Assembly (NCBI GenBank): GCA_951828385.1
Contig: OX639973.1
Span: forward strand, 5,990,845 to 6,054,844
Direction: 5' to 3'
DNA length: 64,000 nt
Source: an uncultured Poribacteria bacterium
Lineage (GTDB): Bacteria > Poribacteria > WGA-4E > WGA-3G
Shown: piece after piece, positions 1 to 64,000 of the stretch
How positions within the stretch are numbered: the first letter of the stretch is position 1
How the letters are laid out: every line of letters starts with the position of its first letter
Notes under the pieces: model-generated
What the model was told of the DNA's origin: nothing
What the model saw: only the letters and a program-made list of their open reading frames with translations
The model's database searches: none
Program-made: the position numbers and the translations under genes

Positions 1-830
1 AAACGACGGAGCGCGTCCGCCACGTTGTGGCGATGATTGACGCGTAGAGAACCATTTTCGGCGTGCATCTCGCACCAACCGGAATCCGTGCCGGGCACGC
101 ACCATGCCCCAGCGACGGTCGTGATCCCCCCATTTTCATGTTCACACAGCAGCATCGCGATGTCATCAACATCAATGTCAAGATGCATCGTTTGCACCCG
201 TGCCTCAACATAGCGTACTGGGGATTGCATCAGCGTACAGACAGAATAGATTTCGTGGTAACTTGTGTCAATGATACAACCACCGCCTTTCGCTTTACTG
301 GCGCGCCACGCGAATGCAGGGGTCGGATGATCCGCCGAAAAATCTGTAGGCTTCAATCCCATCCCAGTGCTGCGTCCGAAATGCGGTTTACCTAACGCGT
401 CGAGTTCTGTCATCGCCACGCGCATCCCGGCAGTGAAGATGTAGTTATGCACGACCGTATAAGGTACATCGTTCTGGCGTACTGCTGCCAGAATTGCGTC
501 TGCTTCCTCTAAATTTGTTGCCATCGGCTTTTCTGAAATAACAGCCACGCCTGCGTTTGCGGCTTCGATGACTTGTTCAGCGTGAAGTGAGTGCGGTGTG
601 GCAATCGTCACGACATCAAGTGCCGCGTGTGCCAGCATCTCGCGATAATCTGCGTATCGGTTTTCTGTAGGCACGTCGAACATGTCCCCAATTTTTTGTA
701 GGTTTTCGGGAACGACATCTGCCAGCGCAGTAATCTGAACGGTATCTGTGAGCGCGCGGTAGGCACGGGCATGCGTAATTTGCACAATCCCACCACAGCC
801 AATCAGTCCCAAGCGAATCGGTTTTTTCAT
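1..830 (-). CDS. Gfo/Idh/MocA family NAD(P)-dependent oxidoreductase (C-terminal part beyond window edge; absent from supplied ORF track)
   Basis: Own minus-strand translation from ATG 828-830: MKKPIRLGLIGCGGIVQITHARAY...VISEKPMATNLEEADAIL...; Rossmann N-terminus and EKP motif; frame stays open to position 3; AAGGAG RBS upstream. Confidence 0.8.
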   Translation of the reverse strand, partial: MKKPIRLGLIGCGGIVQITHARAYRALTDTVQITALADVVPENLQKIGDMFDVPTENRYADYREMLAHAALDVVTIATPHSLHAEQVIEAANAGVAVISEKPMATNLEEADAILAAVRQNDVPYTVVHNYIFTAGMRVAMTELDALGKPHFGRSTGMGLKPTDFSADHPTPAFAWRASKAKGGGCIIDTSYHEIYSVCTLMQSPVRYVEARVQTMHLDIDVDDIAMLLCEHENGGITTVAGAWCVPGTDSGWCEMHAENGSLRVNHRHNVADALRR

Positions 831-964
831 CGTGTGTCTCCTTTGTATAGAGTTTAGCAGTTTTTGGCGTAGCTTGCAAGCCAAAACTTGCTGTTGAAGG
901 CGAGATTATGTCAACTTCTTTGAGATGTCTGAAACAATCAGATTTTCGCTAATTCACCAGATCT

Positions 965-1049
965 GGTAAATGTGGTTTTGCGGTGTACTCACCTGCCCCG
1001 CTGAGAAGGGGGATAAAGGGGGGTTGCGATCTGCATTCCCAACCGCACC
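965..1049 (+). repeat. HP-B long-loop hairpin repeat carrying a nested G-rich module (996-1025)
   Basis: GGTTTTGCGGTGTACTCACC...GCGATCTGCATTCCCAACCGCACC matches the HP-B copies at 1281, 3671, 50025 and 61108; the CAAAT core is replaced by CCCCGCTGAGAAGGGGGATAAAGGGGGGTT, a module also seen at 55021-55047. Confidence 0.7.
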
Positions 1050-1280
1050 ATAGGTGTCAATTTGAAAAAATAACTGTTGTGGTCCCCAGGCCGGTAGGTT
1101 TGGTTTCCTAACTGAACCGGATTCTACGCGACAACCTTGAAGACTTCAAAAACCTCTTCAGTCCTGTAAGGACGGTATGTTTATAGAAGGACGTTTCAAA
1201 GAAGTATTCAACCCTGTAAGGGTGGCATGTTTATATCATGTATGCTAAAGCACTGCAAAAAATCGCTAAATTGACACTAT
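1050..1280. mobile_element. E1: MITE-like non-autonomous element with terminal inverted repeats
   Basis: Starts ATAGGTGTCAATTT and ends AAATTGACACTAT (its reverse complement minus one base); interior holds hairpin 1091-1120 and two stem-triloop modules (1161-1186, 1211-1236); related copies at 3628, 16372 and 49982. Confidence 0.6.
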
Positions 1281-1336
1281 AGTGCGGTTTTGCGGTGTAC
1301 ACACCCAAATGCGATCTGCATTCCTAACCGCACCGG
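1281..1336 (+). repeat. HP-B long-loop hairpin repeat
   Basis: GTGCGGTTTTGCGGTGTACACACCCAAATGCGATCTGCATTCCTAACCGCACCGG; arms GTGCGGTT/AACCGCAC are complementary. Confidence 0.75.
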
Positions 1337-1475
1337 ACATTGCTAAGAAATTAACCAATATTTTTTTATACAAGCACTGCGAATAACATCTGTCGGAGGG
1401 ATTTCTAACCCCGATTCTTCCGCAATTCTCCCTTGACTGTTTTGACTAAATATGCTATCCTTTAATAAGTAATAA

Positions 1476-1850
1476 TCCAAGTTGCTACTAACAGATTTTG
1501 CCCACTTCGGAAAGGTTTTTTTTGTCTTTTTCCACACCCCAGATGAGGTTTAACAAATAAATTGGGTAATTGTGGCTACGCGACGTGCGATGAATCGCAC
1601 TACTACGAACCGATCTACTTGTTATCACACGTCTCAGAATTACCCGATTAAATTCTTAATCTTCATGAGGGGTGATATATCTATAGAAAATAGCGTATCT
1701 GTGCGATCGCACTCCAGATGAAGTTTAACAAATAAATTGGGTAATTTTCTAACCAGACCCGGTGCGGTTAGGAAACCGCACCTACCGGGCCTGGGGAGTG
1801 CTGGAATTACCCATTTAAATACTTAATCTTCATGCGGAGTGCTATGTGTG
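1476..1850. repeat. Composite mosaic of repeat modules (two large inverted pairs of the ATTACCCGATT...TTAATCTTCAT module, a short-loop hairpin, stem-triloop tails)
   Basis: 1476-1536 parallels 24086-24146. The module at 1537-1572 (-) is inverted relative to 1637-1686 (+), and 1712-1746 (-) relative to 1803-1850 (+). Hairpin CCCGGTGCGGTTAGGAAACCGCACCTACCGGG lies at 1758-1789. Confidence 0.7.
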
Positions 1851-1919
1851 TAAAAAGATGGAAACTTGCGTTAAGTAATAATCTATTTAAAGACTTCATA
1901 CCTTTTTGAGGATAAGTGA

Positions 1920-2135
1920 ATGAAAAAGAGAGCATATAGCAGATATCGAAAATCATGGCGATGGCAAAACAAACGCCGGACGATCTTGAAGCGAGCGGGC
2001 TATAAATGTCGAAAATGTGGAAGACGCGCGGCGACACAGGTACATCACGAAACCTATAAACGCATCGGCAGAGAACGACTCAGCGACCTAACTGCGGTAT
2101 GTAGCGGATGCCATAAGCGGATTCATGGAAAATAG
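1920..2135 (+). CDS. small HNH endonuclease
   Basis: 71 aa; two CxxC pairs (CRKCG...CSGCH) flank QVHHETY...H, a typical HNH zinc-finger nuclease core; GAGGA RBS before the ATG. Confidence 0.75.
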   Translation: MKKRAYSRYRKSWRWQNKRRTILKRAGYKCRKCGRRAATQVHHETYKRIGRERLSDLTAVCSGCHKRIHGK

Positions 2136-2175
2136 TAACTAACCCTAATACTGAAGGAGGTCAACTTTAAAGTAA

Positions 2176-3381
2176 ATGAACAACCAATCTAATTCCCAAA
2201 GCAATCTCAACAGAATTTTGGAAAAAATCAACGAAATAGTAGAAAAATCGGCTGGCGGAGACTACATCTATCGCGGTGAAGCTGAATGCTTTGAGAAAAT
2301 CTCCTCAAGTCTCTATCGTGAGTATCCCCATGCAGAAGGTGAACGCTTTAATATAGAACGTGACCAAGAAGCAATTCTGAACGAGGCAAAAGAGTATACC
2401 AACGAAACTGACTTAATTAAAATCCTAGCCGAGCTCCAACACTTTAGTGGTAAAACCAACCTTATTGACTTTACTGAAGATTATCTCATTGCCCTCTTCT
2501 TTGCTTCTGATGGCTCCCACGAGAAACCAGGTAGGGTTATCCTTCAAAAAAGAGAATCCGAAAACTACAAGGTCGAGAAGGCACCCAAAACAATTAAACG
2601 CGCTGAGGCACAAAAGAGCGTATTCGTCCAATCACCCGACGGTTTTATTGAGCCGGATATTGAAGTCGATATCCCTATAGATCTCAAGTTCCCCATGTTA
2701 GAATATCTACGAAAATATCACAGAATTTCTGCTGAGACGATCTATAATGATCTTCATGGTTTTATTAGACGCAGTGCTTCCACGGAATTTCTTAAAGGTC
2801 TTACCTGCCAAGCAAAGGGGGATGAAGCGAGGATCGATTGGGTCGCCAACTTGTTTGATAAATGCCGGATTGTGTCTGACGATGAGATGCAAAGCTTGTG
2901 GGCGCGTGTTCTAGCTGGAGAGGCGAACACCCCTGGGACCTATTCAAAGCGGACTGTTAATCTTCTTTCAGATTTTGACAAAAACGATGCAGATTTATTC
3001 ACCAGACTCTGCGGATTCGGTTGGGTGATTGGGAATGTTGTACCATTGGTGTTTGATATTCAAGCAGACATCTACAATAGAAACGGGATTAACTTTGATA
3101 CTCTGAGTCACCTTGAAACTATTGGACTTATTCAATTTGAGAGCCTTACAGGTTTCAGACTTCTCAAGCTTCCCAAAAGATTTGCCGTGTCTTATTATGG
3201 TAAGCCTCTCTCCTTGGAAATGGCTGAGGATGCTAACAATGAACTTAAGACTGGAAAAGTACTTCTCACAAAGATCGGACAGGAACTTGCTCCTATATGC
3301 GGAAGTAAACCTGTAGAGGGCTTCTATGAGTATGTCAAGGAGCAGTGGAAGGAATACTTACCTACAGCGGAGAAAGATTAA
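2176..3381 (+). CDS. FRG domain - DUF2806-like fusion protein
   Basis: N-terminus has YRGE...SSLYR...LAELQHFSGKTNLIDFTEDYLIALFFA (FRG-domain signature). C-terminus has SDDEMQSLWARVLAGEANTPGTYSKRTVNLLSDF (DUF2806-like signature recalled from memory). Lies 40 nt downstream of the HNH gene on the same strand. Confidence 0.6.
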   Translation: MNNQSNSQSNLNRILEKINEIVEKSAGGDYIYRGEAECFEKISSSLYREYPHAEGERFNIERDQEAILNEAKEYTNETDLIKILAELQHFSGKTNLIDFTEDYLIALFFASDGSHEKPGRVILQKRESENYKVEKAPKTIKRAEAQKSVFVQSPDGFIEPDIEVDIPIDLKFPMLEYLRKYHRISAETIYNDLHGFIRRSASTEFLKGLTCQAKGDEARIDWVANLFDKCRIVSDDEMQSLWARVLAGEANTPGTYSKRTVNLLSDFDKNDADLFTRLCGFGWVIGNVVPLVFDIQADIYNRNGINFDTLSHLETIGLIQFESLTGFRLLKLPKRFAVSYYGKPLSLEMAEDANNELKTGKVLLTKIGQELAPICGSKPVEGFYEYVKEQWKEYLPTAEKD

Positions 3382-3398
3382 GGTGGCCAAACAATCTT

Positions 3399-3522
3399 GT
3401 GCACATGCCGCCCTTACAGGGCTTGTTTCTATTGATTGCGCGCGTGCTATAAACATGCCGCCCCGCTGGGGCTAAAGATGTAGAAGGAGTGTTTCTATAC
3501 ACCTGTCGCCCCGCTGGGACTG
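3399..3522 (-). repeat. three phased stem-triloop (SL3) modules
   Basis: Minus strand reads GTCCCAGCGGGGCGACAGGTGTATAG, GCCCCAGCGGGGCGGCATGTTTATAG and GCCCTGTAAGGGCGGCATGTGCAC, spaced about 48-50 nt apart. Confidence 0.7.
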
Positions 3523-3605
3523 GAGATCTGATGATACAAAGAACTACGAAAATCCGCGATTTGCGGCGGACGCGCCCAAATGCGACGTGCATTCAGACAA
3601 GCATT

Positions 3606-3958
3606 GGTGCGGTTCGGAAACCACCCCATAAGTGTCAATTTTAGAAAAAATAATCGTCGTGGACCCAGGTCCGGTAGGTTCGGTTTTGCGGTGTACACAC
3701 CCAAATGCGATCTGCATTCCTAACCGAACCGGATTTTACGCGGAAACCTTGAAGATTTCAAAACCTTCTTCAGTCCCGTAGGGTTTATTTGCTTGGGTAT
3801 TTCTTCAGTATGTTTATAGCAGTGGTTTCGAGCAGACGCCTAAGCCCTGTAAGGGGTTTTTGCTTGGGTGTTTCTTCAGCATGTTTATATCCACAGTTGC
3901 TAAAACGCCATCAAAAACCGCTAAATTGACACCTATGGTGCGGTTCGGAAACCACCCC
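3606..3958. mobile_element. E2: MITE-like element (3628-3936) with flanking perfect 22-bp direct repeats
   Basis: TIRs are ATAAGTGTCAATTT (3628-3641) and AAATTGACACCTAT (3923-3936). GGTGCGGTTCGGAAACCACCCC occurs at both 3606-3627 and 3937-3958. Interior holds HP-B 3671-3732 and two SL3 modules with loop insertions (3773-3819, 3844-3890). Confidence 0.65.
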
Positions 3959-3971
3959 TACCAGTTTGTGA

Positions 3972-6900
3972 TTACAATGGCGGCAACCCATTAACAATCT
4001 CGATCGTCCGGAGACTGACAGTGACAACGCGCCCAATCAAATCCACAATATACTGCGGCGCATCCGCACGATTCGGGTCGTTCACAATCCCGCTCCGCTT
4101 GTCTACCTTAACACGATACTGATCCACCACCCACTCCAACGCAGAACGCGTGCCTAATTGATATGCAAACGCCTCCGCCGGAATGCCCGTCAACGTAAAG
4201 TAGTCATTGTAATAAATCTGCGTCTTATCTTTCGAGAACCGCATCTTTTCCACCTGCCAATCTATTCGCTGTGTATTCGGGGTCTCCACAAGCTGCAGTT
4301 TTTCATACTTCGGAACGGATTCATAGTTAACGTGGAGGTCTGCTAACTGCGCGCCTGCATTGGCGAATCCCCAAAAATCTTCAGCAAACGGGATATGCGG
4401 TAAATCGCGCTTGAGGTTCACCTGATACTTTTCACGATAATCAGGGTGATGCAGGACAGCGTAGTTGTAGTGAAAGATGTCCCACTTGGTGATAGTGTCG
4501 TCTCCGTAGTGCGTTCGGAACTCTGCCAATGCCCAATCGGTGATGTTCTCTTGGCGGTTTGTGCCGTCTTCATTGTAGGTATAGAAAGGAAAGCATTGGG
4601 AATCGACTGTGAGATGGAGATCTGGAATCACGTCAACCATCAGTGTGTGAAAAGAGGCATTTGTCCTTGAAGAACTGACACAAATCACCCGATTTTCTGA
4701 TTCTGTATTGGGTGTTGGAAAGATAGACGGGAAAACGGATGCACGCTCGGTCATCATTCTTGGATCAAAATAGAGGTTCAATTGGGTAAATGGGCGATAG
4801 AGGGATTTTCTAATCTTTTCTTGGGAAAAATGGATAGTTTTCCCACTTTTCAATTTATTCTTTAAGCCTGAACTCCACTTGATTTTCGTTGCATCGGGTA
4901 TCACAAAATCATCAAGTTTTACCGCGCTGTTTTCCCTTCGTTTCCACCGGTCGACCTCTGTGTTGTAAGTCTCGGTCATCTGCTGAACATTCTCAGCGAG
5001 AGCGTTTTGATTGAAGTTGTAAACCCATGAATCTCGATTCGTTGACACACCGAGACTGTAAGTTTTGAAAACAACATTCGTACCCACATCCTTTGCTTTC
5101 GTGCTTCCCATCGGTAGGAAAGTGTCAAATTCGGGGTGGAGCCCTTCGGTGAGCCATGTATACCGACCGTCAGGTGTTATCTGCTGCCAACTAATGTTTT
5201 GATAGTGTTGTTTTGAATCAAGATAGCGGTACTTCTCCTCTTTCCGCCAAAATTCGTCAACGCGCGCATAGAAGATTTCTGCAGTTTTTAGACTTGTCCT
5301 GGGAGTGTTTCTCTTGACGAAAAGATTAATGCTCACCCCGACCTGAATTCCAAAGACGTTGTGCGTCGTTCCTGACAACTTTGGGTTCTTACGGACGTTC
5401 CCACTCAGATCCAAAATATAAATCGCATCGAAATCAGCTGCGAGGTGTTTCCGCATGCCATCAAACGCGGTCCCGTCCAGAAAGCCGTTGTTTGTCACAA
5501 ATGCGACAACACCTTCCTTGCCAATTCGCTTTGATGCCCAACTGAACGCTTTGACATACGGATCGTATAGTTTGTTTTTTAGCTGCGCCGCAGAATCTTT
5601 CGCATAAGTCTCTTCAACCTGTTTATCCATGGTGGGATATTTGCGGTTTTTATTGTTATCGTTTTCGTTGACTTGCTGCGCGTTGTAAGGCGGGTTGCCG
5701 ATAACGACGAACATATCCGCCGCCTTCTGCTTCTCCACGCGTGCCGTGTTTTCCTGTGTGAAGAGTGCTATTTGTTGATCCTCAAACAACTCAAACGTGT
5801 CCGCAAGTGAGATCCCCTCAAACGGCAGGTAGGTCCCTGTCCGTTGAAAGTATTCCTGCTCAATGTTCAAACTCGCAATATAGTAGGGCAATAACAGAAT
5901 CTCGTTGCAATGCAGTTCGTGGCAGTACTTCTCTTCGAGTGTAGTCGCTTGGATATCCTGCATGAGTCGGACGATGAAGTTGCCGGTCCCCACAAACGGA
6001 TCGATAATGTGAACCCCAGTATCTGACAGCGACCTATGAAATTCAGTTTCTAAGATATGCGCAACACTTTTCACCATGAAATCGACGATCGGTTGTGGTG
6101 TGTAGACGATGCCGTGTGTGTCTGCGACCTCAACAGAGAACCCCTGAAAAAACTGCTCGTAGACGGTGTTAAGAAATTGCTGTTTTTGAGAGAAGTCTTT
6201 ACAGAGGAGTGCTGCCTGTTCAATGGCAAGATAAAACGGGTTTAGTTCTTTGAGGAATGCATCGCGACTATAGGTCTGCCCGATGAGCACTTCAATGACT
6301 TTTTCAATCTCGCGTGCGATGATATTTCGGCGGGTGAAGTCGGGATTATTGAAGACGGTACGGAAGATGCGTTCCGTGAGCAGATGTTGGATGAGCATCT
6401 CCTCAACGGCGGCTTTAGAGAGATTCGGATTAATCGCGGCGCGGCACTGTTCATAAAAACCTGTGAAAGCGGTGACAAATGTCGGGTTTGTTTCGTGTTG
6501 TTCGGCTATCAGTTCTGCCGCTTTTCTACCGAGTGCGGGGACCTTCTCTTTAAATTCAGCGACAGCGGCGTGCCAGTTCGCGAGCGCAGCGGGTGGCGCG
6601 GCGAAGAAGTGTTGGAGTGCCGTAATCAGGCGTGTTGGATCGGTGATGTCTACGTCAAAAACCTGTTCTCCGTTCTGATAGAGGATGCCGTGTTGTGGGT
6701 TTTGGAAGAGCGTGTTGTCGAGGGGATAACCTGCCGCTCGTTTCTCCTGCACGGCTCTGGTCAGATTATCGTCCATATCCTTCGCTTCCCAATAGGCGAA
6801 GGGCAGTCCGTATGCGTCGAGTATCACACCATCAAGGACGATACGGTTACCTGATGGCCCGCGCATAGCGAATTGTGGAATGAGGGTAGCATCCACCTGT

Positions 6901-7040
6901 TTTGCACAGACAGTGAGCAGCGTTTCAAAAGGGGAACTGACCGCGCCTTCGTGTGTGACGTTGTGTTTGTCGTATTGGCGCAGCGTGGCGTAATAGTCTC
7001 GGATTGCTTTGTGGCTGGGTTTAAGGTTGAGTTGTAGCAT
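3972..7040 (-). CDS. single-polypeptide restriction-modification enzyme, MmeI/YeeA-like (Type IIL/IIG-like): N-terminal PD-(D/E)XK-like nuclease + gamma-class N6-adenine methyltransferase + C-terminal specificity region
   Basis: 1022 aa; SAM motif IIDPFVGTGNF; catalytic motif VVIGNPPYN; N-terminal LDGVILD...YWEAKD resembles a D...ExK nuclease motif; long C-terminal region is typical of fused TRDs. Confidence 0.75.
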   Translation of the reverse strand: MLQLNLKPSHKAIRDYYATLRQYDKHNVTHEGAVSSPFETLLTVCAKQVDATLIPQFAMRGPSGNRIVLDGVILDAYGLPFAYWEAKDMDDNLTRAVQEKRAAGYPLDNTLFQNPQHGILYQNGEQVFDVDITDPTRLITALQHFFAAPPAALANWHAAVAEFKEKVPALGRKAAELIAEQHETNPTFVTAFTGFYEQCRAAINPNLSKAAVEEMLIQHLLTERIFRTVFNNPDFTRRNIIAREIEKVIEVLIGQTYSRDAFLKELNPFYLAIEQAALLCKDFSQKQQFLNTVYEQFFQGFSVEVADTHGIVYTPQPIVDFMVKSVAHILETEFHRSLSDTGVHIIDPFVGTGNFIVRLMQDIQATTLEEKYCHELHCNEILLLPYYIASLNIEQEYFQRTGTYLPFEGISLADTFELFEDQQIALFTQENTARVEKQKAADMFVVIGNPPYNAQQVNENDNNKNRKYPTMDKQVEETYAKDSAAQLKNKLYDPYVKAFSWASKRIGKEGVVAFVTNNGFLDGTAFDGMRKHLAADFDAIYILDLSGNVRKNPKLSGTTHNVFGIQVGVSINLFVKRNTPRTSLKTAEIFYARVDEFWRKEEKYRYLDSKQHYQNISWQQITPDGRYTWLTEGLHPEFDTFLPMGSTKAKDVGTNVVFKTYSLGVSTNRDSWVYNFNQNALAENVQQMTETYNTEVDRWKRRENSAVKLDDFVIPDATKIKWSSGLKNKLKSGKTIHFSQEKIRKSLYRPFTQLNLYFDPRMMTERASVFPSIFPTPNTESENRVICVSSSRTNASFHTLMVDVIPDLHLTVDSQCFPFYTYNEDGTNRQENITDWALAEFRTHYGDDTITKWDIFHYNYAVLHHPDYREKYQVNLKRDLPHIPFAEDFWGFANAGAQLADLHVNYESVPKYEKLQLVETPNTQRIDWQVEKMRFSKDKTQIYYNDYFTLTGIPAEAFAYQLGTRSALEWVVDQYRVKVDKRSGIVNDPNRADAPQYIVDLIGRVVTVSLRTIEIVNGLPPL

Positions 7041-7189
7041 AGAGGTATAATAGCAAATTTTGGGGATAAGTCAATGGAAAATTGGTACACCAATATTTTT
7101 CTGACATCCGTTTCTGCAAAGTATGCTATAATGCGTTTAATAAGGCAATATATCCACGTCTTGCCAATCACAAAAGAGAGGAATTCGAT

Positions 7190-8698
7190 ATGAGCCAAGA
7201 AGAAAAAAAAGCATCTGAAGAAACCAAGGACGAAGAGCAAAACGCCGATATACCCGAGGATAAACTCTCGGTGACGCACCACAGCGTTACCATTAATGGT
7301 GAAGAGATTCGCTACACCGCAACAACAGGCACGCTTATCCTCAAAGAAGAGGTTGACAAAGAAGGCGAGAAACCGAAAGCAGCTGTTTTCTTTGTTGCCT
7401 ATACGCGCGACGATGTAGAAGATGCTTCTACCCGTCCGATAACCTTCTCCTTCAACGGCGGGCCCGGCTCCTCATCGGTATGGCTGCACCTCGGGGTCCT
7501 CGGACCAAGAACTGTCAAGCCCGATGAAGATGGCGAATTGCCACAACCGCCCTATCAACTGACCAATAACGAGTGCTCTATTTTAGACAAAACCGACCTC
7601 GTTTTCATCGATCCTGTCAGCACAGGGTTCAGCAGAGCTGTCGCAGGCGAAGAGGCGAAACAATTTCACGGCTTCAAAAGAGATATTGAATCCGTCGGCG
7701 ATTTCATCCTCCTCTATTTAGGACGCTATAAACGCTGGGAATCACCCAAATTTCTCATCGGTGAAAGTTACGGAACGACCCGTGCGGGTGGGCTTGCAGG
7801 CTACCTTCAGGGACGGCACGGCACCTATCTCAACGGTATCATGCTCGTTTCGGTCGTACTCAACTTCCAAACAATTCGGTTCGCCCCCGGCAACGATCTC
7901 CCGTATATCCTTTTTCTACCGACTTATGCAGCGACCGCACTTTATCATGACAAGGTAGACAGTGAATATAGGAGTAGCGGAGATGAGCCCCCGGTTGCTG
8001 TTGAAGTGGAACGGTTCATGGAGGAAGTAAAAGCGTTCGCCCTGCAGGATTATGCTGTCGCCTTGATGCAAGGCAACGCCATCGCACCAGGGCAGCGGGC
8101 ACACATCGTCCAACAACTCGCGAAGTACACCGGACTGACCCCCGAATATATTGACCAGACCGACTTGCGTATTAACATCGGTCGGTTTTGCAAAGAATTG
8201 CTCCGCGATGAAGCACGGACAGTCGGCAGATTTGATAGCCGATACAAGGGCATCGATCGCGATTCAGCAGGCGAAAATTATGAATATGACCCGAGCTCTG
8301 CAGTCGTCCAAGGCGCGTATACCGCGACGCTCAACGCTTATGTCCGGGGCGAACTTGAATTTGAGTCGGACCTCCCTTATGAAATCCTCAGTCGGCGTGT
8401 ACATCCCTGGGACTACAGCGACCATCAGAACGAGTACGTCAACGTCGCCGATACCTTGCGCGCAGCGATGACGATCAATCCTGCCTTGAAAGTGTTTGTC
8501 GCGAACGGGTATTACGACTTGGCAACACCCTTTTTAGCGTCAGAATATACCTTCAGCCATCTCGGACTTGATCCGTCTTTACAGGATAACATCACGATGG
8601 CTTACTATCTGGCAGGGCACATGATGTACATCGACCAAGCGGAATTACAGAAAATGAAAACGGATTTGGATGCCTATCTTGACGACGTACTTCTGTAA
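7190..8698 (+). CDS. peptidase S10 (serine carboxypeptidase) family protein
   Basis: FNGGPGSSS and GESYGT motifs; start moved from the TTG at 7082 to the ATG at 7190, which is preceded by AGAGAGGA. Confidence 0.8.
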   Translation: MSQEEKKASEETKDEEQNADIPEDKLSVTHHSVTINGEEIRYTATTGTLILKEEVDKEGEKPKAAVFFVAYTRDDVEDASTRPITFSFNGGPGSSSVWLHLGVLGPRTVKPDEDGELPQPPYQLTNNECSILDKTDLVFIDPVSTGFSRAVAGEEAKQFHGFKRDIESVGDFILLYLGRYKRWESPKFLIGESYGTTRAGGLAGYLQGRHGTYLNGIMLVSVVLNFQTIRFAPGNDLPYILFLPTYAATALYHDKVDSEYRSSGDEPPVAVEVERFMEEVKAFALQDYAVALMQGNAIAPGQRAHIVQQLAKYTGLTPEYIDQTDLRINIGRFCKELLRDEARTVGRFDSRYKGIDRDSAGENYEYDPSSAVVQGAYTATLNAYVRGELEFESDLPYEILSRRVHPWDYSDHQNEYVNVADTLRAAMTINPALKVFVANGYYDLATPFLASEYTFSHLGLDPSLQDNITMAYYLAGHMMYIDQAELQKMKTDLDAYLDDVLL

Positions 8699-8732
8699 GT
8701 CTTGTGCCTTAACCGCAAGGTAAAGTAAAAAT

Positions 8733-9779
8733 ATGAGCTATCAAAGAGAATTTGAGGAGCGGTTGAATGTTGCAGTCGTCGGTGTCGGTTCGCACGGCTA
8801 TCGAAACGTTTTACCGACGCTAACATTCCTCCCCGTTCGGTTGAAGGCGTTTTGCGACCTTGATCTCGACCGCGCCCGCATTACCGCTGAACAGTACGGT
8901 GTTAAAGCCTGTTATCAGAGTATGGCGGAGATGTTTCGGAACGAGGAATTGGATGCCATCTTTCTCTGCGCACCACCCCGCCTGCACCCCGAATTGACCT
9001 GCGAAGCATTGGATGCAGGAATGCATGTCTGGTTGGAAAAACCACCCGGAATGTTTGCTGACGAAGTTCGGAACATGATTCGTCATCGCAAGGATCGGGT
9101 CGTTGTTGTCGGATTCAAGAAAGCATTTATGCCCGCGACACAGAAAATTATTGAGATCTTCGCAACGGAAGAATATGGTCCCTTACGGAGTATTTTGGCG
9201 GTCTATCCGATGACAATTCCGAATGAGGGAAAGCGTGTCCTACGCGAGAAAGAGCATACCAATTGGCTTCAAAATGGGTGCCATCCACTATCGCTGTTGG
9301 TAGCAGTCGGTGGGAAGGTTTCCGCTGTGACCGTTCGTCAAGGACAACGGGGCGGTGGCGTGTGTGTCTTAGAATACGAAAGCGGCGCGCTCGGAAACTT
9401 TCATCTCGCGGATGGCGCGAGGCACGGACAGCCTTCCGAACTCTATCAATTCTTTGGTGGTGGCTGCCATGCCGAAATTCGGAACAATAACCGTGTACTG
9501 CTACAGCGCGGCATGCCTTTCAATTATAGCGGGAGTACCAGTTATGTCCCTGAAGGTTTTGAGAGTGGCGCTGTCGTCTGGGAACCGCAATACAGTCTCG
9601 GAACACTCGAAAACAAAGGGCTTTTCGTCCAAGGTTTCTACCAAGAGATGCGATATTTCTGCGATTGCATTCTCGAAGGAAAACCGGCGGAGCAAGGATC
9701 GCTTGAGTTTGCACTGGAAGTGATGAAAGTCTATGAGGCAGGCCTCCGTTCAGAGGGTGAAACCGTTCCTGTCCTATGA
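8733..9779 (+). CDS. Gfo/Idh/MocA family oxidoreductase
   Basis: N-terminal Rossmann [10 protein letters not shown] and the WLEKPP motif; 348 aa. Confidence 0.8.
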
Positions 9780-9798
9780 AGGCAATTTTGGAGAAAAA

Positions 9799-11526
9799 AT
9801 GCTAACAAAATTGATTTGCCGTAACTTCAAGAACTTTGGTGAGGTTGAAGTCGAGTTAGGGAATCCTGTGGTCTTCATCGGTCCAAATAACTCTGGGAAA
9901 ACAACCGCGTTACAGGCACTCGCTTTGTGGGAAATAGGACTCAAACGGTGGAACGAAAACCGCAAAGGAAAAACAAACCCTGAAAAGCGTTCAGGTGTTG
10001 CTATTAATCGCCTCGACCTCATCTCCATTCCAGTTCCAAGCGCACGATTGCTCTGGCGAGATCTGCAAGTTCGTGATGTAGAAAGGATTGAAGGTAAACA
10101 ACGAACCCAAAATATCCGTATAGATATTATTGTGGAGGGTGTCACCGATGGCAAAGGCTGGCAGTGTGGTTTCGAGTTCGATTATGCCAATCAAGAATCC
10201 TTTTATTGTCGTCCTTTGAGAGTACCAGAAACAGATGAAAAAGGTATCAAGCGAATGCCTATTCCTGACGAAGCGGAAAAACTTTCTGTTGCCTTCCTTC
10301 CGCCAATGTCTGGACTCGCTTCCAATGAAACACGACTTGATGAGGGGGCAATCAATGTCCGGATCGGAGAGGGACGAACTGCAGAGGTGTTGCGTAATCT
10401 CTGCCATCAGATTTCAGTGGATGCCCAAAAATGGCAGAGGATATGTGAGCAAATCCATTCGCTATTCGGTGTGCACCTTGATGAACCTGATTATATTCAA
10501 GAGCGTGGGGAAATCGCAATGAGTTACCGCGATCAGTCCGGCATCTTATTAGATATTTCCTCATCGGGACGTGGATTGCAACAAACGCTATTGCTGCTCA
10601 CTTATATTACCGCACATCCGGGTTCTATCCTGCTTCTTGATGAGCCAGACGCACATCTTGAAATCCTTCGACAACGGCAGATTTATCAGATCCTTACAGA
10701 ATCAGCAGTCCTACACGGCAGTCAGATCGTTGCTGCAAGTCATTCTGAAGTTATTCTTAATGAAGCAGCTGATCGGGATGTTGTTATCGCTTTTCTCGGA
10801 ACTCCGCATCGAATTGATGACCGCGGAAGCCAATTGTTGAAATCGCTTCAAATGATCGGCTTTGAGCAGTACTATCAAGCTGAACAGCAGGGATGGGTAC
10901 TTTATCTTGAAGGTTCGACGGATCTCGCTATCCTCCAAGCATTTGCGAAGAAACTTGGGCACCCGGTGAAAGAAAAGTTGGAGGCACCTTATGTCCACTA
11001 TGTTGGTGACCAACCTGGAAAAGCCCGCGAACATTTCTACGGTTTGCGTGAGGCAAAACCGACGCTTGTCGGATTTTGCCTTTTTGATCGGATTACCGGT
11101 GAACTTCAAACCCATCCAGCATTAAGAGAATACGCATGGGAGCAACGCGAGATCGAGAACTACATTGTGTTCAATAAACAAGTACTCATTGACTGGGCAC
11201 GTGCCGGAGCAATGGAACACGCACGTCTATTTCTGGAAACTTGGGTATCTACAATGGAGGATACCATTAAGGAAATTGAGGATGCACTTGTAACGCTCGG
11301 TAAAGGGACACCGTGGTCATCAAATACAAAAATAAGTACCGATTTTCTGGAGCCGCTGTTTGCTGCTTTTTTCAAAAAACTCCGGTTACCGAACCTTATA
11401 CAAAAAACCAATTATCACACTTTAGTCCAACATGTGCCGGTGCAGCAAATTGATCCTGAAGTCGTTGATGTACTGGATAGTATTTTAGAGATTGCCAATA
11501 AAGCGAAGCCACTCGGAAATATTTAG
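9799..11526 (+). CDS. ABC-type (AAA_15/21-like) ATPase fused to a DUF4435/Toprim-like C-terminal domain (OLD/PARIS-like)
   Basis: Walker A GPNNSGKTT; Walker B ILLLDEPDAHLE; ASHSE. C-terminal YLEGSTDLAIL ... LFDRI ... REIENYI resembles the EG.tD / D.D / iENy pattern of DUF4435. Start set to ATG 9799 after GGAGA. Confidence 0.6.
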   Translation: MLTKLICRNFKNFGEVEVELGNPVVFIGPNNSGKTTALQALALWEIGLKRWNENRKGKTNPEKRSGVAINRLDLISIPVPSARLLWRDLQVRDVERIEGKQRTQNIRIDIIVEGVTDGKGWQCGFEFDYANQESFYCRPLRVPETDEKGIKRMPIPDEAEKLSVAFLPPMSGLASNETRLDEGAINVRIGEGRTAEVLRNLCHQISVDAQKWQRICEQIHSLFGVHLDEPDYIQERGEIAMSYRDQSGILLDISSSGRGLQQTLLLLTYITAHPGSILLLDEPDAHLEILRQRQIYQILTESAVLHGSQIVAASHSEVILNEAADRDVVIAFLGTPHRIDDRGSQLLKSLQMIGFEQYYQAEQQGWVLYLEGSTDLAILQAFAKKLGHPVKEKLEAPYVHYVGDQPGKAREHFYGLREAKPTLVGFCLFDRITGELQTHPALREYAWEQREIENYIVFNKQVLIDWARAGAMEHARLFLETWVSTMEDTIKEIEDALVTLGKGTPWSSNTKISTDFLEPLFAAFFKKLRLPNLIQKTNYHTLVQHVPVQQIDPEVVDVLDSILEIANKAKPLGNI

Positions 11527-11565
11527 CCTAAAGGGGTATTTTGTCCCAAGGACTATCTTGTGCCT

Positions 11566-11691
11566 TTGTAGCACAAACTTTCCAGTTTGTGTGCTTTTAT
11601 CAAACTTTTGTAGCACAAACTTTCCAGTTTGTGTGCTTTTATCAAACTTTTGTAGCACAAACTTTCCAGTTTGTGTGCTTTTATCAAACTC
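11566..11691 (+). repeat. 3 x 42-bp perfect tandem repeat, each unit a terminator-like hairpin plus T-run
   Basis: The unit TTGTAGCACAAACTTTCCAGTTTGTGTGCTTTTATCAAACTT repeats with a 42-nt period (reference G at 11568, 11610, 11652); arms GCACAAAC / GTTTGTGTGC; lies 40 nt after the ATPase stop. Confidence 0.85.
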
Positions 11692-11728
11692 ACGTTAGTA
11701 GCAACTTAGGTTAAAATGGAGAAAAAAC

Positions 11729-12742
11729 GTGGAATATAGACGATTGGGAAAAAGTGGACTCAAGGTATCCGAAATCTGTTTAGGCACGATGACCTTTGGA
11801 CACGGTGCTGACAAAGCAGAGTCGAACCGTATGGTAGATCTCGCTTTGGATGCCGGTGTCAACTTCTTTGATACCGCAAATTCTTATGCCGATGGCGAAT
11901 CGGAAATCCTCCTCGGCAAGGCACTCAAGGGAAGGCGACGCGATGCCGTTATCGCAACCAAGTTTTTCAACCCAATGGGCACCGGTCCCAACGATTCTGG
12001 GATGTCGCGCGCACATATCATGCAAGCGATTGACGATAGCCTCAAACGCCTCCAGATGGACTATGTGGACATCTACTATATTCATCACGTCGATACGCAA
12101 ACCCCGTTAGAGGAGATGCTTCGCGCAGTGGACGATCTCGTCCGACAAGGCAAGGTGCGTTATACAGCATGTAGCAACTACCAAGCGTGGCGGTTAGCTG
12201 AAGCGTTATGGCTCAGCGATGTTAACGGTTGGACACAGTTTGCATGCTATCAACCACAATATAGTCTCGTTGTTCGGGATATAGAACAGGAGATCGTTCC
12301 GCTCTGCGCACACAAAGGACTTGGCATCGTCGTATGGAGTCCGTTAGCCGGTGGATTTCTCTCTGGGAAATATAAGCCGGGTGAACGCACACACGGTGGC
12401 ACTCGGTCAGAGGAGGGGTGGGCATACCCGCAACGCTTTTTCGCAGACAACGCCGATGAGACATTGCAAACACTTTTTGACGTTTCTGAGGCGCTTGGAC
12501 ATAGCCCCGCACAAGTCGCGCTCCGGTGGGTACTGGAACAACCCGCGATGACTTCAGTGATCGTTGGGGCGAGGCATACTCAGCATCTGCGCGACAATCT
12601 CGGAGCCGCTGGATGGCGATTGGAAGCGAATGCACGCCAAAAACTCAACGAAGTCTCGCATCTGCCCGACCGCTATCCTGAAGCGATGGAAAAGAATATG
12701 CACGAACGCAGGGATAGTGCTGTCGATATGCCTCAGTTATAG
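11729..12742 (+). CDS. aldo/keto reductase
   Basis: MEYRRLGKSGLKVSEICLGTMTFG N-terminus and DTANSYADGESE are typical AKR; GTG start after GGAGA. Confidence 0.85.
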   Translation: MEYRRLGKSGLKVSEICLGTMTFGHGADKAESNRMVDLALDAGVNFFDTANSYADGESEILLGKALKGRRRDAVIATKFFNPMGTGPNDSGMSRAHIMQAIDDSLKRLQMDYVDIYYIHHVDTQTPLEEMLRAVDDLVRQGKVRYTACSNYQAWRLAEALWLSDVNGWTQFACYQPQYSLVVRDIEQEIVPLCAHKGLGIVVWSPLAGGFLSGKYKPGERTHGGTRSEEGWAYPQRFFADNADETLQTLFDVSEALGHSPAQVALRWVLEQPAMTSVIVGARHTQHLRDNLGAAGWRLEANARQKLNEVSHLPDRYPEAMEKNMHERRDSAVDMPQL

Positions 12743-12869
12743 AAGCCAATGCAGCAGAAATCCGAACTTTTTTCTTTCAGATTTGACTAACTTAAACAGT
12801 GAACATTTTTAAGTGAATCAGGGTGGCACGGAAGGGCATATTATCTAATTAGATCAGGAGGGGGTCTCC

Positions 12870-14963
12870 ATGATAGGAAAATTAGGAATAGGGAAAATTA
12901 TTGCGATTGTCGGCGCGGTGCTACTGATAGTAGCTGCGGTTGCCGTGGGGCGCATCGTATTTACCGGAACAGGCGGAAAAGACAGTGCTGAGACATCGGA
13001 AGTAAAGACAGCAGCCGTCGAACGCGGTAACATTGCAGTGGCTATTGACGCGACAGGCACGATAAAACCGTTGAATATTGTTGAAGTCAGTTCCAAGGCG
13101 AGCGGAAAAATTCTGGAACTCAGGGTTGACGCGGGTGATTACGTTGAGAAGGACGAGATCATCGCTGTGGTCGAAACGACTTACGTCCAGATCAGCTTGG
13201 AACAGGCACAAGCCGACTTACAATCTGCTGAAGCACGTTTGGAACAGGCGGAAATTGACATCCAGCTCCAGAGGGAACAGTCCGGCATTCAGATTCGGCA
13301 GGCACAAGAATCTCTCGCTGAGGCACAACAACGGCTCATCCAACTCAAGGAAGATATCCGTCTTGAGAAGATAGCCAACAAGCGCGGCGTATTGGATGCT
13401 GAAAATAGCCTGAACATCGCCAAAATTCGATATAAATTGCTCACCTCCGATGAAGTTCGGGACGAAAATAAACAGCGCGCGCAAGCCTCCCTGGAACAGG
13501 ACAAAGCAAACTTGGATCTGGTAACCACAGAGCATGAACGGAATAAGAAGCTTCATGTGAAAGAACTCATCTCGCAGGCTGCCTTAGAGACTTCACAGGC
13601 ACAGCTGAAATCGGCGAAGGCGCGGCATCGGTCATCTGCCGAAAACCTCAAATTGGTAGAGAAACCGGCGACTGAGGCAGAGCTTGAGTTGGGGCAGGCA
13701 GATGTCAGAAAAGCGGAATTCAACCTCGAACTTGCCAAGGAACGCGTTGAGGCTGAAGCCTCGCGGGATATGGACCTTGAACTTCAGCGTCAACGGATTG
13801 TACAGGCTGAAGAGTCATTGAAACTTGCACAAGCGAATCGGAAACAAATTACCCGAAAGGAACGCGATATCGAAACTGCGCGGTTAGCCGTCAAACGCAA
13901 TCAAACGCAGCTGGAACTCCGTCAAATTGAGTATGACGATACGATTATCAAGGCACCTATCTCTGGAACGATTCTTGAAAAACTGGTTGAAGAAGGACAA
14001 TTGATCACTTCGCGTCTCTCCTCACTCGCATCCACTGAAGGACAGGCGATCGTTACCATGGCAGACCTGGATACTGTCTACGTCGTGACTGAAGTCGATG
14101 AAACCGACATCGGTAAAGTCCAAATCGGACAACCTGTAACAATTACCGTTGAAGCCTACCCCGATATGCCGTTTCAAGGTGAAGTCTTGAAGATCGCGCC
14201 CCAAGGACGAGCCATCCAGAATGTGACAACTTTTGAAGTGACCTCCGAGTTGAAAAATGTGGCAGCCACTGGATCACGTCAAGGGATGATGCGAGGCGCA
14301 GAAGGTCGGCGTGGTGGCGGCGAGGGACGAGGGGGCGGTGGGCGACCAGACTTCGCAAATATGACCGACGAACAACGCGAACGTTTCCGCGCAATGCGCC
14401 AACAACGCCAAGCAGAAGGCGGTCAGGCTGATGGAATACCGGCAAGACCCACACCCCAAGAACCACTTCCACAACAACCGGAAGCGTCTGACGTAGCGAA
14501 GACGGAAGAAGGACCTGAAGACGATGAACCGGGCGGACTGTTCGGCGGCTTCTTTGAAGAAGCACCCGCAGAAGTGGCACCCACCCAGACGCAACCGGCG
14601 GACACGGAGACTCAAGAGACAAAAATGCCGTTTCTCAAACCCGGTATGAACGCCAGCGTCAAGATATCCGCTATTAACAAAACGGACATTCTCACCCTCC
14701 CCCTTGAAGCCGTCCTCGATATGCGAGGTAGGAAAATGGTCAGACTCGTCGGAGCGGACGGACAACCCGGACGACCGCAATCTGTTGTGGCAGGGGTCAG
14801 CAGTTATGAGAAGATCGAGATCATCTCAGGCGTTGCTGAGGGGGACATCGTCGCAATCGGCGGCTTTTCGCCTGGCGGTGCTGGGGGTGAAGATTGGCGG
14901 CGACGTATGATGCAGAACCCCGCATCCACAATGCGGCGAATGACCGGTGGCCGTGGACGATAG
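12870..14963 (+). CDS. HlyD/MacA-type periplasmic adaptor (membrane fusion protein) with long coiled coil and a disordered insertion
   Basis: N-terminal TM segment; lipoyl-like motif (IKPLNIVEVSSKASGKILEL); about 250 aa of heptad-rich coiled coil; beta-barrel segment (YVVTEVDETDIGKVQIGQPV). Confidence 0.75.
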   Translation: MIGKLGIGKIIAIVGAVLLIVAAVAVGRIVFTGTGGKDSAETSEVKTAAVERGNIAVAIDATGTIKPLNIVEVSSKASGKILELRVDAGDYVEKDEIIAVVETTYVQISLEQAQADLQSAEARLEQAEIDIQLQREQSGIQIRQAQESLAEAQQRLIQLKEDIRLEKIANKRGVLDAENSLNIAKIRYKLLTSDEVRDENKQRAQASLEQDKANLDLVTTEHERNKKLHVKELISQAALETSQAQLKSAKARHRSSAENLKLVEKPATEAELELGQADVRKAEFNLELAKERVEAEASRDMDLELQRQRIVQAEESLKLAQANRKQITRKERDIETARLAVKRNQTQLELRQIEYDDTIIKAPISGTILEKLVEEGQLITSRLSSLASTEGQAIVTMADLDTVYVVTEVDETDIGKVQIGQPVTITVEAYPDMPFQGEVLKIAPQGRAIQNVTTFEVTSELKNVAATGSRQGMMRGAEGRRGGGEGRGGGGRPDFANMTDEQRERFRAMRQQRQAEGGQADGIPARPTPQEPLPQQPEASDVAKTEEGPEDDEPGGLFGGFFEEAPAEVAPTQTQPADTETQETKMPFLKPGMNASVKISAINKTDILTLPLEAVLDMRGRKMVRLVGADGQPGRPQSVVAGVSSYEKIEIISGVAEGDIVAIGGFSPGGAGGEDWRRRMMQNPASTMRRMTGGRGR

Positions 14964-15032
14964 ACACGATTACCTTACGTATAAGCGCATCCAGTCATAT
15001 TAAAAAGGCAATCACGCATAGGAGAGAACGCT

Positions 15033-16247
15033 ATGGGTATCCTTGAAAGTCTTGCAAACGCATTAAGCTGTTTACTGGCAAACAAACTCCGATCTATATT
15101 GACAATGTTAGGCGTAATCATTGGTGTCGGGGCGATTATAACCACCACCTCAATCGGTGAAGGCGCAAAAGCTGATGTAACTGAACGCATCCAGACGTTA
15201 GGTGCCAACATTCTCGCTGTCCGTCCTGGACAGAGTAGGTTTCGCGGGCGGGGCTCTGCTGATGCCCGCAGAACGCTTACTGTTGAAGACATAGCAGCAC
15301 TACAGGAACGCGGACAGACTTTTGGCTATGTCACGCCAGAGCTGAGCAACCGCGCACAGGTGAAGTACCTCAACAAAAATACGAATACAACCATCGTCGG
15401 CACCTCCCCAGAGTACCTTGTCACAGCGAATTTTAATGTTGAGAAGGGCAGATTCTTTACAGACAGCCACATCCGATCCCGTGAACGCGTCTGTGTACTC
15501 GGCAAAACTGTCGCTGACGACCTCTTTGGTGAGACGATAGAACCCGTCGGCAAAACCGTCAAAATTAAAAATGTCGGCTTCCACGTCCTCGGTGTTATGA
15601 AAGAGAAGGGCGCAAGCGGGTGGCGAAACCCGGATGATCAAGTTTTCATCCCCTATTCAACCGCTATGAAACGCGTTTTTGGAGCGGACTATCTGTCGAG
15701 CATCAGTATTCAGGCAAACAACGATAAACTCATCGCAGCCGCTGAAACCGAGGTAACCGAACTCCTTCGTAAGCAACACAAAATCGCGCCAAATAAGGAA
15801 CCGGACTTCCATGTCCGCAATCAAGCGGAGTTCATGGAAACCTTAGAAGAATCAAATCAAACCTTTACGAACTTAATTTTAGGAATTGCTGTTGTTTCCC
15901 TCCTTGTCGGTGGTATTGGGATTATGAATATTATGTTGGTCTCCGTTACGGAGCGGACCAAAGAGATTGGGTTACGCAAAGCCGTTGGGGCACAGCGCAT
16001 CGATATCCTCATTCAGTTCCTTGTTGAATCCACGACACTCGCTCTTATCGGTGGGATTGTCGGAGTCGGTATCGGAATAGCCGGTGCGGAGGTGGTCGCT
16101 TCAATTTGGGGATGGCGAACCCTGGTTTCCGTAACGTACGGGATAGTCTCATTTATTGTCAGCGCGTTCGTAGGTGTCTTTTTCGGCGCATATCCGGCAT
16201 GGAAAGCCGCAAAACTTCATCCAATTGACGCACTCAGACACGAATAA
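15033..16247 (+). CDS. MacB/FtsX-family ABC transporter permease (no fused ATPase)
   Basis: N-terminal TM, large periplasmic domain, then an FtsX-type TM bundle with the TERTKEIGLRKAVGA motif. Confidence 0.8.
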   Translation: MGILESLANALSCLLANKLRSILTMLGVIIGVGAIITTTSIGEGAKADVTERIQTLGANILAVRPGQSRFRGRGSADARRTLTVEDIAALQERGQTFGYVTPELSNRAQVKYLNKNTNTTIVGTSPEYLVTANFNVEKGRFFTDSHIRSRERVCVLGKTVADDLFGETIEPVGKTVKIKNVGFHVLGVMKEKGASGWRNPDDQVFIPYSTAMKRVFGADYLSSISIQANNDKLIAAAETEVTELLRKQHKIAPNKEPDFHVRNQAEFMETLEESNQTFTNLILGIAVVSLLVGGIGIMNIMLVSVTERTKEIGLRKAVGAQRIDILIQFLVESTTLALIGGIVGVGIGIAGAEVVASIWGWRTLVSVTYGIVSFIVSAFVGVFFGAYPAWKAAKLHPIDALRHE

Positions 16248-16351
16248 AATGTCGGGAGGCCTTTGCAGTTCCGCTCTTTGCTAAGAATATAGACGGGTTG
16301 AACTACAAGTGAAACCTAACTTACAAATTTTCGTAAATTTATATAGATCAC

Positions 16352-16607
16352 GTTGAACTCGAAGCAGATCTATAGGTGTCAATATAAAAAACAAGGGCGT
16401 TTTCGCACCTGAAAACAGATGTTGAGCAGAATACCTCACGAGTCAGAACTATTACATCAGGCAGGTGTGTTGTTTTTAGTCCCGTAGGGACGATATGTTT
16501 ATAGCTGCATGGATTGTTCCTTTTTTCAGCCCTGTAAGGGCGGCATGTTTATAGCTTGTGTGAAATATCCTAAATTGACATTTATGGGTTGAACTGGAAG
16601 CAGACCC
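16352..16607. mobile_element. E3: MITE-like element (16372-16585) with imperfect 20-bp flanking direct repeats
   Basis: TIRs are ATAGGTGTCAATAT and AAATTGACATTTAT; SL3 modules at 16479-16504 and 16529-16554; flanks are GTTGAACTCGAAGCAGATCT and GTTGAACTGGAAGCAGACCC. Confidence 0.55.
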
Positions 16608-16643
16608 AATTCCCAAATTTTCATGAGTCCTGAAGGAATTATT

Positions 16644-17360
16644 ATGGAAAAAGTAGCAGTTATCGCAGGTGTCGGTCCCGGTTTAGGAGCTGCACTCGCC
16701 CGTAAATTTGTAGAAGAAGAATGTAACGTAGCACTCCTGTCGCGCTCATCTGCCTATATTAAAAACCTATCCACAAGGTTGACAAAGTCCGGACGGACGG
16801 CTATCCCTATCCCCACAGATATTACGGATACTGAACAGGTAGAGCGAAGTTTTGAGCGTATCCGAGAAGAACTCGGAGATCCCGACATCTTGGTAAACCA
16901 TGCTGGAAACGCTGCCTGGGGGAGTTTCGCTGACCTCACACCCGAAGCATTCGAGGGCGCGTGGCGTGTCTGTACCCTTGGTGGATTCCTCTGTTCAAAG
17001 CAGGTCGTGCCGGGGATGCTTAAAAAAGGCGGCGGGAAGATTCTATTCACCGGTGCGACCTCTGCTGTACGCGGTAGAGCAGGCGCATTAGCGTTCAGCA
17101 GTGCCAAGTTCGCGACGCGAGGTTTAGCATCCGCACTCGCCCGCGAAGTCGGTCCGAGCGGCATCCATGTCGCTCATGTTATCATTGACGGTGTGATTGA
17201 TACACCGGGCGTGCGACAACGCTATAAACTCAGTGAAAATGAACCGCTCCTCGAACCCGATGCCATCGCCGATACCTATTGGGCTTTGGTCCAGCAGGAA
17301 CGGAGCGCGTGGACTTTTGAGGTGGATGTCCGGCCCCATAACGAAGAATTTTTTACATAG
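16644..17360 (+). CDS. SDR-family oxidoreductase (atypical active site)
   Basis: Cofactor loop IAGVGPGLGAAL and NHAGN. The usual YxxxK position reads F-S-S-A-K. Start set to ATG 16644 (MEKVAVIAG). Confidence 0.7.
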   Translation: MEKVAVIAGVGPGLGAALARKFVEEECNVALLSRSSAYIKNLSTRLTKSGRTAIPIPTDITDTEQVERSFERIREELGDPDILVNHAGNAAWGSFADLTPEAFEGAWRVCTLGGFLCSKQVVPGMLKKGGGKILFTGATSAVRGRAGALAFSSAKFATRGLASALAREVGPSGIHVAHVIIDGVIDTPGVRQRYKLSENEPLLEPDAIADTYWALVQQERSAWTFEVDVRPHNEEFFT

Positions 17361-17395
17361 CGGATCGGGAAAATCGGAGATATAGAGCACGAAAA

Positions 17396-17424
17396 GGTGG
17401 AAGGATACCTTCCAATCTTCCACC
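17396..17424. terminator. hairpin between convergent genes (possible bidirectional terminator)
   Basis: GGTGGAAG (17396-17403) pairs with CTTCCACC (17417-17424). An alternative inner hairpin is GGAAGGATACCTTCC (17399-17413). Lies between stop codons at 17360 (+) and 17439 (-). Confidence 0.35.
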
Positions 17425-17438
17425 CTTCCAATCTGTCT

Positions 17439-18815
17439 CTAAAACGTACTTTCGCTTGAGGTGATCGGGCACCATCGCGTCGTCTGAAGATGATGCAGCA
17501 ACACCGATTTCGCCGCCGGTGTGCCGATACGATAAAGCGCATGCACGGCATCACCACGGATATAGCGATTCGCGTCAAACAGCAAATTCTGTAAACCTTC
17601 AACCGCACCATCAGCGTCCTTACCAATCCGTGCCAACGCGAAAACCGCATTGCGGCGCACCCCTTCATTCGGATCCGCTAACGCCTTCACGAGACTCGGT
17701 GCAGCAACTGAACTCGATTGCCCGGTTGTCCCTAACGCCTCCGCTGTATGGACCCGTACACGACCTGATTCATCCGAGAGCATCTCAACCAGTGACGACA
17801 CAGCCGGTTCTGCTTTGTTTCCGAGATCGCCGAGTGCCTCGGCAGCGTTATCTCGGACGTATTCACGCGGATCTTTCAAGGCATCACGGAGTGCCTCAAC
17901 AGTCGGTGTTCCAACTGCATTGAGCGCGTAACAGGCATTTCGGCGTGTCATCTCCGACTCCTCTTCCAGACACCGGACTAAAGCGGGAACCGCTTTCTCC
18001 CCAAATCTTGGTAATTCGTAAGCCGCTTGCAATCCTGTTGATTCCGTTGTGCTATTCAGCGAACTGATCAAGTCTGACAACGAGGCACTGTTTGATGTCC
18101 CGTGTGAACCGCTATCCTCAATCCCGCGATGCCAATTCCAGAGGTGTCGGAACATTTCTTGATACTCAGTCGGTCCCACGGAAGTCCCGTTTGCCCAGTC
18201 TGTCTCCTGATGTGCCCATGTCGGTGCTTCAGGTTCTGACATCCGAGCGTAGAGGAATTTCATCATGTAGCGCCGCTTCTCACTGCTATTCGGCATTGCC
18301 CGGTGCCACAGATCGTAGTTTGCGAACGCGACTGTTCCCGCTTCACCGGTAATAGGTTGTTCCGGCGAGACCCCCGAACCTTCACCTGTACTAAAGTAGT
18401 GGCTCATCGGTACCACACCCGTCGGACCGAGTTCAACGGGAGTATCCTGCGGATAATAGAAGACCAACAGCCTGCGCGTATGGTGCGACCATCGTTTCCC
18501 GCCGTCTTGGTGTAGTCCTTGCCCTTTACTCCCGGGTGGATTGTAATGCGGATGCCGGTGCGGCTGCATGTAGTAATCCGGGCCAAGCAGGCTTGTTAAG
18601 GCACCGCGAACGTTCAGATCGTCAAAGATCTGCTGAATCTCCGGGATCCGCGGCAAAAGGTTATTCCCCGGATTCCCTTCCTTATCAAAGACGCTCATCG
18701 TCTTTTCGTAGATCGCATCGTGAAATTGCGCCGGCAACTCAGTTGTAACGGTCACGAACCCGTTCACAATGAAATGCCGCATCTGCGCATCACTTAAGAG
18801 ATGTTCTGCCATTTT
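17439..18815 (-). CDS. phytanoyl-CoA dioxygenase (PhyH)-like domain fused to C-terminal HEAT (PBS-lyase type) repeats
   Basis: N-terminal half has LHQDG (HxD) and GVVPMSH. C-terminal half has repeated ..VR.NAA.ALG..G...A...L motifs. Start set to MAEHLL after GGAGGG. Confidence 0.7.
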   Translation of the reverse strand, partial: KMAEHLLSDAQMRHFIVNGFVTVTTELPAQFHDAIYEKTMSVFDKEGNPGNNLLPRIPEIQQIFDDLNVRGALTSLLGPDYYMQPHRHPHYNPPGSKGQGLHQDGGKRWSHHTRRLLVFYYPQDTPVELGPTGVVPMSHYFSTGEGSGVSPEQPITGEAGTVAFANYDLWHRAMPNSSEKRRYMMKFLYARMSEPEAPTWAHQETDWANGTSVGPTEYQEMFRHLWNWHRGIEDSGSHGTSNSASLSDLISSLNSTTESTGLQAAYELPRFGEKAVPALVRCLEEESEMTRRNACYALNAVGTPTVEALRDALKDPREYVRDNAAEALGDLGNKAEPAVSSLVEMLSDESGRVRVHTAEALGTTGQSSSVAAPSLVKALADPNEGVRRNAVFALARIGKDADGAVEGLQNLLFDANRYIRGDAVHALYRIGTPAAKSVLLHHLQTTRWCPITSSESTF

Positions 18816-18996
18816 TATCCCTCCGTCTTTTCCGAAGCTTGCTATAAATCCTATCCATAACACGCTAAGTTATCTTATTATTGCATAAAGTCGGACAATT
18901 TTTCAAGAAATTCTGCCATCAAATCCAGAATTGTGTTAAAATAATTGAAATTAAGCGGATCCTAACGTATAGCATACCGAAATTGGAGGTTTCTGG

Positions 18997-20202
18997 ATGG
19001 GACGGAGTTTTGAAAAATCACTCGCGTGGAAAGAACGCGCGAAAGCATCATTAGTCGGCGGTGGGCAACCCCATAAACAGAGCCAACCACCGAGACCTGT
19101 TATGGTCGCAGGCGCGAAAGGCGCGCATTTTTGGGATGCCGATGGAAATGACTATATCGATTATCTGATGGGATACGGGCCTATGATCCTTGGGCACGCC
19201 TATCCTACTGTGATTGACACGGTCACAAAATACCTCGTTGAACGTGGCAACGTCTATAATTTCGGGCATACACTTGAAGTAGAACTCGCCGAAAAACTCG
19301 TTCAGATTATCCCATCGGCGGACAGAGTCGCTTATTTTGTCGGCGGTTCGGATGCGACAACCGGCGCGATTAAGTTCGCTCGCGCATATACCGATAGACA
19401 AAAAATCATTCGGTGTGGCTATCACGGATGGCACGATTGGTGCAGCCACGCACGCGGACACCTCTCAAGCGCAGCCGCTGCGACACTCAGCGTCGGGTTC
19501 AACGATCTTGATGAACTCGCCGACCTCTTTAAAGCACACCCGGGTGAGATCGCCTGCTTGATTATGGAACCTTCTGGACAGGATTTGCCGAAAGACGGGT
19601 ATCTTGAAGCAGCAAAAGCACTCGTCAATGCCAACGGCGCATTGATGATTTTTGATGAAGTCAAAACCGGGTTCCGTTATGCTTTAGGGGGTGCACAGGA
19701 ATATTTCGGGGTCACACCGGATATGTCTGTCTTCGGCAAAGCACTCGCGAACGGGTTTGCCACGGCTGTCGTCGTTGGAAAAGAAGAAATCATGGATGAA
19801 GTGAGCGATGTCTGGGTCGCCGCAACCTTCCACGGCGAGGTATCGCTCGTCGCCGCTGCGATCGCCACAATTGAGGAGCTTGAAGCAAAAGACGGTGTCG
19901 CCTTTATGTGGAAACAGGGACAGAAATTGTTAGATGGCTACAGAGAGATGACAGCACGTCTCGGTATCGACAATGCTCGCATCGGTGGTATCGGACCCAT
20001 GCCCTACTTCGGTTTGAGTACCGATAGCGATGACGAAAAACAGAAGCGATTCCACAAAACCTTCTATGAAGCAACTTTAGAGGGCGGCTTATATCTACCA
20101 GAAGGACATATCTGGTTCATGTCCATGTCCCATACCGATGAAGATATTGCCAAAACTTTAAGCGTCTCTGAGGACGCACTCAAACGCGCAAAAGCCGCAT
20201 AG
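18997..20202 (+). CDS. class III (GSA-aminomutase-like) PLP-dependent aminotransferase
   Basis: GGSDATTGAIKFAR, MIFDEVKTGFR and VFGKALANG motifs. Confidence 0.8.
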   Translation: MGRSFEKSLAWKERAKASLVGGGQPHKQSQPPRPVMVAGAKGAHFWDADGNDYIDYLMGYGPMILGHAYPTVIDTVTKYLVERGNVYNFGHTLEVELAEKLVQIIPSADRVAYFVGGSDATTGAIKFARAYTDRQKIIRCGYHGWHDWCSHARGHLSSAAAATLSVGFNDLDELADLFKAHPGEIACLIMEPSGQDLPKDGYLEAAKALVNANGALMIFDEVKTGFRYALGGAQEYFGVTPDMSVFGKALANGFATAVVVGKEEIMDEVSDVWVAATFHGEVSLVAAAIATIEELEAKDGVAFMWKQGQKLLDGYREMTARLGIDNARIGGIGPMPYFGLSTDSDDEKQKRFHKTFYEATLEGGLYLPEGHIWFMSMSHTDEDIAKTLSVSEDALKRAKAA

Positions 20203-20212
20203 GAGGTTTATT

Positions 20213-21085
20213 ATGGCAGAAACTACGAACCACACAAAACCTTTTATCGTTGATAAAAACCTCGGCGCTGCGCTCGACCTCGATAATACGCAACTGACAA
20301 AAACAACTTCTGACGGCACACCCGTTGTTCCACCGACACAGGAACAGAAGTACCTCTTTGATATGCGCGGCTGGCTCTTAGTACCCGGTGTACTGTCAGG
20401 TGATGAACTCGCGGAGATGCAAGAGTTCGGCTATAAACTCCACCACGAACCGGAGTCGATTCCGAAGCACGAACGCTCACCGCTCGGTGGTCCCCTGCAA
20501 CGCCTCTCTGACCATCCAAATGTTGTCGGTTTCCTCAACGAGTTTCTCGCACATCCAGCACTATCAAGCCAAGAATGCTATGGATTCAGGATGGAATCGT
20601 GCCATCTCTTCTATCGCACTGTCGGCGATGCGAAGTTCAATCCCCACAACGGAAACGGCATGCTCCGCTTTCCGGGTGATTCGCACCTCTATCGCTGTAT
20701 CCCAGGAAAAGGACACAGCGGATTAACCCGTATCGTCTGGGAACTCAACCCTGTCAAATATCGGCAGGGCGGCACCCTCTTTATTACAGCGAGCCATAAA
20801 GCCGTCTACACAGCACCCGAAACAATCCGGAGCCAAGATTCACCGATTTGGGATACTTATGAATGTCCTGCTGGCTCACTCCTTTTTTTCACAGAGGCGT
20901 TGACACATAGCGCGCACACGTGGACAAACGAGGAGAACAATCGCCTCGCTACTTTCAGTTGTTACAACACTGTCAATAGCAAGTGGAGTGCTTGGGAACC
21001 GCATCCGAAGCTGCTTGAGGAGATGCCTTCCAAACGACAGACCCTTTTCCGTCCCGTCCGCGCCGCCAATAATTTGATCGGCTGA
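20213..21085 (+). CDS. PhyH-like 2OG/Fe(II) oxygenase family protein (paralog 1)
   Basis: The GGTLFITASHKA segment resembles the PhyH G.l.v.pGSHk strand, and a distal FFTEALTHS is present; the assignment is tentative. Confidence 0.5.
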   Translation: MAETTNHTKPFIVDKNLGAALDLDNTQLTKTTSDGTPVVPPTQEQKYLFDMRGWLLVPGVLSGDELAEMQEFGYKLHHEPESIPKHERSPLGGPLQRLSDHPNVVGFLNEFLAHPALSSQECYGFRMESCHLFYRTVGDAKFNPHNGNGMLRFPGDSHLYRCIPGKGHSGLTRIVWELNPVKYRQGGTLFITASHKAVYTAPETIRSQDSPIWDTYECPAGSLLFFTEALTHSAHTWTNEENNRLATFSCYNTVNSKWSAWEPHPKLLEEMPSKRQTLFRPVRAANNLIG

Positions 21086-21319
21086 TAATTATCAGCATTA
21101 AATTGACTAAGGGAGGTTTCATACCGCAAAGTGCTGAATATAATTTCAGGAATGGTATAATATTTTCAGGTTTATGCACAAAACGGGTATTGAAGGATGA
21201 AAACGAAAGTTGGAAGGATGGTGAGTACCTATCTTTCCAGTCAAATCCATCTAATCTGGAAAGTAAACGAAGGGATCTCGAGCAGGTCCTAATTTTCCTA
21301 CAACCAAGAGGATTCTCTC

Positions 21320-22207
21320 ATGGCACAAGTCACAGATCACACAAAACCGTTTATCGTTGATAAAAATCTCGGAGCAGCGCTCGATATCGAGAATGCCCAA
21401 CTTACGGAAACAACCTCTGATGGCACACCCGTTGTTCCACCGACACAGGAACAGAAGTATCTCTTTGACATGCGCGGTTGGCTCTTAGTGCCCGGTGTAC
21501 TGTCAGGCGACGAACTCGCTGAGATGCAGGAATTCGGCTATAAACTCCGCCACGAACCGGACTCGATTCCAGAGCATGAACGTTCGCCGCTCGGCGGTCC
21601 CATGCAACGCCTCGCCGATCATCCGAATGTCATCGGCTTTCTCAACGAATTTCTCGCACATCCCGCATTATCAAGCCAAGAATGCTACGGATTCAGGATG
21701 GAATCCTGTAGCCTATTCTCCCGCACTGTCGGCGATGGAAACTTTGGACCCCACAACGGAAACGGGATGCTCCGTTTTCCCGGTGATTCGCACCTCTATC
21801 GGTGTATTCCGGGCAGAGGCTATAGCGGACTAACCCGCATCGTTTGGGAACTCAATCCTGTCAAATATCGGCAGGGTGGCACCCTCTTTATTACAGCGAG
21901 CCATAAAGCGGTCTATACTGCACCCGAAACAATCCGAAGCCAAGATTCGCTTATCTGGGATACGTATGAGTGCCCTGCTGGGTCGCTCCTCTTTTTCACG
22001 GAGGCGTTGACACATAGCACGCACACGTGGACGAATGAAGAGAACGATCGTCTCGCTATTTTCAGTTGCTACAATACGGTCAATAGCAAATGGCACGATT
22101 GGGATCCGAATCCAAAGCTGCTTGAAGAGATGCCTGCCAAACGGCAGACCCTTTTCCGACCCGTCCGTGCCGCCAATAATTTGATCGGCGAGGCGTATCG
22201 GCATTAG
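21320..22207 (+). CDS. PhyH-like 2OG/Fe(II) oxygenase family protein (paralog 2, tandem duplicate)
   Basis: By eye, about nine in ten residues are identical to the 20213-21085 product along its whole length. Confidence 0.5.
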   Translation: MAQVTDHTKPFIVDKNLGAALDIENAQLTETTSDGTPVVPPTQEQKYLFDMRGWLLVPGVLSGDELAEMQEFGYKLRHEPDSIPEHERSPLGGPMQRLADHPNVIGFLNEFLAHPALSSQECYGFRMESCSLFSRTVGDGNFGPHNGNGMLRFPGDSHLYRCIPGRGYSGLTRIVWELNPVKYRQGGTLFITASHKAVYTAPETIRSQDSLIWDTYECPAGSLLFFTEALTHSTHTWTNEENDRLAIFSCYNTVNSKWHDWDPNPKLLEEMPAKRQTLFRPVRAANNLIGEAYRH

Positions 22208-22233
22208 TTAATACTAAAAAGGGAGGCGTTCGC

Positions 22234-23421
22234 ATGCGTCAAATTGGATCAACCCCTGTCACCGCGCCGGGGTGGACTGCAAAGCCGAAAGAAGGAATCG
22301 CTATCGTCGATTGTGATGTTCACCACAATTTTCGTCACCCTACGCAGCTATTACCTTACTTGTCAAAATTCTATCAGGAACATCTCCTCGACCAAGGGCT
22401 ACATCTCGGTGGGTATCCAAACATTCCCATTCGGAGCAACCGTGTAGACCTCAAGGGGAGGGTCAAAGATACCGTCGAATCGGCTCCCAAGAACTCCGGC
22501 GGCGATCCGAGAGATTTCAATTTCACATTAGAGTTCCTCCAAGAAGAGCATCTAAATGTCTGGAATATAGATGTCGCTTTGCTTACAGGACCGCCGCCAT
22601 TCTACGGCTATTCAGGACTACCGGACCCTGATTGGGCGGCTGCGCTCTGCCGCGCCTTTAACGATTGGACAATCGAACATTGGCTGGAACGCGACGCACG
22701 CGTCGTTAATGCTATTCTTGTTTCACCATCCGATCCACCGCAAGCGGTAGCAGAGATTAACAGACTCGCAGACCGAAAGGATACCGTCGCTGTTATGGTG
22801 CCGATGGGCACAAGTCGTCCCTTCGGCAACCGCTTCTATCACCTAATTTGGGAAGCCTGTGAACAACACGGACTTCCGATCATATCCCATATCGGCGGCG
22901 GTGGCGGCGCAACTCGGAACACGCCAACCCCGGTCGGACATCCCACCTACTATATGGAATCTCGGATGAGCCGGCCTTATGTCGCCAGTTCACATGCGAC
23001 ATCCTTGATCTGCGAAGGGGTCTTTGAAAAATTTCCCAACCTCAAGTTTGCACTGATTGAAGCCCAACAGATGTGGGCAGTGCCGGTGATGTGGCATCTT
23101 GATACCGACTGGAAAGCGCTCCGAGACCAGACACCGTGGCTCAAACGCCTGCCGAGCGAGTATTTCCGTGAACACATCCGAATCGGGTCACAACCGATGC
23201 ACGAACCTGAGAAACCGGAACAGATGTACCAGATGTTAGAGATGCTCCATGCCGATGAGACACTCATCTTCTGCTCGGACTTTCCACATTTCGACTGGAA
23301 CGACCCAGTAACGGTTTTCCCCAAACTTTCAGAAAACCTACATCACCGAATTTTTGCCCAAAACGCGCTCGATATGCTTCGATTGGATTTAGAGGCAGCC
23401 AACGGATCCCCGAAACCGTAG
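22234..23421 (+). CDS. amidohydrolase-2 (ACMSD/LigW-like) family metal-dependent hydrolase/decarboxylase
   Basis: N-terminal IVDCDVHHN and C-terminal FCSDFPHFD metal-ligand motifs. Confidence 0.7.
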   Translation: MRQIGSTPVTAPGWTAKPKEGIAIVDCDVHHNFRHPTQLLPYLSKFYQEHLLDQGLHLGGYPNIPIRSNRVDLKGRVKDTVESAPKNSGGDPRDFNFTLEFLQEEHLNVWNIDVALLTGPPPFYGYSGLPDPDWAAALCRAFNDWTIEHWLERDARVVNAILVSPSDPPQAVAEINRLADRKDTVAVMVPMGTSRPFGNRFYHLIWEACEQHGLPIISHIGGGGGATRNTPTPVGHPTYYMESRMSRPYVASSHATSLICEGVFEKFPNLKFALIEAQQMWAVPVMWHLDTDWKALRDQTPWLKRLPSEYFREHIRIGSQPMHEPEKPEQMYQMLEMLHADETLIFCSDFPHFDWNDPVTVFPKLSENLHHRIFAQNALDMLRLDLEAANGSPKP

Positions 23422-23485
23422 GGGCGGGGTTACCCAGTTCGTACAGAAGGCAGCCTTGGAGGGATAAATAAGGATAAATTAAAAA

Positions 23486-23863
23486 ATGGCACGTGTCGTC
23501 GTCGGAAAAGTATCGGAGATTCCACCGGGAGGACGCAAAATCGTCGTGCCGTTCCGTGGCAAGGCAGGCATCGGAGTTTTTAATGTTGATGGCACCTTTT
23601 ACGCTGTGCGCAACATCTGTCCGCATAAGCGGGGACCCCTATGTACAGGTGAACTGACCGGTAGGTTCGCCGCCAATGCCCCGCCTTCAATTCAAGGGGT
23701 GATGCCCTCTGTTGACGGTTTAGGCGAAGTGCTACGCTGTCCATGGCATCAGTGGACATTTGACATCGCAACTGGACAGTGCCTCGTTGATGAAACATTG
23801 CGTGTGGCAACGTATGCCGTCAAGATTGACGGTGACGATGTCGTCGTAGAATACGATGGCTAA
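23486..23863 (+). CDS. small Rieske [2Fe-2S] protein (NirD/ferredoxin-like)
   Basis: The CPHKRGPLC and CPWHQW ligand boxes are separated by about 30 residues. Confidence 0.8.
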   Translation: MARVVVGKVSEIPPGGRKIVVPFRGKAGIGVFNVDGTFYAVRNICPHKRGPLCTGELTGRFAANAPPSIQGVMPSVDGLGEVLRCPWHQWTFDIATGQCLVDETLRVATYAVKIDGDDVVVEYDG

Positions 23864-23937
23864 ATCCGTTGCCTCAACTGGCAAAAGAATGAGATTTCAG
23901 TTCACTTTCCGTCACTGGTCGGATTTCATGAAGTTTA

Positions 23938-24015
23938 CTTGTAGCATAGGAAACCGTTAGTCTGTGCGAAAAATATGTTTACCCTTGTAGTATAGGAAAC
24001 CGTTAGTTTCCTGTG
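23938..24015 (+). repeat. two copies of a 46-nt-period repeat containing the hairpin AGGAAACCGTTAGTTTCCT
   Basis: CTTGTAGCATAGGAAACCGTTAGTCTGTG at 23938 and CTTGTAGTATAGGAAACCGTTAGTTTCCTGTG at 23984. Confidence 0.7.
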
Positions 24016-24084
24016 GCATCGGGACACAACTTCACAGTTCACACGACGATACGAGTGTCTAAGTAATTACGGAATTGACTATAG

Positions 24085-24429
24085 TAACCCAAGTTGCTAC
24101 TAACGGATTTTGCACGCTTCGGAAAGGTTTTTTGCCTTTTTCCCCACCCCAGAGGGGTGATATGTCTATAGAAAAAGGTGTATCAATGTCTTGCACTCCA
24201 GCGGAGTGCTATGCCCGGTAGGTGCGGTTTCCTAACCGCACCGGGTCTGGTTAGAAGATTACCCGATTAATTTTTTAATCTTCATGAGGGGTGATATGTC
24301 TATAGAAATCGGAAGGTTTTTTGCCTTTTTCCCCACCCCAGAGGGGTGATATGTCTATAGAAAAGGGTGTATCAATGTCTTGCACTCCAGCGGAGTGCTA
24401 TGTAAGTAAATAGGTGGCAACTTGGGTTA
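24085..24429. repeat. inverted-repeat-bounded mosaic containing two near-identical 67-nt SL3 pairs, a short-loop hairpin and an ATTACCCGATT module
   Basis: Boundaries are TAACCCAAGTTGC (24085-24097) and GCAACTTGGGTTA (24417-24429). CACCCCAGAGGGGTGATATGTCTATAG...CACTCCAGCGGAGTGCTATG occurs at 24145-24213 and again at 24334-24402. Hairpin at 24214-24245. Confidence 0.75.
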
Positions 24430-24507
24430 TAATATCTATTGAGAAAGGTCTATAATCCTGTAAATCCTTGAATCTCGTAAATCCTGATTCAGACAATTAA
24501 CATCGAA

Positions 24508-24556
24508 CATTACCCGATTCAATTCTTAATCTTCATTGGAACTTATATGTCTATAG
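24508..24556 (+). repeat. ATTACCCGATT...TTAATCTTCAT module with ATGTCTATAG tail
   Basis: Matches 1637-1686 and 24256-24305. Confidence 0.7.
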
Positions 24557-24648
24557 AGATTTCTCTGGAATAGGTAGGAACTTAGGTGGTAGATGAGGAA
24601 ACTTAATGTTGCCGAAGGGTACCCTATATTCCGAAACAGGAGGACAAA

Positions 24649-25422
24649 ATGATTAACAGGACTCTGAGATACATGCTTGTTTTAGCCGTTATAACAACCG
24701 GCCTAATGGCTGCAAATGTAGCACAAGCGCGTCAAGCGATTACCGATGGACTGGTGAGTTACTGGTCATTTAATAAGGATTCGATCGCAGATAAAACGGT
24801 GGAAGACATTTTTGGGGACAACGATGGAACCATGGACGGGAACGTTGAGGTTGTTAAGGGTAAAGTCGGTGAAGCACTCAAGTTTAGTGGCGGGCATGTC
24901 GATTGTGGATCAGATAAGAGTTTAACTGATATTGGTGATCAGATAACATTGGAGATGTGGATAAAGCCTGAAAAACCGGGTTGGGCGATTATCGCAGGCA
25001 TGTCAAGGTCAGGAAATAACTCTTATGTGATTGCGTGGTCAGACCAAACTCGCGTTGATTTCAATCTCTGGAACGGTGCATTAGAGACGTGGCCCTTTCA
25101 CAGCATAGCGCAGCCCGATGTGAATAAATGGCATCACGTCGCTGGCGTTTACGACGGTTCCAAAGCCATAATTTATATTAATGGTGAATTTGATAGTGAG
25201 AAAGACTTCGAGGGGGCTCTCAAACATAATGGCGAGAATTTTTGGATGGGTGCCAGAAAATCGGATGGGCTGCCTTTCAACGGCCTCCTCGACGAACTGC
25301 GCCTCTACAACCGCGGTCTCAGTCAAGAAGAGATTGAACAGAACCTTGACGCGGAAGGACTTGCCGTCGAACCGACCCAGAAATTGGCACTCACTTGGGG
25401 GTTAATAAAGGTTTCAAAGTAA
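24649..25422 (+). CDS. secreted LamG (Laminin_G_3 / concanavalin-like) domain protein
   Basis: Signal peptide; GLVSYWSFN...GKVGEALKFSG...WHHVAGVYDG...LDELRLYNRGLSQEEI; AGGAGG RBS. Confidence 0.8.
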   Translation: MINRTLRYMLVLAVITTGLMAANVAQARQAITDGLVSYWSFNKDSIADKTVEDIFGDNDGTMDGNVEVVKGKVGEALKFSGGHVDCGSDKSLTDIGDQITLEMWIKPEKPGWAIIAGMSRSGNNSYVIAWSDQTRVDFNLWNGALETWPFHSIAQPDVNKWHHVAGVYDGSKAIIYINGEFDSEKDFEGALKHNGENFWMGARKSDGLPFNGLLDELRLYNRGLSQEEIEQNLDAEGLAVEPTQKLALTWGLIKVSK

Positions 25423-25501
25423 GACTGCGAATGAACAAGCAACAGCACTTTTCCATTGAAGAGTTGACAGCCGACCATCCAGATTGGCAAAGGTAATTTT
25501 C

Positions 25502-25915
25502 GTGAAGCAGTTAACCGACGCTGAAAAACAGGAACTTGAGACGAAAATTCAAAAAGAAAAGGAACGACAGCAAAATCTGCGAGAAACGAATCCGGACCTA
25601 CCAGAATCTTTTGAAGAAGCATCAGCAAAAACAGGGATTGTCCGGAAGTTTGTACCAAGGCGATTCTGGAAATACGGTTTTCTTGTGATCCTTCTTTGCT
25701 TGCTTGCTTTCAACGTGGTTCTATTTTTTCAGGGACGAGATCCCGGTTCTAAAAAGATCATCAATGTCAGCCTCATGCTTGTTTTGCTGCTACTCTTCAA
25801 TCACATTGCCTCTTATTTTACAACAAAAGGTTGGAAAAGTTGGGTGATGAAAACGGTCGCATGGGTTTGGATGGCACTTGTACTCGTCTATATGTACATT
25901 TCTTGGGTAGCTTAG
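25502..25915 (+). CDS. small membrane protein (paralog A)
   Basis: Charged N-terminal helix followed by 3 hydrophobic segments; close paralog at 27113-27538. GTG start chosen by alignment with the paralog (KQLTD.EKQ), so the start is uncertain. Confidence 0.55.
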   Translation: MKQLTDAEKQELETKIQKEKERQQNLRETNPDLPESFEEASAKTGIVRKFVPRRFWKYGFLVILLCLLAFNVVLFFQGRDPGSKKIINVSLMLVLLLLFNHIASYFTTKGWKSWVMKTVAWVWMALVLVYMYISWVA

Positions 25916-26029
25916 GAATCGAATCGCTTGATGGATCGTCATTTTACAGTTTTTCAGGATGATGAAAAGTGTTGGTTTTTGTAATATCTCTTAAACCAGC
26001 ACAATGGCAATAGGACACTTGGAGAAGAT

Positions 26030-26950
26030 ATGGTAAAAACTCTCATGTTAATATTAACCACCGTCTTGGTAACTGGTGTCGTTCCGTTCGCGGATGCAGC
26101 AGCGCAGCTAAAATCTGGAGTATATTATATCACGCAGTCGTGGTCACAGGAGACAGCGTTCGATCGTCCCTATTATGTCAGTGTCCCTGAAAGTGCGGAT
26201 CAACAAAAGTTCCCGGTTTTCATTTTTTTACACGGCAATGGTGGCAATGCGAAGGATGCGATGCATGGATTCATGAAGCGGCACCCCACGATGGCAAGCA
26301 GATACGTCATGGTGTTTCCCAACGGATACAAGGCGAGTTGGAACATTGTGTCGGAGCGTTCCAAGGCAGACGATCTCGGATTCGTTGAAGCGATCGTTAA
26401 GAAACTATCCATGTATGACAACATTCAGAACGACAATTTCAGCGTCATGGGGAATTCAAATGGTGCCGCTTTAGTGAACCAGTTGGCGATCGAAAGCAAG
26501 CTGCCAAATCTTCGGAATTATGTGAGCGCAGTCAGCCCGTTGAATGTGTATCAACACGATGGGAAAAATTTCAAAGCCAAAGGTGCCGACAACAATTATC
26601 AAACTGTAGCCACACCAATGACCGGCAAGCGTCTAATGAATATTTCGGGCATCACCGACGATCTGGTCCCTTACAGCGGCGGTCCTTCAAAACACATTCC
26701 TGCCAAGGATGGTAAGTTAGGATTTGTTAATGCCGAAGAATCAATTTTCCTGTGGGCAAGGCAAATAGGATACAGCGGAGAGAAGTTGTCCAAACCCAGC
26801 AGAATCGACAGCACTCTGGAAATCTTCAGCTACCTCAATGGTGACGTGATCCACTACAAGGTCCTCAACGAAGGACACGGCGCATCGCGGGCAATCAGCG
26901 AGAAAATACTACTCGAATTCTTGGAAAGCGATAGGGAACATGATGATTGA
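26030..26950 (+). CDS. secreted alpha/beta-hydrolase (esterase / PHB-depolymerase-like)
   Basis: Signal peptide; FLHGNGGNA oxyanion-region motif; GNSNGA nucleophile elbow. Confidence 0.7.
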   Translation: MVKTLMLILTTVLVTGVVPFADAAAQLKSGVYYITQSWSQETAFDRPYYVSVPESADQQKFPVFIFLHGNGGNAKDAMHGFMKRHPTMASRYVMVFPNGYKASWNIVSERSKADDLGFVEAIVKKLSMYDNIQNDNFSVMGNSNGAALVNQLAIESKLPNLRNYVSAVSPLNVYQHDGKNFKAKGADNNYQTVATPMTGKRLMNISGITDDLVPYSGGPSKHIPAKDGKLGFVNAEESIFLWARQIGYSGEKLSKPSRIDSTLEIFSYLNGDVIHYKVLNEGHGASRAISEKILLEFLESDREHDD

Positions 26951-27112
26951 CCAGCAGTTAAAGGGCAAGGTGATGGTGATTACAGGTACTAATCACCTTG
27001 AAAACCATCAGTCCAAACTCTCTATCGAGTTTGCCGTCGAACCTATGGAACGTGACGAAAAGTGTTTAGCATTTATCATGCCTCTGAAATCGTCGAATGG
27101 GAGATAGTATCT

Positions 27113-27538
27113 ATGAAACAATTAACCGACACTGAGAAACAGCAGCTTCATGTTAAGATTAAAGAAGAACAAAAACGGCAGCAAGTCCTTCAAGAATCGA
27201 ATCCAGACCTACCAGAATCTTTTGAAGCGGCATCGGCAGAAGCACAGGGTATGAGGAGACTTGTGCCGAAGTATCTCTGGAAATACGGTTTTCTCGGGGT
27301 TATTCTTTGCCTGCTTGCTTTCAACGTAGTTCTATTTTTTAATGGACGAGATTCCGGTTCTGCAAAGGCCCTCAATCTCAACCTCATGGTGGCTTTGATG
27401 CTACTATTCAATCATATTGCCTATTATTTTACGACAAAAGGTTGGAAAAGTTGGGTAATGAAAACGGTCGCATGGGTTTGGATAGTATTCGTATTCGTCT
27501 ACATATATGTAAGCGGAATAATGAGATTTGATTTTTAG
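27113..27538 (+). CDS. small membrane protein (paralog B)
   Basis: MKQLTDTEKQQL...; collinear with the 25502-25915 product; GGGAGA RBS. Confidence 0.6.
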   Translation: MKQLTDTEKQQLHVKIKEEQKRQQVLQESNPDLPESFEAASAEAQGMRRLVPKYLWKYGFLGVILCLLAFNVVLFFNGRDSGSAKALNLNLMVALMLLFNHIAYYFTTKGWKSWVMKTVAWVWIVFVFVYIYVSGIMRFDF

Positions 27539-27545
27539 AGGAAAA

Positions 27546-28265
27546 ATGATTAAAGCAGTATTCTTTGATCTTGACGGCACACTCTGTGACTCCGATACGG
27601 CATGGAACATCGCACAAAGCGAAACATTTCAACGTTTACGTAAACATTATCCTCATGTTTCAGGAAAGGCTATTACAAACGCATGGACAACCGTTCATCA
27701 GAAGCTCTTCCAGCAACTCGACGCGGGGAAACTTTCTATGGCAGAAGTGAGAGACGCACGGTTCCAATGTCTATTTGAAGAATTGGGTTTACCCGCAGAT
27801 AAAGTCATGGAAGCACTCAGCGACTTCTTCTGTTCGCGTTACCTCACAAGTTTACGGCTTTACGAAGATGTCACAGTCCTTGAGAAACTACACACATACC
27901 ATGTCGGTATCATTACAAACGGTGCACACGATGAACACACCGACAGCCAACTTTCTAAAGTCCGACACCTTGGACTCAGCGAACGTATTCAGTCGCTGAC
28001 AATCTCCGGTGAAATCGGTGTCAGAAAACCGAAGGTTGAAATCTTCAAACTGGTTTGTGAACGCGCTGACGTTTTACCGGAAGAGGCAGTGTACGTCGGT
28101 GATTCCGTTCAAAACGACATCGTTGGTGCCAACCGTGCAGGCATGACAAGCGTTTTCATCAACCGAAAATCGGAAGAACTAATACCGCAGATAGCAGACG
28201 AGCAACCTGACTATGCAATTTCAAGTCTACATGATGTTTCGTCCTGCTTGAAGAACAGACGGTAG
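27546..28265 (+). CDS. HAD-superfamily hydrolase
   Basis: Motif I FFDLDGTL; motif IV YVGDSVQNDI. Confidence 0.8.
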   Translation: MIKAVFFDLDGTLCDSDTAWNIAQSETFQRLRKHYPHVSGKAITNAWTTVHQKLFQQLDAGKLSMAEVRDARFQCLFEELGLPADKVMEALSDFFCSRYLTSLRLYEDVTVLEKLHTYHVGIITNGAHDEHTDSQLSKVRHLGLSERIQSLTISGEIGVRKPKVEIFKLVCERADVLPEEAVYVGDSVQNDIVGANRAGMTSVFINRKSEELIPQIADEQPDYAISSLHDVSSCLKNRR

Positions 28266-28329
28266 GCGAATCGCGGAGGTTGACACTAATTGTAGCAAAG
28301 TTAGCAAAAGAGGTAAGGAACATCAAACC

Positions 28330-29853
28330 ATGAACACAGCCATCGAAAAAACAGAGGCACTTATTCACAGTAGACGGGTGCTGGATGCAATGTACGAAGA
28401 CGATCCTTATCGACCGCGCTATCACTTCACACCGCCATTTGGCTGGATGAACGATATCAACGGTTCAATCTTTTGGAAGGGACGCTACCATATCTTCTAT
28501 CAGCACAACCCCGAAGGTGGCTATTGGAAGTGGATGCAATGGGGACACGCCTCGAGTGTCGATCTGGTACATTGGGTGCATCACCCGATCGCTTTAACAC
28601 CCGACCTTGACGGACCTGACCGGGGCGGATGTTTTAGCGGCGGTGCACTCGTGAATCGAGACGGTGTTCCGACGTTCATCTATCATGGAATCCCCGATGG
28701 CACATGTATCGCAACGAGTCATGATGATCTGCTCATTACGTGGGACAAGCATCCCGCCAATCCAGTGATTCCAGTACCAAAACCGGGTGAGAAGGGGCAT
28801 GGTGAATATATTGTGTTTGACCCGTGTGCTTGGGTGGAAGGTGATACGTATTACGCACTCATCGGGAACACGATACCCGGACAGATTGGAGATGGAACCG
28901 CGCTGTTTAAGTCGTCTAACCTCGTAGACTGGGAATTCGTGCGTTCCTTTTATCAATCACGGCGCGAGTGGACAGACCCGGAGGAGGACTGTGCTGTTCC
29001 GGATTTTTATCCGTTAGGCGACAAGCACATGTTGCTGTTTTGTAGCCACTGGCAAGGCACACAGTATTACATCGGACGATTTGAAAATGAGGCATATCAC
29101 GTCGAAACCTACGGACGGATGAGTTGGGAAGGTGGATTGCTCGGTGGACCCCGATCACTTTTAGACGCGCAAGGACGGCGTATCTTTTTCGATTGGATTC
29201 GCGAAATCCGTGGTGTTGAACAGGAACGCGCTTCCGGTTGGTCGGGCGTTATGACAGTGCCACGCATCCTGTCCCTTGCAACAGACGGGAGTCTGCTGAT
29301 TGAACCGGTACCAGAGTTGGAATGCCTACGGATGAACCCAAAAACGCGTGAAAATATCACCCTGAACACCGATGATGAGATGAATTTAGAAGAGATTCAA
29401 GGAAACTGCCTTGAGTTGGCTGTTGAAATTGATCTCGGTGCTGCAGCCGAAGTCGGCGTTCAAGTCCTCTGCTCACCTGATCAGGCTGAACGCACCGGAA
29501 TTCTGTATGTGCCAGCGGAAGGCACTTTAAAAATTGACATTAGCCGTTCTACCTTAAACGAAGCCATCCGCTATCCACACTACCGGGACGCGGGCGGCAC
29601 TGCGAGACTACCGGAATCAGAGCAGTTTGTTGACGCACAGTGCGCGCCGTTCTCACTGAAAGACAACGAAACACTTCAATTTCGCATCTATGTCGATAAA
29701 TCTGTGGTTGAGGTATTCGCGAACGGTAGGCAGTGTATTACACAACGCGTCTATCCCACACGAGCCGACAGCACCGGTGTGAGAGTGGTGAGCCGTGGCG
29801 GGCAGGCACATTTCCGATCCGTTCAAGCGTGGGAGATGGCACCCGCATTTTGA
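28330..29853 (+). CDS. glycoside hydrolase family 32 (beta-fructofuranosidase/levanase-like)
   Basis: WMNDINGSIFWKGRYHIFYQHNP catalytic N-terminal block; FSGGA; five-bladed propeller plus C-terminal beta-sandwich length. Confidence 0.85.
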   Translation: MNTAIEKTEALIHSRRVLDAMYEDDPYRPRYHFTPPFGWMNDINGSIFWKGRYHIFYQHNPEGGYWKWMQWGHASSVDLVHWVHHPIALTPDLDGPDRGGCFSGGALVNRDGVPTFIYHGIPDGTCIATSHDDLLITWDKHPANPVIPVPKPGEKGHGEYIVFDPCAWVEGDTYYALIGNTIPGQIGDGTALFKSSNLVDWEFVRSFYQSRREWTDPEEDCAVPDFYPLGDKHMLLFCSHWQGTQYYIGRFENEAYHVETYGRMSWEGGLLGGPRSLLDAQGRRIFFDWIREIRGVEQERASGWSGVMTVPRILSLATDGSLLIEPVPELECLRMNPKTRENITLNTDDEMNLEEIQGNCLELAVEIDLGAAAEVGVQVLCSPDQAERTGILYVPAEGTLKIDISRSTLNEAIRYPHYRDAGGTARLPESEQFVDAQCAPFSLKDNETLQFRIYVDKSVVEVFANGRQCITQRVYPTRADSTGVRVVSRGGQAHFRSVQAWEMAPAF

Positions 29854-29999
29854 GAGGTTGTCTTGTCAATAACGACTCTTGTGAATTTACTAATAAAAAA
29901 GAGGGTTTGGAGAGTTTCATCTCACGGACTTGAAAGAGCAACTCGAGAAAGCGACTCTGGAGAAATTCAAGGATGGTTCGTTTAATGGCTAAACATTGC

Positions 30000-30029
30000 T
30001 TGCATATTTAAATCTGTTTATGATATACT
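30000..30029 (+). promoter_or_regulatory. candidate sigma70-type promoter
   Basis: TTGCAT (30000-30005), an 18-nt spacer, then TG-n-TATACT (30021-30029); about 60 nt upstream of ATG 30090. Confidence 0.35.
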
Positions 30030-30089
30030 CATAAATACCCGTTCCATTGGATATCACTACAACGAACCATCACTTCATAGGAGAAACTC

Positions 30090-30434
30090 ATGGAAACCAA
30101 GCGGCCTAGTGAGGATATAATTGTCGGATATGAAAACTTTCTACTTCAAAAAGACCAATAGTATAGTCGAGAGTTATCTGAAGTAAGATCTCACTTAGAG
30201 GCGCGCGTTAAAGAAGTAAAAACAGATCTTGAGAAAGACATTAGAGAAGTCAAGACTGATCTCAAGGATGACATCAGGAACCTTAAAGAAGACCTCAAAA
30301 GTGACATTCAAGGAGTTCGGGAAGACTTCAAGGATAGACTATCTGGATTGAGGACATTTATAGGTATAGCCGTTGCTATTGCAGCTATCATTATTCCTCT
30401 AGCTGTTAAGGCTCTCTCGCTTATAGGAGATTAA
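30090..30434 (+). pseudogene. coiled-coil, C-terminally membrane-anchored protein interrupted by an in-frame TAG (30159-30161)
   Basis: ATG 30090 follows AGGAGA. There are 23 codons, then TAG. The same frame stays open for 90 more codons (periodic VKTDLEKDIREVKTDLKDDIRNLKEDLKSDIQ and a TM tail IGIAVAIAAIIIPLAV) with no ATG/GTG start after the TAG. Confidence 0.5.
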
Positions 30435-30436
30435 CA

Positions 30437-30760
30437 ATGTCAGAAAAACCACCAGGATTTGAAGAATATACACCCTCCCGTTTAGAGTGGTTAGCTGTGA
30501 TGCTGAATTCCTATGTTCATTATACATATGACACGCTGAAAATGGACTATGGCGTTGAAGGTCTTTTTATTCCAAATGGAGATGGGAAGACTCTCATATT
30601 GAAAATCAGATATTTTGCAGATGCCAGTCTCGAATTGGTAGAAGGTTTCTCGGAAAATGTAAAAACATTTGCTTTGCAAATAGCGAAAGGACACAAATGG
30701 GATTCATGGCTAAAAATTCATACAAAATTTGAACCAATTGATAGACCCTCAGAAAATTAG
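30437..30760 (+). CDS. hypothetical protein
   Basis: 107-aa ORF starting 2 nt after the preceding stop; no recognisable motif. Confidence 0.45.
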   Translation: MSEKPPGFEEYTPSRLEWLAVMLNSYVHYTYDTLKMDYGVEGLFIPNGDGKTLILKIRYFADASLELVEGFSENVKTFALQIAKGHKWDSWLKIHTKFEPIDRPSEN

Positions 30761-31059
30761 CATGACTAAAAATTAACATCCTAAGACTTTGCCGCGCTAC
30801 TGTCAATTCCTTGCCTATCTCGAATTACATTCTTCAAATGCTGTTCTACAAGAGTTTAGCAAACTGCAGGCGCGAAACCGCTCACGGGGTAGGTAAGATT
30901 TTCCAACCTCGCCGGTGCACATCGTATTGTTAATTGTGGAATCTATTATGAACAATCCTACCGCGTGTTAAAGAGGTTGGCTTTTACGTCAAGATATCAT
31001 ATACCCCTATCAGTTTCGTTGAACATAGGTGTTAAACGGCAACTTGTGAGGTGAACATC

Positions 31060-31869
31060 ATGGCTTATGAAATTCCGAAAACAGTCTTAGGTCGCACTGG
31101 TTTAACAGTTACCCGACTCGGTAGCGGGGGCGCGTATTGTGAATCCGTTGACGGGTACCGTAAAGCCATTGATGCCGGTATCAATTATATGGATACGGCA
31201 CGATCCTACAGAGATGGTGAAGATGAAAAGGTCATCGGAGCCGCTATAAAGGGGCAACGCGATAAACTCATTCTTGCGACGAAAACTGCTAAGCGCGACG
31301 CAAAAGGCGCGCGGACAGAACTTGAAACATCGTTGCAGAGGCTTGGTGTTGACTACATCGACATTTACCAACTGCATCACCTGAACACGGAAAAGGAACG
31401 AGACCAAGCGTTGGCACCCGGCGGTGCATTGGAGATGGCGCGAAAAGCACGAGAGGAAGGACTGATCCGCTTCATCGGCGTTACGGGGCATGATTGGGTC
31501 CAGATTCAGCACGCTGTTGCAACGGGGCATTTCGATACTGTCTTATGCTGGTATAACTGTGCGATGAAAACGCCAGAAGATACAGTTTTTCCTGCTGCTG
31601 ACAAACACAATACAGGGGTTGTCATTATGAACGCCTCGCGGAATGACAGACTTTTTGGAGACGCAGACGCGCCGTCTCCAGAACAATTCTACCGCTATGT
31701 ACTCAGCCATAAGAGTGTGAATCTAACGATCATGGGATTGAGAGACGTTGAACGGTTCCATCGAATTGCAGAAGCACTCTCCGAACGAGAGACCTTGACA
31801 CCAGAGGAACAAGCGGATTTGGAAAAATATGGCGCGCAGCGGCTCGAAGCAGGCGCACTGACACCGTAA
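31060..31869 (+). CDS. aldo/keto reductase
   Basis: GRTGLTVTRLGSGG...DTARSYRDGEDE...YIDIYQLHH. Confidence 0.8.
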   Translation: MAYEIPKTVLGRTGLTVTRLGSGGAYCESVDGYRKAIDAGINYMDTARSYRDGEDEKVIGAAIKGQRDKLILATKTAKRDAKGARTELETSLQRLGVDYIDIYQLHHLNTEKERDQALAPGGALEMARKAREEGLIRFIGVTGHDWVQIQHAVATGHFDTVLCWYNCAMKTPEDTVFPAADKHNTGVVIMNASRNDRLFGDADAPSPEQFYRYVLSHKSVNLTIMGLRDVERFHRIAEALSERETLTPEEQADLEKYGAQRLEAGALTP

Positions 31870-32394
31870 GTCCGATGCTAAAAATGGGAGGACAAGTGAA
31901 CTTGTTAGCAAACGGATGGAATTTCAATGGGTGATAGACCCCTTGCTAAAGCATAGGGACTTCCGCAAAGTTTTTCTAAGCGAAAGCATTTGTGGCTTCA
32001 AACGACATTGCTTTCATTTTGAGAATGTCAAAAACGAAAGTCTTACGATGCCTAAGCACAAGGGACGCTATCCCGACCCCGCACCGAAGTGCCTTATGAA
32101 CAGTTTGATGTGTCTGAAAGGCTATTAACCTCTTTACATTCTCGTGGGATACAACATGACTTGGATTTCCCGAACACATGTCAAGCATATTTTAGATATT
32201 TATTGAGGCGTATGAGGCTTTTACACAGTTGTCTCAAATACCAAGCAATATACCAGTGCATCAACTGTAACCAATGCCGAATACAAAGAAAAGTGTATCA
32301 CATTTTTAGTTTAGAGTCAAAGGTTTTTTTGACACAATACAGGAGCGGTTCTGTATCCCCCGTCTAAAGACTAAGGGTTTTAGAACCGAAGAAT

Positions 32395-33669
32395 TTGGAT
32401 AAAAGCGCATCAGATCAGACGAACAACCGTTTGGAAGAATCCTATCCGCATGAAAAACGCAATTTAATTGTATTCGCGCTCAACCAGATTCTGATGCGTC
32501 TCGGTTGGATGTTCAAAGCAGAGTCTGTCGTCATTCCAGCGTTTATTGATGTCTATACCGCGTCGGGAACCATCCGCGGGTTGCTACCGCTCATTCTACG
32601 AATCGGGCAAAGTCTGCCCCAATTTCTCGTCGCGCAACGTGTCGCCCGGATGCCGAAAAAACAAGGGTTCTTTATTTTCACGGGATTCGGTTTTGCCCTC
32701 CCTTGGTGCGTATTAGCCGGGATATTAAGCCTAACACGCTGGTCAGGGAATGTCATTGTCGCTGTTTTTCTTGTGCTCTGTACCTTACACTGGCTCGCGG
32801 TGGGTTGCAATCATTTGGCAAACGGAACGCTGCAGGGGAAATTGATCAGCCCCGAAAAACGGGGCAGGCTACTCGCCTATTCCAATATCATCGGTTGTAC
32901 GCTTGCCATCGGTGTCGCTTTTTACCTCTTACCGCGTTGGCTTTCTGAGAGTCCTGCGCGGTATGAGATGCTCTTTGGGGCGACGGCTCTTTTCTTTGGG
33001 GTCGCAGCGGCGGTCAGTTTCTACTTTAGAGAACTCCCTTCACAGCCAGAGGGCACCGCACCTTTTTTCAAATTTCTCGGTGATGCACTCCTCTTATTGA
33101 GATATGATAGAAATTTTCGGCGATTCGCAATCGTTATCCTGCTATTTTATTCGATCTGGCCCCTTTTCCCACACTATACCGTTTTCGGAAAGCGGACGTT
33201 AGGACTTGTCCCTTCTGGTTTCGTCACGCTGATAATTGCCCAGAATGCATCTAATGCTATCGGTGCCGGGATCATGGGCAACGTCGCAGACCGTTCAGGG
33301 AACCGATTCGTCTTGCGTATCCTGATATTCATCAGTGCCTGTATGCCGCTTTTAGCGGTCGGCATTAGTCGGATGCCAACTGGCGCCCAGTTTTACTGGA
33401 TTATCTTTGCCCTTATGGGGTTCACACCGGTGTCAGCCCGCATCGTCACAAACTACACGCTTGAAATCGCGCCACAGGAGAAACACCCCCAATATCTCGG
33501 TGTGATGAGTCTGTTTCAGGCGATCCCGCTGTTCGTTTCACCCTTGATTGGGGCATTAATCGAGGAATTCGCCTTTGAACCGGTTTTTATTGGCGGCGGT
33601 GTACTTGTTTTGGTAGGGTTCTTGCTAACCTTCCGATTGGCTGAACCCCGATTTAGCCAAAGTGCCTAA
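32395..33669 (+). CDS. MFS-type transporter
   Basis: About 12 hydrophobic segments by eye; the TTG start is uncertain. Confidence 0.6.
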   Translation: MDKSASDQTNNRLEESYPHEKRNLIVFALNQILMRLGWMFKAESVVIPAFIDVYTASGTIRGLLPLILRIGQSLPQFLVAQRVARMPKKQGFFIFTGFGFALPWCVLAGILSLTRWSGNVIVAVFLVLCTLHWLAVGCNHLANGTLQGKLISPEKRGRLLAYSNIIGCTLAIGVAFYLLPRWLSESPARYEMLFGATALFFGVAAAVSFYFRELPSQPEGTAPFFKFLGDALLLLRYDRNFRRFAIVILLFYSIWPLFPHYTVFGKRTLGLVPSGFVTLIIAQNASNAIGAGIMGNVADRSGNRFVLRILIFISACMPLLAVGISRMPTGAQFYWIIFALMGFTPVSARIVTNYTLEIAPQEKHPQYLGVMSLFQAIPLFVSPLIGALIEEFAFEPVFIGGGVLVLVGFLLTFRLAEPRFSQSA

Positions 33670-33827
33670 TACCATTTCTGTTAATAAACCTCTCTTTATG
33701 TAGAATAAACTTTTAGTTTGTTCCGCATCGCTACGCATTTCACGAAAACCGGTAGTGTGATAACATTATTTAGGAATGGTATAAGAATCGGTGTTCCTTT
33801 ATAAGGTGCGTTGGGTAAACACAACAT

Positions 33828-36464
33828 TTATCTTTCTATCTGAACGGTTCTATCCAAGTCCCAGAGGAGAATCGTTCCATCATCACTACTACTTGCGAGA
33901 GTTTTCCCATCAGGTGAGAATCGCAGTATCCTGACGGTACTTGTGTGTCCAGCAAAAGTTGTCAGTATCCGTCCACTCGGAATTTCCCACAGACGAATGA
34001 GGTATGATCTGCCTAACTGGCTGTCATACACACTTCCACCGGCGAGGATTTTCCCATCAGGTGAGAATGCCACAGCGAAAACCTGGTTTGTATAGGTCGG
34101 AAGTGTTAGCATTTCGTTACCGGTGATGGCATCCCACAACCGGATCGTCATATCATCGCTCCCACTCGCAAGGATTTTCCTATCGGGTGAAAACGCGAAC
34201 GTCCAGATATCGCTTTTATGTTCGGTGATTCGATACATTTCGCGACCGGTTGCGACCTCCTGTACCTGAATGTGTTTTCGATCTTCGTCAATCTTAGCAG
34301 TGATGACACGATTGGGTAAATTCGGAGATTGTTTGCCGAGCGTTTTTTTTATGGTTTCTTTAATGTCAGGTGCTGAGATTTGGACACCCGTGGTTGTATC
34401 CCAAAACAGATGTTGATCTTCGTTCCCCCAACGCACAAGCGTACTGACAAGTGTCTGTCCATCTTCAGAAAACGCCAGTATGCTGGGATCTCTACCGTGC
34501 CCTGTGGCGAAAGTAGAGAGATCCGTTCCAGTTTCTAAGTCCCATTTGTGAATAGTACCGTCCCAATTGCCTGTCAAGATAGTGCTGCCATCCGGCGAGA
34601 CTGCTAACGCCTCAAGTTGATCCGTATGTTCTGTAGGTATTGACATCAACAGCCTACCGGTTATCACATCCCATTTATGTACAAACCTTTTCCTTCCAAC
34701 GGTTTCTCTACCTAAATAACCGCTACCGATAAGGGTAGTACCATCTGGAGAAAATGCCAGATTTTTAGGAAAAGGGACATAGGACATGTTGCGTGAATGT
34801 GGTTTATCTTTTTGAAATGTATATAATATGATGCTATCTACTGAACTACTAGCGAGCGTTTTCCCGTCGGGTGAAAATGCCAACCCTTTAAGAAGACCAC
34901 GTTTGTGATCTCTAACCGTTGCAAACTTCCGTCCAGTTTCTGCCTTCCAGAGTCGCATAATGCTGTCCCGATGTCCGCTCGCAAAGGTTTTCCCATCAGG
35001 TGAAAAAGCGAGTGCTTCAACTCCGTTCGGATTTGGTACCTTTCTACCCTTATCGAGCCAAATTTTGGACCTACGGATTAGGTTATCTGTGTATCCGGCG
35101 TGACGTTTAACCTCTTCGCCTGTCTCCACATCCCAAAGGATTAGCACCCCTTTCCATGACCTGTCGCCACTGACGACGGTTTTTCCATCGGGTGACACCG
35201 CAATGGCACCGATGCCAGCCCGATGTCCAGCGAAAAGGGCGGTCTGTTTGCCGGTATCTATGTCCCACAACCGCACTGTTCCATCAAAACTTCCACTCGC
35301 GAGGAAGCGGCCGTCTGCGGGGAAACCCAATGAAGTAACCCTGCCTGTGTGGCCTGTCAGGAGGGTGAGTTCCTCTCCAGTCTGCGCATCGTATATCCAG
35401 ATGCCTATATCCGTTGCAACTGCTATGCGATTGCCATCTGGCGTATATTTGATGTCCTGTAATAAACCTTTTCCGAGTCGGAGTTTCGCACTTTCAGGAA
35501 GCTGCCATTGAGAATAATCTGTATCTGTTTCCGCTGATTCAGCGTCTGCAACCGATGCCGACATAGCGTTAGGCTGCCGGTTGCCGGTATCACTTTTGCT
35601 CGGTGTATTGATATTTCCCAACTGCATCCGAACATCCGGCTTGGATTCGAGGTTTAGCACAATAGGTGCCTCAATCAATTCCACCGTCATCTCTGATGCA
35701 GCATCGAAACTATACGGCTTTTGGAAACGCGACAAGTATTGACTACCAACACCCAACATTAAAAGGACAACTGCTAACGTAGACGCGGCGAGCACCCACG
35801 GCACCAACGGTTTACTGTTCGGTGGCGCGACCGGTTTCAGACGCGAAATTTCACGCATGATATTTTCTGTTAAATTCGGTGTGATCTGGAAATTGCCTAA
35901 AGCCTCTCGTATCATCGGTTCCTCCTTTTTTAATCGTTGCCGCGCACGGTAGAGACGACTCTTAATCGTACTTACCGATACACCCAAGAACTCACTTATC
36001 TCTTCGTACGTCATTCCCCCAAGGTAGTAGAGCGTGATGACGATCCGGTCACTCTCCTGAAGTTTGGCAAGCAGTTTTTTGACGACTTCGCGCTGCGCTT
36101 CTGCAGTTGTCCGTTCGTTTTCCGCAATGACATATCCCGAATAGGTCGCTTTTTCTAATTCTGCGCTGGTTGTGTCTTCCAAGGACTGTGTTGACAAACG
36201 TTTCTTACGCATCCACATCTTGCAGTAGTTCGCCGCGATCACATAGAGCCAACCCGCAAACTTCTGCGGTTCCTTCAGCGTCGAAAGGTTCTGATACGCT
36301 TTTAGAAAGGTATCTTGCGTAATCTCTTCGGCGACATGAAAATCTCCAGTTTTCCGCCACGCGAGCGCGTGCACCGGTTTCTGGTGTTTTTTTACAAGTG
36401 CGGAGAACGCAATATCGTCACCGTCAAGCACGCGTTGGATGAGCTTAGCATCGTCGTTTTTCAT
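33828..36464 (-). CDS. ECF sigma-70 factor fused through one TM helix to a large WD40 beta-propeller domain
   Basis: Region 2 (FSALVKKHQKPVHALAWRKTGDFHVAEEITQDTFLKAY). Region 4 HTH (YYLGGMTYEEISEFLGVSVSTIKSRLYRARQRL). TM helix PWVLAASTLAVVLLMLGVG. More than 10 repeats of the type GH...V.S.AFSPDG..LASGS.D.T.RLWD. Confidence 0.85.
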   Translation of the reverse strand: MKNDDAKLIQRVLDGDDIAFSALVKKHQKPVHALAWRKTGDFHVAEEITQDTFLKAYQNLSTLKEPQKFAGWLYVIAANYCKMWMRKKRLSTQSLEDTTSAELEKATYSGYVIAENERTTAEAQREVVKKLLAKLQESDRIVITLYYLGGMTYEEISEFLGVSVSTIKSRLYRARQRLKKEEPMIREALGNFQITPNLTENIMREISRLKPVAPPNSKPLVPWVLAASTLAVVLLMLGVGSQYLSRFQKPYSFDAASEMTVELIEAPIVLNLESKPDVRMQLGNINTPSKSDTGNRQPNAMSASVADAESAETDTDYSQWQLPESAKLRLGKGLLQDIKYTPDGNRIAVATDIGIWIYDAQTGEELTLLTGHTGRVTSLGFPADGRFLASGSFDGTVRLWDIDTGKQTALFAGHRAGIGAIAVSPDGKTVVSGDRSWKGVLILWDVETGEEVKRHAGYTDNLIRRSKIWLDKGRKVPNPNGVEALAFSPDGKTFASGHRDSIMRLWKAETGRKFATVRDHKRGLLKGLAFSPDGKTLASSSVDSIILYTFQKDKPHSRNMSYVPFPKNLAFSPDGTTLIGSGYLGRETVGRKRFVHKWDVITGRLLMSIPTEHTDQLEALAVSPDGSTILTGNWDGTIHKWDLETGTDLSTFATGHGRDPSILAFSEDGQTLVSTLVRWGNEDQHLFWDTTTGVQISAPDIKETIKKTLGKQSPNLPNRVITAKIDEDRKHIQVQEVATGREMYRITEHKSDIWTFAFSPDRKILASGSDDMTIRLWDAITGNEMLTLPTYTNQVFAVAFSPDGKILAGGSVYDSQLGRSYLIRLWEIPSGRILTTFAGHTSTVRILRFSPDGKTLASSSDDGTILLWDLDRTVQIER

Positions 36465-36600
36465 CGGATACCTCTCGAAAAGGAATGTTCATAATTAATA
36501 ATGATGCGACTTGAAATAAAAAAGTTTCACAATTCCGTCAATTCTTGATTGTGAACCTCGCCGATAGTAGTAGTTCAATGTTGAGTTTATAGGTAATCCT

Positions 36601-36693
36601 GTTCGTAGTAGGGCAATTCATTGCCCGTTCCTGACGTGCGATAATGCACTTCGCATTTGGGTGAGTACACCGCAAAATCGCACTACTACGAAC
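36601..36693 (-). repeat. HP-B repeat (reverse orientation) enclosed by the inverted repeat GTTCGTAGTAG / CTACTACGAAC
   Basis: 36646-36683 is the reverse complement of GTGCGATTTTGCGGTGTACTCACCCAAATGCGAAGTGC. The GACGTGCGAT..CGCACTACTACGAACC segment also occurs at 1581-1611. Confidence 0.65.
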
Positions 36694-36972
36694 CTACCCT
36701 CAAAGTCAAAGTTGAAAGACTAATAGATACGGGAACATGTAAAGGAGGTTGAAAATTCTATCTTTTTACAGATAGTGAGAGCGAGGAGGATTGTACCCGT
36801 ATTGCGCGATTTGCCCGCTTTCTGTTAGTGGAATTATACCATAAATCCAGCGGATAGTGTATATACTCTGAGCTGAGGATCCTCTGTTTTCTATAGACCT
36901 ACCTTCGGATCTATGATAACATGTCCGCTAACGGATTTTAATCTTCCAATAGGTTGCAGGAGAAATGACACC

Positions 36973-38109
36973 ATGGCAGCGAAAATGGCGTGCCCATTTT
37001 GTAGCATCCAAGTCGAATACGCTATCGAAAATTCACCGGATTGGTACCGAGATCCGTCTCTACCTGTCTACCGAATTGATTGTCATAATAAATGTAGACA
37101 GTATTGGCTTGAAGCCATTTCTGACCCACATCCACAGATTGATCCCGCCATCGTTGCCGTCTTGGATTCACTCAATGATGAACAACGGATGTTTATCTCC
37201 GAATCAACACAACACGCGTGTGACAGTGGCATTTTGATAGTTTATAACAGAAATATCTTACAATACCTTGTCACCGATTGGCACTATGCAAAAGCGGCTG
37301 TTATGTCGTATGAATTCAATGACATTTCATTCCGAATTAGCGGTATTGGATTTGATTTTGCGAATATGTTGTTTTTCTTAAATACTCAGGATGCTCAATT
37401 CACACTGAGACTCTATCAGGCTGGAACCTCTATTGATAAAATCCGAGCTGAGATCCATTGGTTAAAGGCACTTTGGAACGAAGCAAGCATCAGGACCCTC
37501 TCTCCCGTGCCTGGACGTGACGGAGAAATGATTCAATCTATTTCTCCAAACGACTTACCTTCGCGCTATGCGACTGTATACGATTGGATTCCCGGCGAGA
37601 CGCTTCACACACACTTTGAAGCGGAGAAAACACCGGAACTGATTCAGAGCCTTGGGACCATGCTCGGTCGCATGCACTATGTATCGGAGACCTTAGAACT
37701 ACCACACTGGTTCACTCGTCCTCGGTACGATACAGACTGGATTACAGCGAAAATTGAAGCAGCACTCGGAAGTGATATGGACGCTTCGGCGGAGGCACTT
37801 GCCAAGCTTTCCGCTCTTTCTTCGCGCTTCTCACAGCTTGTCACAAAACAGGGTAAGGGACGAGACGTTTTTGGACTGATTCATTCGGATCTGGAACCCC
37901 ATAATATCATTATCGCGGATGGACAACCCTGCCCAATTGACGTGATGGAGTTCGGGTTCGGTTATTATATTTCAGATATTCTGACGCTTTCACGCCATTT
38001 TAGTGAGGATGAACAGACAATTTTCTTTGAAGGTTACCAAGAAATCCGTCCACTCCCGACAGATTACCGGCAACAGTTGGTGCTATTTGAAGAGCTGCGC
38101 GTGCTGTAA
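36973..38109 (+). CDS. aminoglycoside-phosphotransferase (APH)/choline-kinase-like kinase with N-terminal Cys-rich extension
   Basis: Catalytic loop GLIHSDLEPHNIII and IDVMEFGFGYYISD; N-terminal CPFC...CHNKC; start set to ATG 36973 after AGGAGA. Confidence 0.65.
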   Translation: MAAKMACPFCSIQVEYAIENSPDWYRDPSLPVYRIDCHNKCRQYWLEAISDPHPQIDPAIVAVLDSLNDEQRMFISESTQHACDSGILIVYNRNILQYLVTDWHYAKAAVMSYEFNDISFRISGIGFDFANMLFFLNTQDAQFTLRLYQAGTSIDKIRAEIHWLKALWNEASIRTLSPVPGRDGEMIQSISPNDLPSRYATVYDWIPGETLHTHFEAEKTPELIQSLGTMLGRMHYVSETLELPHWFTRPRYDTDWITAKIEAALGSDMDASAEALAKLSALSSRFSQLVTKQGKGRDVFGLIHSDLEPHNIIIADGQPCPIDVMEFGFGYYISDILTLSRHFSEDEQTIFFEGYQEIRPLPTDYRQQLVLFEELRVL

Positions 38110-38258
38110 CCCAACGGATAAGTTTGATACTAACAACAGCAGTCCCGTTTATTTAAAACTAAATCACCCTGGTGAATACATCCATTGAAATTGACTTGCG
38201 TTAGCATTTGTGTTAATATAGCTGCACGAAAAACACAGAATGCCTAAGGAACCGACAC

Positions 38259-39650
38259 GTGGAACACCGCTATCTTTTTCTTGATCTGCATCACATCACC
38301 CGAATTGAAGGGTTGTATCGCCGGATGCACCAACCGCAACGGCATCCCGATAACCCGGTGCTGCGCGGCGAAAACCCGTGGGAGACCATCGCATCCCTCT
38401 ACGGCACAGTGCTCTACGACCCACAGGATTCACGCTTCAAAATGTGGTATCTCACCGGACCTTATGTAGAGGGGATGGTACAAATCCGTCAACGCAACGC
38501 ACTCGGCAATATAACACTTCTCGCTTATGCGACTTCGACCGATGGGGTGCACTGGGAAAAGCCTGTCCTCAATCAAGTCGATTTTGAAGGCAGCACCGAA
38601 AACAATCTGGTGGACATCGGACGCACAAACTGCGAAGGGGCGGCAATCCTCTACGATGAACATGAAACCAATCCTGCGCGCCGTTACAAAGCCTTTTATT
38701 GGGAACACGGCGGGATTGACACCTTTGTTGAGTACGAAGGACGCACGATCTGGGGACGCGGTGATGGAGACGGTATGTGGATGTCGTTTTCACCGGACGG
38801 TATTCACTGGACAGATTGCGAAACTAATCCCGTTATTCCGATTGATAGCGACACAACCCAATCCTTGGTGTGGGATCCGAAAATACAGAAGTATGTCGTC
38901 TTTGGACGATTCCGGGCAGGTGGACGTAAAACCGCTCGCGCCGAAAGTCCCGACGCGATCCACTTCAGCGAACCCGAACGCGTCTTTGAATGCGACGCGG
39001 TTGATGAAGAAGGTACCCAGATTTACGGCATGCCGATCAACATCTACGAAGGCATCTATCTCGGTATGATCTGGGTCTATCGCGAAGGCGTTGATGGCAC
39101 GATTGACACATCACTTGCTACCAGCCGTGATGGCATCAACTGGCAACGCGTTTTGGATCGTCAAACATTTCTAACACTTGGTGAGCCGGGAAGTTGGGAA
39201 GACGGCATGACGCGGATTAGTCAAAATTTCATCACACACAACGATCAAATCTATTTCTATTACGGCGGCGTGAATGGACCTCACACAGGCAGAAAATTTA
39301 AGCAGGTTGAACGCAAACACAAATCTATGCTCGGCTTGGCGACCTTACGACGCGATGGGTTCGTCTCCCTTGATGCCGGTGAGACAGAAGGATACATGCT
39401 GACAAAGCCGTTGACAATTGATGGCGGAGCATTACACCTCAACGCCGATGCAAGCCAAGGCTATGTTGTCATCTCAATCACCGATGATATTGGGACACCT
39501 TTAGAGAATTACACCTCTCAGCAAATCGTCGGCGATCAATTAGCCGCACCGGTTAAATTCGACCAACTGTTGGCAGCACTCAGAGGCAAAGAGGTCCGGC
39601 TCCGGTTTCAACTCAAGCGTGCAAGCCTATATTCCTACTGGTTCGTTTAA
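38259..39650 (+). CDS. hypothetical protein, possibly beta-propeller glycosidase-like
   Basis: 463-aa ORF with good coding appearance. NPVL.GENPWE and repeated W/DG-rich strands suggest a GH43/32/130-like propeller, but this is weak. Confidence 0.35.
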   Translation: MEHRYLFLDLHHITRIEGLYRRMHQPQRHPDNPVLRGENPWETIASLYGTVLYDPQDSRFKMWYLTGPYVEGMVQIRQRNALGNITLLAYATSTDGVHWEKPVLNQVDFEGSTENNLVDIGRTNCEGAAILYDEHETNPARRYKAFYWEHGGIDTFVEYEGRTIWGRGDGDGMWMSFSPDGIHWTDCETNPVIPIDSDTTQSLVWDPKIQKYVVFGRFRAGGRKTARAESPDAIHFSEPERVFECDAVDEEGTQIYGMPINIYEGIYLGMIWVYREGVDGTIDTSLATSRDGINWQRVLDRQTFLTLGEPGSWEDGMTRISQNFITHNDQIYFYYGGVNGPHTGRKFKQVERKHKSMLGLATLRRDGFVSLDAGETEGYMLTKPLTIDGGALHLNADASQGYVVISITDDIGTPLENYTSQQIVGDQLAAPVKFDQLLAALRGKEVRLRFQLKRASLYSYWFV

Positions 39651-39707
39651 TCATTGGAGACTATTATTTTCTTCAGTTTCAAGTTGTGTTGCTCACAAGA
39701 CCATATC

Positions 39708-39790
39708 CACCCGTAGGAGCGAGTGTTTTTGCTTGGGGTTTTTACTTGGGTGTTTCTGCGGATTTCCCCATGCTCGCGATATTTGAACTA
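39708..39790 (+). repeat. SL3-type module with TTTGCTTGGG-type loop insertion
   Basis: CCCGTAGGAGCGAGTGTTTTTGCTTGGGGTTTTTACTTGGGTGTTTCTGCGGATTTCC parallels 3773-3819 and 50126-50200. Confidence 0.6.
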
Positions 39791-39814
39791 CTTTTACCAT
39801 CTATGGAGGAAAAA

Positions 39815-40222
39815 ATGAAGCATATCTACCACAAAGAAGATGCCGAAGTCGTCCGCATTGAAGGCGAGGCACCGCGCACACTCTACACACTTATCCAACC
39901 AAATACAACGAATACTGAACATTTTGCTATGGGCTTAGAGGAGATTGACCCCAATAGCGAGATTCCAATCCATTCGCACAGCGAAGCCGAAGAAATTATT
40001 TTCGTCTATGGTGGGCAAGGAAAAGCTTTTGTCGGTGATGAAGTCGCTGACTTGAAACCCGGCACAGTTATCTATCTCCCACCCAATGTTGAACACCGTT
40101 TTGTCAACACAGGGGATGAGCCGCTTTGGATCACGTGGACGCTCTCGCCACCAGGGTTTGAAAAGCAAATCCGTAAGGTCGCAGACGGTTCCGCCGGGAT
40201 GGAAGTCTTTAGCGAGTCTTAG
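39815..40222 (+). CDS. cupin domain protein
   Basis: IPIHSHSEAEEIIFVYGGQG ... PPNVEHRFVNTG (cupin motifs 1 and 2); ATG follows GGAGGA. The upstream part of the track ORF overlaps a repeat. Confidence 0.75.
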   Translation: MKHIYHKEDAEVVRIEGEAPRTLYTLIQPNTTNTEHFAMGLEEIDPNSEIPIHSHSEAEEIIFVYGGQGKAFVGDEVADLKPGTVIYLPPNVEHRFVNTGDEPLWITWTLSPPGFEKQIRKVADGSAGMEVFSES

Positions 40223-40386
40223 TGAAATCGCCTTTTTATAAAATAATGCACCCTTTTTGCCCTTAAAGTGTGTCACTGTAAGTAAACCTACAGATATTTA
40301 AATTCGTTATCTATTTTTGGAAATCGATTTAAAAGCCTCAAAAATTTTAGGCTTCCAACGCCAAACATTTCCTCAAGGAGATCTTC

Positions 40387-43300
40387 ATGTTCAGAAAAGA
40401 AAAATGCTTAATCGTCGCGTGTGTACTTTATCTTTTATCCTGCACTTTCTATTTTCCCGCAATCACCCTCGCCCAAGACGAAAATGTCGTCGAACGCTAC
40501 AAATTAATGCTCAGTCGCAACCCGAAAGAAGGAAGTACGTTCGACCGACTTTACCAACTCTATCTTGAGGATGCTGGCTTGGATGCCATGGTCGCCGATT
40601 ATCAGGCAGAAGCAGCAGCCAAACCCAACGATTCAAACCTCCAACTCATCTTGGGACATATCCACAAACGTCTCGGAAAAGATGCGGAGACGCTTGCTGC
40701 ATATCAACGTGCCGTTGAACTCGCGCCAAACAACTATTATCCGCATTTTGCATTGGGACAGATGTACGCAACCCTGCGTCGGCATGAGGACGCGATTCGC
40801 GAGTTGACAAAAGCCGCAGAATTATCAGAAGAGACACAGGCCGCGTCTCCTGAAGAATTGATGACGATTTACAAGGCACTCGGACGCGCCTATTTCAGCC
40901 GAGACCGCGTAGACGAAGCAATTTCGGCATGGACAAAAATCTCTGAACTTGATCCAGAAAACATTTTTTCCCGTATTGAACTCGCAGACCTCTTCCGAGA
41001 ACAACAACTCTACGAGCAAGCCATCGCGCAACATGAAGCGATTATCGCACTTAAAACCGACGATCCATATCGCGTCTGCTTGAGTCGTCGGGAAATCGGG
41101 AATATACACGAGGAAAAGAGCGATTACGAGGCAGCCATCCAAACCTACGAAGCCGCATTGGCGTTGACGGCACCCGGAAACTGGTTGCGCAAAGACCTTC
41201 AGCATCGCATCATCGGCATTTACGCCGCTGACGGAAACTGGGAAGGCTTAATCACACACTATAAGGAAAAACTTGAAAATACACCGAACGATCCAGAACT
41301 CATCGGTTTACTGGCTGAAGCACATATTGAAAACCAACAGTTAGACGAAGGAATTGATGCTTATCAAAAGGCACTTGAACTCGCACCGACAGACACTGCG
41401 CTCCGCTTGAACTTAATCGCTGCACTCCGCACCGCTGAAAAATTTCAGGAAGCGGCGGCTGCCTATGAATCCCTCAGCGAACAACAACCCGACGATTTTG
41501 GCATCTACCGCGAACTTGGCGAACTATACCTGCAATTGGATGACGAAGACAAGGCAAAAGCCACCTATCAACGGATGCTTGCGCGCGACCCCGATAACGC
41601 AAGCACACACCTTATCCTTGCCGAGATTTACGCCAATCATGAATGGATAGATGATGCTGTTACAGCATATCAAAAGGCGATTTCACTGGCACCCGATAAC
41701 CTTGATTATATTGAATATTTCGGTGAATTTTACTTCCGAGAAGGGGACCGCGCGAAAACTTTGGAGACATGGAATCAGATGGTTGCTGGCGACAAAGCCG
41801 CCGCTGAAAACTATGACCGACTCGCGAAGCTGCTTGATAGCAAAGCACGCGTCCTAAACAGTCAAACCGAAGCCATCGCTGCAAGTCGAAAAGCTGCTGA
41901 GTTGGCGCCCGATGTCTACCGTTATCGTGAGGCGTTGGCGAAGCGACTCGTGGAGAACAAAGATTATGATGAAGCCTTAACGGAATACACGGAAGCCGCG
42001 AAACTCGCACCGAACGAATTTTTCGCTGAACAGATGGACAACCAGCGCATCGAGATCTTTCGCAGGCAAGGAACACTTGTTGAAAAAATCGGTGCTCTGG
42101 AAACAGCACTTGAAAAACCAGACATTGCAGCTGCGGATGCCTTCACCCAGTCCAAGCAGCTCGCGAAGATGTACCTCAAACTTGGCAATACCACCTATGC
42201 ACTCGAAGTGCTTATGAAGGCGAAGGCTCTCGAATCCAATGACGTTGTTGTTAACCGTTGGATCGCGGAAGTATACACGTTACAGGGACGGCGTGACGAT
42301 GCCAACGCTATCTACACCCATCTAATTGAAGTTGATGGCGCGAATGCCCGCGAATACTATGCAAACATAGCGCGCGCCTATCTTGAAGTCATGGATTTTG
42401 CTGCTGCTACGGAGGCAGCGAAGCAAGCAATTGCGCACAGTCCGCGCAACCCCGAAGGGCATCAGATGCTTGCACTGATCGCGAAGCAGGCAGGAAATTA
42501 CCAGACGGCTATTGACAGCTTCAAGCAGGCGATTCGGCTGCGACCGGAATCTACCAACATCCGTTCCGAACTTGCTGAAATTTACAAACTTTCAGGAAAC
42601 CCCCGACAGGCACTTGAACAATACTGGCGGTGTTGGGAATTGAGCGGAAGCATCAGTGATAAGCTCGCTTTTGTCAAACCGCTTTCTGAATTATATTACG
42701 ACTTGGGACGACGCGGCGAGTTGGAAGAAAAATTGAAACAGATGTCGAAAACGAACACATCTGATATAGGTGCCGTCGTCGCATTAGCGAACCTCTATCA
42801 GATGGAGGGCGACTTACCCAACGCACGTTTCCAACTTGCGCGCGCTTTAGATCGGAGGCGCGATAACCCGGACCTTTTGGCACAACTCGTCAAAATCAGT
42901 CTCGATCTCGGTGATACACAGGACGCGCTCACCTATCAACAACGACTCGTTAAGGCACAACCGAATCCTATGCATAGGCAACGGCTCGGAGAATTGCTCT
43001 TTGATGTCGGGCGGGAACAAGAAGCGATTCAGGCGTGGACCAAACTCCTCCATACCAAAAATCAACCCTTTGACGCAGAGATCAAACTCGCAACTTTACT
43101 GATTCAGCATGGACTGTTGGATGAGGCGATTTCTGTTCTTGACCGTGCGGCGGAAAAGGTAACAGGCCCAAACGCGCATATTGAACTCTATCAGTTGGGT
43201 GATGCCCTCGTCGAAATGAACGAATTTGACCGAGCACGTCCGCTTTTTCAGAGGGTGCTTGACATGCCTGAACCGACGCAGACTGCAACACAGAACCCAA

Positions 43301-46300
43301 TAACAAATGTACCTCGCGCGACATCGGGACCTCCCGGAATCAGGACAGATAGATTTAATCTACCGCGAACGCTCACCTCGCGAATTCAGCGATCCGCATT
43401 TCAGATGCAGGGCGGGCAGCAAACTCAGTGGATACCGACGGACTTTGATGAGGCACAAGCAGGCGCGCTCGTCCAGATAACAACTATCGCGCAACAGCAA
43501 CGAAAATTGGAGGCACTCATCAACCAGCTTGAAGCTCAAGCTGATGCCGATCCCAAAAATATAAAGGGCCTCGAAACGTTAGCGCAAATCTATATCTTAA
43601 CAGGAAATACCGACAAGACGAATGAAACACTTGAACGGCTAATTACCGCATCACCCAACGACCCTGTCTATCAAGGAACGCGCTTGACCCGATTAATGGG
43701 GCAAGGCATCAGTTATGAAACGCTGAAAAAATATCTTGATGAAATGACCGCTTTAGCCCCTGACGCACGGCTCTGGTATGTCGCACGATATGCAAGCGAC
43801 TTCTATCGGCAGGGACGCAAAGAAGATACCGAGAAGCTGGTCGTAGAACTTGTAGATGCAGAGGTGTCTGACCTCAATACTGGGGCAACGATTGTCAGTA
43901 CGCTCGCACGGATGGGGAAAACAGACGCTGCCGAGAAAGTCCTTACACAGATGCCAGTACCCGGGCTCTCAACGCCGCAACGTCAGTCAGTACAGAATAC
44001 GCAACCGCCAGCCATCGGTCAATTATCATCCGCATCGCAGCAATGGCATCGGTATCGGGATATTTATCAAAATCTCGCCACTGCTTATATTCGTGAGGGA
44101 CAGACTGACAAGGGTATTACGCTGTTCTGGTCCTTCTTTGAACGCACCAAACCGCAAGCGACAAACGCACGGCGCGTCGCAACCTTAGCTTATGCAAATC
44201 GATCTTACTCCGGCTACACATCGCTACAGACAAACTATCCAGCGCCGACGAGTTACTACAATCAAAATCGTTTACAGTTCCTCCAACGGGTTTTCAGCCA
44301 ATTGTGGTCCCGCGATCAACAGGAGGCACTCTACAAAAAATTGCAGGCTGAATTGGAGCGCGCGACAGGAAGAGACCGTATCTATCCGAGCTTGGCACTC
44401 AGTTATTGCTATTGGTGGGCAGGGCAGCGTGACGAGGCACAAGCGGTACTCGCCGCGCTTCAAAAGGAATTCCCTGAGGATCTCACCCTCAAACTAAACA
44501 CAATTTTTGCTTCTATCCAAGCTGGACAACACGCCGCGGCTTTCAAATTAATTACCGGACTCGCTGAGGCAGACCCGAGAAACCGCAAACAGTACCATGA
44601 ACTCACACTGCAGCTTGCCGTGCAGACAGGCGATACCGTTGCTGTACGCGAACTCGTGACGAAGGTACTCAATTCACCGAGTGGGGCGCGTGAACTTTAT
44701 CAATTCTCGCGAACGCTCCAACAGAACGGACTCACCCAATACGCAATCGCTATTGCCAAAAAAGCGATGACCCTGGCAACCGGTGAACGGGATCCGAACT
44801 TCCTTGTAGATTTAAGCCGACATTTGGATGACTTAGGACGAGGGCAGGATGCCGCACGGATCGCTGCGCGCGCAATGCAGTTCGTCAACCAGCGCGACCG
44901 ATACGGACGCACCTTGTATTCGTGGGACTTTCGACGCGCCGTACAGACCGCTGGGCGCGCAAAAGGATTGCGAGACCGCGAACCGCAGTTGGTGGCAGCT
45001 GTCCAGAAAGATCCTAATTCATTTCAGGCACAAGTCAGGTTGGCAACATTCTATGAACAGACGAATCAGGTGCAAAAGGCATCCGAAGCGTTTGACGCGG
45101 CACTTGCCCTGCGCCCTCAGGACAGTATGACACGACAGCGATACGCACAGATGTTACAGCGACGCGGCAAGGCAAAGGAAGCGGCAGCCCAATACTTGAT
45201 ACTCCTCAAGGAGAATCCGAGCGCACTCGGCTACAACTATTATCAGGTCATGGAGGTTTTCTTTACCGCTGGCAAAGTTGATGAACTCGTTTCGCTCGCG
45301 AAAGATATGATCGTCCCATCTGTCGGGATGGGTTATAGCAACTTTTTCGCAGAAGGCGTGGCACGTCAGTCCCTCGAAAACAATAACCCTAAAGCCGCAA
45401 TTGAACTCTACGAAAAAATTATTGCCGTGCAACCAAACGACATTTCTGCCTATACCGCATTGGCTTCCGCTTATGTCGCTGCAGGTGATCGTGAAAAGGC
45501 GATCCAGTTCCTACGCGAAAAATTGGACGTAAAAGACACAGCACTATCGCGATCCCCACACGTACAGGTGGATATTGTATCAAAACTCACTGAGTTCTAC
45601 AAAGCATCAGATCAGATAACGGAATTGCTAACCGAATATGAAGCAAAACTTGATGAGAAACCGGACGACGCGTTGCTAATCTATCTCGTCGCTTCTATGA
45701 AGATTGCAGCGGATGACCTTGAAGGCTCAGACGCACTCGTTGACAAACTCCTCGATGATTCAACACCTGTGGATACACACTGGTTAAACAATCTCGCCGA
45801 TGCTTACCGAGGCGCGAATGACAGAGATCGTGAACTGCGTTTGCTGGAGTCGGCAATCGCGAAAATCAATCATCAAGATACATGGCATCTGACAGAAACT
45901 TATCAAAAACTTGGCACGGTTTACGCCAAGAAGGGTGAGAAAGAGAAGGCGCAAAACACATTCCGTAAGATGGGGACGTTCCGTTTGCTCCAAGGGCGTG
46001 GTTCCTATGAGAAGCAACAAATCGCGAACACGTACATGCAACACGAAATGTGGACCGATGCTGAGGCACTCTTTACCGAAATCGTTAATGATTTCTCAGC
46101 GCAGCAGTGGGACCGGGAACAAGCACAACGACAGTTAATGCAAATCAAGCAGCGACGTGATGGGGTGGCGAAGACAACCCGTACGCCTGAAAAAATGGAG
46201 AAGTTTGATGTCGGGATGCAAAGAACGTTAGCACAGCAGTATGTTCAACAGAACGAGGTCAAAAAGGCGGTAGACATTTACGAGAAACTTGCAGAGGTGA

Positions 46301-49300
46301 TGCCCGAAGACCTTGAATCACGCGCACAACTCGCAGATCTCTATTCGCGTCAAAATAAGCACGATGAGGCAGTAGATACGTGGAAAGCCTTGCTTGACGT
46401 AGACCCGGAGAACACGAAGTATCAAGATGGACTCGTGGATGCCTACCAAGCGGCTGACAAAACCCCCGAAGCACTTGAACTCGCGCAGCAATACATCGAG
46501 GCGGAGACAGACAACGGTGTCCACTATGCGCGCCTTGCGAAACTTTATGCTGCCGAAGACCGCGTTGACGATGCCATTGAGGCATATAAAGAAGCCGTTG
46601 AACGTAATCCCGGTGATGGAAAGGTCTATCGTCAATTGGGACAATTGTATCTTCGTAAGGATGATCTGGATGCCGCAGAAAAAGCATTCGAGGATGCCAT
46701 CCAATACACAGGACAAGAGTTCGAGCGGCGAAGTATTGAACGGCAGCTCATGAGCGTTTACAAGCGCCAGGGCAAATTGGAAGATATGCTAAAGCAGGCG
46801 GAAGAGGCTGGCACGATAACCCTTGAGATGCAGCGAAACCGCGCACAAGACTACCGTAACGCCGGTGAATCTCAGAAAGCAATTGAGGCATATAAGAAAG
46901 CGTTGGATATGACCACGCAGAGTTATGAACGCGGTAACATTACCAACGAGCTACTGAAACTATACGTCCAAGTCGGCGATAACGATTTGGCGATAGAACT
47001 TTATGAAAACCAGTCTCAGACCGGCAGCCCGACGGGAAGTGTCTCTTTCAGTATGGGTGCGTCCGGTTTCAAAATTATGTCCGGTGGAGATGAAGCCCGC
47101 GAGACCCTGATTAATGCCTATAAAGATCAGGGGAAACTTGAAGAGTTAGAAACCATCTTTAAGGACAAACTTGAAAAGGACGCACAGAACCCAGCGGTGC
47201 TTGAAATGGTTGCTGAAATTTATCGGAATGCACGCGACTATGAAAAGGCTGCGGAAGCATATCAGGCACTCGGCAAAGCACAGCCGAGTAACCTCAACAG
47301 TTTTTTCTATGCTGCTGCCGCGCTCCAAAAAAGCAACCAACCCGATCTCGCAGAAGAGATGCTCAGTCAGGCTGAGGTCTCACTTTCAACCAATCCCCGC
47401 GCACAATTCGATATCTTTTTACTCATGACGCTCACATCCATCTGTGTTGAAGGGGAACTCTACGACTCGGCAATCAAACTCGCTGAGGACGCAATCGCTG
47501 TGAGCTCAAGGATGGGGGGCGGCATTTCTGGGTTGACGGAGTATCTATACGGTATGCTTGGGGAAAGCTACCTCGGTACAAAACGCTACGAAGAAGCCGT
47601 TGACGCATATAAACAGATGGGGAACCTCGCCAGATTTGACCCGATGCGAGAAATGGCAGAGAAGGGTATACGCCAAGCTTACACTGAAGGGAACCTTCAT
47701 GAAAAGCAGATTCCTGAGCAGTTACAGAAGATCAAGGAAAACCCTGATGATCTTGATGCACTCTTCGCGCTCGCTGAAAGCTACGAATTAAGCGATAAGG
47801 TTGACGAGGCAATCACACAATATCAAAAAATTAGTGAACTTCAACCTGATGATGCACAGTGGCACAAAAAAATTGGCGACCTCTATCAAAAGCAGCGGCA
47901 AACGGATGAGGTCGTTGAAGATACGGCACTCGACTTGGCTGGAAACAGGAGTTACGTGGAAATTGCCGATAGTGCCGCTTTGAACAATATCAGCCAACAA
48001 GTAACCGTGACCGCATGGATCAAACCGACCGAATACCCTAACAGGTATACCCCTATTCTTTACAAAGGGGACGAGCGGACACCCGAAATCAGCAATCGAA
48101 GTTACGCGCTCTGGCTACGGAACGATGGTCGGATTCAATTCGCTTCATCGCCAAGTGGTGAGGCAGAAAAATTCGCTTTTTCACCTCCAGGATCCATTAC
48201 GCTCAACAAGTGGCACCACGTCGCAGGTGTGGTTGATACTTCACAAAATATCGTAAAAATATATGTTGATGGTGTTATGGTAGGGAGCAACGACTTTAGA
48301 GGGAATCCAAACATTTATGAAAGCAGCCTGCCGGTCCGAATCGGCGGTTCTCATGAAGAAGAGTGGGTAACGCATGCCTCGTTCGTAGGGCAGATTGATA
48401 GCGTTTCTGTCTGGGATGTCGCACTAACAGCGGAGGAGATTCGTTCAAATATGAACGCTCGGTTGAAAGGAGATGAACCCGGCTTAGTCGGCTACTGGAA
48501 ATTCGATGAAGAAGTGGAAGGGAATGTCCCTGATGTGTCACCTAACAAAAGCAACGGTAAACTGGTCGCGGATGCTAAACTGGAGTCTTATACCCGTCAG
48601 ATCGTAACTGTGGCAGGCGCAGAACAGTTGACGCAGGCAGCGGTAGCATATCAAAAGGCTGTTCAACTTGAACCGACCTCTTATGAACTGTACAATCTGT
48701 TGGCACAGACCCACGAAAAAGCAGATCAATTGTCAGAAGCGGAGGCAGTGTATCGTCAGGCATTAGAGGCTTCGCTTGAAGATAGCGAACATGATGCCGT
48801 CATCCGGAGCATCTGGAAACTTTACGCCGACAAAGATCAGAAAGATAAAGGAATTGCCGTCCTTGAAGAATTAAGACCGAAAATAGGGACGAGTACTTCT
48901 TTACTTGAATTGTTAGGCGATGCATACAAAGCAGCAGGCGATGCTGAAAAAGCAGATGCAGTATACACCGAGTGGTTAGCGATTCGACAAAAAGAGGCAA
49001 ACCGACGACAAAGCCCTACGGGCTATCGCAGTCTTGCAAGGCAGATTCTTGACAAAGGCATCATGCCAGAAAAAGGATTGGAATTCGCTGAACGCGCATC
49101 GCAAATGGGGTCCGGGGCAAGTTACACGGAGACGTTGGCGCAGGCGTATGTCGCTAATGACCGGTATGAAGATGCATTAGCGCAGCTCAAACAACGCCTA
49201 AACACCATGGAACAGGAGGCGTTTGTACGCTGGTTAGCCGCATGGATTTCTCGAGCCGGTAAGAACGCTACCGACAAAGAACGTTACCTTGAGATGTTGG

Positions 49301-49935
49301 ATACCTTGGTGAATACCGCGCCTAACAATCTGACGGATGAGTTGGATATCAATCTTAAATTGGCGGAATTCTGCCATGAAAATGCTATGCCAGAGAAGGC
49401 GAAAACCTATGTTCAAAAAACAGGCGTTATCACTGAAGATAAGTGGTTAATTCTCGGTCCGTTTGACAATACCAAAGGTGTCGGTTACGACACAGCATAC
49501 ATCGCAGAAGATGCAACACAGATTGACACAACCGCAAAATACGATAGCTTAGACGGACAGATAAGTTGGCAAAAAAGCACCGATGATACACTGAACGGCT
49601 ATATTGATTTCGGACAGGATGTCAATTGGCGTGTCGCTTATGCGTTTGTAACTGTTACCTCACCTGATGAGCGCGAAGCACAAATCCGTTTTGATAGCGA
49701 TGACCAAGGGAAAGTATTTCTAAACGGCGAAGAGGTGTTCACAAATACCGGTGCCCATAGTGTCAGAATTGACCGTTATACGATTCCTGTAACCCTCAAG
49801 CCCGGCGAAAACAGTATCCTCGTCAAGGTCTGCAATGAGGAAGTCAAGTGGGAATTCTATCTACGGATTACCGACCCAGACGGAAAACCGTTCACAGACC
49901 TAAAAATTAGCAGTGCTGACCCTGAATCCGATTAG
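40387..49935 (+). CDS. giant (3182 aa) secreted/membrane-anchored TPR-repeat protein with an internal LamG domain and a C-terminal beta-sandwich domain
   Basis: N-terminal hydrophobic signal/anchor. Dozens of TPR-like units (A..Y.KAL.L.P....A...LA..Y). LamG block at about 47926-48525 (WHHVAGVVD...GQIDSVSVWDVALTAEEI). C-terminal jelly-roll-like block at about 49441-49935. Confidence 0.85.
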   Translation: MFRKEKCLIVACVLYLLSCTFYFPAITLAQDENVVERYKLMLSRNPKEGSTFDRLYQLYLEDAGLDAMVADYQAEAAAKPNDSNLQLILGHIHKRLGKDAETLAAYQRAVELAPNNYYPHFALGQMYATLRRHEDAIRELTKAAELSEETQAASPEELMTIYKALGRAYFSRDRVDEAISAWTKISELDPENIFSRIELADLFREQQLYEQAIAQHEAIIALKTDDPYRVCLSRREIGNIHEEKSDYEAAIQTYEAALALTAPGNWLRKDLQHRIIGIYAADGNWEGLITHYKEKLENTPNDPELIGLLAEAHIENQQLDEGIDAYQKALELAPTDTALRLNLIAALRTAEKFQEAAAAYESLSEQQPDDFGIYRELGELYLQLDDEDKAKATYQRMLARDPDNASTHLILAEIYANHEWIDDAVTAYQKAISLAPDNLDYIEYFGEFYFREGDRAKTLETWNQMVAGDKAAAENYDRLAKLLDSKARVLNSQTEAIAASRKAAELAPDVYRYREALAKRLVENKDYDEALTEYTEAAKLAPNEFFAEQMDNQRIEIFRRQGTLVEKIGALETALEKPDIAAADAFTQSKQLAKMYLKLGNTTYALEVLMKAKALESNDVVVNRWIAEVYTLQGRRDDANAIYTHLIEVDGANAREYYANIARAYLEVMDFAAATEAAKQAIAHSPRNPEGHQMLALIAKQAGNYQTAIDSFKQAIRLRPESTNIRSELAEIYKLSGNPRQALEQYWRCWELSGSISDKLAFVKPLSELYYDLGRRGELEEKLKQMSKTNTSDIGAVVALANLYQMEGDLPNARFQLARALDRRRDNPDLLAQLVKISLDLGDTQDALTYQQRLVKAQPNPMHRQRLGELLFDVGREQEAIQAWTKLLHTKNQPFDAEIKLATLLIQHGLLDEAISVLDRAAEKVTGPNAHIELYQLGDALVEMNEFDRARPLFQRVLDMPEPTQTATQNPITNVPRATSGPPGIRTDRFNLPRTLTSRIQRSAFQMQGGQQTQWIPTDFDEAQAGALVQITTIAQQQRKLEALINQLEAQADADPKNIKGLETLAQIYILTGNTDKTNETLERLITASPNDPVYQGTRLTRLMGQGISYETLKKYLDEMTALAPDARLWYVARYASDFYRQGRKEDTEKLVVELVDAEVSDLNTGATIVSTLARMGKTDAAEKVLTQMPVPGLSTPQRQSVQNTQPPAIGQLSSASQQWHRYRDIYQNLATAYIREGQTDKGITLFWSFFERTKPQATNARRVATLAYANRSYSGYTSLQTNYPAPTSYYNQNRLQFLQRVFSQLWSRDQQEALYKKLQAELERATGRDRIYPSLALSYCYWWAGQRDEAQAVLAALQKEFPEDLTLKLNTIFASIQAGQHAAAFKLITGLAEADPRNRKQYHELTLQLAVQTGDTVAVRELVTKVLNSPSGARELYQFSRTLQQNGLTQYAIAIAKKAMTLATGERDPNFLVDLSRHLDDLGRGQDAARIAARAMQFVNQRDRYGRTLYSWDFRRAVQTAGRAKGLRDREPQLVAAVQKDPNSFQAQVRLATFYEQTNQVQKASEAFDAALALRPQDSMTRQRYAQMLQRRGKAKEAAAQYLILLKENPSALGYNYYQVMEVFFTAGKVDELVSLAKDMIVPSVGMGYSNFFAEGVARQSLENNNPKAAIELYEKIIAVQPNDISAYTALASAYVAAGDREKAIQFLREKLDVKDTALSRSPHVQVDIVSKLTEFYKASDQITELLTEYEAKLDEKPDDALLIYLVASMKIAADDLEGSDALVDKLLDDSTPVDTHWLNNLADAYRGANDRDRELRLLESAIAKINHQDTWHLTETYQKLGTVYAKKGEKEKAQNTFRKMGTFRLLQGRGSYEKQQIANTYMQHEMWTDAEALFTEIVNDFSAQQWDREQAQRQLMQIKQRRDGVAKTTRTPEKMEKFDVGMQRTLAQQYVQQNEVKKAVDIYEKLAEVMPEDLESRAQLADLYSRQNKHDEAVDTWKALLDVDPENTKYQDGLVDAYQAADKTPEALELAQQYIEAETDNGVHYARLAKLYAAEDRVDDAIEAYKEAVERNPGDGKVYRQLGQLYLRKDDLDAAEKAFEDAIQYTGQEFERRSIERQLMSVYKRQGKLEDMLKQAEEAGTITLEMQRNRAQDYRNAGESQKAIEAYKKALDMTTQSYERGNITNELLKLYVQVGDNDLAIELYENQSQTGSPTGSVSFSMGASGFKIMSGGDEARETLINAYKDQGKLEELETIFKDKLEKDAQNPAVLEMVAEIYRNARDYEKAAEAYQALGKAQPSNLNSFFYAAAALQKSNQPDLAEEMLSQAEVSLSTNPRAQFDIFLLMTLTSICVEGELYDSAIKLAEDAIAVSSRMGGGISGLTEYLYGMLGESYLGTKRYEEAVDAYKQMGNLARFDPMREMAEKGIRQAYTEGNLHEKQIPEQLQKIKENPDDLDALFALAESYELSDKVDEAITQYQKISELQPDDAQWHKKIGDLYQKQRQTDEVVEDTALDLAGNRSYVEIADSAALNNISQQVTVTAWIKPTEYPNRYTPILYKGDERTPEISNRSYALWLRNDGRIQFASSPSGEAEKFAFSPPGSITLNKWHHVAGVVDTSQNIVKIYVDGVMVGSNDFRGNPNIYESSLPVRIGGSHEEEWVTHASFVGQIDSVSVWDVALTAEEIRSNMNARLKGDEPGLVGYWKFDEEVEGNVPDVSPNKSNGKLVADAKLESYTRQIVTVAGAEQLTQAAVAYQKAVQLEPTSYELYNLLAQTHEKADQLSEAEAVYRQALEASLEDSEHDAVIRSIWKLYADKDQKDKGIAVLEELRPKIGTSTSLLELLGDAYKAAGDAEKADAVYTEWLAIRQKEANRRQSPTGYRSLARQILDKGIMPEKGLEFAERASQMGSGASYTETLAQAYVANDRYEDALAQLKQRLNTMEQEAFVRWLAAWISRAGKNATDKERYLEMLDTLVNTAPNNLTDELDINLKLAEFCHENAMPEKAKTYVQKTGVITEDKWLILGPFDNTKGVGYDTAYIAEDATQIDTTAKYDSLDGQISWQKSTDDTLNGYIDFGQDVNWRVAYAFVTVTSPDEREAQIRFDSDDQGKVFLNGEEVFTNTGAHSVRIDRYTIPVTLKPGENSILVKVCNEEVKWEFYLRITDPDGKPFTDLKISSADPESD

Positions 49936-49956
49936 AACGACCTGTCCACCAAACTT

Positions 49957-50334
49957 GGTAGGTTCGGTTTTGCGGCGTACCATAGGTGTCAATTTACGAA
50001 AAAATAACCGCCTCGGTCCCAGATCCGGTAGGTTCGGTTTTGCGGTGTACACACCCAAATGCGACCTGCATTCCAACCGAACCGGATCCTACGCGGAATC
50101 GTTGAAGTCTTCAAAAACCTCTTGAGTCCCGTAGGGTTTATTTGCTTGGGGTGTTTTTGCTTGGGTATTTCTGCGTATTGATAGGGTATTTCTGCGGATT
50201 TCTTCACGGTTTCCTAACCGCACCAGACCCTCAACAAAAATGCGAAAAACCCATAATTCCTTAAAACTATAGTGAATCGTAAAAATAAAGAGACACTTCA
50301 TCCGCCGGTAGGTTCGGTTTCCTAACCGAACCGG
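49957..50334. repeat. repeat mosaic: truncated HP-B, E4 element (49982 to about 50270, degenerate right end), HP-B 50025-50084, SL3 with loop insertions, short-loop hairpins 50208-50232 and 50305-50334
   Basis: ATAGGTGTCAATTT lies at 49982-49995; the interior is collinear with E1/E2; CCGGTAGGTTCGGTTTCCTAACCGAACCGG lies at 50305-50334. Confidence 0.65.
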
Positions 50335-50466
50335 CACAGAGTGTCCTATTAATTCTAAACTTTACTATAAATAACCCTATGTTTATAGAGATTCCCGTTG
50401 ACGTTTTCGCATTGGATATGCTACTATAACTCAGAACTAAACGATGACGATTGTGGAGATGACAGA

Positions 50467-51762
50467 ATGAGCATTACCCAATTCACAATGGAAGAGGTCC
50501 GCTGTTTCAGCGAACGCCAGACGCTTGAAATTCGTCCGTTAACTTTTTTAGTCGGCGAAAACAGCACCGGCAAAACAACGGCATTGGCGTGTTTCCATGT
50601 ATTAGCAGATTATTTACGAGGCGAAGGAGTAGATTTTAATTCAGACCCCTATTCAATGGGAATTTTTAAGAATATTGTTAGAAACAGCAGACCAAAGAAG
50701 AAAGCTTTCAAGCTGGGATTTACTGCTAAATACAATAATGAAGATATTAAAAAAACAATTGAGTTCGTCGAAAAAAAAGCAAGCGTAGAACCTGTCGTTA
50801 ATTCGATAACAATGAAACTTGCTGATGGTGAAATTATTGTTCGATCTGAGGACGCAATGGGTAGGGAGTTCCGTTTAGATTCCTTTGATGAAGAACAGAA
50901 TCGATATAGGATAGCGTGTGATACTAAGAGATTGAACGAGTATTCTATTTTTTTCTTTTTCCCTCCTTTCACACGAGAATCTGAAGGTGAAATAGTTTTC
51001 AAAAAATATTTTAGTAAAAAGACTAAAAAATTGGAGTGCGGCCCGTGGGATACCTTTCGAGATATGTCTGTATTTAGTACATCGCCAGTCCGTTCACGCC
51101 CTAAACGAACTTATGATCCGACGAGGGAGTTTGATGATCCAGAAGGCAGCGATGTGCCTATGTATTTAATGCGGATTGAAGCAACCCAGAAAGATAATTG
51201 GGAGGTATTGCAACAACAATTAGTCGAATTTGGCAAAAGTTCCGGCTTATTTCAGAACATAGAAATAAAAAACCTTGGGGGTGCCTTCGGTGCTCCATTT
51301 CAATTACAATTCAAGGTGAGGGGACCTAAAGCAAATATCACTGATGTCGGCTATGGTGTCAGTCAAATTCTACCAATTTTGGTGCAAATTCTTAATCCTA
51401 ATATCTCTCAGGGTGATCCTGAATTATCAAGTTTTTCCTTATTACAACAACCTGAAATCCACTTACACCCGAGAGCACAAGCAGAATTTTCTTCTTTATT
51501 AGCTAAATTGGCTAACAAGGGTAATCAGTCATTCATCGTTGAAACGCACAGCGACTACATGATTGACCGCGCACGCATTGAGATCAGAAAAGGAAACATT
51601 CGTCCCGAAGATGTATCCCTAATATACTTTGAGCCAAAAGCAAATATCGTGAATGTGCATAATATTCATTTTGATAAGATGGGTAATATGGAAGGCGTAC
51701 CACCTCATTTTAGGGAATTTTTTCTAAAAGAGTCTGATCGGCTCATGGGGTTTGAGGATTAA
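50467..51762 (+). CDS. AAA/ABC-type ATPase, DUF3696-like C-terminus
   Basis: Walker A GENSTGKTT; DVGYGVSQILPILV; Walker B-like LLQQPEIHLHPRAQ; VETHSDYMI; C-terminal GVPPHFREFF (the FF motif recalled for DUF3696); ATG 50467 follows GGAGA. Confidence 0.7.
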   Translation: MSITQFTMEEVRCFSERQTLEIRPLTFLVGENSTGKTTALACFHVLADYLRGEGVDFNSDPYSMGIFKNIVRNSRPKKKAFKLGFTAKYNNEDIKKTIEFVEKKASVEPVVNSITMKLADGEIIVRSEDAMGREFRLDSFDEEQNRYRIACDTKRLNEYSIFFFFPPFTRESEGEIVFKKYFSKKTKKLECGPWDTFRDMSVFSTSPVRSRPKRTYDPTREFDDPEGSDVPMYLMRIEATQKDNWEVLQQQLVEFGKSSGLFQNIEIKNLGGAFGAPFQLQFKVRGPKANITDVGYGVSQILPILVQILNPNISQGDPELSSFSLLQQPEIHLHPRAQAEFSSLLAKLANKGNQSFIVETHSDYMIDRARIEIRKGNIRPEDVSLIYFEPKANIVNVHNIHFDKMGNMEGVPPHFREFFLKESDRLMGFED

Positions 51763-51765
51763 GTT

Positions 51766-52212
51766 ATGTGTGCTATTTTAGATACGAATACTTTTGGTAG
51801 ATTCAGGAACGAAGAGGATGAAAATCTAGAACCCGTGAGGAAGTGGTTGCGGAGAAAAAATGGTAGAATCGTTTATTCTAATACAGAGAAATATAAAAAT
51901 GAATGGAAAAGAGGGGGAATGGAAGACTGGATAAAAGAACGAGGCCGAGCCGGTCAATACCGGCTAATATCTGAAGGCGTACAAGAAAAAGAAAATGAAC
52001 TAAAGGGAAAAATAAAATCCGATGATGAACACATCATTGCTTTGGCTCTGGTGGCCCAGGTAAAGATATTGGTTTCCTACTCCGATTACGAAAGCAGCCA
52101 GACAGGCGACCAAGATTTGTTTGACGATTTTAGGGATAAGAATTTGGTTGGGGGCAAAGTGTATACAAAAAAATCACATGAGCGTATGCTGAAAAAAGAT
52201 ACCTGTCCTTAA
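51766..52212 (+). CDS. PIN-like nuclease domain protein
   Basis: 148 aa; AILDTNTF at the N-terminus; SDDEHIIALALVAQVKILVSYSD matches the PIN D..hhA.A....hhT.D layout; starts 3 nt after the ATPase stop. Confidence 0.5.
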   Translation: MCAILDTNTFGRFRNEEDENLEPVRKWLRRKNGRIVYSNTEKYKNEWKRGGMEDWIKERGRAGQYRLISEGVQEKENELKGKIKSDDEHIIALALVAQVKILVSYSDYESSQTGDQDLFDDFRDKNLVGGKVYTKKSHERMLKKDTCP

Positions 52213-52256
52213 AACGACGTAGCGCGAGGTATAGAAACCCCGCACTACCGCATCAC

Positions 52257-53936
52257 TCACCTTGACGAAGGCATCCACGTCCGCGGCGCAATCCCTTCCA
52301 CGTGCGTTTTCACATCCACAACCGCTGGTTTACCCGAAGCAAACGCCTGATCCAACGCACCCGCAAGTTCACTCGGTGTGTTCACAGTAATCCCGAAACA
52401 CCCCATCGACTCCGCCATCTTCGCGAAATCCGCATCCGGGAACAGCCAGAGTTCATCAGAACCAGACGTCCGACCCCCATAAACCGACTCAACACCACCC
52501 TGCTCCTGATTCAACGAGTGATTATTATTCACAACGATAACAGCGTTAATCCCGCACTTCATCGCCGTATCCAGTTCCGTCATGTGATACCAGATACCGC
52601 CATCGCCTGTGAAGCACAGCACCGGTCTATCGGGTTGCGCGCACTTCGCACCCATCGCCGCGGGGACACCCCATCCCAGCGAACCGGAACACCGTATGAA
52701 ACTCTGATCCGGATGTTTAAAATCGATCATCGTGCCAGTCCAGATACCTGAATGTCCCGTATCGGATACGAGGATCGTATCTGACGGAAGATAATCTGTG
52801 AGTTCACGACAGAGGCGTTCCGGTAGCATCGGCAACCGCTCCGAATTCACTTTCTCGTTAACGCTCTCTTTCCAATTCTGCACTAATTCCTGCACACGGC
52901 TAACCCATTCGGTGCGTTCGAATGTAGTCTCTGCCGCTGCAAGCATCCGACGCAGTGTATTCCGCACATCTCCCTGCATCCCTAACGCAATCGGATAATT
53001 CCGTCCAAGTTCATCAGGATTAATATCGAGTTGTATAATCGGCGTGCCTTGTGGCGGGATTTTATACCCGTTGGTCACCTGGCCGCCGGTATGGCTTCCG
53101 ATAAAGAAAACGAGATCCGCCTCACAAACCGCTTGGTTCGCACACGCCCGCGAGTATGAGCCGGGAGTCCCGACTGCTAACGGGTGGTCACTCGGAAACA
53201 TCGCCTTCGCATTCAAAGAGGTCGCTACCGGAATCGAGAGTTTTTCTGCCAGTGCTACGAGTTCTGATCGTGCGTCCGAAGCCGTTACACCGCCACCCGC
53301 CACAACAATAGGGCGTTCCGCTTCGCTCAGGAGTTTGATAGCCTCTGCTATTTTTTCCGCTTCCGCCTCTGGTCGGAACGGTGGCAATTGCGCAAATGCG
53401 TCCTCAATGATAACCTCAAGTTCGCCTTCGCGATCAATAACCGATGACCCTGCAATACCTTCAAAGTCGAGGTGAGCAGGGCCCGGTGTCCCCGTTGTCA
53501 CGGAACGGAAGGCTTGACGTAGATAGAAGGGAAGCTGCTCTGGTGTCGCAACGTAGGCACTATATTTCGTAACAGCAGAAAACGGGTTAACGTGATCCAC
53601 CTCTTGATAGGCGTGCCGTTGTTGATTAATCTGGTTTTCTTTGCCAGTCAGTGCAACCACCGGCGAACAGGCGAGATAAGCGTCTTGTAACCCCGCTGCA
53701 AGGTTAACCGCGCCCACCGATTGTGCCATACACAGACCCGGCGCGCGGTTCACGCGAGCGTAGGCATCCGCCATGTACGCCGCCGCTTTCTCACCGTGCG
53801 TCTGAACCCGCTTAATCCCAAGATTTTCCATCTCCATCAGCGCGCGCGGTCCGATATACGGCATAAAAAAGACGTGCGTAATCCCATAACCGTGAACAGT
53901 TTCAGCAATAAATCGAGCACCCGTCATTTTCGGCAT
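52257..53936 (-). CDS. thiamine-pyrophosphate-dependent enzyme (acetolactate synthase large-subunit-like)
   Basis: N-terminal Pyr domain (GITHVFFMPYIGP...HGEKAAAYMADAYAR) and TPP motif GDGGIWYHMTELDTAMKCGINAVIVVNNN. Confidence 0.85.
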   Translation of the reverse strand: MPKMTGARFIAETVHGYGITHVFFMPYIGPRALMEMENLGIKRVQTHGEKAAAYMADAYARVNRAPGLCMAQSVGAVNLAAGLQDAYLACSPVVALTGKENQINQQRHAYQEVDHVNPFSAVTKYSAYVATPEQLPFYLRQAFRSVTTGTPGPAHLDFEGIAGSSVIDREGELEVIIEDAFAQLPPFRPEAEAEKIAEAIKLLSEAERPIVVAGGGVTASDARSELVALAEKLSIPVATSLNAKAMFPSDHPLAVGTPGSYSRACANQAVCEADLVFFIGSHTGGQVTNGYKIPPQGTPIIQLDINPDELGRNYPIALGMQGDVRNTLRRMLAAAETTFERTEWVSRVQELVQNWKESVNEKVNSERLPMLPERLCRELTDYLPSDTILVSDTGHSGIWTGTMIDFKHPDQSFIRCSGSLGWGVPAAMGAKCAQPDRPVLCFTGDGGIWYHMTELDTAMKCGINAVIVVNNNHSLNQEQGGVESVYGGRTSGSDELWLFPDADFAKMAESMGCFGITVNTPSELAGALDQAFASGKPAVVDVKTHVEGIAPRTWMPSSR

Positions 53937-54296
53937 AATTTTTTCTCCTCTTTATGTCGGCGTGGTTTGCAACACGATGTGAAATCCATTCTACCAGTTT
54001 TCGATGTAACGTGCAAGCGTGAACTTAGATTTTTGGATTTGAAAAGCAAACTAACAATCCTAATGCTTTAGTTTTGGGGCCAGCCCACATATCTCGGCGG
54101 ATGGATTAAAGAAGATTTGCTTTTAAGTGTGTTTTGTCGTATAATCCGTATACCAGCAGTGAAAGGCAATGCGATCTTTCGTATCCTTGCGAAAGTGCCT
54201 TCCTGTCCGAGTTGCATAGAGGATTTTACTGTTTGTTGGAAACTCCGATAAGAAAGGGACAATAACGCACTACTAACTCGAAAGGAAGTTATTTTG

Positions 54297-54905
54297 ATGA
54301 AAAGGCGTGCTGCTATGAAAACAACTTACATTTTTCTGATTTTACTTGTTGTATTTTCCGCCTGTGATGAAGGTAAGAAAATGGTGGACGATGTCATTCA
54401 AGAACCCGCACCCACTGAAACTCCAACGCCGCCTGCTGAAGAAGTGATACCCGAAGTCACGCACTCTAATGCTCTGAGGTTGAGAATCGGCGAGACATAC
54501 CGAATGCGACCGTCAGGTTATTTTGAATTTGAAAATGGCTTCGGTGATTCACTCATCTGGTATATTTATTGGGGCAATGTTGATACGGAGGGACGACTGC
54601 ATAAAGGCGTTTTGCCTGATGATCCGAAAACGCGTTTGACATTTCATCTAGATCGAAGCAACATAGATAAACTACCTTACAGTCAAACGCTTGATGAAAA
54701 GCCCGTTATTGACTGGATAGAACAAGCCGATGGAACACTCATACATGATGAAATTGTTATACGGGTTACTGAAAGGGTCTTCGCGGATGAAACAGAATAT
54801 ATTGGGGGACCTAGAGGCGATACATTTACTTATGCAGTCGCTCAATATGGGGCAGTCGCGATTGAAAACTTGACAAACCCCGATCGGACATTTGAATACG
54901 AGTAG
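54297..54905 (+). CDS. lipoprotein, function unknown
   Basis: Signal peptide ending in the lipobox VFSAC. Confidence 0.55.
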   Translation: MKRRAAMKTTYIFLILLVVFSACDEGKKMVDDVIQEPAPTETPTPPAEEVIPEVTHSNALRLRIGETYRMRPSGYFEFENGFGDSLIWYIYWGNVDTEGRLHKGVLPDDPKTRLTFHLDRSNIDKLPYSQTLDEKPVIDWIEQADGTLIHDEIVIRVTERVFADETEYIGGPRGDTFTYAVAQYGAVAIENLTNPDRTFEYE

Positions 54906-54995
54906 TTTTATTCCGGCGATACGCTCCTATTTACCATACATTTTTAGGAGGTGAAACCAATTCTCAATCAAGCCGCTAACGCTTGTATCTCTATT

Positions 54996-55113
54996 AGGAC
55001 TTACGCATTTTCTTTAAAGTCCCCTGATAAGGGGGATTTAGGGGGTTAAATAAGACAAAATAACGGCTTTTGAGCGGAATATATCCTTTCTCTGTGCAAT
55101 TTGCGTAAGTCCT
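54996..55113. repeat. 12-bp inverted-repeat-bounded element containing the G-rich module
   Basis: AGGACTTACGCA (54996-55007) pairs with TGCGTAAGTCCT (55102-55113). The interior CCCCTGATAAGGGGGATTTAGGGGGTT (55021-55047) matches 996-1025. Confidence 0.6.
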
Positions 55114-55234
55114 GTTTAGTAAAAAACCGCTAAACGTGCTATAATTACCTCACCGATCCTGAAAGCCTCGAAACCACATCAGAAATTTTCCATAGCTGCG
55201 GAAATAGGCCCACTTCCGCAAGGAGCTACGCACA

Positions 55235-56077
55235 ATGAAAAATCTAATCTATCTCTTTACATTCACGCTAATTATCACCATGTTTCTCCAAAACGGATAT
55301 ACCGAACCCGTCGTGACAGACGGACTCGTCAGCTATTGGACGTTTGACCAACAAGACATTGCTGGCGGTACAGTCAAAGATGTCTGGGGTGAGAATGATG
55401 GGAAGATCGTCGGGGATCCAAAAGTTGTTGATGGACAGGTCGGAGAAGCACTTGAATTTGACGGCTCTGACGACTATGTGAACTTGACGAACCTCGGTGA
55501 TTTTGGCGAAAAGGTCGGTGCGTCTACGTTTGAAGCATGGGTCAAGACCAGTTTCAAAAAAGACTGGACAACCCTTTTCAAAGTCCTTGACCAAGGCTGC
55601 AATATGGCGTGGGCGATCGATGTCAACCGGAGTGCGAAAGCCGGATTCCCGCTTGCTGAGGACATCGTTCACTACTACGTCCGGCAGAAATCGGCGGCAG
55701 GCTGCAACGCTATCGCTGTTGAGATTGAGTTCCCACTGTCTGATGGGAAATGGCACCACATCGTTTTCGGAATTGTAGACCCGGGTGAGTCCGAGGTCAG
55801 CATCTATATGGACGGTGAGCCACAAGAGATTATCGTCGGCGATGCCAAGAAACTTGACACCTTTATTCCGTTTGTAGAACCCGTCTATATCGGCGCAGCA
55901 AACAATCGCGGCAACGTCGAGCGGCATTTCCCCGGTCTCATTGATGAAGTCCGCATTTACGACCGACCCCTCACTGCTGACGAAGTAACCCGAAATTTTG
56001 AATCCAAAATAGGCTTGTCCGTTGAAGCAGCCGAGAAGTTACCTATCGTCTGGGGTAAATTGAAGACAGAATTATAA
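55235..56077 (+). CDS. secreted LamG domain protein (tandem paralog 1)
   Basis: Signal peptide; GLVSYWTFD...GQVGEALEFDG.DDYVNLTNLGDFG...WHHIVF...IDEVRIYDRPLTADEV. Confidence 0.85.
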   Translation: MKNLIYLFTFTLIITMFLQNGYTEPVVTDGLVSYWTFDQQDIAGGTVKDVWGENDGKIVGDPKVVDGQVGEALEFDGSDDYVNLTNLGDFGEKVGASTFEAWVKTSFKKDWTTLFKVLDQGCNMAWAIDVNRSAKAGFPLAEDIVHYYVRQKSAAGCNAIAVEIEFPLSDGKWHHIVFGIVDPGESEVSIYMDGEPQEIIVGDAKKLDTFIPFVEPVYIGAANNRGNVERHFPGLIDEVRIYDRPLTADEVTRNFESKIGLSVEAAEKLPIVWGKLKTEL

Positions 56078-56138
56078 GTGTCTCTTGTGTAGGCGGGACT
56101 TACTGGGTGACTTTCGCACACCTAAAGGAGCGATTGTT

Positions 56139-56981
56139 ATGAAAAGCCTAATCTATCTGCTCGCAATCACGCTAATTATTACTATGTCTTTTCAAAATGG
56201 GTATACACAACCCATCGTAACAGAAGGACTCGTCAGTTATTGGACGTTTGATGAAAAGGACATTGCTGGCTTTACAGTTAAAGATGTCTGGGGTGAAAAT
56301 GACGCCAGAATCGTCGGAGACCCGAAAATCGTTGATGGGCAAGTCGGAGAAGCACTCGAATTTGACGGTGCTAACGACTACGTGAACTTGACGAACCTCG
56401 GCGATTTTGGAGAGAAAATCGGAACATCTACATTTGAGGTTTGGACAAAAACCAGTTTTAAAAATGACTGGACAACCCTTTTCAAAGTCCTTGACCAAGG
56501 GTGTAACATGGCATGGGCAATTGAGCCTAACCGGAGCGCATTAGCGGGATTCCCGTTTGCTGAAGGGGTCATTCATTTCTATGTCCGTCAAAAATCGGCG
56601 GCAGGCTGCAACGCTATCCCCGTTGAAATTGAATTTCCGATTTCCGATGGGCAATGGCACCATATCGTTTTCGCAATCGAGGACGCTGGTAAAGCCGAAG
56701 TCAGCATTTATATGGACGGTGAGCCACAAGAGGTTATCGCCGGCGACGTAAAGGAACTCGACAATTTTGTTCCATTTGTGGAACCCATCTTTATCGGTGC
56801 GGGGAATAATCGCGGTGCCGTCAGCCGGAATTTCCCCGGTATCATTGATGAAGTCCGCATTTATGATCGACCCCTAACCGCTCGCGAAGTAACCCGAAAC
56901 TTTAAATCGAAAATCGGGCTGTCCGTTCAGGCCGCCGAGAAGCTGCCGATTGTCTGGAGCAACTTGAAGACACAACGATAG
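56139..56981 (+). CDS. secreted LamG domain protein (tandem paralog 2)
   Basis: Collinear with paralog 1; ATG 56139 follows AAGGAG. Confidence 0.85.
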   Translation: MKSLIYLLAITLIITMSFQNGYTQPIVTEGLVSYWTFDEKDIAGFTVKDVWGENDARIVGDPKIVDGQVGEALEFDGANDYVNLTNLGDFGEKIGTSTFEVWTKTSFKNDWTTLFKVLDQGCNMAWAIEPNRSALAGFPFAEGVIHFYVRQKSAAGCNAIPVEIEFPISDGQWHHIVFAIEDAGKAEVSIYMDGEPQEVIAGDVKELDNFVPFVEPIFIGAGNNRGAVSRNFPGIIDEVRIYDRPLTAREVTRNFKSKIGLSVQAAEKLPIVWSNLKTQR

Positions 56982-57161
56982 AACGGAATCGGATAGATTG
57001 TTCTATATAACCCCTGACTTCTCCGAATTTAGACTTGTATAAATACGTTGGAAAGTGGTAAAATCTGTCTATCAAAAAGATTTGGAGGCAAATTCTATAA
57101 GTATCCATTGTATAGATATACCTTACTGCGCGATTCCAGCACATTCAAAGGAGCAGTTGCC

Positions 57162-58133
57162 ATGAAAAAACTCATCTTTCTCCTTACATTCACGCTTATG
57201 ATTATCATGTTTTCCCACAACGGATATACGGAGCCATTTGTAACAGGTGGACTCGTAAGTTACTGGACGTTCGACCGGGGGGACATTGATGGCGACATAG
57301 TCAACGATGTCTGGGGCAAAAATAATGCGAAAAGAGTCGGAGCACGGAAAATTGGGGGGCGAGTGAACGGTGCTCTGGAATTTGATGGCATTGATGATTA
57401 TGTGAACCTAACAAACCTCGGTGATTTTGGGGACCAGGTCGGGACGTCTACATTTGAAGCTTGGGTCAAAACGAGTTTCAAAGAAGCACGCTGGACAACG
57501 CTCTTCAAAGTTCGGGATGTTGACTTTGTAGAGCGTGATCCAGAGGCTATCAAAATCCAGGGCCCGGAGTGTGGTATGGGGTGGGGAATTGATCTCAATG
57601 GATGGGCAAAACCCGCCATTTTTGCCAAATTGGGACTGGAACCGGGAAATTTCGTTGAAACCGGAATAGAACGCGTTGATGAAATTAGTTTTGATAAGGA
57701 CATCATTCGCTTTTATCTTACCAATAGATGGGGGCGGTTTGGATGCAGAAATTTAACTGTTGGATGGAAGTTCCCGATTTCAGATGGAGAATGGCATCAC
57801 CTTGTTTATATAAACGGCGCGCCTTATGTAGATGAAAACGGACACGAGTGGTGGGAAAGAGCCATCTTTATAGACGGTAAACGGAAATCGCTCAGTAGGC
57901 ATAGCCGATGGGAACCCCGCGATTTTATCCCGTTCATTGAACCTGTCTATCTCGGCGCGGGGAACAATCGCGGCGAGGCAGAAAGGTTTTTCAACGGTAT
58001 CATTGATGAAGTCCGTATCTACAACCGACCTCTCACTGCAGACGAAGTGACCCAGAACTTTGAAATCGGACTATCCGTTGAGGCAACCAAGAAACTGCCT
58101 GTCGTTTGGGGAAATCTAAAGACAGCACAATAA
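57162..58133 (+). CDS. secreted LamG domain protein (tandem paralog 3, with internal insertion)
   Basis: Same N- and C-terminal blocks; an extra segment of about 60 aa (VDFVERDPEAIKIQGPECGMGWGIDLNGWAKP...); ATG 57162 follows AAGGAG. Confidence 0.8.
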   Translation: MKKLIFLLTFTLMIIMFSHNGYTEPFVTGGLVSYWTFDRGDIDGDIVNDVWGKNNAKRVGARKIGGRVNGALEFDGIDDYVNLTNLGDFGDQVGTSTFEAWVKTSFKEARWTTLFKVRDVDFVERDPEAIKIQGPECGMGWGIDLNGWAKPAIFAKLGLEPGNFVETGIERVDEISFDKDIIRFYLTNRWGRFGCRNLTVGWKFPISDGEWHHLVYINGAPYVDENGHEWWERAIFIDGKRKSLSRHSRWEPRDFIPFIEPVYLGAGNNRGEAERFFNGIIDEVRIYNRPLTADEVTQNFEIGLSVEATKKLPVVWGNLKTAQ

Positions 58134-58167
58134 GGCCGCGTTAACCACGATGCGATAAGGAATTTGA

Positions 58168-58953
58168 ATGCTAACACCTCACGAAAAATGGTTCTTTGAT
58201 CACCACGGATTCATTATCCTCCGCAAAGTCGTTCCGCCTGAGGATATTGAACGCATGATTGAATTCGGTAACCGATGGCACGATATGACCGTGGATGAAC
58301 TGCCACCGCCGCTTAGCTCTACATCCCGGACTGGGGACACTTCACCGACGATCGCCCATTGGATTAATCATATCCAATACGGGGATCCGGTATTTCAGCG
58401 GCTTGTCCTCAACCGAGAGATTCTGCGCGTGATTATTGCACTGACGCGCGGAACCCCATGTCTCGTTGACTGTGCTTTAACCAAGAACTACAAAACCTCC
58501 GATGACATCCATTTCCATGCATCCGGTCAAGATTACAGTGTGGACGAAGCAGGACCTCGAGCAGGCTTCCTCAATGCCGGTACCTCTTTAGTTGATGTAC
58601 CAGAAGGAACAGGGTTCGTCTGTCTACTCGGAAGCCATAAACGCAATTTTGATCCACCGGAGGACATCTCCATTTACGACGGACCGCCTACGGTTATCAA
58701 CGTCCCTGTCAACGCTGGCGACTGTGTTATCTTTACAGAGGCACTCTACCACGGCGGAAGACGCTGGACCGAAGACTATCCCCGCTTTACAATTTTCAAT
58801 CGCTACATTGATAACGCATCACACAATTCCCTTCCCATCGAAAGTCATAAACACCTGATTTCGGATGATGTCTACGAGTTGGAGCAGCCCGCAGTTCAGG
58901 GACAACGGAAGCAGGTCGTCGAACGAATCCTAAGCGAATTAGATGCACGCTGA
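58168..58953 (+). CDS. phytanoyl-CoA dioxygenase (PhyH) family protein
   Basis: MLTPHEKWFFDHHGFIILRKVV N-terminus, GFVCLLGSHK and FTEALYHGG. Confidence 0.65.
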   Translation: MLTPHEKWFFDHHGFIILRKVVPPEDIERMIEFGNRWHDMTVDELPPPLSSTSRTGDTSPTIAHWINHIQYGDPVFQRLVLNREILRVIIALTRGTPCLVDCALTKNYKTSDDIHFHASGQDYSVDEAGPRAGFLNAGTSLVDVPEGTGFVCLLGSHKRNFDPPEDISIYDGPPTVINVPVNAGDCVIFTEALYHGGRRWTEDYPRFTIFNRYIDNASHNSLPIESHKHLISDDVYELEQPAVQGQRKQVVERILSELDAR

Positions 58954-58961
58954 GGTGCTAA

Positions 58962-61085
58962 ATGCAAACGCGTCGGTCATATCCGCTTGGTCAGCCAAGA
59001 CAAGTCGCAACGTACCAGCATGAAAGTCCAGATGGACTTCCGAGTACCGTTGTGGAAACGTTTACGGTGACGATCGGTGCGGTTGAAGAAATGGCTGGCG
59101 TAATATCCCAGTGGATGCGTCTCCGGGCAACAAAAGCAAACGGTGAAAAATTCGCGGTTTGCTTGCTGGGTAATAGCGCACCGTCCGACGATTTTACCAT
59201 AGCTCGTGCAACCATATCCCGCTACACTTTACAGATCCAAGACGACATACCTTTAGAGTTCCAAAATAAGTTCACCGGCAAACCTGTTTTGCCTGCGCTC
59301 GGGGCATGGCAATACCTCTTCCCAAAACTTGCAGACAAAGCAACACAAAATGCAATCTTTCCGCAGGCAGTCCAATATCTTGGGCATACCTATCATCTCA
59401 CAGATATAACCGAGTCAGGCGAATCTGCCGAACCATCGAATACACATCTCCTCTCTCTCCGTCCCGATGCCCTAATCGGACCCCCAAGTAACACCAGACA
59501 GAAGGACGAGACGCGACGCTACGATACGTCCGACTATGAACTTATCCCGCTCACAGCAGCCGATTACGACGAGATGATTGCAGCCGGCATCAACTGTGTC
59601 CGCGTTAACGAGGAACAGGTCGAATGGGTCAAAAATCGAAACGTTTTTTATTGGGGAATTGACGCAGCTGCGCTTGGCTACCCTGAGTGCCTATATCGAA
59701 GCAACTACCTCGGCCCCGCTATCTTCATGGACGAACCCGCTGTCTGCACGCGCGACCATGTACTTAGACCCAAACTGGAAGCGGATCCAGCATTTCGGAA
59801 GGCCTTGACACCGCAGCTCGCTTTTGAAGCCTTCCAAGACTATTTCCACACCGCCAAATACGACGGTGCCCCCACGCGGCTATGCAAAGGGTTAGAAGCA
59901 CATTCAGACGTGGACTTGGGGAACATGAAGTTTCTTCAGCAGAATCTATATACATGGGAAACGATGATCAGTTCGGCGGCATACCAACTATCAGAAGGAA
60001 ACACGAAAACACCTGCCGCAATAGTCTTTGAGCCACCCGGTCGTGTCGGAACAATGCGGACACTCCCCGAAATGAATATGACATACGGCTGCCAAATCCC
60101 GATAGACAACCCGAAGAATTTGGCAAGTATCCTCTACGGATTTCTCCGAGGTGCTGCCCGACAAACCGATAAAAATTGGGGCATGAGTATCTACGGACAG
60201 GTACACCGCGCCGACGCATTCTGGCTACAGACACACGCTTACGACTTAGGCGCGCGACATTTCCACTATTGGGACAACTATCAACTGGCGTGTGTGCCTT
60301 ACAGCGAAGTCCTCGCACTCTCAAGAAATTTAAGTGCCCACGCCGAAAGCCATCCACATAGGAATCTTGACAAATTGCGCGCAGCAGCAGAAATAGTCAT
60401 CCTCCTTCCACCGGGCTATAACCTTGGACATGTTGAGATGGGCAGAGGCAATCTTTGGGGTTTGGGAGAACTCAATTTAGAACGGCGTAATAGAGAAGGA
60501 GTCAAATACCGAACGGTGATGCACAACTTTTTTACTGAAATCGAGAGAGCCATCCGACTCGGCGTTGCCTTTGACTTGCTATGGGATTTAGAAGGGCTCA
60601 AGTTGTCCGATTATCGCGAAGTCGTCCGTATTCGAGAGAACGGCACGGTAGAGGTAACTGGAAATGATGAGACAGTTTTACACGAAGCCGCGAGAACACC
60701 GACCCGTCCAAACGGCAGCCCACCGAAACTGACCGTCGATGTGTCTATTCCCCAAGGTAAAACACCGCTTGAAGTCCATGCCTGTGCGACTGTAACCGAA
60801 GGATCCGCCGCAATCTACTACACACGAGGCGCAGACGAAAAGGGTATCTACAATAACGAGAGGGCACTCTGGGAATTGTTCGGTCCAGAAGAAGAAGATT
60901 ACCGTTTTTTGAACAGAGAGCCATCAGAAATTCACGTCAATCAAGAAGGGGCAGAAACCAGAGTGGAGATTAGCTTTACCCTTAAACACCCCGGAAGTTA
61001 CCGCCTTCGCGCCGCAACCGTTGATATGGCAGGACGCACAGCAGTCAACTGGAAAACCATCACGATCCCAAGCAAACGTCCGTAG
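58962..61085 (+). CDS. hypothetical protein (707 aa)
   Basis: Long ORF with good coding appearance; starts 9 nt after the PhyH gene; no motif I can name. Confidence 0.5.
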   Translation: MQTRRSYPLGQPRQVATYQHESPDGLPSTVVETFTVTIGAVEEMAGVISQWMRLRATKANGEKFAVCLLGNSAPSDDFTIARATISRYTLQIQDDIPLEFQNKFTGKPVLPALGAWQYLFPKLADKATQNAIFPQAVQYLGHTYHLTDITESGESAEPSNTHLLSLRPDALIGPPSNTRQKDETRRYDTSDYELIPLTAADYDEMIAAGINCVRVNEEQVEWVKNRNVFYWGIDAAALGYPECLYRSNYLGPAIFMDEPAVCTRDHVLRPKLEADPAFRKALTPQLAFEAFQDYFHTAKYDGAPTRLCKGLEAHSDVDLGNMKFLQQNLYTWETMISSAAYQLSEGNTKTPAAIVFEPPGRVGTMRTLPEMNMTYGCQIPIDNPKNLASILYGFLRGAARQTDKNWGMSIYGQVHRADAFWLQTHAYDLGARHFHYWDNYQLACVPYSEVLALSRNLSAHAESHPHRNLDKLRAAAEIVILLPPGYNLGHVEMGRGNLWGLGELNLERRNREGVKYRTVMHNFFTEIERAIRLGVAFDLLWDLEGLKLSDYREVVRIRENGTVEVTGNDETVLHEAARTPTRPNGSPPKLTVDVSIPQGKTPLEVHACATVTEGSAAIYYTRGADEKGIYNNERALWELFGPEEEDYRFLNREPSEIHVNQEGAETRVEISFTLKHPGSYRLRAATVDMAGRTAVNWKTITIPSKRP

Positions 61086-61107
61086 CTTCTTCTGTTTACC
61101 TGAATCA

Positions 61108-61168
61108 CCGGAGGCGCGGTTTTGCGGCGTACTCGCCCAAATACGATCTGCATTCCAAACCGCAACGG
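61108..61168 (+). repeat. HP-B long-loop hairpin repeat (diverged)
   Basis: CCGGAGGCGCGGTTTTGCGGCGTACTCGCCCAAATACGATCTGCATTCCAAACCGCAACGG. Confidence 0.65.
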
Positions 61169-61471
61169 AACATAGACGGAAGAACGCAAATTGCGTAAGT
61201 TCTGCTAAAGCGGGCTGTGCTATAGTGTTCAGTACTTAATCAATTCTGACCATTTTTGTTCAGATTTTCGTCTATTGGAGTAGCAAATCGGTGTATATTG
61301 CGTTTTAAGCGGTGGCATAGAAATTGCTCTCAGTTGTGCAGTAAGCAGTAACATCTTGACGCTGCTTAAAAATGTCCAAAGCGTATGACCTGTCTTCAAA
61401 AATTCGTGAAAACAGATCGCCGTCTATCATATACGCGTTTTGTATACGCGCTGCCAATAGGAGTATTCACA

Positions 61472-62326
61472 ATGAAAAGCGTAACCGGTTTGTTGACATT
61501 CGCGATAATTAGCATTACATTGTCTTCACATGTTCACGCATTGCAGCATGTCACAGATGGTCTGGTGAGTTATTGGACCTTTGATAAATCTAACATTTCC
61601 GGCAAAAAAGTAGAAGATGTTTGCGGTGATAACAACGCTATAATTAAGGGAAATCCGAAAATTGTTACGGGTCAGATAGGGGAAGCATTGGAATTTGACG
61701 GTTCAGAAGATTATGTGAACCTGACAAACCTTGGCGATTTTGGAAGTCAGCTGGGGTCATCAACCTTTGAAGCCTGGATTAAAGTAGGTCATAAGAACGA
61801 CGGGATGGCTCTCTTTAGAGTTCGTGATAAAAAATGTATGCGATGGGAACTGAATATTTATAGTGGTGAGAAACGGACTAAAACTAAAGACCTTATCAAT
61901 CACAGGATCTCCTTCAAAGCCCCAGGAGAAAACGCATGCCAAGGTTTTGGCGTAAGTGATAAGCCAGTTAAGATTTCGGATGGAAACTGGCATCACATCG
62001 TTTATACAAGCGAAATTCTAAAAGAAGATGGTGCAGCTATTGAGGAGACATTTCAGTTACATATTTATATAGATGGAAAACCCTTAAGTAATTTAGCAAT
62101 CCCTGTAAGGTTTCCTGGAACCTTTATCCCTTTTGTAAAACCTGTCCACCTCGGTGCTGGAGACAACCGGAATTTTTTCAAGGGAAGTATTGATGAAGTC
62201 CGTATCTACAATCGACCCCTAACCGAAGGAGAAGTAGTCCAGAATTTTGAATCCAGAACAGGTTTGCGTGTTGAACCCAATCGTAAGCTGCCCATCGCAT
62301 GGGGAACCATAAAAATAGCATTTTAG
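61472..62326 (+). CDS. secreted LamG domain protein
   Basis: Signal peptide MKSVTGLLTFAIISITLSSHVHA; GLVSYWTFD...GQIGEALEFDGSEDYVNLTNLGDFG...IDEVRIYNRPLTEGEV; ATG 61472 follows AGGAG. Confidence 0.8.
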   Translation: MKSVTGLLTFAIISITLSSHVHALQHVTDGLVSYWTFDKSNISGKKVEDVCGDNNAIIKGNPKIVTGQIGEALEFDGSEDYVNLTNLGDFGSQLGSSTFEAWIKVGHKNDGMALFRVRDKKCMRWELNIYSGEKRTKTKDLINHRISFKAPGENACQGFGVSDKPVKISDGNWHHIVYTSEILKEDGAAIEETFQLHIYIDGKPLSNLAIPVRFPGTFIPFVKPVHLGAGDNRNFFKGSIDEVRIYNRPLTEGEVVQNFESRTGLRVEPNRKLPIAWGTIKIAF

Positions 62327-62500
62327 AACAACAAACGGGGTTCCCTTGTTTCGCTCTAAGAACCGATCCAATCTAAAATCATTTTCTATCCAATCCATCT
62401 CAATTTGGTTTTTGCCGCAAATCTTGCATTTTATGCAACCTTTCTGTCTCTTGAACCTCTCTTAACATTATGAGAAACAACTTATGTTTAGAGGTGAGGC

Positions 62501-64000
62501 ATGAAAAATAACGATGCACAATTGATTCAACGGACTTTGGCAGGTGACGAGTCTGCTTTTAGCACACTCGTGCGAAGATACCAAAAGCCGGTCCACACGC
62601 TCGTCTGGCGGAAAATCGGGGACTTCCATATCGCTGAAGAAATCACGCAAGATATATTCCTCAGAGTTTACAAAAAGCTCCAGACCCTGAAAAATCCGAA
62701 TAGATTTGCCGGATGGCTCTATGTGATTGCGGCGCGCCGATGTTACGCTTGGTGCAAAAAGAAGCGGATTCCGATGAAATCGCTGGATGCGATGTCAACA
62801 GAGGAATTGGAGGAACTCGCTTACGCGCACTATCAAGTCGAACAACAAGAGGAAGGTGTGAATGAACAGCAACGCGAAGTCGTCAAACGGCTCCTTCAAA
62901 AATTGCCAGAGAGCGAACGCACCGTCGTAACGCTCCACTATCTCGGCGAGATGACATGCGAAGATATTAGCCAGTTTTTAGGTGTATCACCAAATACCGT
63001 CAAAAGTCGGCTCCATCGAGCACGTAAGCGATTGAAGGAGGCAGAACATGTCGTTCGCGAAATTTTGGAGGGTTTCCAATTTACCACGACTTTGACCGAA
63101 AACCTCTTGCAAGAAATTGCCCGCATCAAACCGACTGCACCATCAAATAGTAAACCGTGGATGCCGTGGGCAGTCGCCGCTTCAACCACTGCTTTAGTAA
63201 TACTGATGATGGGAAGTAGCGCGCAATACCTACCTCGCTTTCAGCAACCTTATAGTTTCGATGCAAAATCCGAAACGACAGTGGAACTCGTTGATACTTC
63301 TTTAGTGCTTGCCTCTAAGCAAAAAATTAGTGTGAAACATCGAATTGGGAACACTGATGTACCCAATGAAAATAAAGGAAACGTTAACCAAGGAGCAGGC
63401 GCGCTTCAAGTTTCCACCGATCAATCTAAGCAGTCAGAGAAACCCACCCTAATAAAATCGCGGTGGCTCCCGATGGGCGGCCCGGAAGGCACTTCAGGGG
63501 GTAAAGCCGGTCTATTTGCCACATCCAAGCGAGCCCTCTACGCCGTTGCAGCGAGAGGAATTTATCGCTTGACAGAAGACGAAAAGGCTTGGACGCTTAT
63601 CTGTGAAAGTACCCCGAGCCGTCAGTTCCAAACGCCGATGGCGGAACGGAACGATAGACTCTATATTTTGACCGATGATGAATTATTAGCCTCAACCGAT
63701 GCAGGTAAAACATGGGAGACCGTCGGGCCTCGACCAGAAGGACGTGCTTTTGAATTGCTCATCACGGATGAGGCGTTTTATCTCGTTTTTGAAAAACATA
63801 TCTTTCGATCTGACGATGCTGGCAAAAGTTGGATACCGATGATGCAAGATTTGCAAGCCTATATTATGAAGATGAATGGTTCACCTGACATCTCAATTTC
63901 GGATGCTATTGCACTTGACAACGTTGTATTCGTGGGGACAAACCAAGGCCTTTATCGTGTTACTACGGAAGACTGGAAGAGATTATCTTTCTACGGTCCC
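62501..64000 (+). CDS. ECF sigma-70 factor fused through one TM helix to a BNR/Asp-box (sortilin/Ycf48-like) propeller; 3' end beyond window (absent from ORF track)
   Basis: Own translation from ATG 62501 (after GAGGTGAGG): MKNNDAQLIQRTLAGDESAFSTLVRRYQKPVHTLVWRKIGDFHIAEEITQDIF... It is collinear with the 33828-36464 product through the TM and juxtamembrane QQPYSFDA. STDAGKTWE and SDDAGKSW Asp-box motifs follow. No stop through position 64000. Confidence 0.8.
   Translation, partial: MKNNDAQLIQRTLAGDESAFSTLVRRYQKPVHTLVWRKIGDFHIAEEITQDIFLRVYKKLQTLKNPNRFAGWLYVIAARRCYAWCKKKRIPMKSLDAMSTEELEELAYAHYQVEQQEEGVNEQQREVVKRLLQKLPESERTVVTLHYLGEMTCEDISQFLGVSPNTVKSRLHRARKRLKEAEHVVREILEGFQFTTTLTENLLQEIARIKPTAPSNSKPWMPWAVAASTTALVILMMGSSAQYLPRFQQPYSFDAKSETTVELVDTSLVLASKQKISVKHRIGNTDVPNENKGNVNQGAGALQVSTDQSKQSEKPTLIKSRWLPMGGPEGTSGGKAGLFATSKRALYAVAARGIYRLTEDEKAWTLICESTPSRQFQTPMAERNDRLYILTDDELLASTDAGKTWETVGPRPEGRAFELLITDEAFYLVFEKHIFRSDDAGKSWIPMMQDLQAYIMKMNGSPDISISDAIALDNVVFVGTNQGLYRVTTEDWKRLSFYGP

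Follow-up and report, generated by a model that had tools for sequence, protein, structure and literature searches.

In classical IS200/IS605 elements, the left end differs from the right one. Among the other Y1 families described so far, TnpA-Y1 subclass 1.2 has been reported without REPs and as not IS-like (Quentin et al. 2018, PMC6006769), and the published REP searches demanded stems of 7 to 20 bp (PMC6006769). The paper that introduced TIRYTs describes an Acidobacteria group (Di Nocera et al. 2013, PMC3733652), and TIRYTs have been equated with subclass 2.1, whose proteins are longer, with a median of 238 aa (PMC6006769). Of a different kind is Acido-Lenti-1 (RF01687), which occurs in multiple copies in Acidobacteria; it is classified as an sRNA, and neither a function nor a connection to a transposase has been described for it (PMC2864571). 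Here, we analyzed a window of 64,000 nucleotides from an uncultured Poribacteria bacterium, in which a hairpin followed by ATGTTTATAG recurs throughout the intergenic DNA. This module is a genuine DNA repeat, distributed widely among the genomes of sponge symbionts (Poribacteria), and we are fairly confident that it is a REP-like repeat acting as the end-recognition unit of an element with a small Y1 (HUH, IS200-like) tyrosine transposase.

In its 27 nt, the module opens with an A, after which a GC-rich stem of 5 bp closes a loop of 3 nt; a linker of 3 nt then leads to ATGT(T/C)TATAG. When 205 modules from Poribacteria and 27 others were profiled by position, only an A was conserved 5' of the stem, while the conserved part 3' of the stem was G-R-Y plus ATGTTTATAG. 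The window has 10 exact matches to the 10-mer ATGTYTATAG, whereas shuffled sequences predict 0.11. A covariance model (CM) trained on 54 modules, all from other loci and with zero window sequence, identified 8 full-length copies in the window (28.6 to 43.9 bits, E <= 1.4e-7), 4 partial or variant copies at 15 to 18 bits, and 3 tail-only relics. The recurrent module proposed in the preliminary description is therefore real, and the stem sequences given there are correct and still complementary. Its figure of at least 15 copies is reached only by including variants, interrupted modules, and relics, as the census gives 8 intact copies, 4 that are variant or partial, and several others that are interrupted or reduced to relics; moreover, four of the copies go back to two, which lie in a 90-nt stretch present twice as a direct repeat (99% identity). 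The CTATG ending also described there does occur, though not as a unit: CT is a linker of 2 nt, and a variant tail, ATGTAAGT, comes after it. At least three module subfamilies are found within the window, namely, GYCCY-GTA stems with ATGTTTATAG, GCCCC-AGC with AGGTGTATAG or ATGTTTATAG, and CACCCC-AGA or CACTCC-AGC with ATGTCTATAG. Modules and nested small elements, which insert into module loops, occupy much of the intergenic DNA here, and no tRNA or tmRNA was detected in the window. A GCGATCGC site in the window had raised the option of cyanobacterial small dispersed repeats, which was discarded because the genome belongs to Poribacteria.

Most of the window's modules are direct pairs carried in two kinds of MITE-like shell, X and Y. 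As they ride in shells of other elements, a non-Y1 route of spread could apply to them. X shells have the terminal inverted repeat (TIR) CCATAGGTGTCAAT and are flanked by 17- to 20-bp direct repeats. The first X-type MITE (about 1048-1283) carries on the plus strand the pair A-GTCCT-gta-AGGAC-ggt-ATGTTTATAG (1160..1186, 38.6 bits) and, 50 nt further on, A-ACCCT-gta-AGGGT-ggc-ATGTTTATAT (1210..1236, 28.6 bits). X-type copy 4 (16370-16587) contains another plus-strand pair with the same 50-nt offset, A-GTCCC-gta-GGGAC-gat-ATGTTTATAG (16478..16504, 43.9 bits), which is identical to the commonest Poribacteria form, and A-GCCCT-gta-AGGGC-ggc-ATGTTTATAG (16528..16554, 39.8 bits). In the two remaining copies, comparison of the repeats revealed interrupted modules, all on the plus strand. 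Copy 2 (3626-3938) has a module whose tail is separated from the 3' stem arm by a TTTATTTGCTTGGGTATTTCTTC insert of 21 to 23 nt (3772..3819, of which 3807-3819 is a tail-only CM match), paired with GCCCT-gta-AGGG plus insert plus agc-ATGTTTATAT (3843..3890), while copy 3 (from 49980) contains a degenerate GTCCC-gta-GGG followed by repeated TTTGCTTGGG segments (50125..50172). The insertions noted in the preliminary description were thus recovered at 3772-3819, 3843-3890, and 50125-50172, all of which carry the TTTGCTTGGGTRTTTCT insert. Further downstream, a relic on the plus strand (50374..50388, 13.4 bits) has only the ATGTTTATAG tail left; its orthologs in two other Poribacteria have a hairpin with one mismatch (L001) or a broken one (L010).

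Three modules on the minus strand are found close together. The first, of the inner type (GCCCT-gta-AGGGC-ggc-ATGTgcacaa, 3397..3422, with a partial CM match of 18.3 bits over 3403-3422), abuts the 3' end of ORF 2176-3381. The other two are intact, A-GCCCC-agc-GGGGC-ggc-ATGTTTATAG (3447..3473, 42.9 bits) and A-GTCCC-agc-GGGGC-gac-AGGTGTATAG, with one T.G pair (3495..3521, 32.5 bits). The AGGTGTATAG tail of the last one is the same as the tail flanking Y1 transposase genes in other loci (L108, L121, and L122).

The stretch from 24085 to 24429 is a TIR-bounded MITE-like composite of the Y type with two module pairs. Its 13-bp TIRs, TAACCCAAGTTGC at 24085-24097 and its complement GCAACTTGGGTTA at 24417-24429, delimit exactly the segment singled out in the preliminary description, which does not mention them, and there is a TA at both flanks, which as a duplication is weak evidence alone. 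Like a MITE, the shell has TIRs, is small and noncoding, and exists in multiple copies. Besides the module pairs, it has a short palindrome at 24214-24245, and the segment 24258-24287 is the right end of a further small element. All its modules are on the plus strand. The first pair comprises the intact C-ACCCC-aga-GGGGT-gat-ATGTCTATAG (24145..24171, 39.4 bits), whose stem can be extended to 6 bp (CACCCC/GGGGTG), and a variant inner module, CACTCC-agc-GGAGTG-ct-ATG, shortened by the internal duplication (24194..24213, partial match of 15.3 bits over 24195-24213); both are predicted to form hairpins, the first explicitly as single-stranded DNA (ssDNA). The duplication in question is the 90-nt direct repeat 24124-24213/24313-24402 (99% identity, 189 nt apart), and the second pair consists of an intact duplicate of the first module (24334..24360, 39.4 bits) and, beside the right TIR, CACTCC-agc-GGAGTG-ct-ATGTAAGTAAATAG (24383..24412, partial match of 17.3 bits over 24384-24403). 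Between both pairs lies a half module, the 3' arm GGGGTG followed by at-ATGTCTATAG (24277..24305, 15.6 bits), in which the 5' arm has been replaced by the right end of a small element that we call Z. Outside the shell, a ATGTCTATAG tail relic without hairpin lies behind another Z right end (24540..24556, plus strand, 12.6 bits). A second copy of the Y-type composite, at about 1473-1873, has its two plus-strand modules split in the loop by Z elements, as judged from the sequence and the positions of the TIRs: ACCCC-ag(a)...GGGGT-gat-ATATCTATAG (1535..1686), interrupted by a Z of ~125 nt (1543-1667, 94% identity to L014 6850-6973), and the inner CACTCC-ag(a)...GGAGTG-ct-ATGTGTGT (1710..1853), interrupted by a second Z. 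Locus comparison, for which orthologs of the window's Rieske and LamG proteins served, showed that the 24085-24429 composite lies within a 1.6-kb segment missing from the closest relative; no exact-sequence records were found for these two proteins.

The selection on structure that had been proposed from the window alone was supported in a much larger set. We aligned 111 unique tail-anchored sequences, ungapped and without regard to the stem, and found double-sided compensatory changes in 5/5 stem pairs, with 78 compensatory cells against 31.5 in shuffles (0/500 shuffles reached 78). The covariation score (0.396 versus 0.224) was above that of every slid register. With the tail as the only anchor, all 5 pairs of the hairpin were Watson-Crick at the expected register in 70/118 non-ascertained sites, and in 22 of the 36 sites at Y1 loci, while shifted registers gave no such hairpin. 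Folding as ssDNA predicts local hairpins for the window's direct pairs, although the whole four-hairpin unit is also predicted to fold as one long hairpin. Since self-complementarity inside each arm would be needless for the long fold, the covariation points to the local hairpin.

Covarying stems would also be expected of structured non-coding RNA units, such as a relative of Acido-Lenti-1, in which case the selection would be on RNA folding and the link to Y1 genes would be secondary. Modules do give sub-threshold matches to RF01687 on the complementary strand (14 bits at 1161-1182 of the window and 18 to 20 bits at L058, L114, and L077; a 23-bit match in L050 corresponds to a different, related-looking repeat). 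Acido-Lenti-1 is likewise multi-copy, and its consensus resembles the module complement, with a linker (GCUAauuUAUgcCG, compared to CUAUAAACAUGCC in the module), a 5-bp stem, a 3-nt loop, and a U (PMC2864571). However, these 14 to 23 bits compare with a gathering score of 37, no Rfam family reached its gathering score in the window plus 18 loci, and the Rfam model has an extra 5' hairpin that is absent from the module. The behavior of the modules does not favor an RNA either, as both orientations occur within one palindromically organized element, G.U pairs are not in excess over A.C (11 versus 6, P = 0.33, with a strict module definition), one orthologous module has decayed across three species (one mismatch, broken, or lost), copy number differs among near-identical strains, and the modules form inverted ends around a transposase gene. 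Acido-Lenti-1, for which no function is known, may itself be the same kind of DNA repeat. The RNA-level alternative offered in the preliminary description appears, on this evidence, very improbable. Rfam matches of miRNA models on the long palindromes were dismissed as meaningless.

The spacing of the modules is regular as well. Within the window, the start-to-start distance is 48 to 50 nt, as previously described, and across all loci the same-strand spacing peaks at 50 to 51 nt, with 174 neighbor pairs 49 to 53 nt apart. A repeat of ~27 nt, a spacer of ~24 nt, and a 50-nt period could recall a CRISPR-like or guide-storing array, or else regulatory palindromes or terminators, and the pair spacers do look unrelated among window copies, even though the flanking shell DNA is 76 to 88% identical. 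Yet the stem sequences differ between repeats of a single array, and the arrays mostly have two units and are paired with inverted arrays. In long arrays (L092) and between related copies, the spacers are recognizably related, which indicates that they arose by duplication, not by acquisition; in addition, a one-module indel of 49 nt distinguishes otherwise identical strains. We found no cas genes among the scanned window ORFs or the recurrent ORF clusters of the loci, and the hairpins are not intrinsic terminators, as they are not followed by a T-run. Given also that the association with Y1 genes accounts for the architecture, the probability of a guide-storing or regulatory array seems close to negligible.

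The DNA repeat reading is also supported by what accompanies the module elsewhere. A family scan with one genome per species yielded at least 120 loci; among those listed, about 97 belong to Candidatus Poribacteria, in many species, and 23 to other bacteria, with the same four-hairpin architecture. The module was found in Acidobacteriota, Verrucomicrobiota, Flavobacterium, and Neomarinimicrobiota as well. With covariation in the aligned copies and a presence across species and phyla, neither of the two outcomes that the preliminary description named as refuting its proposal was observed. Clustering the ORFs across loci recovered one small protein family with the Pfam domain Y1_Tnp (PF01797, 88 to 100 bits), present in L069, L108, L054, L008, and L091 (Flavobacterium); L084 has a more distant copy, and all of them are flanked by modules. 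Overall, a Y1/HUH transposase gene of ~155 aa adjoins modules in 11 independent loci, 6 of which were picked by protein similarity alone. Within about 250 nt of each of these similarity-only homologs, which come from Poribacteria (L121, L122-125, and L126) and from Pyrinomonadaceae (L127-129), there are modules or entire four-hairpin elements. The association is thus tight and crosses phyla, and it supports the earlier suggestion of an ssDNA hairpin recognized by a Y1 enzyme.

An outer and an inner module precede the gene in 8 of these loci; on the 3' side, if the flank is covered, the pair is usually found again in inverted orientation. The unit is complete in L126 and L127, as [outer][inner]-gene-[inner'][outer'], the two ends being inverted copies of one two-module arm, and the gene lies between inverted repeats on both sides in L069, L108, L008, L121, L122, L126, and L127-129; L054 and L091 end at the locus edge and provide only the 5' side. 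In these other genomes, the full element measures about 650 bp: the outer module (hairpin, G-R-Y, and ATGTTTATAG or a close variant) is followed about 24 nt beyond by the inner one (hairpin, G-R-Y, and ATGTG...), then by the ~155-aa Y1 gene, and finally by both modules inverted. Four-hairpin elements of ~165 nt without a gene were also seen and are gene-less derivatives of the Y1 element. Module pairs and arrays are also found within other small elements. No clear target-site duplication was seen at four-hairpin elements in several phyla, and no clean empty site was found for them, so the element boundaries are inferred from conservation alone. A search for autonomous copies by geometry, as plus and minus module pairs 0.4 to 5 kb apart, returned mostly ordinary genes between separate elements. 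Among the Y1 loci themselves, the gene is syntenic in four divergent Pyrinomonadaceae genomes (L008 and L127-L129), while those of Poribacteria have the gene and modules in common and no flank synteny. None of the six Poribacteria Y1 loci examined has the commonest Poribacteria stem, GTCCC-GTA-GGGAC, in its flanks, the closest being GCCCC-GTA in L054.

Another explanation would make the modules subterminal sites for DDE-type transposases acting on the shells (X TIR CCATAGGTGTCAAT and Y TIR TAACCCAAGTTGC), spread only as passengers of these and not by a Y1 enzyme. Nearly all modules of the window are indeed within TIR-bounded shells, many four-hairpin elements of Poribacteria lie between CCATAGGTGTCAAT-type inverted repeats, and the 17- to 20-bp repeats flanking the X shells are typical of cut-and-paste or staggered-cut insertion. 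Double-stranded sites, however, would be expected to keep their sequence and not to covary as stems. The module is shared by shells of two kinds whose TIRs are unrelated, other phyla carry it without any outer TIR, an X shell with no module exists (L108 4256-4519), and modules directly border the Y1 genes. We consider it quite unlikely that the shell transposases explain the module. Also considered was IscB/TnpB (HEARO), because of a small HNH ORF (1920-2135) and several ORFs of ~400 aa; this was rejected, as the Pfam assignments were FRG/DUF2806, a MacB-type permease, and an amidohydrolase.

Taken as the ends of a Y1 element, the modules can be compared with the known systems. The Y1 protein is IS200-like. 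Its nearest solved structures in a PDB search were the ISDra2 and IS608 TnpA, whereas the E. coli TnpA-REP (RAYT) structure was not matched, and it passes the NCBIfam IS200 equivalog (67 to 76 bits, cutoff of 55) while remaining below the cutoff for REP_Tyr_transpos (27 to 35 bits, cutoff of 80). With IS200/IS605 elements and PATEs it shares the Y1_Tnp domain, with the HUH and catalytic Tyr motifs, and the elements resemble IS200/IS605 in the small subterminal hairpins, the lack of an obvious target duplication, and the gene-less derivatives. Unlike IS200/IS605, the ends are inverted repeats with two hairpin modules each, there is no tnpB partner, and we saw no sign of many identical copies per genome, as most 90%-identity Y1 protein clusters are on one contig, multi-Mb contigs included. 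The similarities with REP/RAYT systems are in the organization: short extragenic hairpin-forming palindromes in many copies, an apparently low-copy Y1/HUH gene between inverted repeats, gene-less inverted doublets dispersed across the genome, a four-hairpin unit predicted to fold as one long ssDNA hairpin, several subfamilies in one genome, and synteny of the Y1 gene across species, in our case in Pyrinomonadaceae. The differences are that the module has no 5' GT[AG]G tag but a 13-nt extension (G-R-Y plus ATGTTTATAG), a stem of 5 bp, and a loop of 3 nt, that each end has two direct-orientation modules at a fixed spacing of ~50 nt, that the tags point inward, opposite to the usual REPIN layout, and that the protein is class 1 (IS200-like) and not class 2, as RAYTs are. 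The TIRYT or "TIRtron" also has a Y1 gene between long, partly self-complementary terminal inverted repeats of a dispersed family (PMC3733652), a likeness judged from the published description. No matching repeat is described in RepRanger or by Di Nocera et al. (2013, PMC3733652), and nothing relevant was found in the literature on the 10-mer or on Poribacteria MITEs.

The protein carries the motifs of TnpA-Y1 subclass 1.2, an assignment made by inspection of the L069, L108, L054, and L008 proteins against Table 1 and the text of PMC6006769, not with the authors' HMMs. The HuH motif is DH[IV]H, the WQ motif is present, the Y motif YI.NQE.HH fits "Y---Q--HH", and the proteins of 153 to 157 aa, which show the short conserved C-terminal tail of the subclass, compare with a median of 148 (PMC6006769). 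They also share with this subclass an apparently low copy number, diverged paralogs, and a kinship with IS200 without IS behavior. What differs is that the genes described here are flanked by hairpin modules and that their hosts are Poribacteria, Acidobacteriota, and Flavobacterium. A broader proposal would be that subclass 1.2 is the enzyme of its own old, cross-phylum REP-like system, with a minimal 5-bp/3-nt hairpin, a 13-nt tag that hardly differs among Poribacteria, Acidobacteriota, and Flavobacterium, phased doublets, and an origin independent of the class 2 RAYT/REP, in which the "Acido-Lenti-1 RNA" would be a related DNA repeat and not an sRNA; we see the chances of this proposal as evenly balanced.

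By analogy with the IS608 and ISDra2 TnpA and with the E. coli TnpA-REP, the 5-bp/3-nt hairpin would be bound by its shape on ssDNA, which would account for the covariation of stems that drift in sequence. The conserved 13 nt beside the hairpin would be read by sequence and would position the putative cleavage site. Seen from the complementary strand, these nucleotides read 5'-CTATAAACAT-RYC-hairpin, a polarity that is also that of the REP 5' tag and of the IS200/IS605 end guide. The 50-nt phasing would correspond to the fixed outer-to-inner distance of one element end, and arrays would expand or contract in whole units of 49 to 53 nt. On this reading, loss of the gene generates the ~165-nt four-hairpin elements, and the window copies are such gene-less derivatives, on which, as on other dispersed copies, the Y1 protein could act in trans. 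Because no Y1 gene was found in the 64-kb window by tblastn, any such action on its copies would require the enzyme to be supplied in trans.

These results give an orphan Y1/HUH subclass, for which no cognate repeats had been reported, a defined candidate substrate, a 27-nt DNA that is easily synthesized and opens the way to direct binding and cleavage assays. They also suggest caution in annotation, as hairpin repeats of this kind are missed when a search requires GTAG tags and stems of at least 7 bp, and the modules could be taken for promoters, sRNAs, or CRISPR-like arrays; Acido-Lenti-1, a candidate sRNA in Rfam, may likewise be a DNA repeat. Uncultured sponge symbionts contain many such repeats, which also occur in at least four further phyla, and in Poribacteria the modules and the elements nested in them mark segments that differ among close relatives.

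The hairpin-tail repeats at 24085-24429, and at the other positions listed in the preliminary description, are present as described there, and most tails in the window follow a GC-rich hairpin with a perfect stem of 5 bp and a 3-nt loop, from which a linker of 3 nt separates them. We counted 10 occurrences of the tail ATGTYTATAG in the window, where 0.11 would be expected. A covariance model trained solely on modules from other loci, with no window copies, recovered 8 full copies (28.6 to 43.9 bits) in the window, plus 4 copies that are partial or variant and 3 relics consisting of the tail; 3 more copies are split by a TTTGCTTGGGTRTTTCT-type insert. The initial count of at least 15 copies holds only if the degenerate copies are included. 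Four of the window copies are two copies doubled via a 99%-identical internal repeat. A TTTATTTGCTTGGGTRTTTCTTC segment of 21-23 nt, tandemly reiterated in places, lies at a constant position, after the 3' stem arm and before the linker (3782-3804, 3853-3875, 39722-39757, and 50140-50186), in modules with differing stems; it is also seen in loci of several Poribacteria species (L010, L027, L047, L073, L087, and L102) and may represent either a very small, site-specific insertion or a subfamily of the module.

A scan for ANNCCNNNNNGGNNGRYATGTTTATAG with one genome per species gave at least 120 loci. Of the 120 matches listed, about 97 are in MAGs of many Candidatus Poribacteria species, and window genes share 73-89% nucleotide identity with Poribacteria loci; the window is not cyanobacterial. 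Another 23 loci among the matches listed come from other phyla (Acidobacteriota, Verrucomicrobiota, Flavobacterium, Neomarinimicrobiota, and others), with the three free stem positions complementary in 18 of 24 cases; they are not chance matches. Their common architecture is a four-hairpin unit of ~165-200 nt, with hairpin A, G-R-Y, and ATGTTTATAG, a ~24-nt spacer, hairpin B, G-R-Y, and ATRT..., a short center, and then both modules inverted. Poribacteria contain this unit too, and in addition their modules occur as direct pairs, as triplets, and, in one case, as an array of 13 units or more. A + hairpin + G-R-Y + ATGTTTATAG forms the conserved core, to which Poribacteria modules add TCTTTA on the 5' side, while the ~20 nt after the core are unconstrained.

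We tested the hairpin by anchoring on the tail alone. A 5/5 Watson-Crick hairpin in the expected register was found at 70 of 118 sites that do not match the search pattern, at 22 of 36 sites in the loci chosen by protein similarity, and at 6 of the 12 window sites, and at none in shifted registers. The claim that stems stay complementary despite sequence change was confirmed when 111 unique sequences, anchored on the tail, were aligned without gaps: all five pairs show double-sided changes, with 78 compensatory cells versus 31.5 in shuffles and a covariation score (0.396 versus 0.224; 0/500 shuffles) that exceeds every slid register. Single mismatches of the G.T and A.C types number 11 and 6 (p = 0.33) and thus give no sign of an RNA strand. 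An RNA structure, one of the two options first offered, is unlikely. The ~50-nt phasing was also recovered, as same-strand neighbor distances peak at 50-51 nt (174 pairs at 49-53 nt); a CRISPR-like array is an unlikely reading of these modules. As single-stranded DNA, the whole four-hairpin unit is predicted to fold into a single long hairpin (-58 kcal/mol, z = -14.9) and the direct pairs of the window into local hairpins; of these folds, only the local hairpins account for self-complementarity inside each arm.

When all ORFs of the 120 listed loci were clustered, most groups were ordinary expanded gene families, and one small cluster, of ORFs of ~155-180 aa, corresponds to Y1_Tnp (Pfam, 88-100 bits). 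By tblastn, the Y1 gene was located in three Poribacteria loci (L069, L108, and L054), in L008, whose protein is ~90% identical to Pyrinomonadaceae proteins, in L091 (Flavobacterium aquidurense), and as a distant copy in L084; none was detected in the 64-kb window. Modules lie beside the Y1 gene in each tblastn case, the arrangement that the preliminary description had suggested looking for. In an unbiased test, with Y1 homologs taken by protein similarity only and their surroundings then inspected, modules were found at most ~250 nt away in 6 of 6 distinct loci. The protein-chosen loci L126 and L127 contain a complete unit, [outer][inner]-Y1 gene-[inner'][outer'], and in L128 and L129 the gene lies between two whole four-hairpin elements. 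As the Y1 gene sits within or between these module layouts, the four-hairpin element is the gene-less form of the Y1 element. This association and architecture are demonstrated directly and support the other option, a single-stranded DNA hairpin recognized by a Y1 enzyme.

The segment 24085-24429 is itself a Y-type element, with 13-bp inverted repeats at both ends and TA on either side. It begins with the left arm and a module pair; a short palindrome follows, then half a module fused to the right end of another small element, then the repeated end of the left arm, and finally the second module pair with the right TIR. In its sister copy (~1473-1873), both hairpins have a Z element of ~125 nt in the loop. 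The other module pairs of the window lie inside X shells (TIR CCATAGGTGTCAAT). Since the X shell of one locus (L108) has no modules, the two are separable. It is unlikely that the modules belong to a DDE-type system of the shells. X shells (TIR CCATAGGTGTCAAT ... ATTGACACCTATGG) have 17-20-bp flanking direct repeats, different in each copy (16352-16369/16588-16605 and 3606-3625/3938-3957 in the window; ~4237-4255/4520-4538 in L108), which would be unusually long if they are target-site duplications; the L108 shell is inserted within a module's tail. Z elements (TIR ATGARGTTTAACAAATAAATTGGGTAAT) sit exactly in the 3-nt loops of two Y-type hairpins (1543-1667 and 1718-~1835), with further right ends at 24258-24287 and 24509-24538 and a 94%-identical copy in L014 (6850-6973). 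Another small palindromic insert occupies the loop GTCCCG^TAGGGAC in L025 and L092, and module loops look like preferred targets of other small elements.

Compared with L130, the closest relative found (~89% identity), the window has an extra 1.6 kb (23864-25483), made up of the repeat cluster and a LamG/Laminin_G_3 gene (24649-25422), the one scanned member of a LamG-type family. In L130 this segment is missing and the Rieske gene directly precedes the homolog of ORF 25484-25915. On another Poribacteria contig (L134), an IS110-family transposase (DEDD_Tnp_IS110/Transposase_20; 3858-4378) lies ~1.5 kb downstream of the Rieske ortholog and has no relation to the modules. A dispersed palindrome, CCGGTAGGTKYGGTTTCCTAACYGMACCGG, is found at 1091-1120, 24215-24245, 50305-50335, and 1759-1788 (minus strand), as well as in many Poribacteria loci, and in a longer form with a ~35-nt insert, TTGCGGTGTACACACCCAAATGCGATCTGCATTCC, in its loop at 1282-1335, 3671-3732, 50025-50085, and 61114-61170. 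The region 844-7170 codes for a small HNH ORF (1920-2135), an FRG/DUF2806 protein (2176-3381), and a Type ISP restriction-modification enzyme (3972-7040, minus strand); the syntenic Poribacteria locus L044 has a 92-nt intergenic spacer in its place, and the window region looks like a defense island bordered by repeat-rich DNA. We also observed a perfect 3 x 42-nt tandem repeat, TTTGTAGCACAAACTTTCCAGTTTGTGTGCTTTTATCAAACT, with a 9-bp hairpin per unit (11565-11690), followed by a Y-type TIR-like sequence (11701-11713); tandem or dispersed paralogous genes with 65-86% nucleotide identity (20213-22207; 25484-25915/27062-27538; 55169-58133 and 61385-62326); and a 3182-aa ORF (40387-49935).

The Y1 proteins (153-157 aa; motifs DH[IV]H, WQ, and YI.NQE.HH) match in motifs and length TnpA-Y1 subclass 1.2 of Quentin et al. 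2018 (PMC6006769), described as close to IS200 yet not IS-like, low-copy, and without REPs. Since the REP search in that study accepted only hairpins with a GTAG/GTGG tag and with 7-20 paired nucleotides in the basal stem, it could not have detected these modules. In NCBIfam, the proteins score above the IS200 cut-off and far under that for RAYT, their nearest solved structures are the ISDra2 and IS608 TnpA, and public annotations call them "IS200/IS605 family transposase" or generic "RayT." The system works like the REP/RAYT and TIRtron systems, but the modules differ from classical REPs in lacking a GTAG tag and in their 5-bp stem, and the protein is class 1 rather than class 2. The element does not have the IS200/IS605 end structure, and the modules resemble Rfam Acido-Lenti-1 without being members (14-23 bits versus 37). 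Read on its complementary strand, the module has the order 5'-tag-hairpin; REP tags and the guide sequences of IS200/IS605 have this polarity, and the Acido-Lenti-1 model is oriented likewise. By analogy with IS608/ISDra2 and E. coli TnpA-REP, the Y1 enzyme would bind the small hairpin on single-stranded DNA by shape, read the adjacent tag by sequence, cut near it, and act in trans on gene-less copies.

Upstream of the Y1 gene, four samples whose flanks are identical vary by exactly one module unit of 49 nt. This indel (module + spacer, ~1868-1917) separates the near-identical strains L122/L125 from L123/L124, and the shorter allele, with a single unit, resembles a hybrid of the two units in the longer one. 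Gene neighbors of the Y1 gene are kept across four divergent Pyrinomonadaceae genomes, as they are in domesticated RAYTs; Poribacteria Y1 loci have nothing in common beyond the gene and its modules. The same module, at an old orthologous site, has one mismatch in L001, is broken in L010, and is reduced to its tail in the window (50379-50388). Given this decay, individual dispersed copies are not under purifying selection; the covariation reflects what a copy needs for propagation.

What the first reader, a model, noticed from the sequence alone, without database searches (positions are those of the whole stretch)
50467..52212. DUF3696-type AAA ATPase + PIN-like nuclease gene pair: candidate undescribed defence / abortive-infection module
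Two co-directional genes are separated by only 3 nt (stop 51760-51762, ATG 51766). The 431-aa ATPase has Walker A GENSTGKTT, LLQQPEIHLHP, VETHSD and a C-terminal ...HFREFF tail. The 148-aa partner has the acidic-residue layout of a PIN fold: ILDTN at residue 6, then DDEHIIALALVAQVKILVSYSD. By eye the pair is more A/T-rich than the flanking TPR and TPP genes. It sits directly after a 530-bp repeat mosaic (49936-50466) and is convergent with the next gene 44 nt away. An ATPase sensor plus a small nuclease effector is the logic of Septu (ATPase+HNH), PARIS (ATPase+Toprim) and Gabija. I do not know a named system that pairs this ATPase type with a PIN effector.
Basis: partly seen in the sequence, partly recalled or inferred. 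Interest (0 to 1): 0.72.

Follow-up and report, generated by a model that had tools for sequence, protein, structure and literature searches.

The report
ATPase plus PIN nuclease defence pair
This is a real two-gene operon, an ABC-type ATPase followed by a small PIN nuclease, that is very probably an anti-phage (abortive-infection) module of a sponge-symbiont bacterium; the design is already known and tested (HEC-03, and the core of Menshen), but this branch is not covered by the defence-gene catalogue version I could search.

Summary
Two co-directional ORFs (50467-51762, 431 aa; 51766-52212, 148 aa) lie 3 nt apart, and their GC is 0.39 against about 0.47-0.49 in the flanks.

Gene A is an ABC ATPase of the DUF3696-tailed clade. 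Its best PADLOC hits are NsnB (4.5e-43) and PDC-M55A.

Gene B is a true PIN domain:
- The AF2 model has pLDDT 89.
- The top 18 Foldseek PDB hits are all PIN proteins.
- 67 of 115 relatives hit Pfam PIN.
- The D6-E46-D87-D115 acidic set is conserved across the family.

The pair is strictly syntenic in all 80 related loci first collected, which are Poribacteria, Caldilineaceae and three MAGs labelled Latescibacterota. It is also syntenic in 5 of 5 distant relatives sampled. Both genes are under purifying selection, yet they diverge far faster than the neighbouring gene and show a recombinant mosaic. The pair is always lower in GC than its flanks.

HEC-03 (Payne et al. 2024) is a DUF3696-type ABC ATPase plus a VapC-like PIN, in the same gene order, and both genes are needed for phage defence. 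Menshen's NsnB-NsnC core is also related.

This pair fails the HEC-03 PIN model and has no NsnA or NsnC. I therefore read it as a divergent, uncatalogued variant of a known kind. The defence function is inferred, not shown.

The parts
50398..50427 (+). Promoter-like site (TTGACG, 18-nt spacer, TACTAT, with an extended TG) about 40 nt upstream of the ATPase start. A GGAGA Shine-Dalgarno lies at 50455-50459.
   Evidence: Consensus scan. The number of such sites in the region is not above the shuffle expectation, so this rests on position only. Sequence read.
50467..51762 (+). Gene A: a 431-aa ABC ATPase of the DUF3696-tailed (NsnB / HEC-03 ATPase / PDC-M55A) clade.
   Evidence: Pfam AAA_15 1.1e-21, AAA_21 1.2e-17. 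PADLOC NsnB 4.5e-43, PDC-M55A 2.3e-42, HEC-03 ATPase model 1.5e-24. BLASTP to the validated HEC-03 ATPase gives 28% identity over 192 aa, E 2e-16. 5622 homologues.
50554..50577 (+). Walker A / P-loop, G30-ENSTG-K36-T37.
   Evidence: 98% mean identity over residues 21-40 in 61 family members.
50707..51066 (+). Hypervariable region of the ATPase (residues 81-200). It occupies the position of ABC Insert-1 and is the candidate sensor surface.
   Evidence: Identity to the window sequence is 36-59% here, against 67-98% in most other 20-residue blocks. Mean pairwise distance is 0.61 against 0.22-0.28 elsewhere. It has the highest dN/dS, 0.39. The sensor role is inferred.
51439..51471 (+). Walker B region, L325-LQQPEIHLHP335. 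The canonical D-E dyad reads Q-Q in every aligned member of this family. The signature-like G295-Y-G297 is at 51349-51357, R209 replaces the Q-loop Gln, and the H-loop H361 is at 51547-51549.
   Evidence: Alignment. HEC-03 has E-Q at these positions. NsnB is reported to have E-N, R for Q, and GxG for SGG (PMC12065111).
51604..51759 (+). C-terminal alpha-helical tail (residues 380-431), homologous to DUF3696. It is the likely docking site for the PIN protein.
   Evidence: The PADLOC NsnB model is matched through to its end. Tails of distant family members hit Pfam DUF3696; L086 scores 26.0 bits against a cut-off of 22. Tail distances track PIN distances best, r = 0.55. The docking role is taken from AF3 models of NsnB-NsnC in PMC12065111 and is inferred here.
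51754..51768 (+). Coupling junction: GAGGA Shine-Dalgarno inside the end of gene A, TAA stop, 3 nt, then the ATG of gene B.
   Evidence: Sequence read. In most of the related loci the PIN start sits about 6-7 nt after the last ATPase codon, i.e. a stop codon plus about 3 nt.
51766..52212 (+). Gene B: a 148-aa stand-alone PIN-domain nuclease, VapC-like in fold. Acidic residues are D6 (51781-51783), E46 (51901-51903), D87 (52024-52026), D115 (52108-52110) and D121 (52126-52128). Conserved cysteines are C2 (51769-51771) and C147 (52204-52206).
   Evidence: AF2 with a 115-sequence alignment: pLDDT 89.4, pTM 0.85. The top 18 Foldseek PDB hits are all PIN proteins, probability up to 0.96, E 0.009-0.16, TM 0.38-0.54. 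67 of 115 relatives hit Pfam PF01850, best 3.9e-11. C2, D6, D87 and D115 are invariant; E46, D121 and C147 are at least 90% conserved.
52219..52248 (.). 12-bp GC-rich hairpin in the 44-nt gap between the convergent PIN and TPP-enzyme genes. It is a terminator-like element.
   Evidence: It was reported on the minus strand, and a T-run is present on that side only. Sequence read.

Best explanation
The locus is a bicistronic, translationally coupled operon that encodes a two-component anti-phage / abortive-infection module. It has the same design as HEC-03 and as the NsnB-NsnC core of Menshen.

Shown:
- Gene A is an ABC ATPase of the DUF3696-tailed clade.
- Gene B is a stand-alone PIN domain with an intact D-E-D-D acidic set.
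- The two genes are always adjacent in this order.
- Both are under purifying selection, yet they evolve far faster than the neighbouring housekeeping gene, and the PIN gene is exchanged by recombination.
- The module is always lower in GC than its host DNA, and in some genomes it sits among known defence genes.

Inferred mechanism, by analogy with structural work on PARIS and Septu as summarised in the Menshen paper, and with AF3 models of NsnB-NsnC:
1. The ATPase forms dimers or tetramers.
2. Its C-terminal DUF3696 tails clamp the PIN protein and keep it inactive.
3. The hypervariable insert (residues 81-200) recognises a phage-derived trigger.
4. ATP binding, or slow hydrolysis given that the Walker B dyad is Q-Q, then changes the complex so that the PIN nuclease is released or activated.
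5. The PIN cuts RNA. tRNA, rRNA or mRNA are all possible, as for VapC-type PINs.
6. Translation stops, and with it phage replication, at the cost of arresting the infected cell.
For: Architecture and homology:
- Pfam and PADLOC assignments of gene A.
- 28% identity, E 2e-16, to the experimentally validated HEC-03 ATPase WP_025259138.1, which is annotated 'DUF3696 domain-containing protein'.
- Shared unusual ATPase motifs: R in place of the Q-loop Gln, a GxG signature, and an amide at the catalytic-Glu position.

PIN assignment:
- AF2 model, pLDDT 89.
- Foldseek top hits are all PIN proteins.
- 67 of 115 relatives hit Pfam PIN.
- Family-wide invariant D6, D87 and D115, with E46 at least 90% conserved.

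Synteny:
- The ATPase lies directly upstream in all 80 related loci first collected, covering 71 species representatives.
- The same holds in 5 of 5 sampled distant members.
- The PIN family has 1060 clusters at 50% identity with E<=1e-3, nearly all 130-160 aa.

Defence-like evolution:
- At the same chromosomal site in 29 species, the TPP neighbour is 91-96% identical, the ATPase 61-96% and the PIN 46-91%.
- Between the window and L022, dS is 0.1-0.2 in the ATPase but 1.34 in the PIN, which indicates a recombinant allele.
- dN/dS is 0.08-0.39, so both genes are functional.
- The pair's GC is below that of its flanks in 79 of 79 loci.

Defence context elsewhere:
- L083/L084: a Type III-like restriction gene, PD-T4-4 A and B (3e-94 and 4e-13), a methyltransferase, AAA_21 plus DUF4276, and SLFN_AlbA_2.
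- L009: a trypsin-like protease and a CAP12-PCTIR TIR protein.

Functional precedent: in HEC-03 both genes are required for defence, and the system is toxic when induced.
Against: - No experiment bears on this family. Defence is inferred from relatives and from evolutionary pattern.
- In this window the pair is solo. None of 10 neighbouring proteins hits a PADLOC model at a meaningful level.
- In many Poribacteria the pair occupies one fixed chromosomal site, which could also fit a resident non-defence function.
- The PIN is only remotely similar to the HEC-03 PIN: hhalign probability 54%, 41 aligned columns.
- Foldseek E-values are weak, 0.009-0.16 for the PIN hits.
- The ATPase-PIN contact, the trigger, the role of ATP and the RNA target are all untested. 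The Q-Q Walker B could mean the ATPase does not hydrolyse ATP at all.
- No copies were found on phages, viral contigs or plasmids.
Confidence: 0.72

Rival explanations
1. A toxin-antitoxin / addiction cassette with no role against phages. The PIN is a VapC-like toxin, the ATPase acts as an unconventional antitoxin or chaperone, and the cassette persists selfishly or stabilises its chromosomal region.
For: VapC-like fold. Tight bicistronic coupling. Low GC and recombinant, mosaic evolution. Decayed copies in some genomes (L024, L077, L079, L073). HEC-03 was toxic when induced. In the window the pair has no defence neighbours.
Against: The gene order, with the large partner first and the toxin second, and a 431-aa ABC ATPase do not resemble VapB antitoxins. 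The HEC-03 authors make the same point. The homologous HEC-03 pair does protect against phages. The ATPase has a hypervariable insert typical of a sensor. The family was not found on plasmids, where addiction modules are common. TA function and defence are not mutually exclusive.
Confidence: 0.12
2. A decayed remnant of a three-gene Menshen system. NsnA has been lost and NsnC has been cut down to its N-terminal PIN-like domain, so the locus no longer functions as a system.
For: The best PADLOC hit of the ATPase is NsnB, 4.5e-43, over the full model. NsnC starts with a PIN-like domain that is predicted to bind the NsnB DUF3696 tails. The Menshen paper notes sporadic loss of domains.
Against: The PIN protein is a fixed 130-160-aa stand-alone family with 1060 clusters. 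Its catalytic acids are conserved, whereas all 35 NsnC inPIN families lack them. dN/dS is 0.17, which indicates selection for function. No DUF262 gene appears among the neighbours listed for any looked-up locus or in the window. No member hits an NsnC model.
Confidence: 0.04
3. A housekeeping RNA-processing or nucleic-acid repair pair of Poribacteria, for example a RecF/SMC-like ATPase with an accessory nuclease, kept at a fixed chromosomal site.
For: Present in about 60 Poribacteria species representatives, often at the same site beside the TPP-enzyme gene. Under purifying selection. Weak RecF/SMC_N hits at the ATPase N-terminus.
Against: The pair diverges far faster than the adjacent gene and out of step with it: the TPP-PIN identity correlation is 0.00. 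It shows recombinant alleles, pseudogenised copies and a persistent GC deficit. Its distribution across phyla is patchy: Poribacteria, Caldilineaceae and a Cellvibrionales MAG. All its closest annotated relatives are defence ATPases.
Confidence: 0.05

Closest known systems
HEC-03 (Hma-embedded candidate 03; Payne, Hughes, Fineran and Jackson, bioRxiv 10.1101/2024.01.29.577857). Type example: Pseudomonas cichorii ATCC 10857, WP_025259138.1 plus WP_025259137.1.
   Same: A two-gene operon in the same order: an ABC ATPase annotated 'DUF3696 domain-containing protein', then a small (157 aa) VapC-like PIN protein. The ATPases are homologous: 28% identity, E 2e-16. They share the DVGxGVSQxLP, QPEIHLHP and E(S/T)HS(D/E) motifs. 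Both genes are needed for defence.
   Different: The window ATPase matches the HEC-03 ATPase model only partially, 85 bits over residues 241-415, whereas a true member scores 445 bits. The window PIN and 114 of 115 relatives do not hit the HEC-03 PIN model. The profile comparison gives only 54% probability over 41 columns. The first acidic residue is D here (ILDTN) but E in HEC-03 (VVETN). The Walker B dyad is Q-Q here and E-Q there. HEC-03 genes overlap; these are 3 nt apart. Plasmid HEC-03 copies are followed by an RNA ligase gene, which is absent here.
Menshen (NsnABC; Millman et al. 2022; domain analysis in Li et al. 2025, PMC12065111)
   Same: The ATPase is NsnB-like: best PADLOC hit, full model length, the same DUF3696 tail and the same motif peculiarities. 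The downstream partner begins with, and here consists entirely of, a PIN-fold domain. In NsnC that domain is predicted to dock between two DUF3696 tails.
   Different: There is no NsnA (ParB-DUF262 sensor). The partner has no C-terminal toxin domain. The PIN keeps its catalytic acids, whereas the NsnC PINs are all inactive. Sensing would therefore fall to the ATPase, and killing to the PIN itself.
PARIS (AriA/AriB) and Septu (PtuA/PtuB)
   Same: An ABC ATPase of the AAA_15/AAA_21 type followed by a small nuclease. ATPase oligomers sequester or regulate the nuclease. PARIS releases a Toprim RNase that cuts tRNA. The window ATPase hits AriA at 4.9e-25 and PtuA at 4e-10.
   Different: The effector fold is PIN, not Toprim/DUF4435 or HNH. 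The ATPase carries a DUF3696 tail and belongs to a different branch. No AriB or PtuB model is hit.
PDC-M55 (PADLOC phage-defence candidate, untested)
   Same: PDC-M55A scores almost as well as NsnB on the ATPase, 2.3e-42 over the full length.
   Different: PDC-M55 is a three-gene cassette. Its B component, found for example as a 352-aa protein on a Bacillus pacificus plasmid (2.5e-26), is not a relative of this PIN family by HMM.
VapBC type II toxin-antitoxin systems
   Same: The best structural matches of gene B are VapC and FitB PIN toxins. It has the same D-E-D-D layout.
   Different: There is no VapB-type antitoxin gene. The upstream partner is a 431-aa ABC ATPase. The family also carries invariant C2 and near-invariant C147, which as far as I know are not VapC features.

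Membership tests
PIN domain superfamily | Rossmann-like alpha/beta/alpha fold with a parallel beta-sheet, matching solved PIN structures | tested here: met
   AF2 model: pLDDT 89.4, pTM 0.85. Foldseek PDB ranks 1-18 are all PIN proteins (VapC, FitB, PcrIIC1), probability up to 0.96, TM 0.38-0.54, E 0.009-0.16. 67 of 115 relatives hit PF01850, best 3.9e-11. The window protein itself scores only E 0.045.
PIN domain superfamily | Four conserved acidic residues (D-E-D-D) at the ends of beta1, in the helix after beta2, at the N-cap of the helix before beta4, and after beta4 | tested here: met
   D6, D87 and D115 are invariant and E46 is at least 90% conserved in 115 sequences at 31-82% identity. 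Their positions relative to the predicted secondary structure fit the canonical layout.
HEC-03 | Two-gene operon: an ABC ATPase followed by a PIN-domain protein | tested here: met
   The gene order of the type example comes from supplementary table 2.
HEC-03 | ATPase belongs to the HEC-03 ATPase family (PADLOC model PDLC04148, which the database names 'HEC-03B') | tested here: inconclusive
   The window scores 84.9 bits, E 1.5e-24, over residues 241-415 only. A bona fide member scores 444.6 bits over the full length. BLASTP to the validated protein gives 28% identity over 192 aa. The proteins are homologous, but the window scores better against NsnB and PDC-M55A.
HEC-03 | PIN protein belongs to the HEC-03 PIN family (PADLOC model PDLC04147, which the database names 'HEC-03A') | tested here: not met
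   No hit for the window protein. Only 1 of 115 relatives hits, at 6e-4. The positive controls score 9.4e-86 and 3.1e-23. hhalign gives 54% probability over 41 columns.
HEC-03 | Both genes required for phage defence | not testable with these tools
   Shown for the Pseudomonas cichorii system in E. coli. No experiment exists for this family.
Menshen (NsnABC) | NsnA gene (ParB-DUF262 plus ParBDB) directly upstream of the ATPase | tested here: not met
   In the window, the upstream gene is a 3182-aa TPR/Laminin_G_3 protein. No DUF262 is listed among the neighbours of the pair in L001-L009, L081-L086, L090 or L091.
Menshen (NsnABC) | NsnB: an ABC ATPase with a DUF3696 tail and the motif changes Q-loop to R, SGG to GxG, and Walker B DE to E-N | tested here: met
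   NsnB model 4.5e-43, matched over positions 2-343 of 345. R209 and G295-Y-G297 are present; the Walker B dyad is Q-Q rather than E-N (description). DUF3696 is hit in relatives, not in the window protein.
Menshen (NsnABC) | NsnC: an N-terminal inactive PIN-like domain fused to a C-terminal nuclease/toxin domain | tested here: not met
   The partner is 148 aa, a PIN domain only, with catalytic acids retained. No NsnC model is hit.
PDC-M55 | Three-gene cassette A >> B >> C with PDC-M55B downstream of the ATPase | tested here: not met
   The A model is hit at 2.3e-42, but no member of the PIN family hits PDC-M55B, and the next gene in the window is a convergent TPP enzyme.
PARIS | AriA ATPase plus AriB (DUF4435 / Toprim) effector | tested here: not met
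   AriA models are hit only weakly, 4.9e-25 and partial. There is no Toprim or DUF4435 partner, and the partner is a PIN.
VapBC toxin-antitoxin | A small VapB antitoxin gene (AbrB, RHH, PhD or MerR DNA-binding domain) immediately upstream of the PIN toxin | tested here: not met
   The upstream gene is the 431-aa ABC ATPase, 3 nt away. The same holds in every related locus examined.

The most novel reading that the evidence does not exclude
This is the founding example of a distinct, uncatalogued type of ABC-ATPase/PIN immune system. It is a large family: 1060 clusters at 50% identity, all annotated 'hypothetical'. In it a DUF3696-tailed ATPase with a non-canonical Q-Q Walker B acts as both sensor and switch, without a separate sensor such as NsnA. 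It controls a catalytically active PIN that has its own hallmark, the conserved Cys2 and Cys147, which could form a metal or redox site. Under this reading it would represent the 'ancestral-like' state from which Menshen's inactive-PIN adaptor evolved. It would also be the main hypervariable, recombining immune locus of sponge symbionts (Poribacteria, Caldilineaceae), with trigger and target specificities different from HEC-03.
Probability: 0.4. Interest if true: 0.55.

Novelty: new variant of a known kind. Interest (0 to 1): 0.4.

Why it matters
If the inference holds, a family of at least about 1000 protein clusters now labelled 'hypothetical protein' gains an assignment. PADLOC-DB v2.0.0, the version searchable here, would not call this module.

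The pair also links two described systems. It has the ATPase of Menshen and the effector logic of HEC-03, and its PIN domain is still catalytic. It is therefore a natural test case for how a nuclease effector (an active PIN) became a mere adaptor (Menshen's inactive PIN).

For sponge-symbiont biology, the pair marks a fixed chromosomal site in Poribacteria where alleles differ by up to about 50% between species whose neighbouring gene is more than 91% identical. That makes it a convenient marker of phage-driven diversification in an uncultured phylum.

The practical payoff is modest. The architecture and its defence role are already published, so this extends rather than changes the picture.

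Tried and rejected
1. Direct sequence search of the PIN against PDB, with the single sequence and with the 115-sequence profile. It returned only chance hits (ferritin, eL39) and VapC at E 0.66. The PIN assignment therefore rests on fold search and on Pfam hits of relatives.

2. The first AF2 model, built from 29 close homologues, was mediocre (pLDDT 77). I replaced it with the 115-sequence model.

3. PDC-M55 as the identity of the pair. Rejected: it is a three-gene cassette whose B protein is unrelated.

4. PDC-M11A gave weak hits in 8 of 115 relatives, best 1.9e-5. I did not pursue this; it is probably another PIN-containing candidate.

5. The upstream 'repeat mosaic' as part of the system. 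Rejected: the core motif GGTAGGTTCGGTT occurs 7 times in the window at unrelated intergenic sites, and at varied positions in related genomes.

6. Phage, plasmid or viral carriage of the PIN family. No matches were found in PLSDB, INPHARED or IMG/VR at the sensitivity used. The scan with the diverse alignment could not be run because it has no sufficiently conserved stretch.

7. Positive selection. Pairwise dN/dS never exceeded 1 in any region, so the fast divergence is not shown to be adaptive by this crude test.

8. Co-variation between the ATPase tail and the PIN. The tail correlates best with PIN distances (r 0.55, against 0.38-0.51 for other regions), but the difference is small and confounded by shared ancestry. 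I treat it as weak support only.

9. The Krishnan et al. 2020 ABC-ATPase classification paper could not be read because it is not held in the library. An earlier description of ABC-ATPase plus PIN neighbourhoods there cannot be excluded.

10. Rfam and tRNA scans of the window found nothing.
Full report
**1. Observation**

The six-frame ORF list shows two co-directional ORFs on the + strand.
- ORF A runs 50467-51762. The ATG-started form is 431 aa. The listed ORF begins at an upstream TTG at 50398.
- ORF B runs 51766-52212 and is 148 aa.

The junction reads GAGGA-T-TAA-GTT-ATG. A Shine-Dalgarno sequence sits inside the end of A, and the gap is 3 nt, which is the arrangement expected for translational coupling.

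All homologues start at the equivalent of MSITQF. TTGACG at 50398 is the -35 hexamer of a promoter-like site placed about 40 nt before the ATG. The 431-aa form is therefore the likely product.

GC of the pair is 0.391, against 0.468 upstream, 0.488 downstream and 0.478 for the whole window. The next gene, a thiamine-pyrophosphate enzyme at 52257-53936 on the minus strand, is convergent. Its 44-nt gap contains a 12-bp GC-rich hairpin.

**2. Gene A**

Pfam gives AAA_15 (1.1e-21), AAA_21 (1.2e-17) and AAA_23. These models cover the ABC-type 'OLD-ABC' ATPases.

Against PADLOC-DB the best hits are:
- NsnB of Menshen: 4.5e-43, matching model positions 2-343 of 345
- PDC-M55A: 2.3e-42
- AriA: 4.9e-25
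- the HEC-03 ATPase model: 1.5e-24
- OLD, PtuA and GajA, all weaker

No NCBIfam model comes near its cut-off. The only PDB sequence match is the C-terminal half of an OLD-family nuclease.

Pfam's DUF3696 model does not hit the window protein. It does hit the C-terminal tails of more distant members of the same ATPase-PIN family; L086 scores 26.0 bits against a cut-off of 22, and L083 and L081 fall just below. PGAP annotates plasmid relatives as 'DUF3696 domain-containing protein'.

The alignment shows these features:
- Walker A, G30ENSTGKT37
- an Arg (R209) where ABC ATPases have the Q-loop Gln
- a G295-Y-G297 signature
- LLQQPEIHLHP, with Q-Q in every aligned member of this family where the Walker B D-E dyad should be
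- the H-loop His361
- a conserved 50-residue tail

The Menshen paper describes the same three oddities for NsnB: R for Q, GxG for SGG, and an amide at the catalytic-Glu position (E-N there). HEC-03 has E-Q.

**3. Gene B**

On its own, the window protein gives only a sub-threshold PIN hit (E 0.045, residues 4-38). It has no PADLOC, NCBIfam or PDB sequence match.

A word-indexed search found 242 close homologues, all unannotated and mostly from Candidatus Poribacteria. An exhaustive profile search of 1.84 billion cluster representatives found 1060 clusters at E<=1e-3 and 260 at E<=1e-10. Nearly all are 130-160 aa and match end to end.

In an alignment of 115 members (31-82% identical to the window protein):
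- C2, D6, D87 and D115 are invariant.
- M1, I4, W27, E46, S85, H89, L93, A94, L102, L118, D121, F122, G130, Y133, L142 and C147 are at least 90% conserved.

Of those 115 members, 67 hit Pfam PF01850 (PIN), best 3.9e-11. A few hit PIN_3 or DUF4411.

AlphaFold2 with this alignment gives pLDDT 89.4 and pTM 0.85. Foldseek against the PDB places PIN proteins at ranks 1-18 (VapC, FitB, the Cas9-associated PcrIIC1). Probability reaches 0.96, TM is 0.38-0.54 and E-values are weak, 0.009-0.16.

The conserved acids sit where the canonical PIN D-E-D-D residues sit:
- D6 at the end of beta1
- E46 in the helix after beta2
- D87 at the N-cap of the helix before beta4
- D115 just after beta4, displaced in the Poribacteria proteins by a short insertion

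Gene B is therefore a stand-alone PIN nuclease that is very probably catalytically active.

**4. Linkage**

A scan of one genome per GTDB species found 71 loci. Nearly all are Candidatus Poribacteria. Five are Caldilineaceae (Chloroflexota) and three are MAGs labelled Latescibacterota. The closest is Poribacteria WGA-3G, with the ATPase 96% and the PIN 91% identical, so the window comes from a sponge-symbiont poribacterium.

In all 80 loci held at that point, the ATPase lies directly upstream of the PIN. In most of them the spacing is the same few nucleotides as in the window. In several loci one or both genes are fragmentary:
- ATPase: L024, L077, L079
- PIN: L073, L077, L078, L079, L080

Five distant PIN family members (profile E 2e-27 to 2.5e-14), chosen across the ranking, also have a 434-447-aa AAA_15/AAA_21 ATPase immediately upstream. 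In one of the five, the ATPase is truncated. One of these comes from a Cellvibrionales MAG. The two-gene unit therefore defines the family.

**5. Evolutionary behaviour**

In 29 species the pair sits at the same chromosomal site beside the TPP-enzyme gene. Identity to the window is as follows:

| Gene | Identity range | Mean |
|---|---|---|
| TPP enzyme | 91-96% | 93% |
| ATPase | 61-96% | 74% |
| PIN | 46-91% | 59% |

PIN identity is uncorrelated with TPP identity (r = 0.00).

Within the ATPase, residues 81-200 are the most variable. This stretch occupies the position of ABC Insert-1. Mean pairwise distance there is 0.61, against 0.22-0.28 elsewhere.

Pairwise dN/dS is below 1 everywhere, so both genes are maintained by selection:

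| Region | dN/dS |
|---|---|
| ATPase residues 1-80 | 0.08 |
| ATPase residues 81-200 (insert) | 0.39 |
| ATPase residues 201-431 | 0.11 |
| PIN | 0.17 |

Between the window and L022, synonymous divergence is 0.1-0.2 across the ATPase but 1.34 in the PIN. The PIN allele has been swapped by recombination.

The pair's GC is lower than its flanks in 79 of 79 loci, by 7 points on average. This includes the Caldilineaceae, where the pair is 0.47-0.50 against 0.60-0.63 in the flanks.

**6. Context**

In this window the pair is solo. Ten neighbouring proteins give no meaningful PADLOC hit. The neighbours are a 3182-aa TPR/Laminin_G_3 protein, a TPP enzyme and Laminin_G_3 paralogues.

Elsewhere the context is more telling. 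In the Cellvibrionales MAG (L083/L084) the pair lies between a Type III-like restriction gene and a PD-T4-4 system (A 3e-94, B 4e-13) on one side. On the other side are a large N6/N4 methyltransferase, an AAA_21 plus DUF4276 pair and a Schlafen/AlbA_2 protein. In L009 it is followed by a trypsin-like protease and a CAP12-PCTIR TIR protein. L081 has an AAA_21 plus DUF4276 pair nearby.

These are anecdotes, not statistics.

**7. Comparison with what is known**

Two published systems bear directly on this pair.

(a) HEC-03. Payne et al. (bioRxiv 10.1101/2024.01.29.577857) found three kinds of ABC ATPase embedded in Hma systems, paired with Toprim, NERD or PIN proteins. HEC-03 is the ATPase-PIN pair. 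Both genes were needed for defence in E. coli, and the system was toxic when induced. Supplementary table 2 gives the tested example: Pseudomonas cichorii WP_025259138.1, annotated 'DUF3696 domain-containing protein', followed by and overlapping WP_025259137.1, a 157-aa PIN.

The window pair compares with it as follows:
- The window ATPase aligns to the HEC-03 ATPase at 28% identity over its C-terminal 192 residues, E 2e-16.
- The PIN family profile aligns to the HEC-03 PIN only over the third and fourth acidic motifs: 41 columns, 54% probability.
- As controls, the validated PIN scores 9.4e-86 on PADLOC model PDLC04147. An Aeromonas plasmid pair scores 1e-133 and 3e-23 on the two HEC-03 models.
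- The window proteins score 1.5e-24 (partial) and nothing.

In PADLOC-DB v2.0.0 the A and B names of HEC-03 are reversed relative to the preprint text.

(b) Menshen. Li et al. (PMC12065111) describe three components:
- NsnA is a ParB-DUF262 sensor.
- NsnB is an ABC ATPase with a DUF3696 tail.
- NsnC is an inactive PIN-like domain fused to a C-terminal nuclease.

AF3 models in that paper place the PIN-like domain clamped between the DUF3696 tails of an NsnB dimer. Here there is no NsnA, the partner is a PIN domain only, and the PIN is not inactive.

PDC-M55, whose A model also scores well, is a three-gene cassette with an unrelated B protein.

The pair is therefore a relative of HEC-03 and of the NsnB-NsnC core. 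It is a member of neither by the available models.

**8. Mechanism**

Shown: the domain identities, the intact active-site residues, the obligate linkage, purifying selection, modular recombination and a hypervariable ATPase insert.

Inferred by analogy with PARIS and Septu (structural work as summarised in the Menshen paper), Menshen (AF3 models) and HEC-03 (genetics):
- The ATPase oligomer holds the PIN through its tails and keeps it silent.
- The variable insert detects a phage product.
- Nucleotide binding, or slow hydrolysis, switches the complex and frees or activates the PIN.
- The PIN cleaves RNA and arrests the infected cell.

Tail distances track PIN distances slightly better than other ATPase regions do (r 0.55 against 0.38-0.51). 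This is weak support for a tail-PIN contact.

The Q-Q Walker B, seen in every aligned member of this family, suggests an ATP-gated switch rather than a motor, but that is speculation. The conserved C2 and C147 have no explanation yet.

**9. Rivals**

- A pure toxin-antitoxin or addiction role is possible and is not exclusive of defence. I give it about 0.12.
- A decayed Menshen remnant is unlikely, given a fixed-size family of more than 1000 clusters with conserved catalytic residues and dN/dS of 0.17.
- A housekeeping role is unlikely, given the GC deficit, the recombinant alleles, the pseudogenised copies and the patchy phyletic spread.

**10. Verdict**

The novelty claim must be lowered. 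The ATPase-PIN design with this ATPase type is published and validated as HEC-03, and it is related to Menshen.

What remains new is the branch:
- a distinct, large, unannotated PIN family with its own conserved cysteines
- an ATPase sub-clade with a Q-Q Walker B
- dominance in sponge symbionts, where it forms a hypervariable locus

I rate it a new variant of a known kind, interest 0.4. My confidence in the defence-module reading is about 0.72.

Noticed in passing
window 49957-50340; also 1093, 1774-1786, 3673, 24217: A dispersed REP-like palindromic element with core CCGGTAGGTTCGGTTTCCTAACCGAACCGG. A longer variant, CCGGTAGGTTCGGTTTTGCGGTGTACACACCCAAATGCGA, is shared by the copies at 3673 and 50027. 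There are 7 copies in the window against 0.04 expected by chance. It also occurs at varied intergenic positions in related Poribacteria loci. This is the 'repeat mosaic' upstream of the pair, and it is not specific to the pair.
   Followed up: partly
window 40387-49935 (+): A giant 3182-aa protein made almost entirely of TPR repeats, with an embedded Laminin_G_3 domain at residues 2519-2685. At least two stand-alone Laminin_G_3 paralogues follow downstream (55235-56077 and 56085-56981). It looks like the eukaryote-like repeat proteins reported for sponge symbionts.
   Followed up: partly
PADLOC-DB v2.0.0 models PDLC04147 and PDLC04148: The A and B names of HEC-03 are swapped between the database and the preprint. 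The database's 'HEC-03A' is the PIN model: the validated PIN scores 9.4e-86 on it. The database's 'HEC-03B' is the ATPase model. The preprint calls the ATPase HEC-03A.
   Followed up: yes
L087 3947-6565 (Azotobacter chroococcum plasmid pAcX50e); L088 3368-5996 (Aeromonas salmonicida pAsa9-like plasmid): On the Aeromonas plasmid (L088), a bona fide HEC-03 pair (PADLOC 1e-133 and 3e-23) is followed directly by an 'RNA ligase family protein' gene. The Azotobacter plasmid (L087) has the same annotated arrangement, though I did not run the PADLOC check on it. The ligase could be a third component or an RNA-repair partner of the PIN nuclease. No such gene follows the pair in the window.
   Followed up: no
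L083/L084 1-12414 (Cellvibrionales MAG, GCA_014323765.1): A dense defence island surrounds a distant copy of the pair. It contains a ResIII/RE_endonuc gene, PD-T4-4 A and B, a 1022-aa N6_N4 methyltransferase, AAA_21 plus DUF4276, and SLFN_AlbA_2.
   Followed up: partly
L009/L016 6473-8471: In one Poribacteria genome the TPP-enzyme neighbour is replaced by a trypsin-like protease gene and a convergent CAP12-PCTIR TIR-domain gene directly after the pair. The site therefore behaves as a variable, possibly defence-collecting, spot.
   Followed up: no
L022 6697-8429 compared with window 50467-52212: A sharp recombination boundary lies at the ATPase/PIN junction. ATPase dS is 0.1-0.2 (93% aa identity), whereas PIN dS is 1.34 (62% aa identity). 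Against L010, the ATPase insert has dS 0.03 while the rest has 0.22, so the ATPase itself is mosaic.
   Followed up: partly
L024, L077, L079 (ATPase); L073, L077, L078, L079, L080 (PIN): In several Poribacteria genomes one or both genes of the pair match only in part, as fragments or truncated stretches. This suggests recurrent loss of function, although L078 ends at the locus boundary and none of these copies was examined in detail.
   Followed up: no
window 51769-51771 and 52204-52206 (PIN residues C2 and C147): Cys2, directly after the start Met, is invariant, and Cys147, the penultimate residue in the motif D-T-C-P, is conserved in at least 90% of sequences. This holds across a family that is otherwise only about 26% identical per column on average. 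H89 is also at least 90% conserved (H138 is invariant only among the closer relatives). Together they might form a metal or disulfide site tying the two termini. I know of no such feature in VapC-type PINs.
   Followed up: no
window 33831-36464 (-): An 878-aa protein has a partial PADLOC hit to HEAT-ARM_XIII (2.4e-15, about 90 residues of a 1972-position model). It is probably generic HEAT-repeat similarity rather than a defence gene.
   Followed up: no
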